Below are positions 1 to 50,704 of a stretch of 50,704 nt of DNA, piece by piece; positions within the stretch are counted from its first letter, which is position 1, and each line of letters opens with the position of its first letter. Source of the DNA: Macrostomum lignano (Eukaryota); contig NIVC01000813.1 of assembly GCA_002269645.1 (NCBI GenBank), positions 1-50,704 of the forward strand. The letters are read 5' to 3'. The translations under genes and the position numbers were made by a program. The notes under the pieces are model-generated. The model had not been told where the DNA came from. It saw nothing but the letters and a program-made list of their open reading frames with translations, and made no database searches.

Positions 1-31
<31 letters not shown>

Positions 32-639
32 GGCTTGTGAGCAGCAAGTGAACCAAATGACGGATGCAGCGGCGAGATCAGAATGCTCGCTGCTGATCGT
101 TAAAGCGCATTCTTGTCTCTTAGGCATGTCGCTGGCGTTGCTGACTTCAGAAGCTGCGAGGAAAAGAAATCAATTAAGATAGGCTTGCTTTAGTAATCAT
201 TAATAGGCTATAAAGGAACCCTTTAATAGAACGTGTTCAACTAATGCTGGGTCTGTTTTGAAAAGTCAGAACTCAGAAGTAGTCGCGATTAGAATCAGTA
301 TTGTCCCAATAAGTGCGACCCAACAAATGCTGTTCAAAAAATAGGCCTGGCTGCAATGTCCCAATAAATGCCCAACAAATTACTAGCCTTGAGCTAGGCT
401 GGGCTGTGTTTACTATTCATTGCGTTTGTAGCTTGTGTCCCAACAATGCCACTGAGATTGTTGCATTGCTTTTGAATTGTGCTCTACCAGGTAACACAAG
501 TACTCTGGTGTACAATACTTCTACAGCAGATAATACTCACCCAAAACAGATCGTCTCTTTCTCTTTAATCCTGTGCCGACGGGTTTTCTTCAGATCCACC
601 AGAAAATTCACAAATAGACTGACTGCCTGCACGGATAGC

Positions 640-672
<33 letters not shown>

Positions 673-1280
673 GCTTGTGAGCAGCAAGTGAACCAAATGA
701 CGGATGCAGCGGCGAGATCAGAATGCTCGCTGCTGATCGTTAAAGCGCATTCTTGTCTCTTAGGCATGTCGCTGGCGTTGCTGACTTCAGAAGCTGCGAG
801 GAAAAGAAATCAATTAAGATAGGCTTGCTTTAGTAATCATTAATAGGCTATAAAGGAACCCTTTAATAGAACGTGTTCAACTAATGCTGGGTCTGTTTTG
901 AAAAGTCAGAACTCAGAAGTAGTCGCGATTAGAATCAGTATTGTCCCAATAAGTGCGACCCAACAAATGCTGTTCAAAAAATAGGCCTGGCTGCAATGTC
1001 CCAATAAATGCCCAACAAATTACTAGCCTTGAGCTAGGCTGGGCTGTGTTTACTATTCATTGCGTTTGTAGCTTGTGTCCCAACAATGCCACTGAGATTG
1101 TTGCATTGCTTTTGAATTGTGCTCTACCAGGTAACACAAGTACTCTGGTGTACAATACTTCTACAGCAGATAATACTCACCCAAAACAGATCGTCTCTTT
1201 CTCTTTAATCCTGTGCCAGACGGGTTTTCTTCAGATCCACCAGAAAATTCACAAATAGACTGACTGCCTGCACGGATAGC

Positions 1281-1313
<33 letters not shown>

Positions 1314-3200
1314 GGCTTGTGAGCAGCAAGTGAACCAAATGACGGATGCAGCGGCGAGATCAGAATGCTCGCTGCTGATCGTTAAAGCGCATTCTTGTCT
1401 CTTAGGCATGTCGCTGGCGTTGCTGACTTCAGAAGCTGCGAGGAAAAGAAATCAATTAAGATAGGCTTGCTTTAGTAATCATTAATAGGCTATAAAGGAA
1501 CCCTTTAATAGAACGTGTTCAACTAATGCTGGGTCTGTTTTGAAAAGTCAGAACTCAGAAGTAGTCGCGATTAGAATCAGTATTGTCCCAATAAGTGCGA
1601 CCCAACAAATGCTGTTCAAAAAATAGGCCTGGCTGCAATGTCCCAATAAATGCCCAACAAATTACTAGCCTTGAGCTAGGCTGGGCTGTGTTTACTATTC
1701 ATTGCGTTTGTAGCTTGTGTCCCAACAATGCCACTGAGATTGTTGCATTGCTTTTGAATTGTGCTCTACCAGGTAACACAAGTACTCTGGTGTACAATAC
1801 TTCTACAGCAGATAATACTCACCCAAAACAGATCGTCTCTTTCTCTTTAATCCTGTGCCAGACGGGTTTTCTTCAGATCCACCAGAAAATTCACAAATAG
1901 ACTGACTGCCTGCACGGATAGCGGCTGCTGCTGCTGCTGCTGCTGCTGCTGCGGCTTGTGAGCAGCAAGTGAACCAAATGACGGATGCAGCGGCGAGATC
2001 AGAATGCTCGCTGCTGATCGTTAAAGCGCATTCTTGTCTCTTAGGCATGTCGCTGGCGTTGCTGACTTCAGAAGCTGCGAGGAAAAGAAATCAATTAAGA
2101 TAGGCTTGCTTTAGTAATCATTAATAGGCTATAAAGGAACCCTTTAATAGAACGTGTTCAACTAATGCTGGGTCTGTTTTGAAAAGTCAGAACTCAGAAG
2201 TAGTCGCGATTAGAATCAGTATTGTCCCAATAAGTGCGACCCAACAAATGCTGTTCAAAAAATAGGCCTGGCTGCAATGTCCCAATAAATGCCCAACAAA
2301 TTACTAGCCTTGAGCTAGGCTGGGCTGTGTTTACTATTCATTGCGTTTGTAGCTTGTGTCCCAACAATGCCACTGAGATTGTTGCATTGCTTTTGAATTG
2401 TGCTCTACCAGGTAACACAAGTACTCTGGTGTACAATACTTCTACAGCAGATAATACTCACCCAAAACAGATCGTCTCTTTCTCTTTAATCCTGTGCCAG
2501 ACGGGTTTTCTTCAGATCCACCAGAAAATTCACAAATAGACTGACTGCCTGCACGGATAGCGGCTGCTGCTGCTGCTGCTGCTGCTGCTGCGGCTTGTGA
2601 GCAGCAAGTGAACCAAATGACGGATGCAGCGGCGAGATCAGAATGCTCGCTGCTGATCGTTAAAGCGCATTCTTGTCTCTTAGGCATGTCGCTGGCGTTG
2701 CTGACTTCAGAAGCTGCGAGGAAAAGAAATCAATTAAGATAGGCTTGCTTTAGTAATCATTAATAGGCTATAAAGGAACCCTTTAATAGAACGTGTTCAA
2801 CTAATGCTGGGTCTGTTTTGAAAAGTCAGAACTCAGAAGTAGTCGCGATTAGAATCAGTATTGTCCCAATAAGTGCGACCCAACAAATGCTGTTCAAAAA
2901 ATAGGCCTGGCTGCAATGTCCCAATAAATGCCCAACAAATTACTAGCCTTGAGCTAGGCTGGGCTGTGTTTACTATTCATTGCGTTTGTAGCTTGTGTCC
3001 CAACAATGCCACTGAGATTGTTGCATTGCTTTTGAATTGTGCTCTACCAGGTAACACAAGTACTCTGGTGTACAATACTTCTACAGCAGATAATACTCAC
3101 CCAAAACAGATCGTCTCTTTCTCTTTAATCCTGTGCCAGACGGGTTTTCTTCAGATCCACCAGAAAATTCACAAATAGACTGACTGCCTGCACGGATAGC

Positions 3201-3236
<36 letters not shown>

Positions 3237-3845
3237 GGCTTGTGAGCAGCAAGTGAACCAAATGACGGATGCAGCGGCGAGATCAGAATGCTCGCTGCTG
3301 ATCGTTAAAGCGCATTCTTGTCTCTTAGGCATGTCGCTGGCGTTGCTGACTTCAGAAGCTGCGAGGAAAAGAAATCAATTAAGATAGGCTTGCTTTAGTA
3401 ATCATTAATAGGCTATAAAGGAACCCTTTAATAGAACGTGTTCAACTAATGCTGGGTCTGTTTTGAAAAGTCAGAACTCAGAAGTAGTCGCGATTAGAAT
3501 CAGTATTGTCCCAATAAGTGCGACCCAACAAATGCTGTTCAAAAAATAGGCCTGGCTGCAATGTCCCAATAAATGCCCAACAAATTACTAGCCTTGAGCT
3601 AGGCTGGGCTGTGTTTACTATTCATTGCGTTTGTAGCTTGTGTCCCAACAATGCCACTGAGATTGTTGCATTGCTTTTGAATTGTGCTCTACCAGGTAAC
3701 ACAAGTACTCTGGTGTACAATACTTCTACAGCAGATAATACTCACCCAAAACAGATCGTCTCTTTCTCTTTAATCCTGTGCCAGACGGGTTTTCTTCAGA
3801 TCCACCAGAAAATTCACAAATAGACTGACTGCCTGCACGGATAGC

Positions 3846-3878
<33 letters not shown>

Positions 3879-4487
3879 GGCTTGTGAGCAGCAAGTGAAC
3901 CAAATGACGGATGCAGCGGCGAGATCAGAATGCTCGCTGCTGATCGTTAAAGCGCATTCTTGTCTCTTAGGCATGTCGCTGGCGTTGCTGACTTCAGAAG
4001 CTGCGAGGAAAAGAAATCAATTAAGATAGGCTTGCTTTAGTAATCATTAATAGGCTATAAAGGAACCCTTTAATAGAACGTGTTCAACTAATGCTGGGTC
4101 TGTTTTGAAAAGTCAGAACTCAGAAGTAGTCGCGATTAGAATCAGTATTGTCCCAATAAGTGCGACCCAACAAATGCTGTTCAAAAAATAGGCCTGGCTG
4201 CAATGTCCCAATAAATGCCCAACAAATTACTAGCCTTGAGCTAGGCTGGGCTGTGTTTACTATTCATTGCGTTTGTAGCTTGTGTCCCAACAATGCCACT
4301 GAGATTGTTGCATTGCTTTTGAATTGTGCTCTACCAGGTAACACAAGTACTCTGGTGTACAATACTTCTACAGCAGATAATACTCACCCAAAACAGATCG
4401 TCTCTTTCTCTTTAATCCTGTGCCAGACGGGTTTTCTTCAGATCCACCAGAAAATTCACAAATAGACTGACTGCCTGCACGGATAGC

Positions 4488-4520
<33 letters not shown>

Positions 4521-5129
4521 GGCTTGTGAGCAGCAAGTGAACCAAATGACGGATGCAGCGGCGAGATCAGAATGCTCGCTGCTGATCGTTAAAGCGCATT
4601 CTTGTCTCTTAGGCATGTCGCTGGCGTTGCTGACTTCAGAAGCTGCGAGGAAAAGAAATCAATTAAGATAGGCTTGCTTTAGTAATCATTAATAGGCTAT
4701 AAAGGAACCCTTTAATAGAACGTGTTCAACTAATGCTGGGTCTGTTTTGAAAAGTCAGAACTCAGAAGTAGTCGCGATTAGAATCAGTATTGTCCCAATA
4801 AGTGCGACCCAACAAATGCTGTTCAAAAAATAGGCCTGGCTGCAATGTCCCAATAAATGCCCAACAAATTACTAGCCTTGAGCTAGGCTGGGCTGTGTTT
4901 ACTATTCATTGCGTTTGTAGCTTGTGTCCCAACAATGCCACTGAGATTGTTGCATTGCTTTTGAATTGTGCTCTACCAGGTAACACAAGTACTCTGGTGT
5001 ACAATACTTCTACAGCAGATAATACTCACCCAAAACAGATCGTCTCTTTCTCTTTAATCCTGTGCCAGACGGGTTTTCTTCAGATCCACCAGAAAATTCA
5101 CAAATAGACTGACTGCCTGCACGGATAGC

Positions 5130-5165
<36 letters not shown>

Positions 5166-5774
5166 GGCTTGTGAGCAGCAAGTGAACCAAATGACGGATG
5201 CAGCGGCGAGATCAGAATGCTCGCTGCTGATCGTTAAAGCGCATTCTTGTCTCTTAGGCATGTCGCTGGCGTTGCTGACTTCAGAAGCTGCGAGGAAAAG
5301 AAATCAATTAAGATAGGCTTGCTTTAGTAATCATTAATAGGCTATAAAGGAACCCTTTAATAGAACGTGTTCAACTAATGCTGGGTCTGTTTTGAAAAGT
5401 CAGAACTCAGAAGTAGTCGCGATTAGAATCAGTATTGTCCCAATAAGTGCGACCCAACAAATGCTGTTCAAAAAATAGGCCTGGCTGCAATGTCCCAATA
5501 AATGCCCAACAAATTACTAGCCTTGAGCTAGGCTGGGCTGTGTTTACTATTCATTGCGTTTGTAGCTTGTGTCCCAACAATGCCACTGAGATTGTTGCAT
5601 TGCTTTTGAATTGTGCTCTACCAGGTAACACAAGTACTCTGGTGTACAATACTTCTACAGCAGATAATACTCACCCAAAACAGATCGTCTCTTTCTCTTT
5701 AATCCTGTGCCAGACGGGTTTTCTTCAGATCCACCAGAAAATTCACAAATAGACTGACTGCCTGCACGGATAGC

Positions 5775-5807
<33 letters not shown>

Positions 5808-7052
5808 GCTTGTGAGCAGCAAGTGAACCAAATGACGGATGCAGCGGCGAGATCAGAATGCTCGCTGCTGATCGTTAAAGCGCATTCTTGTCTCTTAGGC
5901 ATGTCGCTGGCGTTGCTGACTTCAGAAGCTGCGAGGAAAAGAAATCAATTAAGATAGGCTTGCTTTAGTAATCATTAATAGGCTATAAAGGAACCCTTTA
6001 ATAGAACGTGTTCAACTAATGCTGGGTCTGTTTTGAAAAGTCAGAACTCAGAAGTAGTCGCGATTAGAATCAGTATTGTCCCAATAAGTGCGACCCAACA
6101 AATGCTGTTCAAAAAATAGGCCTGGCTGCAATGTCCCAATAAATGCCCAACAAATTACTAGCCTTGAGCTAGGCTGGGCTGTGTTTACTATTCATTGCGT
6201 TTGTAGCTTGTGTCCCAACAATGCCACTGAGATTGTTGCATTGCTTTTGAATTGTGCTCTACCAGGTAACACAAGTACTCTGGTGTACAATACTTCTACA
6301 GCAGATAATACTCACCCAAAACAGATCGTCTCTTTCTCTTTAATCCTGTGCCAGACGGGTTTTCTTCAGATCCACCAGAAAATTCACAAATAGACTGACT
6401 GCCTGCACGGATAGCGGCTGCTGCTCTGCTGCTGCTGCTGCTGCGGCTTGTGAGCAGCAAGTGAACCAAATGACGGATGCAGCGGCGAGATCAGAATGCT
6501 CGCTGCTGATCGTTAAAGCGCATTCTTGTCTCTTAGGCATGTCGCTGGCGTTGCTGACTTCAGAAGCTGCGAGGAAAAGAAATCAATTAAGATAGGCTTG
6601 CTTTAGTAATCATTAATAGGCTATAAAGGAACCCTTTAATAGAACGTGTTCAACTAATGCTGGGTCTGTTTTGAAAAGTCAGAACTCAGAAGTAGTCGCG
6701 ATTAGAATCAGTATTGTCCCAATAAGTGCGACCCAACAAATGCTGTTCAAAAAATAGGCCTGGCTGCAATGTCCCAATAAATGCCCAACAAATTACTAGC
6801 CTTGAGCTAGGCTGGGCTGTGTTTACTATTCATTGCGTTTGTAGCTTGTGTCCCAACAATGCCACTGAGATTGTTGCATTGCTTTTGAATTGTGCTCTAC
6901 AGGTAACACAAGTACTCTGGTGTACAATACTTCTACAGCAGATAATACTCACCCAAAACAGATCGTCTCTTTCTCTTTAATCCTGTGCCAGACGGGTTTT
7001 CTTCAGATCCACCAGAAAATTCACAAATAGACTGACTGCCTGCACGGATAGC

Positions 7053-7085
<33 letters not shown>

Positions 7086-7694
7086 GGCTTGTGAGCAGCA
7101 AGTGAACCAAATGACGGATGCAGCGGCGAGATCAGAATGCTCGCTGCTGATCGTTAAAGCGCATTCTTGTCTCTTAGGCATGTCGCTGGCGTTGCTGACT
7201 TCAGAAGCTGCGAGGAAAAGAAATCAATTAAGATAGGCTTGCTTTAGTAATCATTAATAGGCTATAAAGGAACCCTTTAATAGAACGTGTTCAACTAATG
7301 CTGGGTCTGTTTTGAAAAGTCAGAACTCAGAAGTAGTCGCGATTAGAATCAGTATTGTCCCAATAAGTGCGACCCAACAAATGCTGTTCAAAAAATAGGC
7401 CTGGCTGCAATGTCCCAATAAATGCCCAACAAATTACTAGCCTTGAGCTAGGCTGGGCTGTGTTTACTATTCATTGCGTTTGTAGCTTGTGTCCCAACAA
7501 TGCCACTGAGATTGTTGCATTGCTTTTGAATTGTGCTCTACCAGGTAACACAAGTACTCTGGTGTACAATACTTCTACAGCAGATAATACTCACCCAAAA
7601 CAGATCGTCTCTTTCTCTTTAATCCTGTGCCAGACGGGTTTTCTTCAGATCCACCAGAAAATTCACAAATAGACTGACTGCCTGCACGGATAGC

Positions 7695-7727
<33 letters not shown>

Positions 7728-8336
7728 GGCTTGTGAGCAGCAAGTGAACCAAATGACGGATGCAGCGGCGAGATCAGAATGCTCGCTGCTGATCGTTAAA
7801 GCGCATTCTTGTCTCTTAGGCATGTCGCTGGCGTTGCTGACTTCAGAAGCTGCGAGGAAAAGAAATCAATTAAGATAGGCTTGCTTTAGTAATCATTAAT
7901 AGGCTATAAAGGAACCCTTTAATAGAACGTGTTCAACTAATGCTGGGTCTGTTTTGAAAAGTCAGAACTCAGAAGTAGTCGCGATTAGAATCAGTATTGT
8001 CCCAATAAGTGCGACCCAACAAATGCTGTTCAAAAAATAGGCCTGGCTGCAATGTCCCAATAAATGCCCAACAAATTACTAGCCTTGAGCTAGGCTGGGC
8101 TGTGTTTACTATTCATTGCGTTTGTAGCTTGTGTCCCAACAATGCCACTGAGATTGTTGCATTGCTTTTGAATTGTGCTCTACCAGGTAACACAAGTACT
8201 CTGGTGTACAATACTTCTACAGCAGATAATACTCACCCAAAACAGATCGTCTCTTTCTCTTTAATCCTGTGCCAGACGGGTTTTCTTCAGATCCACCAGA
8301 AAATTCACAAATAGACTGACTGCCTGCACGGATAGC

Positions 8337-8372
<36 letters not shown>

Positions 8373-9040
8373 GGCTTGTGAGCAGCAAGTGAACCAAATG
8401 ACGGATGCAGCGGCGAGATCAGAATGCTCGCTGCTGATCGTTAAAGCGCATTCTTGTCTCTTAGGCATGTCGCTGGCGTTGCTGACTTCAGAAGCTGCGA
8501 GGAAAAGAAATCAATTAAGATAGGCTTGCTTTAGTAATCATTAATAGGCTATAAAGGAACCCTTTAATAGAACGTGTTCAACTAATGCTGGGTCTGTTTT
8601 GAAAAGTCAGAACTCAGAAGTAGTCGCGATTAGAATCAGTATTGTCCCAATAAGTGCGACCCAACAAATGCTGTTCAAAAAATAGGCCTGGCTGCAATGT
8701 CCCAATAAATGCCCAACAAATTACTAGCCTTGAGCTAGGCTGGGCTGTGTTTACTATTCTTTGCGTTTGTAGCTTGTGTCCCAACAATGCCACTGAGATT
8801 GTTGCATTGCTTTTGAATTGTGCTCTATCAGGTAACACAAGTACTCTGGTGTACAATACTTCTACAGCAGATAATACTCACCCAAAACAGATCGTCTCTT
8901 TCTCTTTAATCCTGTGCCAGACGGGTTTTCTTCAGATCCACCAGAAAATTCACAAATAGACTGACTGCCTGCACGGATAGCGGCTGCTGCTGCTGCGGCT
9001 TGTGAGCAGCAAGTGAACCAAATGACGGATGCAGCGGCGA
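1..9040. repeat. Tandem array of ~638-645 bp units (14 complete plus a partial one running off the window start), each with a variable (CTG)n tract
   Basis: The identical 101-aa plus-strand ORF recurs at 313, 953, 1595, 2234, 2873, 3518, 4160, 4802, 5447, 6088, 6726, 7367, 8009 and 8654. Spacing varies mostly by multiples of 3 because of CTG number. The array ends at ~9040 where unique sequence begins. Confidence 0.97.
541..8494 (-). CDS. 13 tandem chimeric exons (~252-258 nt each; 10 in frame, 3 with 1-2 nt deletions), e.g. 8237-8494
   Basis: Each unit has acceptor ttgatttcttttcctcgcag| and donor |gtgagt with open frame SEVSNASDMPKRQECALTISSEHSD-LAAASVIWFTCCSQ(A)12-14IRAG...LKRKRRSVL. Whether they are spliced is unverified. 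Confidence 0.45.
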
Positions 9041-9058
9041 GTTTGAATGCGGATGAAC
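8882..9058 (-). CDS. Putative internal exon (177 nt, phase 1-1) of an unidentified gene; source exon of the tandem array
   Basis: Acceptor ttttcttttgtgcgcccacgcacag| at 9058, donor ttgg|gtgagt at 8882. The open frame SSAFKLAAASVIWFTCCSQAAAAAAAIRAGSQSICEFSGGSEENPSGTGLKRKRRSVL fits the phase-1 acceptor found in each repeat unit. No recognisable family. Confidence 0.6.
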
Positions 9059-11513
9059 CTGTGCGTGGGCGCACAAAAGAAAAATAACTTATTGAGAAAT
9101 CGGTCTGATTTGTTTGAAAACAGATTTAAATGTCGCTGTTCTAATAAATGCTTCATTGTCAATGAAATTTTACTGTACAATTAAAATACTCGAGGTTTGT
9201 CCCAACGCTGCTGCTTGTGTGAGTCAGATGGAGTACAATTTTCACTTTCCCGATAGTGCCGCAACAACTTACTTTCTCACTAGCTGACTGCAGGCAGGCT
9301 TGCTTGTTTTAATAATGCCCTAGAGAACAAAACACTTATTGCAATTGAGTTTCAGTTACTAGGAGTTGCAATTTTCTGAGATCCTATCTCTTTGCTGACC
9401 GCCCATTTTTCCATTCAGATGAGCTTCTTTTTTGCTGCTGACTCTGCCCTGCTTTTCTTTCGGCGTTTGCCTTTGCAGTAAGCTTTGTTTCTCGTTCTAG
9501 AATGCTGTCATTTTTATACTGTTCTTTAGTTATGCAATAGCACTGCTTTGGGTAAAAAAATAATTCGACTATCGAATTATAACAGTAATATATTACATTA
9601 GTTGCCCAGAAAACTCACATAGTATTTCTCCAAGTCTCTAGTACTGTGGGCGATGTGTCGTGCGAGATTTCTTTCCCAAATGTTTTGATTGAAACTTCTA
9701 GTAAAATTTGTTCTTCCTAGAAGTGTAAATTTTGCCTACTTATGATTGCTCAACTGGCTGTTGTAAATTAATTGATAAATAAGGTGATCGTTCCGCCTCT
9801 CTTATATTTCACTGAGCTCAGAGTATTACTAGGCTGCTTATTATTTTTTTCAACGTACAAAAATACGACATATACGAGTACGAGACAATACTTACTGGAC
9901 AATGAAGGCAAATCTGTTTGTTATAGAAGAAAACGGTAAGCTTATCGATATCAACGTATCTGGAATTTTAGAAAAGACATATGTAAATTCCAGTTAAGTT
10001 TTTATTTAATCATAAAATTTTAAAAAGAATTTTAAATTCTACTTACATATGTGTAATGGTTCCTAGCCAAGTCTTTTCATGCCAGGTCATGCATGGTAAC
10101 TCTTGTGACGTGGCACATTTTGTCTGTGTAGTGCAGGTCTCGTAAATGAATTATATTCGTTTGAACATATGCAGTACGCCGTTTGTCAAAGGGAACTTCT
10201 ACATGTACCTTTCCGTTAGAATTGGCTCTTCCTCTTGTAGACCTCAACTTCAGTGTAAACTTTATCCTGACTCCCTTGCGCCCGCCTCTCCTCCCCGCTC
10301 CCCCCCCCGCGATAGGAATGTACACGTGGCCTGGGTAAGGGATTGCCTGGGTCTTGTACACGCTTGTCCTAACACTTCTGCACTGTACGTGGGTTTATCT
10401 TTACGATCCAAGATAAGGCCTAGTAGTTTTTTCATGTTTTTCAGGAAGGCCTAGTAGTTAGTTTTGGGCCAACTAGTCATCGATTTCGACTTTACAGTGA
10501 CAGTGACACGCAAACATGTGCTAGCAGTCCATGCAGTCATCTAAGTTTCTTGGTATCTCAGTACATTTCAGTATACCAGACGATAATTATCACAATTCTA
10601 GAAAACATTTTGCTGCATAGTATGGCTGCCAAAACCCAGGCCAATAAGGAAGTCATTTAAAGCCTTAGAGATTAAACGTTTCCCTTTAATACTCGTCCTT
10701 GGTTTTCTCGGGAAATGCAAAGTTTTTCTTTGCCCTTTATTTCTTTGCTCTAAAAGCGCTTCATAAGACTGAGAATTTCCACCGGAAAACTACCTCACTC
10801 AAAGTGTCACTTTACGTTAATGGCCTCCAGTCACTAACTTGAGTCCGTTAATCCCATTCACATATGACAAATAGATTAATGCAGCGGATTTAAAACGAGA
10901 ATTTCAGTTAAAATGGCCGAGGGCACAGGCGGATGTAACCTTAATTTGCCATGTTTCGTGTATAAGTGAAATTGGAAGCTAATGAATTTAGATGCTAGCT
11001 GTTTCTATGCAAAAATCTAAATATACTAAATCTATAAGGTTTGTATGCTTGATTGTAATATTCTAAATCTTTATTAAATTATTTCATATTTTATAGTAAA
11101 CACGATGCCAAATGTCAGGATCCTTTCAAGTGTCGATTGGCAGCCCTGTGGAGAACCTCTATCTGTTACTTGTAGTAGACTTTCTTGATATTGTAAGAAA
11201 TATTGTAATAAAACGAGAATTCCGATTTGAGACCCAATTGTTCTGTTGGATCAGACCATCAGTTCGCATAATTTTTTAAACTTCTTAGGACACTGCAAAT
11301 CATTAGATTCCCCGTGTTTGATTAAAAATATGAAAAAATGACATTGATTTTTGAAAGGAGAATCGAAAGACGGTTCCAATGAATATTTTTTCATTTCAAT
11401 AGACTTCATTTTTGGAAGTGTCGGGACGCACTTATTGGGCCTGGCCCAACACATTTTTGGTCCTAATAGCACGGGTCAGTTTATACACGCTTGTCCCAAG
11501 AAATGCCTAATGC

Positions 11514-11514
11514 A

Positions 11515-11547
<33 letters not shown>
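11514..11547. repeat. (CA)n microsatellite
   Basis: Directly visible; it explains the HTHT/CVCV ORFs. Confidence 0.95.
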
Positions 11548-11549
<2 letters not shown>

Positions 11550-11919
11550 GTGTACAGCGGCCCTAACTTTATTTATCGTTAGGAATGTACACTTCACTGT
11601 GTCTCGGGCGTTGGCCCTCAAGCTGGGCGTTAATTGCACGAGCAGAGCCAAGCCGATATTCCAATTCAGCTCCAAGTTAATGTAGGCTACGGCGCACCTT
11701 AGGGTTGCGGCACCTCAATGCAGACAGTTCGACATCAGTTTTCATGATGATTTTGCTGTCATCTCCAGTTAATAACAACAACAATATTAATGGTTAATAT
11801 GTTTATTAAAGCTATTCGCAAAATACAATAAAACTGTTCCTATACCCTACTACTAGTGTATTCTGTTGTTGCAGTCAGCCAAAACCCGCTTAGCGCTTCT
11901 TTTTAATCCAGAAGATGTC

Positions 11920-12939
11920 TTCAAAATCAGTCGGAAACCCGGGAAGACAGCTGGCTGCAGGTGCAAACGATGCTGGAAAATGTTTGCAAAGACTCGCTGT
12001 TGAGCCAGGCGTTTAATTTCCATACAGATGTGGCGCAAAGACCCGGGACGCTGGCTCGATCTTGGGTAGGAAATTTTCTGCGCACAGATGTCCGGTTGGT
12101 CCATAGCTAAATATAATTTCCTTCTTTCTCTTGGGTCTCACTCACCTGAGCCATCAAATAGCGTTAGCACAGGCTTTTGGAGGCTGGAGATTCTTCAAAG
12201 TCAAAGAAATTTTCTGCGCAGAGCGTCGGCAGTAGCAGGTGCAGCGTCGGGCTTTGCCTTGTTTGCGGAACCAGCGCACAGAAAAGGCGCCAGCTGGGAG
12301 ATGCAGCCCCCTCCCCCACCTACAGAAGTCTATATAACCAAGCACCGACTGGGGAGATTTCTATTTCAAAATCGACACTTTCTGCTCAGTACAAGGCAAA
12401 ACAACTTCTCAACGAACGGGCAGTCTGGACAAGATGTGCGCTCAAGTTGGTAATCGGCGTTGGACTTGGTTGACTCTGCTCTGCCTTCTGCTGACTCTGC
12501 TGCACCGTGAGTCTGGGATAGCTCATTAATTTGGGGCCTGTGCAACAATGCCTGTCTGAGGATGGGAAAGTCAGGGGAGCTGTGGACACCCTGTGTAGCA
12601 GTGCTGCGGGATCAGTGGAATGGGCACGACTGCTTTCATTGAAGCGTCTGATTCTCCTATACTAAATATCTAAACTAAATATCTACCATAAATAAATCGA
12701 TTTCAGCCCGTCATTCCGTGCTAGCCGATCCGGAGCAGATGGAAGAGGAGCTGACTAAACGGCCAGCAACTTCGCCGCCTGCGGTTGAGCAGAAGCCGGA
12801 GGAGCGCTTCTCGACCTTAGCTTCGGTTGGCCTCGGAAAGGACGTCGATGTGAAAGTCGACTCATTGCTGAAGCTGATTTTGCGAAACGCTATACCGGCT
12901 TCAAAGCGCGGTCTGGTGTTCTCTCGGCTCCGTATCTGA
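11920..12939 (+). other. GC-rich coding-like patches, possibly exons of an unidentified gene (e.g. 12708-12939 RHSVLADPEQMEEELTKRP...LRI*)
   Basis: GC-rich blocks in an AT-rich background with an acceptor-like atcgatttcag before 12708. Strand and splicing are unresolved, and no homology was recognised. Confidence 0.25.
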
Positions 12940-13249
12940 TGGCGCGGCAACTGACAAACGAACGGAGTAGCACTTGGAACGCCAGACAGCAACCAAAATA
13001 TTGGAGACGTGAACTCTCAGAAAAAAAACAGTTGTTGTTGTTGTATGTTTGTTCAGAGAGAAGTTAGCTAATCAGAATGAAAATAAACTCTGAGACAATT
13101 ATTGTTAATATATTTACTATTTGGCGCTGTTGGCATTGCATTCTCACATTTGTTTGTTATAATTTGCATTTGTTTCATTTTGATGCATCCGGATACAGTG
13201 ACGACGCCCATCAAGTTGGTAATGTCAACATGTATCAACATGTATGTCA

Positions 13250-13500
13250 CCCCTTTGGCGACCACGTGCCGGTGTTCGCAGCGCGGTCCCTCTCCGGAGA
13301 GCCTAGGAGGTGGATGGTCGCTCGCCCGGTAGCCCTTGGGTAAGCGGACGAGCTGGCAGAGATTCTCGGGCCTGAAAACGTTGGAAAGGTCCGGGTTTGG
13401 GCCGAGATAGGTGAGCCTGTCCTGAGTAAGGCGGGCCGGGCACAGATGAAGTGCTCCGCATTCCTCAACACCGGAGAGGCAGAATATACATGATCCTCAC
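13250..13500 (-). mobile_element. Decayed non-LTR retrotransposon (LINE) 3' fragment encoding the C-terminal Cys/His knuckle
   Basis: With frameshifts it reads [42 protein letters not shown], homologous to the 42037-42339 ORF ([17 protein letters not shown]...[19 protein letters not shown]). Confidence 0.75.
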
Positions 13501-13875
13501 TACAGATTATTCGACTTTTAGTGGCTAACAAGTTGAAAAGTTGTTTTCCTTTGCTAATGCTGGTAAATTTCTTATTAAAGCCCACGTTATTATAATGTCA
13601 CTAACCAAACTCCAGTTCTTATTGACTTCAACTATATTATTGATTGTGCTTAAGACCGAGGGTCAATTTCCTCTGGGAAGTGTCAACTAACAGCAAAATC
13701 ATATGTCAAGGTTTCGATCGATTACAAGAGAAAAATATGTACAAGAATTGAACGTCTGATATTATTCGAGCTTCTTCATTCGGCTACAGGGGCAAACTTT
13801 TCTACAGGAGCAAACTTTTCATTTGGCTACAGGGGCAAGGGGCGTCATGTATAGCCGACGCTCTGCATGGAGTGT

Positions 13876-14020
13876 CCATGGATGAATAAAACTTACGTTT
13901 TTACCATAGACAACTAAGAAATCTTCAGTAGCCAATCGGTGCGAACGGGGGCTTCGCGAGGCAAAATTGCACCCCTGAATTTAAGGCAGACGAGCAATCC
14001 ATGTTTTTATTCATCCATGG
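13876..14020. mobile_element. Small MITE-like inverted-repeat element
   Basis: 16-bp perfect inverted repeat CCATGGATGAATAAAA at 13876-13891 and 14005-14020. The TSD is ambiguous. Confidence 0.4.
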
Positions 14021-15045
14021 GGGTGTCCAAGTCAACTTGTCCTCAGAGACGTAGACCTTTTAGCCATAGACGATTCAAAATAATAGCAACTTGTGAAGTT
14101 TTTGGTTGAAATTTTCAAGCAGTTTTGTGAAACCATCCTCCTTGTAGCTTGATAACCTGTAGCCATTCAGCCCGTAGCTTGTAACTTGTAAAATCTATAA
14201 AACTGGTTTAGTATTCTCTCGAGAGATCAGATTTTTCTCGAACCGAATTATTTGTCGCCTTGTCGGGCAAAAACCCATTTAGCGCTATGCGTTCTCCAAA
14301 GGAGGAGTGTTGCATAGAATTGCAACACGTAAATTGGGATTTCTGTTGCATAGATTACTACTAACATATGCAGCAGAGTAAACTAAATGCGCCAGCAATA
14401 CGATAAATATACGTTACTTACGGGCCTCTGCAGCTCATTTCTAAGAAAAAATTATGTGGGCTGCATAACAACATACGAGATTCATAGGAAAGATTATAAT
14501 TGAAAGCGCTCAAACCTAACGCCTCCAGCCCCGAGACTGGTTTGACTGCCGCTCTGTAGCAACAGTATAATATTGTTCCAACAACTTGATGCAGTAATTA
14601 GAAGCCTCGAATTAGAGTTATTTAGCAGTTAAATTAAAGTTACCCAGTGACTTAACTTAAGTTTCCTGGTCACGGAAACAAAATTTCGGACTTTTAAAGC
14701 CTCTATTTCTAGAGCCTCCACTGCTACTAAGCTGTATACACGCGCATTGAAGATTGACGAATTTCGAAGACTTGCTTTCTTTCAATATACGACTTGGTAA
14801 TTTTCCGACTCTAGCTTTAAAGAAAAAAGTCTCGCGTGTTTTCAAAGTCTTACCTAAAAAGCAGAGAGAAAGAAAGAGAAAAACACACAATGCGTTTTTG
14901 TTTGAATATTGAAAATTAATAGGAGGACAGCAGCTGACACTGGCTTCTGCGCTTCTATTGATTCAATTGGTTGGTTGGAAAAATGATCGAGGTAGCACAA
15001 TGTAAATACTGCCTGCTGTGCCCAAGCTTGCCGGTTGCTGACATA

Positions 15046-15430
15046 TGAAATGCTAATTTTGATAAACATGACCTGCTAATATTGAGAAATATGACATGCT
15101 AATTTTGATAAACATGACCTGCTAATATTGAGAAATATGACATGCTAATTTTGATAAACATGACATGCTAATATTGAGAAATATGACATGCTAATTTTGA
15201 TAAACATGACCTGCTAATATTGAGAAATATGACATGCTAATTTTGATAAACATGACCTGCTAATATTGAGAAATATGACATGCTAATTTTGATAAACATG
15301 ACCTGCTAATATTGAGAAATATGACATGCTAATTTTGATAAACATGACATGCTAATATTGAGAAATATGACATGCTAATTTTGATTAACGTGACATACTG
15401 ATGACATACTGAAATATGACATGCTAATTA
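15046..15430. repeat. 46-bp minisatellite built from two alternating 23-bp variants
   Basis: ATGACATGCTAATTTTGATAAAC alternates with ATGACCTGCTAATATTGAGAAAT. Confidence 0.9.
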
Positions 15431-15525
15431 GAATTATGCGTAATGAATCTTGAAACCAATAAGGAACCAAACAATATACGGTAATAAAGTTGAATAAAGA
15501 ACTGAAAATTTCAACTAGCCGCAAG

Positions 15526-22397
<6,872 letters not shown>

Positions 22398-22512
22398 CTC
22401 TTTTAGCAGGCAGTTTTTTATTGACAGCTAGAAATTAAAACGAAATTATTGCAGTCTTTTGACATTGGGGAAAGTTTGTTATAAATTAGCTGGCTAATTT
22501 GGGGGTAGATCA

Positions 22513-23066
22513 AAGGTTTTAAGAATGATTAGTGGTAGATCAAAGGATTGAGAGTGATTGGTGGTAGATCAAAGGATTGAGAGGGATTTGCGGTAGATCA
22601 AAGGATTGAGAGAGATTGGCGGTAGATCAAAGGATTGAGAGTGATTGGTGGTAGATCAAAGGATTGAGAGGGATTTGCGGTAGATCAAAGGATTGAGAGA
22701 GATTGGTGGTAGATCAAAGGATTGAGAGTGATTGGTGGTAGATCAAAGGATTGAGAGGGATTTGCGGTAGATCAAAGGATTGAGAGAGATTGGCGGTAGA
22801 TCAAAGGATTGAGAGTGATTGGCGGTAGATCAAAGGATTGAGAGTGATTGGTGGTAGATCAAAGGATTGAGAGTGATTGGTGGTAGATCAAAGGATTGAG
22901 AGAGATTGGCGGTAGATCAAAGGATTGAGAGTGATTGGTGGTAGATCAAAGGATTGAGAGGGATTGGCGGTAAATCAAAGGATTGAGAGTGATTTGCGGT
23001 AGATCAAAGGATTGAGAGAGATTGGCGGTAGATCAAAGGATTGAGAGTGATTGGCGGTAAATCAAA
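22513..23066. repeat. 29-bp minisatellite between BAG1 and cathepsin L
   Basis: Unit GGTAGATCAAAGGATTGAGAGTGATTGGT. Confidence 0.95.
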
Positions 23067-23576
23067 GAAATACAACGACTAGGTTTGCCGTACATCAAAG
23101 ACAAAGTACAGGAATGTAGCAATACACATAACTAAAATACTTGGTAAATTTTAATCCTGAAAATTACTTATAGAAAAGTATACAGCGCATTTACAATGCA
23201 CCTTTATATAATTATTAGGAGCTGGCGTCAAGATAAATAAATAAAAATAATTTGACAAGAAAGCACTAAAATGAGCAACAAGGAACTCAATAATTAAACA
23301 AATGAAAGACAGGTAACGCAAGGTATGAATGACTCAATGCTGTTGATTAAATCTCTGGGCAAGTGGGTAATGTGTTGATACAGTGGCTTGACTTGTAATC
23401 ATGTAATTTGGTTAAGTAAGTCGCTTAGTTAGTTACTTACACAAAGACAAGGCTGAAATAAAGCGCTTTAAATAAGAATGGCTAACCTGGAAGGTCTATC
23501 TAGCAAGATCAATAGTGTGCAGAGAATGAACTCGGCGGTTACGTATTTCAATCAAGCATTCAAATAGCCAAACAAG

Positions 23577-26500
23577 TCAGTCCAGAGTGCAGTCTTCGGC
23601 TTCGCTATTGGTGGCCTGCTCATCATCGTCAAGCAGGTCGGCCAGCAGCGACTCGGCTTTGGCCTGTAAACTATCTAATAATTTCAATGAATTCCGACGC
23701 CGCTCTCTGATTCGATTGGCGAAATCGCTAGTAGACCGGCCTAGCAAAGCTACGAGGCTGCTCCGGCAAGACTCGGCGTCGCTAGTGATCGACGCCGCTC
23801 GTTTAGTCAGCGCGCGCAGAAACACGTGACGCAAGTCTGTTGGCACAAAGCCCTGAGAATAGTCGGAGAATTCTTCTCTGATAATTTCTAGACGAATTTC
23901 TAAGTCGGCAATTGACTTTTCAATTGACTCGATGCTGGATAGAGCGTCAGCCTCGGACTGGTCCATTGCCTGCAGTTTAATCAAAGATTCAAATTAAAAT
24001 AGGGCGGCTTGTATAACATTTATCGGGTTTTATCTGTAATCACGTGATTAGCCGAGCGGGCAGTGTACAATTGAAATTGAATGTACATCTTGTTATCTAA
24101 CGAAGAGTAATTTAATTGAGACTCAGTTCTCTCTTCTTGGATTACATTAAACGAAACAGGATTGTATAACTTTTATCACACAGTGATCACGTGATTAGCC
24201 GAAAGGGTAGTGCACAACTGAAACTGAATGTACGAGTACATCTTGTCTTCTAATGACGAGTAATTTCACCGAAGACCCCACTTTTCTCGCCCTGGTATCT
24301 ATTGTAAATTGTGCATTAGATAAGAGCAACAACCACCCCGAGGTCAAAGATAAGCCTAGCCTGGCCTAGGCCTACACAAAAGCCAATTGCATAATAATAT
24401 TTGACACGAATTAAACGACACCATGTCCTTTTTATGTCGTAGAATCAGATAATGCATTTAGACGAAGCGCATATTAAACTTCTTAAATGTTAGCTTTACT
24501 ATATTAGTAGCTCAAATTAATTTTACAATGGGTTGGGTGTGAACCAACAGTCTGTACATTGAATTGAGTTATCTTTAACATGCATGCTGAGCTTTACTGG
24601 CTTTTAACCTTGCTTACATTGCCACCAGTAGCACAGCCAGAAATTTGTTGAGGGGGGGGGAAGATTCTGGAGACCCAAGAGGCCCGGGGGTGGAGGGGAT
24701 GGCTCTGTATTTTGGCAAAATTCTATCTATTGGTCCCCCCGTTGATTTTTTTCTGGTCTCCACTAGGGAATACAAAATCCCGAGTTTTGCCAATCCTGGG
24801 ACCCTAACAAATTGGGACAAAAGTTTCTAATCTAATCTGATTTTTGAAAAGGGCTTTTAATGACAATATTTTGCAAACAAGAAACTGACAGTGAGCTCTG
24901 AATTGGAGTGTGATGTACTGGCTGGCATGATAGACATGCTTTTTTACATGCCAGTAACTCAGGAGTGACTCAGTTACTAGAGTGACTCAGGAAAATCACA
25001 GTTGATTGTGATGTAACCTGGGGAATGATGGCTTACAGAGCTATGGCCCGAGGTACTGATACCAGGGTAGAAGGGGATCAGACATCACCCTCCCAGTCCC
25101 AGGGACACCCGCCATAGATGGAGAACTGTTAGCTTTGGTCATGCTCTGATAGCAAGGTCCCACTGTTCTAATCCTAACTACAGCTAGGGAGTTTTGAAGG
25201 TAGGGACTGCTTAAAGTAGCTCTATATTATTACCTTTAACGCCCTTACCACCTGCTAACAGCTTCTGTTTTGTATCCCTGCAGCCCTATAGCATTCTACT
25301 CACAAGCTTGCATGTTTAAAAGATTAAGAAATCAAAATAGGACAACTGGGTTATGATTTTCACCTGACAAGTATCTCAGCTACTGATACTCAAGAATGAA
25401 TGATTGGGTTATTGCAAAACGGGATCCGGATCCCGATGGTCAATCCTGGGATGGGATTTTTGAATCCCGGAAAACAGTCCTAATCAAAATTCCGGGATTA
25501 AGAATCCTGGGATTTGGGTCTAATCCCGGGATTCCAGGATTGTATTCCTTAGTTTCCACTTGAGAGGAGGGGTGACTGCCGATACATGTGCAACCCCCCT
25601 GATTTACACTGGTCGTGCGACTTACTTTTTGACCAAAAAGGCGACTTACCTGTGAAAGAAACCCTAAAGTAAAGATAAACGCAACTTTGGGTAAACGGCA
25701 GGAGTAACTATAACTGTTTTATTAAGGCTAAATACCTCGTCATCTAATTAGTAATACGTCTATTTTTGGTTGGCATTCTTGCAACTTACCTTGGTTGGGA
25801 TTGGGAGCCTCGCCAGCTAGCCAGATTGGCCAAATGTTGTGCATGTATGGGACTGCCCCACTGCCCCCCCCCTCGTGTTGCACCACTGATTGCCACCACA
25901 TTGACAATCAAATCACACAACTAAGATACAAAACAATCTAAAAGTATATAAGCTTAGTGATTGGTATTGATGATCACATAGAAATTGCCCTTATTACATG
26001 GTGACAACTAATGAAGTTCTTTGACCCTTTGAGAATAATGAGATCTTTTTTCATTCTGGTATTAAGGCTTATATTTCATAACTTTATTCGAAATATATTT
26101 TTTGGTTTGGTCTACTTTTGGTTTGGCATTTATAGACCAAAAAGCTAGCTCATTTAAAACACTAGGCTTATTATTTAACAATTATTAACAATTAATCCAA
26201 TAGCTCATATCATGTTAAAAATTCTCTTACCTTGCTGCCAATCAGCATGACTTTTTCATTATTCTTCAACCCTTGTTCAGTTAGGCTACCTGGGTGTAAA
26301 GACTTTCCTACAAAAGTAAATAAGTTTTGAATGAAATTTTATTAATTTACAAAATGATTAGTACAAGGTTAATTAATTCATATATTCATAAATAGTATTC
26401 TAAATTTAAACAAGATAAACAAAAACAGGCCTATAAATTAAAAAAACATATAAACATAACAGTATCAAACTAGTTTACCTTTATAAATTAACTTTTGATA

Positions 26501-27099
26501 TGCTATAGGAACACCAATTTCTTGCGCAACTTTTGTAGCTAGAAGTTCATATGAATCCTCAGTGCATTCAATGGCAGTTTTCTTACTCACTGAAAAGTAA
26601 AGAAAAGAGAATAAATAAGACATAGAAAGAAAACTATATAGGGCCTAAGCCTATCACATATGCCTGTACATATGGCTAGTCTTAAATAAACCTTCACTGC
26701 ATTAAATAGGACTATATCCTTTAACTGTTGGCGTGTTGCATAGAGACTGTTTAAATTACGCATATTCATTCTCAGCCAGACTTGGTGGTACAGCCAATGG
26801 GCATGGTGTAAAGGTGTTAGGTCTTAGGTGTAGAATAAAGGATTGGAAGGCTTGTCATAGGGGGCCTATATCACATAATTTTATACACTCAGTACATTAA
26901 TTTCAAAGTAACCCTCACGCCGAAGGCGGTCCCCATCTAAAAATTCATGGCTGCGCCATTGTATTATACCCGCTGTGTTTCGGCCGTAAGTTGAGTATGC
27001 CAGAAAAAGCAGTTGGCTACTAAAAAAAATAATAAGTTTGGCGCAGTAGGCGGCGTAGGGCTACTGGTCTAACTTACAATAAAGAATAGTAAGCTTCAT
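23577..27099 (-). CDS. BAG1: BAG1-like co-chaperone (ubiquitin-like domain plus BAG domain, ~200 aa)
   Basis: Phase-consistent exons 27099-27078, 26589-26479, 26307-26231 and 23969-23577. UBL motif QKLIYKGKSL...KVMLIGSK (BAG1 has QKLIFKGKSL...RVMLIGKK) is followed by a helical BAG domain with SQGFVPTDL and RERRR. Confidence 0.85.
24009..24270. repeat. Diverged ~150-bp tandem duplication in BAG1 intron 3
   Basis: Two copies of GTATAAC...ATCACGTGATTAGCCGA...TGAATGTAC...ATCTTGT. Confidence 0.7.
24764..25551. mobile_element. Non-autonomous hAT-type element (~790 bp)
   Basis: 12-bp TIRs TAGGGAATACAA and TTGTATTCCTTA (1 mismatch). 8-bp flanking direct repeats GTCTCCAC (24756-24763) and GTTTCCAC (25552-25559). 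Subterminal ATCCCG/CGGGAT-type motifs; no transposase ORF. Confidence 0.75.
25689..25752 (+). pseudogene. Short degenerate 28S rRNA fragment spanning the R2/I-PpoI target site
   Basis: GGGTAAACGGCAGGAGTAACTATAACTGTTTTATTAAGGCTAAATACCTCGTCATCTAATTAGT aligns to the conserved 28S sequence GGGTAAACGGCGGGAGTAACTATGACTCTCTTAAGGTAGCCAAATGCCTCGTCATCTAATTAGT (recalled). The flanks are not rDNA-like. Confidence 0.8.
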
Positions 27100-27510
27100 T
27101 ACTGATTACCACAGTCGGTTTTGCGTTAGAGGAGATAAAAACAAATATACAATTTTTAGTCCTATAAAAACTCACAGAAAGCTTCAAGCAATTGCGCACG
27201 TGCGCGCAGTCCGAACCTGCCTCTCTTCTAATTTTGAAAAATTGCACCGTTTTCTTTATCGATTATAACAAAAAAAGCTTGCTAGCGATGAAAAGTATTT
27301 TGAAAGTTAATAATAGTTCAGTAAAATATGCTAAATGAAGGTGAAAAAGAAAATGTATTATAAACATATTTCTTTGTCTTTAACATCAATGGAATGTCTA
27401 CAGACTCAAACATACATTTAACATTGTATTTTTTAGTTCTTTAATCGAATGCGCATTGCATTCTGTTGGGGTCTATCAATCGCGAATACTGTACGAAACA
27501 CGAAGTAGTT
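27100..27510. promoter_or_regulatory. Probable bidirectional promoter region between BAG1 and CLUAP1
   Basis: Divergent ATGs lie 411 bp apart. There is a possible 74-nt BAG1 5'UTR intron at 27102-27175 (gtgagt...aatcag). Confidence 0.55.
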
Positions 27511-30500
27511 ATGTCATTCAGAGACATAAGAAGCTTTACAGAAATGATGAGAGCTCTAGGGTACCCTAGACTCATCAGCATGGAAAACTTTCGTTCCCCT
27601 AACTTTCGACTTGTTGCTGAAATCCTCGTTTGGTTGGCAAAACGCTTCGACCCAGGCATGGATATACCAAAAGAGATCGACAGCGAACAAGATCGAGTGA
27701 TTTTTATTAAAATGGTTGCTCAGAGTATGGCACTTAAAGCTCATATCAAGCTAAACACGAAGAAGCTTTATCAAGCCGATGGTCATGCAGTAAAAGAGCT
27801 CCTAAAAATGACATCCCAGTTGTATCAGGCAATGAAAAACATTAATTCTGGTTCAGCAACAAGTCAAAATGAAAGCTCTTTGAGTCTTGGAGCAGCCAAG
27901 GTAAGCAACTTTAATTAAAAAGTTTTTACTTTTTACTTTATTTTGTTCATTTAAGTTAAGTACTTAGGGCAGTTGCTTCTTTGGGCTAGTGTTAATTGTG
28001 TTGATCTATTTTGAATGCTTACTTTATTAAAATTTTAGATTTTTTTAGAATTTTACTCGTACAAAAGCAAATTTATTTTTTCTTTACTGTTTTATTTGTG
28101 AAGTAGAATTTTTTTTAAAGTATAAAATGTAAGGGATCTTTTTTAAACTGAGATTTTACTTCTTTGTTTATTATATTCAATTTATTTCTTTACATATCCC
28201 TTTTTAGCCACACGAGATCAAAGAATGCCGACGACTCGCGTCAGAAATCACCTCCCGCGGCGCCGCCCTGTACGACCTGCTAAACCGGGAGCCTGACCTA
28301 AGAGATTTACGTTCTCTGGCGCTAGCCCGCCAGTTGGAGACAACTCAAGTTGAGAAGGGCATCCGCGGCAATATCAAAACTATCGAGGCCGAATTAAAGA
28401 AGACTCAATCAGCTTTGGAGAACATTGCAAGCGACGAGGCGAATTTGCAAGCTAAAATTGATAAGAAGAAAAGCGAGCTGGAACGAAATCAGAAACGACT
28501 GAGCACGTTGCAGGTGATCATTAGAATAATTTGTGGAGGTTGTTGCGCCAAACTATAGGCATCAGTGGCGTCAAACTATAGTCATCAGTGGCGTCAAACT
28601 ATAGGCATCAGTGGCGTCAAACTATAGTCATCAGTGGCATCAAACTATAGGCATCAGTGGCGTCAAACTATAGGCATCAGTGGCGTCAAACTATAGTAAT
28701 CAGTGGCGTCAAACTATATGCATCAGTGGCGTCAAACTATAGGCATCAGTGGCGTCAAACTATAGTCATCAGTGGCGCCAAACTATATGCATCAGTGGCG
28801 TCAAACTATAGGCATCAGTGGCGTCAAACTATAGTCATCAGTGGCGCCAAACTATATGCATCAGTGGCGTCAAACTATATGCATCAGTGGCGTCAAACTA
28901 TAGTCATCAGTGGCGTCAAACTATATGCATCAGTGGCGTCAAACTATAGGCATCAGTGGCGTCAAACTATATGCATCAGTGGCATCAAACTATAGGCATC
29001 AGTGGCGTCAAACTATAGGCATCAGTGGCGTCAAACTATAGTAATCAGTGGCGTCAAACTATATGCATCAGTGGCGTCAAACTATAGGCATCAGTGGCGT
29101 CAAACTATAGTCATCAGTGGCGCCAAACTATATGCATCAGTGGCGTCAAACTATAGGCATCAGTGGCGTCAAACTATAGTCATCAGTGGCGTCAAACTAT
29201 ATGCATCAGTGGCGTCAAACTATATGCATCAGTGGCGTCAAACTATAGTCATCAGTGGCGTCAAACTATATGCATCAGTGGCGTCAAACTATAGGCATCA
29301 GTGGCGTCAAACTATATGCATCAGTGGCGTCAAACTATTGGCATCAGTGGCGTCAAACTATAGTCATCAGTGGCGCCAAACTATATGCATCAGTGGCGTC
29401 AAACTATAGTCATCAGTGGCGCCAAACTATATGCATCAGTGGCGTCAAACTATAGGCATCAGTGGCGTCAAACTATAGTCATCAGTGGCGCCAAACTATA
29501 TGCATCAGTGGCGCCAAACTATATGCATCAGTGGCGCCAAACTATATGCATCAGTGGCGCCAAACTATATGCATCAGTGGCGTCAAACTATAGTCATCAG
29601 TGGCGTCAAACTATATGCATCAGTGGCGTCAAACTATAGGCATCAGTGGCGTCAAACTATATGCATCAGTGGCGTCAAACTATATGCATCAGTGGCGTCA
29701 AACTATAGGCATCAGTGGCGTCAAACTATAGTCATCAGTGGCGTCAAACTATATGCATCAGTGGCGTCAAACTATATGCATCAGTGGCGTCAAACTATAT
29801 GCATCAGTGGCGTCAAACTATAGTCATCAGTGGCGCCAAACTATATGCATCAGTGGCGTCAAACTATAGTCATCAGTGGCGCCAAACTATATGCATCAGT
29901 GGCGCCAAACTATATGCATCAGTGGCGTCAAACTATAGTCATCAGTGGCGTCAAACTATATGCATCAGTGGCGTCAAACTATAGGCATCAGTGGCGTCAA
30001 ACTAAAGTCATCAGTGGCGCCAAACTATATGCATCAGTGGCGCCAAACTATATGCATCAGTGGCGTCAAACTATAGTCATCAGTGGCGCCAAACTATAGG
30101 CATCAGTGGCGCCAAACATAGACATCAGTAGCGCCAAACTATAGACATTAGTGGCGCTAAACTATAGAAAACAGCAGGAGCATCAGCAGTGTTTAGCATC
30201 AGAAGAACAGCATTTAAATTAGATTTAATATGATACACTACTATTAGTAGGTCAAAAGCGACGTATCTATAAAAAAACGAAAAATAAGATTTAAAAAACC
30301 ATTTGAACACACGCGCAGGCTGTCCGACCTGCCTACATGGACGAATACGAGCGTATCGAAGAGGAACTCGACCGACTCTATCGGATTTATCTGTTAAAAT
30401 TTCGCAATCTCAGCTTTTTGGAGGCTCAATACGAAGAATTCTGCCGTTCGGAGCGCGAGCAGACGGCCGCCGAGCTGGAGAGGACGGCTGAGGCGGCGGC

Positions 30501-31663
30501 CAGGCAGGAGATGGCCAAGAAGCCGCGGTCTGGCGGCAAAGCGAAGGTCGGACTCGACGACCAACTGTCCGACGATGTTGCCAGCGATGGGGCTGAGTCA
30601 AGCGAGAGCGAGGATAGCAACGCTAGTGAGTGCTGAGCGTATTGACTCACATTGAAGTGTCTCGTCTGACAGCCCAAATTTATAATTTTGGGCCGACATC
30701 TCTGGCCCTTTAGGAGCCATCTCTGACACATTGAAGCCTGCATCTCTGACACTTTAAGAGCCTGAATCTCTGACACTTTGAGGGCCTGAATCTCTGACAC
30801 GTTGAGGCCTGAATCTCTGACACTTTGAGGGCCTGAATCTCTGACACTTTGGGGGCCTGAATCTCTGACACTTTGGGGGCCTGAATCTCTGACACTTTGA
30901 GGGCCTGAACCTCTGACACTTTAAGAGCCTGCATCTCTGACACTTTGAGGGCCTGCATCTCTGACACTTTGAGGCCTGAATCTCTGACACTTTAAGGGCC
31001 TGCATCTCTGACACTTTGAGGCCTGAATCTCTGACACTTTAAGGGCCTGCATCTCTGACACTTTGAGGCCTGAATCTCTGACACTTTAAGGGCCTGCATC
31101 TCTGACACTTTGAGGCCTGAATCTCTGACACTTTGAGGCCTGAATCTCTGACACTTTGAGGCCTGAATCTCTGACACTTTAAGGGCCTGCATCTCTGACA
31201 CTTTGAGGCCTGAATCTCTGACACTTAAGGGCCTGCATCTCTGACACTTTGAGGCCTGAATCTCTGACACATTGGGCGCCATCTCTGACACTTTGGGCAC
31301 CATCTACGCCAAAGCCATCCCGGAAATTCGATTCCCTCAGACGAGCTGATTAGCCGGCCAAAGGCGCCAACAGGCGGCGTGCGCGGATCCGCCGGTGGTC
31401 AACCAGGCGCCGGCGGTGTCGCCAAGCGCAATTTCGGCTCCATGGGCACCGATTTGTCCGACGAAGACGACGACGAAGACGACGAATCCGGCAGCGAAGC
31501 CACCTACTACGACGAAGAAGATGAAGATTCGTCTGGCTTGGACTCGACCGAGGACCCTACCAGGCCGCCGGCGGGAATGTCCAGAGGCATGGGCGGCATC
31601 GGCGGCGGCCGCGGCGCCGGTCGCAAAGTCGCGCAACAGGTGGACAGTGACGACGACTTCTAG
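27511..31663 (+). CDS. CLUAP1: Clusterin-associated protein 1 / IFT38 (~441 aa)
   Basis: Phase-consistent exons 27511-27900, 28208-28513, 30319-30625 and 31341-31663. N-terminus [32 protein letters not shown], motifs [12 protein letters not shown] and [11 protein letters not shown]...[10 protein letters not shown], and acidic tail DSDDDF. Confidence 0.95.
28546..30165. repeat. 23-bp minisatellite in CLUAP1 intron 2
   Basis: Unit CATCAGTGGCG(T/C)CAAACTATA(GG/GT/TG). Confidence 0.97.
30700..31300. repeat. 23/24-bp minisatellite in CLUAP1 intron 3
   Basis: Unit TCTCTGACACTTT(G/A)AG(G)GCCTG(A/C)A. Confidence 0.95.
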
Positions 31664-32790
31664 AGAAGAACAGAATGTACTTTTTTGCTTGGTTATTTAT
31701 TGAAGTCGTTTTTTTGAAGTGCGAATATGCATCGAGACCAAGTTTTCTAAAATATTTTGGGATGTTAGGGGCAAGATCTATAACGCTTATTTAAGATTCT
31801 CCGTCACTGAAATTTAAGTTGTACAGTATGGTATCGGTGAAAAAATTGAAGTGAATTTTATTTTTATAAAATTTGTCGCTTTCTATAATGACAACAAAGG
31901 CCGCTAACGCCAGTTGCATTAGGTTTTATTAAAGAAACTACATTTACATGTCCTTAGAATTAGATAGTGTTTCCACATTCAGTGTAGTTATTACAAACTG
32001 AATTCCTTTCGATAAAATCTTAACATTCCTGTTTTATTTCTTTGGATCTTTCGGCTTATGTTTATTAATCTCTCATAAATCTTTATTTGTTTATCTAATA
32101 TTAGGGAAAGCAAAAAATTGATTTTCAATTAAATTATCTAAGTTAATTATCTGCTTTTTATGCTGAATAATTTCCATTTAATTTGTTTTATTTCACTATA
32201 TAGTAGCGATATATGTGTCTTCAAAATATAAACTGAAAGTACATGCTGTACTATGCCGCCAAGTGCGCATATAAAAATAACTATGACTTTTAAACACTTA
32301 AAAAAATAACAAAAACATCGAAAAGTACATGTCAATTTTTTTAAAACGCACGGCAAAGCAGAATCAGAAACATTTGGCAAAAAATAGCAATATATTTTGA
32401 TTCAACTGTTAAAATAAAACCAAATTTACTGTCAACAAAACATTTCGCACGAAGACAAAGGCGCTGGAGCGAGGTTAAAAATATCTTAAGAATTTCCTAA
32501 TATCTAAAACAACAGCTAATAAGTAAGACACAGGACACTGAAGGTGATTGAGTCAAGTAATCTAGTTTCAGCTAAAAGCAATCAGTTAGCAAACTATATG
32601 ATTTCAAATTTCGCTTGGTTAAACGTTTTTTATTTTTTAGAAAGTTCAAGTTATTCACCGTAATTAATTTACGATTTTAAGCATGACAAAATAACAAAAA
32701 AATTGTTATGAAGAAAAAAACCAAAAATCTTTTATATATTCACAGCATGCTGTGTGTGGTAAGTAGTAATCAACCACACATAACAAAAGT

Positions 32791-39723
<6,933 letters not shown>

Positions 39724-40759
39724 GGCTTAGCTACAAAAACTCGAATAGCCCGCTAAACAGCGCGCTCAAATTCTGATATTTTCTTTGCCAATACAGCTTA
39801 TTTACGACAGAAATGGGTAACAAAAAACTTTAAATACCAATTAATAAGTCATAAATATAGAATAATAACTTTGGATCTGATATCAAAGAATAGCACTCGA
39901 AAACTTTCTGTCATTGTTACACCCCCCATTTGTGCTTGCCAGAAATAAAAGTTCAGTAAGTTTGTATGTTGTATGCATACACAATATGATTCAAAACAGT
40001 AGATAGTTAAATGCATATTGTAAAATTAAGTATGATCAGCTCACAACATAATTTTAGCGTCAAAAGATGCTCTAAAACTACACTAATAATACTTTAAACA
40101 AAGGGATAAAAGATAAGAAATTCATTCATTTGCTAAAATAGAGCGAAAATTAGATACTCATAACTTTTAATCATTTTTTCTAGAAAAACTCAGAGTAAAT
40201 TATGGCTCTAATGCTAAAATAATTCAGTTAGGTCCAGAGATTATTCGATGCTGATAATTTAAAAACAACCTATTTAACAATTTAAACCTAATTTTTGCCA
40301 AGACAATTAACTGATTTCGTGAAGTGAATGAAGTTAAGAAAATAAGTCCATAAATCCTAGCTTAAAAGTTTGTTTGGTGTTATTAGCAAATCAATTATTC
40401 TGTAAATTTAAATTAATCTGTAATTGAAAGGCATATAAAAGAAGCATAACATGTACTTATACAAAAATTCCAGACGTATTCAACTTTCTTATAGTATAAA
40501 TTTGTTAAAGCACACACAGTTTATGAATTTTCATTTTTCTTCGAAAGACAACTTTTCCACGACGACACGACGACTATTCGTTTCGTACGGTAACGGTGCA
40601 CCGTCTGCCAAAACGTAAAAAATGTGTCTCGTTGTTTTAGTATTCTAATTTGTTTTATGCCACCAAAGTTGTCGCAGGGGATGCTTATATGTCTTAATAA
40701 GTTTCTAGCTATTTCTTATAATATCATTTATTATATTTCTGAGTAGTCTTATTGTCTGG

Positions 40760-40895
40760 TAACGTCTAATGTATTATTCTGGTAGCGTCTAATGTATTAT
40801 TCTGGTGTAGCGTCTAATGTATTATTCTGGTATTGTCTAAATGTATTATTCTGGTATTGTCTAAATGTATTATTCTGGTAGTGTCTAATGTATTA
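40760..40895. repeat. ~21-22-bp minisatellite
   Basis: Repeated GTCTAA(A)TGTATTATTCTGGTA. Confidence 0.85.
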
Positions 40896-41332
40896 TGGCC
40901 TGAGCAGTATTGCAATTGCAAGGTTTTAACTTGCCAAATTATTGTTTTGATTGCTTGTGAAATTGGTCAGTCTACATCTGTAGACTTATTATTATTATTA
41001 TTAATTTTAGACTACAGTCTACAGATGCTTTGCAAGTGGATTCTTATCAGTTTCAATGTAAACTGACTTGACACTTGACAACCTTTCAAACTAGGCTTAT
41101 AGTTTCATTCTAAGAATTTAGTATAGGGCCTATAGAATGATTAAAGATTTAGTATAGGTAAATAAGGATTGTTAACAGTATAAATCTTTGTAGTTCCTGA
41201 TTTTAGTATGAATGATTGAGAAGGTTTGATAATTGTAGTGATGCTAATGTATAATAATCCATTATACTAATAATAATAAGTATATAAAAATGCAAACACA
41301 CTAGTACTAGTGGATTTGCACAAGTACAAGTG

Positions 41333-41397
41333 TTGACTTAGCTGCAAGGCTGTCCCAGGGGGACACAGCAGGAAGGCACGAATGCCCATTCCGCTAG
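41333..41397 (-). mobile_element. Short 3' tail fragment of the same LINE family
   Basis: The reverse complement CTAGCGGAATGGGCA...GCAGCTAAGTCAA matches 42375-42444 CTAGCGGAATGGGCA...GTAGCTAAGTCAA. Confidence 0.6.
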
Positions 41398-41666
41398 TAC
41401 TAGGGCCTAGTGTTGTATAGGCCCCTACTTATCACGGAGGTACAAGGCATTCCTTTGGTTTACAATCATTGAAATTAGTGACGATCCCCATTGGAGAGAT
41501 AGGAAAGATACAAAATTGTTGTTTATTTCATCAAAATGCAAAAAACAGTAGACAAGCACTCTAATTCTTTTTATTTATCCATCAAAACACTAGCTGCATG
41601 TTCAAATGAAAAAAGAAGGTAAAGGGGTTTTAGTGATCCATTTCACAGTTCCAAGAATCCAAAGAT

Positions 41667-43016
41667 GATCCTATATATCCACTTTGGTTTACAATAATTT
41701 GAACGAAAGTAATATATGTAAATGATCGTGAACCGAAGCTAGTATATGTGTAAGAGCATTAGTACATAAATTCAATTTCCAAAAATGAATCCAAGAAGAC
41801 AATCCTATATATCCACTTTGGTTTACAATCATTTAAATGGAAGAGATACATGTAAATGATCATGAACCAAAGCTAGCATATGTATATAATGGGGTTTTGG
41901 TATTTTACAAGCTCTATCTGAAATCAATCACTATCGCAATACATGTAGGCAATCCCGTGCTGCTGTCCCCTGCCCCTCTCCTCTCCTGCGTAGAGCCCTC
42001 CTCAGGCTCAACTGCAGAGACCTCAGAGCAGTTAGCATGGCCCTCTCCAGGCATGACTGCTTCTCTTGCCACCGTTTCCTTCAGGGCCAAGTACCCGAGG
42101 AGCGGTGCCCCTTCTGCCACTCAGGCAGTGAAAATGCTGAGCATTTTATCTGCCACTACCTGGTTTTCACCAGGGCCAGGCTTACTCACCTCGGGCCAAA
42201 CCCGGTTCTCTCCAACGTTTGCAGGCCCGAGAGCATCCCGCTACTCGCCTGGTACCTCAGGGACACCAGACGAGCTGATTTCTTCCCCACCGTCGGTGAG
42301 GAGGACCGCACTGCAGGCGAGACTGATGGGTCTCCCTGAGCGACACCACTTCAACGGAAGTCGTTGGTTGCCAGGGGCTAGCGGAATGGGCAGTCTCCTC
42401 CGCCTCCTCGCTGCATTCGCCGGACGCCCCCTGTAGCTAAGTCAAAGTAAGTCAATACATGGCTAGCTTTGGTTCACGATCATTTACATGTATTGCTTAT
42501 ATCAAAATGATTGTAAACCAAAGCTAAGGAGGGTGGCAGCATGCAGAGAATAATAAAGCATCAAGTTACTTGGGAATGAACATTAACTTAAGCTGACATT
42601 TCAATCGCCAACAAGTCCCAGTTGAACAAATAAATATATGTGACTACATATGTCTTCAACACCCCCCCCCCTCAGCTTTGGTATACAATCATTTAAATGG
42701 AAGAAATATATGTAAATGATCGTTAACCAAAGCTAGCCATGTATTGAGATAGTGATCAATTTTAGATAGAGCTTGTAAAACACCAAAACCCCATTACACA
42801 CATACGCTAGCTTTGGTTCACAATAATTTACATGTATCTCTTCCATTTAAATGATTGTAAACAGAAGTGGATATATAGGATCGTCTTCTTGGATTCATTT
42901 TTGGAAATTGAATTCATGCACTAATGCCCTTACACACACGCTAGCTTCGGTTCAAGATCATTTACATGTATTGCTTCCATTTAAATGATCATAAACTGAA
43001 GTGGATATATAGGATC
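41667..43016. mobile_element. Foldback/MITE-like element with ~345-bp modular inverted arms
   Basis: The left arm (41667-41945 plus 42462-42527) is the imperfect reverse complement of the right arm (42673-43016). Termini are GATCCTATATATCCACTT and AAGTGGATATATAGGATC, with a ~145-bp spacer. Confidence 0.85.
41946..42452 (+). mobile_element. 5'-truncated non-LTR retrotransposon with a 9-bp TSD
   Basis: Encodes [19 protein letters not shown]...[17 protein letters not shown], typical of a LINE ORF2 C-terminal Cys/His knuckle. Tail AAGTCAAAGTAAGT; TSD CAATACATG at 41937-41945 and 42453-42461. Confidence 0.85.
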
Positions 43017-43452
43017 CTCGTCATCACCATGCCATGAAAGAAACCATTTGTCAGCTATTCCATTCAGTTTTTTCTAATGTAGCGAATAAGCTCAGTTAAC
43101 AATTTTTATTTATTTTAAGCAAGCTATGATCATTTATATGAAAAATTACTTGGGGATTGTGAACTGAAATGTGGGTGGAAAAATGATCATAAACCAAAGG
43201 AATGCCAGGTACAAAAGTTAAATAGAACCAAAAGTTCCATGGATTTTCAAAAGTTTCTGCATTAGGGCTAAAATCATAACATTCTAGGCAACTTCTATGA
43301 ATCTTAGAAAATGAAAATTAGAAATACAAGAGCTCAAAAATAGGTTCTTTAAGGTTCCTTAAGAAAACTTTGCTTAGGAAACCTTGGCAAGCAAATTTTC
43401 TGCACACAAATTTTGGCAAGCAAAGTTTATGCAAGCAAACTTTGACAAGCTA

Positions 43453-44811
43453 TCTACTCCGGCTGTCCGGAAAGTCGTGAGAATGTATTTAAAAAATCAG
43501 TCAGAACTATCAGAAAACACGATAACAGCACTAGTTGGTAATGTAATCTCCCCTTGCATTGATTACAGCTTGGAAATGGTCAACGAGTCGCTGAACCTCT
43601 CTTTTCAAGCAATCTTCGTCAAGGCCTCTTGCCCATTGCAATGCAGCTTCTCGAACTTCATTGTGGTCGCTGAACACTCGCCTGGAGAGATCAGTCTTCA
43701 TCCAACTGAACAAAAAAACGGTCGCACAGATTGAAGTCTGGGCTGTAAGGACTCTGAAACACCAGCTGAACTCCACGGGACTCCATGTACTGCTGCACAG
43801 AACGGGCTACTTGAGGTTGCGCATTGTCCCACTGCCAAAGAACATCCGACAGGTGAATTGGCTTTGACCTCAGAGTACGCCATAGGTCTCCGGTGTGCCG
43901 AATGAACTCAACTATGCCATCTGCATCAACAGTTTGCTTTGGGGCTGTGGATTCAATGGAGAAGCGCTTGCTTGGAGTGAAAGCAACTAGAAGCATTGTC
44001 TTTGCATTCCCGACTGAGTGCCTGACAACCTGGGGCCGATGATCCCCTTGGCCAAGCCAGCACCTGTTGTTTTGCTTTGTGCCAGTGTTTTTCAGGTACA
44101 CCCACGTCTCATCCTCTACCACGTACTTGTCGCAAAAGTTTTCCATGCCCTCGTTGTAAAAGCCTGCGAATTTGCTTGGCACAATTGATGCGAGCAGTCT
44201 TGTTCTCCTCGGATAGAGCATGCGGAACCCAGACAGCAGAAACTTTTCGAAGGTGCAAATCCTCAGTAAAAATTTCGTGCACTGTTGTTTTTCCAACTTC
44301 CAAAAAGTCAGCGAGGTCTCGGACACTAACTTTTGGATCCTCTTCAACAAGAGCTCGGCAGGTTTCGATCAGTTCCGCTATCCTTGTTGACCGTGGCCGG
44401 CCAGTCCGAGGAGCTGAGACCGGGGGAAATGCTTCGTCACGGAACTTTGAATACCATCTGTAAACCGTTGACTGACCTGATGCAGCATCTCTATAAACTT
44501 TAAGCAGCTCGTCATGGCAGCTGAGAGCGGAGATTCCAAGACGGTATCTAGCATAGGCATAACCCTGGAAGTCTTCCATTTTGAAGAACTCGCTGTCAAA
44601 ATTTTCAAGCTTGATCATCGCGTTGCATTTGCTATTGAGCACTTTATACTGAGCTTGCCCCTGCCCCCAATTTTGCTACTAGAATAACAAGAATTTTCAC
44701 CATAGACATCTATGAGTCTATTATTGAAATTTTATGTGTGCCACATCAACAGCTTGCTGCTTTCTTGCTTAATTGACACATTCTCACGACTTTCCGGACA
44801 GCCGAAGTAGA
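43453..44811 (-). mobile_element. Full-length mariner (Tc1/mariner DD34D) transposon, 1359 bp
   Basis: 34-bp TIRs at 43453-43486 and 44778-44811 (1 mismatch), flanked by TA on both sides. Confidence 0.97.
43531..44618 (-). CDS. Mariner transposase split by two +1 frameshifts (~44160 and ~43715)
   Basis: HTH region STVYRW, GRPR, WVPHAL, DETW, WDNA, YSPDFNLCD (34 residues between the 2nd and 3rd Asp) and C-terminal RGDY, distributed across three overlapping ORFs. Confidence 0.92.
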
Positions 44812-45872
44812 TACTTTTACCTACTTATTTACACTTATTTACTTTTACTAGTAAATACTTTTACCTATTACTGCAAAACAATAAAAATGTAAAAAATGAT
44901 ACCATAGTAGTTTGTTTGAAATGCAATTCAATGTTAAATACTTAGGATTTTTAGTTTATAGTATAAGTAGTTATATAGGTAGTAATTATGCATATTGCCA
45001 CTAAAATATATAAAAATATATAAAAACCCATCATTACAAAAAGTTGGTGCACAATGTGCTATTGTTACTGTGCTCATCATTTTTGCCATAAAAATGCTTT
45101 AGAATCATTAATAAATATGTCTACTGAAGTAACTGAACAGACTTTGTCAAACATAAATCATATTTTCATCTTTCAATAGTATACGAGTATTACATGTATT
45201 TTGGTAGAAAATTTAAACTGAAATATCTTTTTATGGCACATATCTACAAATGGTTTTTTGTATACTATTTGCTTAGTCAGTGTGTAACTAAAAACAATGT
45301 CAAAATATTTGCCAAAACTGAAACAATAAGTTTCTTATATATTACATTTTTATTTGAAGTTTAATGCAAGAAGGAATTTGGAATAGCTCATGTTAGGACA
45401 AAAGTTTTTAAAATGTCATTTTTATTGCATATTTCAATAACTATAGGCTAGTTTTTGTTTAGACTTTCTTATAAAATTTAGTATTTTCTTATTTTTTAAA
45501 TTTTTGTCAACCTATTTTTTGGTAAAAAATGTATAAAAATGGAAAATTATAGAAATTTAGTATTTTCCTATAATATTTTTAATTTTTGTAAACCTATTTT
45601 TTTGGTAAAAAATGTATAAAAATTGAAAATCATAAAAATGGTCAACTTTGTATATATTGTACCATTAGGGATATATCTCTATTTAAAAGAAAGGAGATTA
45701 TGAGCATTTTCATTAGAACGACATGTTTCACCTAACTTTAGGCATCATCGGGCAGATTGGAATTTATTTAATTTAAGTCAAAACATAGAGTATAAATACA
45801 TTTCAGTGGCAGATAGTCAGTGATACACAAAATTGTAATAACAAAACACGGGGGGAGTCAACAGATCAAAAC

Positions 45873-45984
<112 letters not shown>

Positions 45985-48959
45985 GGGTAGTGGGGATACA
46001 TTATCAAGCATGCTGTTTTACCAGAATCTCTATTTAAAGATAATTTGTCTATTTTCTAGTGTGTATTTATAATTTTCTTCAAAAATTAGTTTTAGAAGAG
46101 TTTATATTTATACTATGAGAAGTATTGGTCCTATTTTCAAAAAAATTTTTTGGGTTAGCCCAACTTTTGTAAAGCTCATTGGACAGCCTAATATTATTAG
46201 CATCCCCTTTGCGCTTATTATATCAAAGCTTCTTTAACTTTAAGTCATAGATTAACCCTCTAACTTACTCTTCATTTAATACTTGGTTTACCTACAACTT
46301 CTAATTGACCTTTGACATCTTAGCAAGCCCTTGACCTTGAGTCTTGACATTTTATGATACCATTTGTTGCAAAAATGCAATAGATTAGATAGGTATCTAT
46401 AAAAAAATATTGGTTTTAACTTACAAAAAAATTAAGATTTGCTTAATTATTTATTGATATATCTATATATTATTAAATAACTAAGTTTAAACCTATAAAA
46501 ATGTAAAAAAATAATTTGACCTTAAGTTAAACTATTAAATTAAGTAGCTCTTTTAACTTTTAAATTCTATCTTTTTAATTTCAGCAACCTATAATTACAA
46601 ATAAACAACTTGCAAAAGTCAGATACTTTTGCTAACAGGCTTAATAGCAAATAGCAAGCTTTAAACACTAACCAGGCACTTGACACAATAGCAAACTATA
46701 TAGAAAACTTTGCTTAGGCCAAGTTTGCCTGTCCTTGGCCACACTTGTAGCAGCAGTAGTAAGCATTGTGTTTCTTCCAGTTGTCTGGTTATCAATTAAT
46801 AGTAGCAATGGATAGAAACAAAAAATATCAGTCTACAGCATTTGCTATTGCTAATACTAGCTATATTGGGCATTGGTGGTGGCTAGGCAAACTTGTTGCC
46901 AATCTGTTTGGTTATGCCACTGTTCTGCTTGCTATCTATTTTGCTGTTCAGTTTTGGAAGCAATATTGCAACAGTCAGCATGATGGCAATAGTAATAAGG
47001 TTTGTTTTAATTGAACTGCAATTTTTATCTTTAATAATTTAGTTTTAATTTTAATTGACTGCACTAGTTATCTTAAATCCTTATGTATAGGCTAATTTGC
47101 ATAGCACTGGGGTCACCATTCTTGCTCTACCTTTACTGCAAGCTTAGATCCACAATTTTTAGGCTTCAGTCTTGCCCTGTTGAAAATGTTATCATGACTG
47201 GAATCACTAAAGAGTCATTGCAAATACCTCACTAGTGATTCTAGTGACTCTTGTGATTTTTAATGATTCAAAATACTGCAATGTAACAGAGAGGAATCTG
47301 TTAAGTCACATGTGCATCACTTGAGTTGAGTTGCAAAATCTTAAAATTGCAGTGTGATGTGACTATAGGATGCTTAATGGCCTAGGTAACATTTTCATTA
47401 GGTGCAGTGCATTTGGAATCCTTGATCCAGTCAGGATGCTTAATTCAAAACCTGGATACCCGCTGGAATCAGTGGAAAAATAAAAAATAAAATAAAATGC
47501 CAACCAACATCTTGCAGTTGGGTTGTTGGGAAAGTTTCCAGACTAAGTTTACATGAACAAAATGAATTTTCCAAAAAAAGCTCTAATTTTTTTTCCTAAA
47601 ATCTTGCACAGCTGCTGTTACTCATAAATGGGGGTACAAGTGAAAATGCAAGCAATTTGACATGCTGAACAAAGCAAGCCAGAATAAAGTGCCATTGGCT
47701 CTCCTTTTAATCCCATAGTCCAAAGGATTTTTTGTTGATGGATTGCTTCGTTTGAGTGACTGAAAAATCAGCAGCTTAAAAGTGCAAGTTGCTCTGTCTC
47801 ACCCAAACTTAATTAGGTCGACTTTTTGTTATTTTTTTATATTCAATCAGCAAGTTCTCTGTGGTCAATATTTTCAAATCGTTACATAAAAACTCATGCA
47901 TACATTCACCATTTAACAGAACAGCTGTTCAAGAAGTTTTGGCACAAATTTCAGCTCATTTGTACATTTGGACATTGCTGTCGTTCACAGTAAACACAGT
48001 CTGGAAACTTTTGTTTGCTTTTTACTTCGATTTCAACACCCTCATACTTTAAGTACAAACAATTTACTTCCAGTTTAGGTTCATATATAGTCGCTCCAGT
48101 TTTGATTTGATCATTTCAAATTTAAGCTTCATTTTTATGCAGCTTCAACCCCAATCCAGGTAGCATGGAGAAGGGGGGTTTTAGGATGGGGAGATTCTTC
48201 ATGAGAGTGAATTTTGGTACCAGTTTTGATCAGATCATAACTTAGGTTAAATAAATAAACATAAGTTTCCAATACACTAGTTGAAATATTTAAATAAATT
48301 AAATAATTTTTGTCAGACTGTTCAACCCGGATCAGCTGAAGCTAAAGGGCCTACAAAAGAATCTGCAGCAGTGGAAAATTCTCCCAATTCGGTATCTAAC
48401 ATCTGTCGTTTAGTCGGCTGTTTTCTCGGCTTGCAAGCGGCCTATTTAACTTGGGGGTGCTGCAGGAACAGGTAATGACCACGGTTTATCATGCTGGCGA
48501 TGGAACAGCTGGTGCTGGCGAAAAATTCACCGATTCACAGTTTCTCGTATTCACTAATCGATTATTGGCTGGCTGCGTTGCTACCTGCCTACTGGTTGCT
48601 TGTCGGCTTGCTCAAGGAGACAACAGCAGCACGTCTGCAGTTGAAACCGAAGCCTCAGTGCTGGATTATGCCTATTGCTCATTGTCTAATGTGCTAAGCG
48701 CCTGGTGCCAATATGAAGCTCTGCTATTTGTCAGCTTTCCAACTCAGGTGCTGGCCAAGGCTTGCAAAATTGTGCCAGTAATGCTAATGGGCAAGCTGGT
48801 GTCGCGTAGGACCTACAGGCTGGACGAATACGGAACGGCGGTGCTTATCAGTGCCGGTAGGGATAAGTCAATATTTTTATTTTTACTATTGTCAAGTAAG
48901 AGCTTTTCGGATCTAGCTAATCCTGTACAATCTAAATTAAAAGCAATTGTAGTGGTTTA

Positions 48960-49720
48960 TTAAGAATCGTCTCTATTCTAAGATGATTATTCTAAGAATC
49001 TCCCTTCATCGTTTTAGTAATCTCCCTTTCAATATTCTTAAGAATTGCCTCTCGAGATTCTAGGAATCGCCATCGCGTTCACCATTCTTAAGAATAATCA
49101 TATTTCACCATTCTAAGATCGCCTCTCACAATTCTAGGAATCGCCCCTTTCACAATTCTAAGAATCGCCCTAGATTTCAACATATTAGGAACTACCCTAG
49201 CCTTCACCATTCTAAGAATCACCCCTTTCACAATTCTAAGAATCGCCTAGCTTTCACCATTCTAAGAATCACCACTTTCACAATTCTAACAATCGTCCTA
49301 GCTTTCACAGTTCTAAGAGCCACCACTTTCACAATTCTAAGAATCGCCACTTTCACAATTCTAAGAATCGCCCTAGCTTTCACCATTCTAAGAATCGCCC
49401 TAGCTTTCACAATTCTAAGAATCGCCACTTTCACAATTCTAAGAATCGCCACTTTCACAATTCTAAGAATTTCCCTTTCACAATTTTAAGAATCCCCACT
49501 TTCAAAATTTTAAGAATTGCCACTTTCACAATTCTAAGAATTTCCCTTTCACAATTTTAAGAATCCCCACTTTCAAAATTTTAAGAATTGCCCTTTCCCA
49601 ATTCTAAGAATCGCCACTTTCACAATTCTAAAAATTGCCCTTTCACAATTCTAAGAATCACACTAGCTTTCGCCATTCTAAGAATCGCCCTAGACTTCGC
49701 CATTCTAAGAATCGCCACTT
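48960..49720. repeat. ~24/29-bp minisatellite in an SLC35B2 intron
   Basis: Repeated TTCAC(A/C)ATTCTAAGAATCGCC(ACT/CTAGCT). Confidence 0.92.
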
Positions 49721-49942
49721 CATCTTTTTAAGCAATCGCCCTACAGTAAACTTCAATAATATTGTGGTTGCATCTGATTTACGTTATCTGTCAATCTACA
49801 TTTCTCAGGCACTAGCATATTTCTACTGTCGTCCAGTTCGAAGTCCAGCGTCCGTCATCACCAAAGGCGTCAGTGGCGACAGCTTAAGGCGTTCCGCCCT
49901 CCTGGCTGGCTACATGCTATTCGATTCGTTTACCAGCACCTG

Positions 49943-50023
49943 CAATACAATACAATACAATAAATACAATGGCCACCGGCCACAAGTGGTCAGGAAAGGG
50001 GGGGACATTGTCAAAAAGCAAAA
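49943..50023 (-). mobile_element. 81-bp retroelement-like insertion with an 11-bp TSD inside an SLC35B2 exon
   Basis: ACCAGCACCTG occurs at 49932-49942 and 50024-50034. The minus-strand insert ends in a (TATTG)n-type tail. Removing the insert plus one repeat restores FDSFTSTWQSRLF. Confidence 0.85.
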
Positions 50024-50704
50024 ACCAGCACCTGGCAGAGTAGATTATTTGTTAGGCACGGATTGACTCCGCTGCAACTCATGGCCGGCACTTCTCTGCT
50101 TTCGGCTGCTTTCACGGTGCGCGTTGTTGAGTTGTTTGTTCACAACCCTCTGATTAATAATTAAACGCGATTTTCTCTGGGTAAAAGGCTGGAGTAGCTA
50201 TACCCTAATTAGTTAGTTTAAATGCCTCGTCATCTTATAAGTAAATTATTGTTAGTACATTTCGTACTTTCAGGTGACAACTCAGTTGCAGCAGGGCACT
50301 CTACCGGCTGCGCTGGCCTTCGCCGCCAGGCATCCACGCTTCCTTGGCCACGTGACTCTGCTCTCGGTATGCTCCGCCGTCGGTCAATTGCTAATATTTT
50401 ATACTATCGAACGATTCGGTCCAGTGACCTTCTCTGTAATCATGACGGTTAGGCAAGCGTTCGCCATTCTGCTGTCCTGTCTGCTATTCGGCCATCCGTT
50501 TGGCGGGTCGGGTCTGCTTGGGACTGGCCGGGGTCTTTCTGGCGCTTTTCTTAGAATGCTTGTCCCAGAGGGCGAAGAAGCGCAGTCGAGAGGACGAGAG
50601 TAGGAGGGGCTTCCTGCTTGATGGATGATTTTTGTAGAAGCATGGGAATCCTTAAGTATTTACTTACTTCCAAGGAAATACCCTATGTTCTTCCCCGGGG
50701 TCCC

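What the first reader, a model, noticed from the sequence alone, without database searches (positions are those of the whole stretch)
1..9058. 9-kb intragenic array amplifying a chimeric, splice-competent exon at least 13 times
Seen: on the minus strand each ~642-bp unit is one intron plus one hybrid exon, made of the 5' part of exon n+1 fused to the 3' part of exon n. Each has a strong acceptor (tttcttttcctcgcag) and donor (gtgagt), is phase 1-1, and 10 of 13 complete copies are a multiple of 3 with an open frame. Inference: if spliced, the mRNA encodes 13 or more ~85-aa modules (ASEVSNASDMPKRQECALTISSEHSDLAAASVIWFTCCSQ-polyA-IRAG...LKRKRRSVL). Each module has a basic NLS-like patch, and because the exons are symmetric any subset could be skipped. 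What looks like a satellite may therefore be a length-tunable repeat protein in formation. The edge unit has two private substitutions (near 8760 and 8827) and a shorter tract, as expected for a real amplified array.
Basis: partly seen in the sequence, partly recalled or inferred. Interest (0 to 1): 0.75.

Follow-up and report, generated by a model that had tools for sequence, protein, structure and literature searches.

The report
Spliced exon-bearing tandem repeat, flatworm
A 642-bp unit holding one exon and one intron is repeated at least 14 times in the flatworm Macrostomum lignano; its RNA is spliced, but the sequence changes as if unselected and lies on a multi-copy element, so it is more likely a transcribed repeat than a new repeat protein.

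Summary
Window 1-9058 (minus strand) holds one edge exon, 13 complete array exons and one exon cut by the window start. Units are 638-645 bp with the stated splice sites, and 10 of 13 exons are in frame.

The organism is Macrostomum lignano. RNA-seq-based gene models from four other copies join the exons at the predicted sites, so the exons are splice-competent. The models also use one cryptic acceptor and two cryptic donors, and these switch between the Ala and Gln frames.

- **Not a simple chimera.** The terminal exon, seen in two copies, contains the segment supposedly donated by "exon n".
- **Probably not intragenic.** Four models start at the first base of exon n, so it is probably a trans-spliced first exon.
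- **Dispersed.** About 2.5 kb upstream, the array and about 1 kb downstream recur in at least five unrelated contexts with 4, 7, 10, at least 14 and at least 16 units.
- **No sign of selection.** Exon and intron diverge equally, 8 of 10 exon changes are non-synonymous, and a stop codon has spread to 11 of 16 exons in one copy.
- **No relatives or fold.** No homologues exist outside this species, and no confident fold is predicted.

Best reading: a young, neutrally evolving, transcribed exon-intron repeat. A functional repeat protein is unlikely (about 0.2).

The parts
1..9058 (-). Tandem array of 638-645-bp units, each one exon plus one intron. It holds the edge unit, 13 complete units and one unit cut by the window start, and it continues beyond position 1.
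8882..9058 (-). Edge exon ('exon n', 177 nt). It has its own acceptor cgcacag|GTTCATCC, donor GG|gtgagt and a short (CAG)4 tract. It is probably the spliced-leader trans-spliced first exon.
   Evidence: Models P0022, P0024, P0025 and P0026 start at its first base. The SL sequence ends in ATG (PMC8629364).
8237..8494 (-). Array exon 1 (258 nt, Ala frame open)
7595..7849 (-). Array exon 2 (255 nt, open). It is the reference unit for the alternative sites: cryptic acceptor B with first exon base 7785, cryptic donor B (GGCA|GTCAGT) with last exon base 7679, and cryptic donor C (ACCC|GTCTGG) with last exon base 7636.
   Evidence: The junction peptides appear in the proteins.
6953..7207 (-). Array exon 3 (255 nt, open)
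6316..6566 (-). Array exon 4 (251 nt). The frame is broken by a 1-nt deletion inside a shortened CAG tract.
5675..5928 (-). Array exon 5 (254 nt). The frame is broken by a C deletion (AAGCCGCAG to AAGCGCAG).
5030..5287 (-). Array exon 6 (258 nt, open)
4388..4642 (-). Array exon 7 (255 nt, open)
3746..4000 (-). Array exon 8 (255 nt, open)
3101..3358 (-). Array exon 9 (258 nt, open)
2462..2713 (-). Array exon 10 (252 nt, open)
1823..2074 (-). Array exon 11 (252 nt, open)
1181..1435 (-). Array exon 12 (255 nt, open)
541..793 (-). Array exon 13 (253 nt). The frame is broken by two 1-nt deletions, one C and one T.
1..153 (-). The 5' part of a 14th array exon, cut by the window start
9059..11515 (-). 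Upstream arm shared with the other genomic copies (putative promoter and outron). It holds no long ORF and differs by 1.6-3.5% between copies.
11460..11515 (-). Outer ~56 nt of the shared segment. It is similar in inverted orientation to the last ~60 nt of the segment in L001, so it is a candidate terminal inverted repeat.
11513..11546 (.). (CA/TG)17 tract at which similarity to the other copies ends

Best explanation
This is an internal exon-plus-intron tandem repeat (a VNTR or macrosatellite) inside a small transcription unit found only in Macrostomum lignano. That unit is itself a dispersed, multi-copy segment of the genome.

**Structure of each copy**
- About 2.5 kb of upstream DNA.
- A first exon whose acceptor probably receives the spliced leader (inferred).
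- N near-identical 'exon + 387-nt intron' units.
- A terminal exon with an AATAAA signal (seen in L001 and L002).
- About 1 kb of downstream DNA.

**How the array arose and is maintained**
The array grew, and keeps turning over, by unequal recombination between units. This explains four things: unit number differs between copies (4, 7, 10, at least 14, at least 16); interior units are almost identical; variants spread along arrays; and the outermost exons are truncated or diverged.

**What the RNA does**
The RNA is spliced at the strong acceptor and donor of each unit. It is also spliced at one cryptic acceptor and two cryptic donors. The resulting isoforms read either the Ala frame or the Gln frame.

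**Selection**
The sequence evolves as if unselected. Any peptide made is most likely an incidental, de novo ORF product rather than an established repeat protein.

**Shown and inferred**
- Shown: the array anatomy, the copies and their boundaries, the splice junctions in transcript-based models, the substitution pattern, and the absence of homologues.
- Inferred: SL trans-splicing of the first exon, recombination as the mechanism, that the 1-nt deletions are long-read errors, and that the unit is non-functional or non-coding.
For: - **Array and splice sites:**
- **Organism and family:** every protein hit is M. lignano and consists only of this repeat.
- **Transcript basis of the models:** the annotation uses StringTie/TACO plus TransDecoder, with SL and polyA trimmed (PMC5730564).
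- **Junction peptides:**
  - RRSVL|A|SEVS: main acceptor and main donor, 255 nt.
  - IRAG|T/N|SEVS: donor GGCA|GTCAGT, 171 nt.
  - RRSVL|A|SILIS: acceptor ..CAGCAG|CG.
  - KKT|P/H|SEVS and KKT|P|SILIS: donor ACCC|GTCTGG, 150 nt.
  - All are canonical GT-AG sites.
- **Terminal exon:** it carries a stop codon and AATAAA.
- **Other copies:** five copies with different unit numbers and private variants.
- **Boundaries of the shared segment:** they fall at (TG)n tracts, with unrelated DNA beyond them.
- **Neutral pattern:**
  - 9 variable sites in 225 exon nt against 14 in 387 intron nt.
  - In the Ala frame, 8 non-synonymous changes (one a nonsense) against 2 synonymous. The neutral expectation is 23% synonymous.
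  - TGG>TAG is present in 11 of 16 exons of L003.
- **No homologues or fold:** no Pfam domain; no relative among 1.84 billion representatives; AlphaFold2 mean pLDDT 42.5.
- **Start of the transcript:** four models start at base 1 of exon n, and the SL ends in AUG, which is in phase with the Gln frame and not the Ala frame.
Against: - The Ala frame is open in most units of four copies (W, L001, L002, L004 region), and the exon length stays a multiple of 3 despite tract-length changes.
- Composition-matched shuffles give an open, symmetric exon only about 2% of the time.
- One diverged exon (P0027) keeps the same frame at 48% identity with a single in-frame gap, and it has an identical GLKRKRRSVL end. 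This hints at past or present coding constraint.
- Array units are 5-10 times less diverged between copies than the adjoining DNA. That could reflect constraint on the whole unit rather than gene conversion.
- The substitution counts are small (10 exon changes).
- No raw RNA-seq reads, Ribo-seq data or proteomics data could be examined here.
Confidence: 0.6

Rival explanations
1. This is a genuine protein-coding gene in which an amplified symmetric exon encodes 7 to more than 16 tandem modules of about 85 aa. The number of modules would be tuned by unequal crossover and exon skipping. The protein could be nuclear (KRKRR read as an NLS). It could instead be a secreted polyprotein cut at RKRR|S.
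For: - Most exons are open, phase 1-1 and a multiple of 3 in W, L001 and L002.
- TransDecoder ORFs of up to 295 aa appear in the transcript models.
- UniProt labels several of them 'Secreted protein'.
- The diverged exon P0027 keeps the frame and the KRKRRSVL end.
- An open frame this long is expected only 2-7% of the time by chance.
- The frame-breaking differences are 1-nt deletions, which look like long-read errors.
Against: - The substitution pattern is the neutral one: 8 non-synonymous (one a nonsense) to 2 synonymous changes, with equal exon and intron divergence.
- A nonsense codon has spread to 11 of 16 exons in L003.
- Transcript models switch freely into the Gln frame.
- The first AUG of an SL-capped mRNA is out of phase with the Ala frame.
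- There is no homologue outside the species, no domain and no confident fold.
- A protein with 13 or more identical hydrophobic polyAla segments would be unusual.
Confidence: 0.2
2. The shared segment is a non-autonomous DNA transposon bounded by terminal inverted repeats, with an internal tandem array. This resembles tandem-repeat-bearing MITE or Helentron-type elements. The 'exons' would be incidental splice-site-bearing sequence that is transcribed wherever a copy lands. This overlaps with the best explanation, because it addresses how the unit became dispersed.
For: - Similarity between copies stops sharply at the same points in four (5' end) and two (3' end) unrelated genomic contexts.
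- The two ends share about 55 nt of imperfect inverted similarity: score 18 against 9.4 +/- 1.6 in shuffles, with 0 of 500 shuffles reaching it.
- The 7-mer TTGGGAC occurs near both ends in inverted orientation. It occurs 28 times inside the element and 0 times in 13.4 kb of flanking DNA.
- Internal array length varies between copies. In L002 the element sits inside another gene model.
Against: - No transposase ORF is present.
- No clear target-site duplication is seen.
- The 5' limit is not identical in all copies, because W and L004 share about 25 more nt.
- Both ends abut (TG)n tracts, so microsatellite-mediated segmental duplication is an alternative.
- Only five copies could be examined, because no whole-genome search of M. 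lignano was available.
Confidence: 0.3
3. Assembly artefact. The array, or its copy number and perfect identity, was produced by mis-assembly or over-polishing of long reads.
For: - The window's 13 interior units carry no substitutions at all. They carry only 1-nt deletions and tract-length changes, which is the pattern typical of long-read consensus error and polishing.
- Two copies (the window and L003) run into a sequence end.
Against: - Five separate sequences (the window and four Mlig_3_7 contigs) carry the array, each with its own fixed and polymorphic substitutions, unit numbers and flanks.
- Transcript models span several units.
Confidence: 0.04

Closest known systems
Human LPA kringle-IV type 2 VNTR (a 5.5-kb unit with two exons, from 1 to more than 40 copies); from general knowledge
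   Same: An exon-plus-intron unit is repeated head to tail inside a transcription unit. The exons are symmetric, so every unit adds an in-frame module. Units are nearly identical, and copy number differs between alleles or copies through unequal recombination.
   Different: The LPA module is a conserved, folded kringle domain under selection, and the protein is proven. Here the module is an orphan with no predicted fold and a neutral substitution pattern. Cryptic splice sites compete with the main ones, and the whole locus is dispersed in several copies.
Transcribed macrosatellites with ORFs (D4Z4/DUX4, RS447/USP17, CT47, DXZ4); from general knowledge
   Same: Units of hundreds of bp to several kb show very high identity, concerted evolution, copy-number variation and transcription. 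The coding status of the embedded ORF is often doubtful or conditional.
   Different: Those units carry a whole intronless ORF or gene. They do not carry one symmetric exon and one intron spliced unit to unit. At 642 bp, this unit is at the small end of the range.
Transposable elements with internal tandem arrays (Helentron/HINE/DINE-1-type elements, tandem-repeat-containing MITEs); from general knowledge
   Same: Dispersed copies have conserved arms that flank an internal array whose length differs between copies. The terminal regions are inverted-similar, and short motifs are repeated.
   Different: No transposase, hairpin-CTRR end or target-site duplication was identified here. Internal repeats of known elements are not reported to be spliced exon-intron units.
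Tandem exon duplication in animal genes (surveys by Letunic et al. and by Kondrashov and Koonin); from general knowledge
   Same: An exon is duplicated together with its adjacent intron, and reading phase is preserved.
   Different: Such duplications are usually 2-3 copies of an exon from a conserved gene, and they are often spliced in a mutually exclusive way. Here there are 7 to more than 16 copies in an orphan unit.
Polyprotein precursors with dibasic or furin sites between repeated modules (notothenioid AFGP genes, invertebrate neuropeptide precursors); from general knowledge
   Same: Each module ends in RKRR|S, a furin-type motif. AFGP arose de novo by amplification of a short segment at an intron-exon boundary.
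   Different: Those repeats lie within single exons and encode short peptides with a demonstrated function. Here there is no signal-peptide or processing evidence, and the first AUG is out of phase.

Membership tests
Tandem repeat array (VNTR / macrosatellite) | Head-to-tail units of constant length with high identity between units | tested here: met
   There are 14 copies spaced 638-645 bp. Interior units are identical apart from tract length and five 1-nt deletions.
Tandem repeat array (VNTR / macrosatellite) | Unit number varies between copies or alleles | tested here: met
   Unit numbers are at least 14 (window), 7 (L001), 10 (L002), at least 16 (L003) and 4 followed by a break (L004).
Tandem repeat array (VNTR / macrosatellite) | Concerted evolution: variants are shared within an array, and edge units are more diverged | tested here: met
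   Array-specific variants run along neighbouring units. The window's edge unit has two private substitutions. The terminal exon has a diverged tail.
Protein-coding repeat-protein gene | Exons are spliced together in one continuous reading frame | tested here: inconclusive
   Models join exons in the Ala frame. However, 3 of 13 window exons break the frame, and many models change frame through cryptic sites. As assembled, the longest open stretches are 389 and 738 codons.
Protein-coding repeat-protein gene | Purifying selection on the protein (fewer exon than intron changes, excess of synonymous changes, no spread of nonsense alleles) | tested here: not met
   Variable sites are 4.0% in the exon and 3.6% in the intron. 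There are 8 non-synonymous (one a nonsense) and 2 synonymous changes. TAG is present in 11 of 16 L003 exons. The sample is small.
Protein-coding repeat-protein gene | Homologues, a domain or a confident fold | tested here: not met
   There are no Pfam hits. Only the same M. lignano repeat is found among 5.8 billion clustered proteins and 1.84 billion representatives. AlphaFold2 pLDDT is 42.5. One diverged paralogous exon exists.
Protein-coding repeat-protein gene | Evidence of translation | not testable with these tools
   No Ribo-seq or proteomics data were available.
SL trans-spliced gene of M. lignano | SL-containing reads end at the acceptor of the first exon, with no upstream cis donor in use | tested here: inconclusive
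   Four ORF models (P0022, P0024, P0025, P0026) start at the first base after cgcacag|. This is expected when the SL has been trimmed. The acceptor does not match the enriched [T/C]TNCAG motif. Raw reads were not available.
TIR DNA transposon (non-autonomous) with internal array | Dispersed copies with common sharp termini in unrelated contexts | tested here: met
   The 5' end was seen in four contexts and the 3' end in two, with unrelated DNA beyond. The 5' limit differs by up to about 25 nt between copies.
TIR DNA transposon (non-autonomous) with internal array | Terminal inverted repeats and a target-site duplication | tested here: inconclusive
   The ends share about 55 nt of imperfect inverted similarity, about 5 sd above shuffles. 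GTTT and (TG)n lie next to both ends in all copies, so a target-site duplication cannot be told apart from element sequence.
TIR DNA transposon (non-autonomous) with internal array | A related autonomous element encoding a transposase | not tested
   No search of the whole M. lignano genome was possible. There are no ORFs of 90 aa or more in the arms.

The most novel reading that the evidence does not exclude
The array could be a de novo, length-polymorphic polyprotein gene caught early in its history. Under this reading an SL-capped mRNA is translated from the in-exon AUG (MPKRQE...), or from the SL AUG via the cryptic donor (as in model P0026). Translation runs into 7 to more than 16 identical modules. 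These modules are cut apart at RKRR|S, and the dose of the resulting peptide is set by unit number and exon skipping. The gene would be carried on a mobile element that spreads it through the genome.
Probability: 0.12. Interest if true: 0.65.

Novelty: new member of a known kind. Interest (0 to 1): 0.33.

Why it matters
If the neutral reading holds, this is a clean, datable example of a known route by which long ORFs can arise. An exon-intron segment with good splice signals turns into a satellite. It is then transcribed, spliced in several registers and copied around a repeat-rich genome. That gives raw material for de novo repeat proteins, but it is not yet a protein.

It also matters for annotation of M. 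lignano. At least 30 UniProt and GenBank 'proteins' consist only of this repeat. Some are named 'Secreted protein', 'Dymeclin' or 'UCH domain-containing', and they should not be taken at face value.

If the coding reading were true, this would be an invertebrate counterpart of the LPA KIV-2 type of size-polymorphic protein, arising from an orphan sequence.

Tried and rejected
- **Rfam scan of the whole window:** no family matched, and the SL sequence is absent from the window. The array is therefore not an SL-RNA or snRNA gene cluster, which was my first suspicion for a unit of about 640 bp in a flatworm.
- **Pfam on the module:** no hit.
- **P0027, the diverged exon:** its DNA could not be fetched. 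It is not encoded in any locus held here. A second homologue search with it found only itself. No dN/dS estimate on a diverged pair was therefore possible.
- **Third homologue search:** I used it on the first ORF of the opposite-strand TIR_2 gene model of L002, and it found nothing. The extent of that gene remains unverified.
- **P0025:** it is not on record as a called gene.
- **Similarity of the unit to the rest of the window:** only the CAG tract and a 21-nt match at E=0.2 were found. No relation to the neighbouring minisatellites is shown.
- **Upstream cis exons:** three GTAAGT/GTGAGT donor-like sites lie between 9270 and 9900, but this is about the chance number. No model includes upstream sequence, so I dropped the idea of upstream coding exons.
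- **The gene name 'g13':** I first read it as 13 trans-splice cuts. The naming scheme (a 95% cluster prefix plus a member index) does not allow that reading.
- **Literature:** searches for the gene or protein identifiers and for Macrostomum satellites found no description of this repeat.

Full report
**1. What is in the window**

Tandem Repeats Finder sees a (GCT)n tract recurring every ~642 bp from 1 to 8376. The repeat finder gives 14 in-register copies spaced 638-645 bp, 100% identical over a 300-nt core.

On the minus strand the acceptor tttcttttcctcgcag occurs 14 times. Each of the first 13 is followed by an exon that ends GG|gtgagtattatc. The exon lengths are 258, 255, 255, 251, 254, 258, 255, 255, 258, 252, 252, 255 and 253 nt.

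Only the frame starting at the third base is open.

The array starts at an edge exon (9058-8882, 177 nt). This exon has a different 5' end, GTTCATCCGCATTCAAA, behind its own acceptor, and a short CAG tract. Its intron carries two private substitutions, at 8828 and 8760.

Interior units carry no substitutions. They differ only in tract length and by five 1-nt deletions. Three of those deletions create the three out-of-frame exons. Deletions with no substitutions are what long-read consensus errors look like, so I do not count them as decay (inference).

The window begins inside the array, so its far end is not visible here.

**2. Organism and transcripts**

A search with the module returned 28 proteins. 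Every named one is from Macrostomum lignano, and all consist of this repeat alone. An exhaustive HMMER scan of 1.84 billion representatives found only eight proteins of the same repeat family.

The GenBank models (BOX15_ tags, assembly Mlig_3_7) come from RNA-seq-based StringTie/TACO transcripts. ORFs were called by TransDecoder after the spliced leader and poly(A) had been trimmed (PMC5730564).

They also show three further canonical GT-AG sites, which I reproduced from the window sequence:

| Site | Sequence | Effect |
|---|---|---|
| Cryptic donor B | GGCA\|GTCAGT | Junction IRAG\|T/N\|SEVS; exon of 171 nt |
| Cryptic acceptor B | ..ATCAGCAG\|CGAGC | Enters the Gln frame, SILISPLHPSFGSLAAHKPQQQ... 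|
| Cryptic donor C | ACCC\|GTCTGG | Junction KKT\|P/H\|...; acceptor B to donor C gives an exon of 150 nt |

The exons are therefore splice-competent. Splicing is heterogeneous, however, and both the Ala and the Gln frames appear.

**3. The ends of the array**

L001 (NIVC01000487) and L002 (NIVC01000257) contain complete arrays of 7 and 10 array exons. In both, the last exon has three parts:
- the whole 5' part, ASEVS...SEHSD;
- a tail that still matches the array exon at 19 of 27 positions (4 of 20,000 shuffles do as well), then ends in ...LIDEFSGRAGYFLSF*, with AATAAA about 75 nt further on.

At the 5' edge the similarity beyond the identity boundary is weak (p about 0.04).

A separate M. 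lignano model, P0027, has a diverged but full-length exon spliced to a canonical one. It is 48% identical over 62 aa with one in-frame gap.

Together these points show that the array exon is the complete form. The first and last exons are its truncated or diverged edge copies, which is the usual state of array edges. A one-off fusion of two unrelated exons does not fit.

Four models (P0022, P0024, P0025, P0026) begin at the very first base of exon n. The SL had been trimmed before ORF calling, and about 30-39% of M. lignano genes are SL trans-spliced (PMC8629364; PMC5730564). I therefore infer that exon n is an SL-accepting first exon. If so, the array is nearly the entire transcription unit and not an insertion inside a larger gene.

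The SL ends in AUG. That AUG is in phase with the Gln frame of exon n and gives a 51-aa ORF unless cryptic donor C is used. It is not in phase with the Ala frame.

**4. The unit is dispersed**

Five sequences carry the array: the window, L001, L002, L003 (NIVC01001277, at least 16 units, reaching the contig end) and L004 (NIVC01003014, 4 units and then unrelated DNA).

Similarity between them begins at a (TG)n tract about 2.46 kb upstream of exon n (window about 11515-11546). In L001 and L002 it ends at another (TG)n tract about 1 kb past the terminal exon. Beyond these points the DNA is unrelated, with four different upstream contexts and two different downstream contexts.

The copies are therefore not simply the duplicated large chromosome of line DV1. 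The segment behaves as a dispersed repeat.

Three features suggest a non-autonomous inverted-repeat transposon:
- Its first and last ~55 nt are similar in inverted orientation (score 18 against 9.4 +/- 1.6 in shuffles).
- The 7-mer TTGGGAC occurs 28 times inside it and never in 13.4 kb of flanking DNA.
- In L002 it lies within an opposite-strand TIR_2 gene model.

Against this, no target-site duplication or transposase was found, and the 5' limit varies by about 25 nt between copies. I rate the transposon reading at about 0.3. The alternative is segmental duplication at microsatellites.

**5. Selection**

I aligned 43 units from four copies and classified the exon changes.

| Measure | Result |
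|---|---|
| Variable sites, exon outside the tract | 9 in 225 nt (4.0%) |
| Variable sites, intron | 14 in 387 nt (3.6%) |
| Exon changes in the Ala frame | 7 missense, 1 nonsense, 2 synonymous |
| Synonymous fraction expected under neutrality | 23% |

The Gln frame looks no better, with 3 synonymous changes out of 10. The nonsense change (TGG>TAG, giving VI*FTCC) is present in 11 of the 16 array exons of L003. It therefore spread along that array without being removed by selection.

Other tests also fail to support an established protein:
- Pfam finds no domain.
- AlphaFold2 gives a mean pLDDT of 42.5.

Two points favour coding:
- An open, symmetric 255-nt exon is expected in only about 2% of composition-matched shuffles.
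- P0027 keeps the reading frame.

These two points keep the coding hypothesis alive at about 0.2, but they do not outweigh the neutral pattern.

One oddity remains. Array consensus sequences differ by only 0.3-0.5% between copies. The adjoining 1.9 kb differs by 1.6-3.5%, right up to the array edge. This holds for intron and exon alike. I therefore attribute it to exchange between arrays or to very recent array replacement, not to protein constraint (inference).

**6. Verdict**

The reading as an intragenic, chimeric exon building a new tunable nuclear protein is mostly unsupported.

The best account is a young, species-specific exon-plus-intron tandem repeat. It is transcribed and variably spliced, it sits on a dispersed multi-copy segment, it turns over by unequal recombination, and it evolves neutrally.

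It is a new member of known kinds. These include exon-bearing VNTRs such as LPA KIV-2, transcribed macrosatellites and repeat-bearing mobile elements. I found no published description of it.

Interest is moderate to low. It is a tidy example of raw material for de novo repeat ORFs, and a caution for annotation of M. lignano. No step had to be referred.

Noticed in passing
L003:2449-11864 (NIVC01001277): In this copy 11 of 16 array exons carry TGG>TAG, a stop in the Ala frame (VI*FTCC). Two more carry a deletion that gives VICSLAAHKPQQQ. The GenBank model P0003 covers the few units that lack the stop.
   Followed up: yes
L001:4437-12458, with window 9199 and 11493: The 7-mer TTGGGAC is strongly enriched inside the shared element and absent from 13.4 kb of unrelated flanks. 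It occurs near both ends in inverted orientation, three times per array intron, and five times in the 38-bp minisatellite after the terminal exon. It may be a protein-binding motif.
   Followed up: partly
window 9059-11515 compared with 1-9058: Array units differ by only 0.3-0.5% between genomic copies. The directly adjoining 1.9 kb differs by 1.6-3.5%. This suggests exchange between arrays at different loci, or very recent array replacement.
   Followed up: partly
protein P0027 (UniProt A0A1I8FV09); its locus was not found: A diverged full-length version of the exon (48% identity, one in-frame gap, identical GLKRKRRSVL end) is spliced to a canonical exon. It is the only old paralogue seen, and its DNA would allow a real dN/dS test.
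   Followed up: partly
proteins P0012, P0021-P0024, P0028: UniProt names such as Dymeclin, UCH domain-containing, BAF250_C domain-containing and DRIM domain-containing are attached to sequences made entirely of this repeat. The names are misleading.
   Followed up: no
L002:1-20371: In this copy the whole element lies inside a predicted opposite-strand gene model of 981 aa with a TIR_2 domain. I could not recover that protein to check the model.
   Followed up: partly
L004:11385: In the fifth copy the array stops after four units, in mid-intron, and unrelated DNA follows. This is either an insertion or a rearrangement.
   Followed up: no
window 15043-39171 and 49103-49720: The density of minisatellites and microsatellites is very high. 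Examples are 33 bp x80 (19159-21808), 23 bp x70 (28545-30167), 35/74 bp (17290-18738), 33 bp x28 (15797-16733), 55 bp x10 (35455-35998), (AGAC)90 (36938-37298) and (ATAG)218 (38297-39171). This fits the reported 15% of the M. lignano genome made of simple and tandem repeats.
   Followed up: no
window 27466-27918 (+) and onward to about 31.5 kb: Exons of a CLUAP1/IFT38 homologue (Pfam PF10234, E=9e-52). A 23-bp minisatellite of 1.6 kb lies between its exons.
   Followed up: partly
window 48451-50704 (+): Exons of a UAA/SLC35B-type nucleotide-sugar transporter (PF08449, E=2e-17). The gene runs off the window end.
   Followed up: no
window 43691-44642 (-): A mariner/Tc1-like transposase remnant is split into two overlapping ORFs, with weak HTH_32/HTH_48 and DDE_3 hits. 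It is a frameshifted, dead copy.
   Followed up: no
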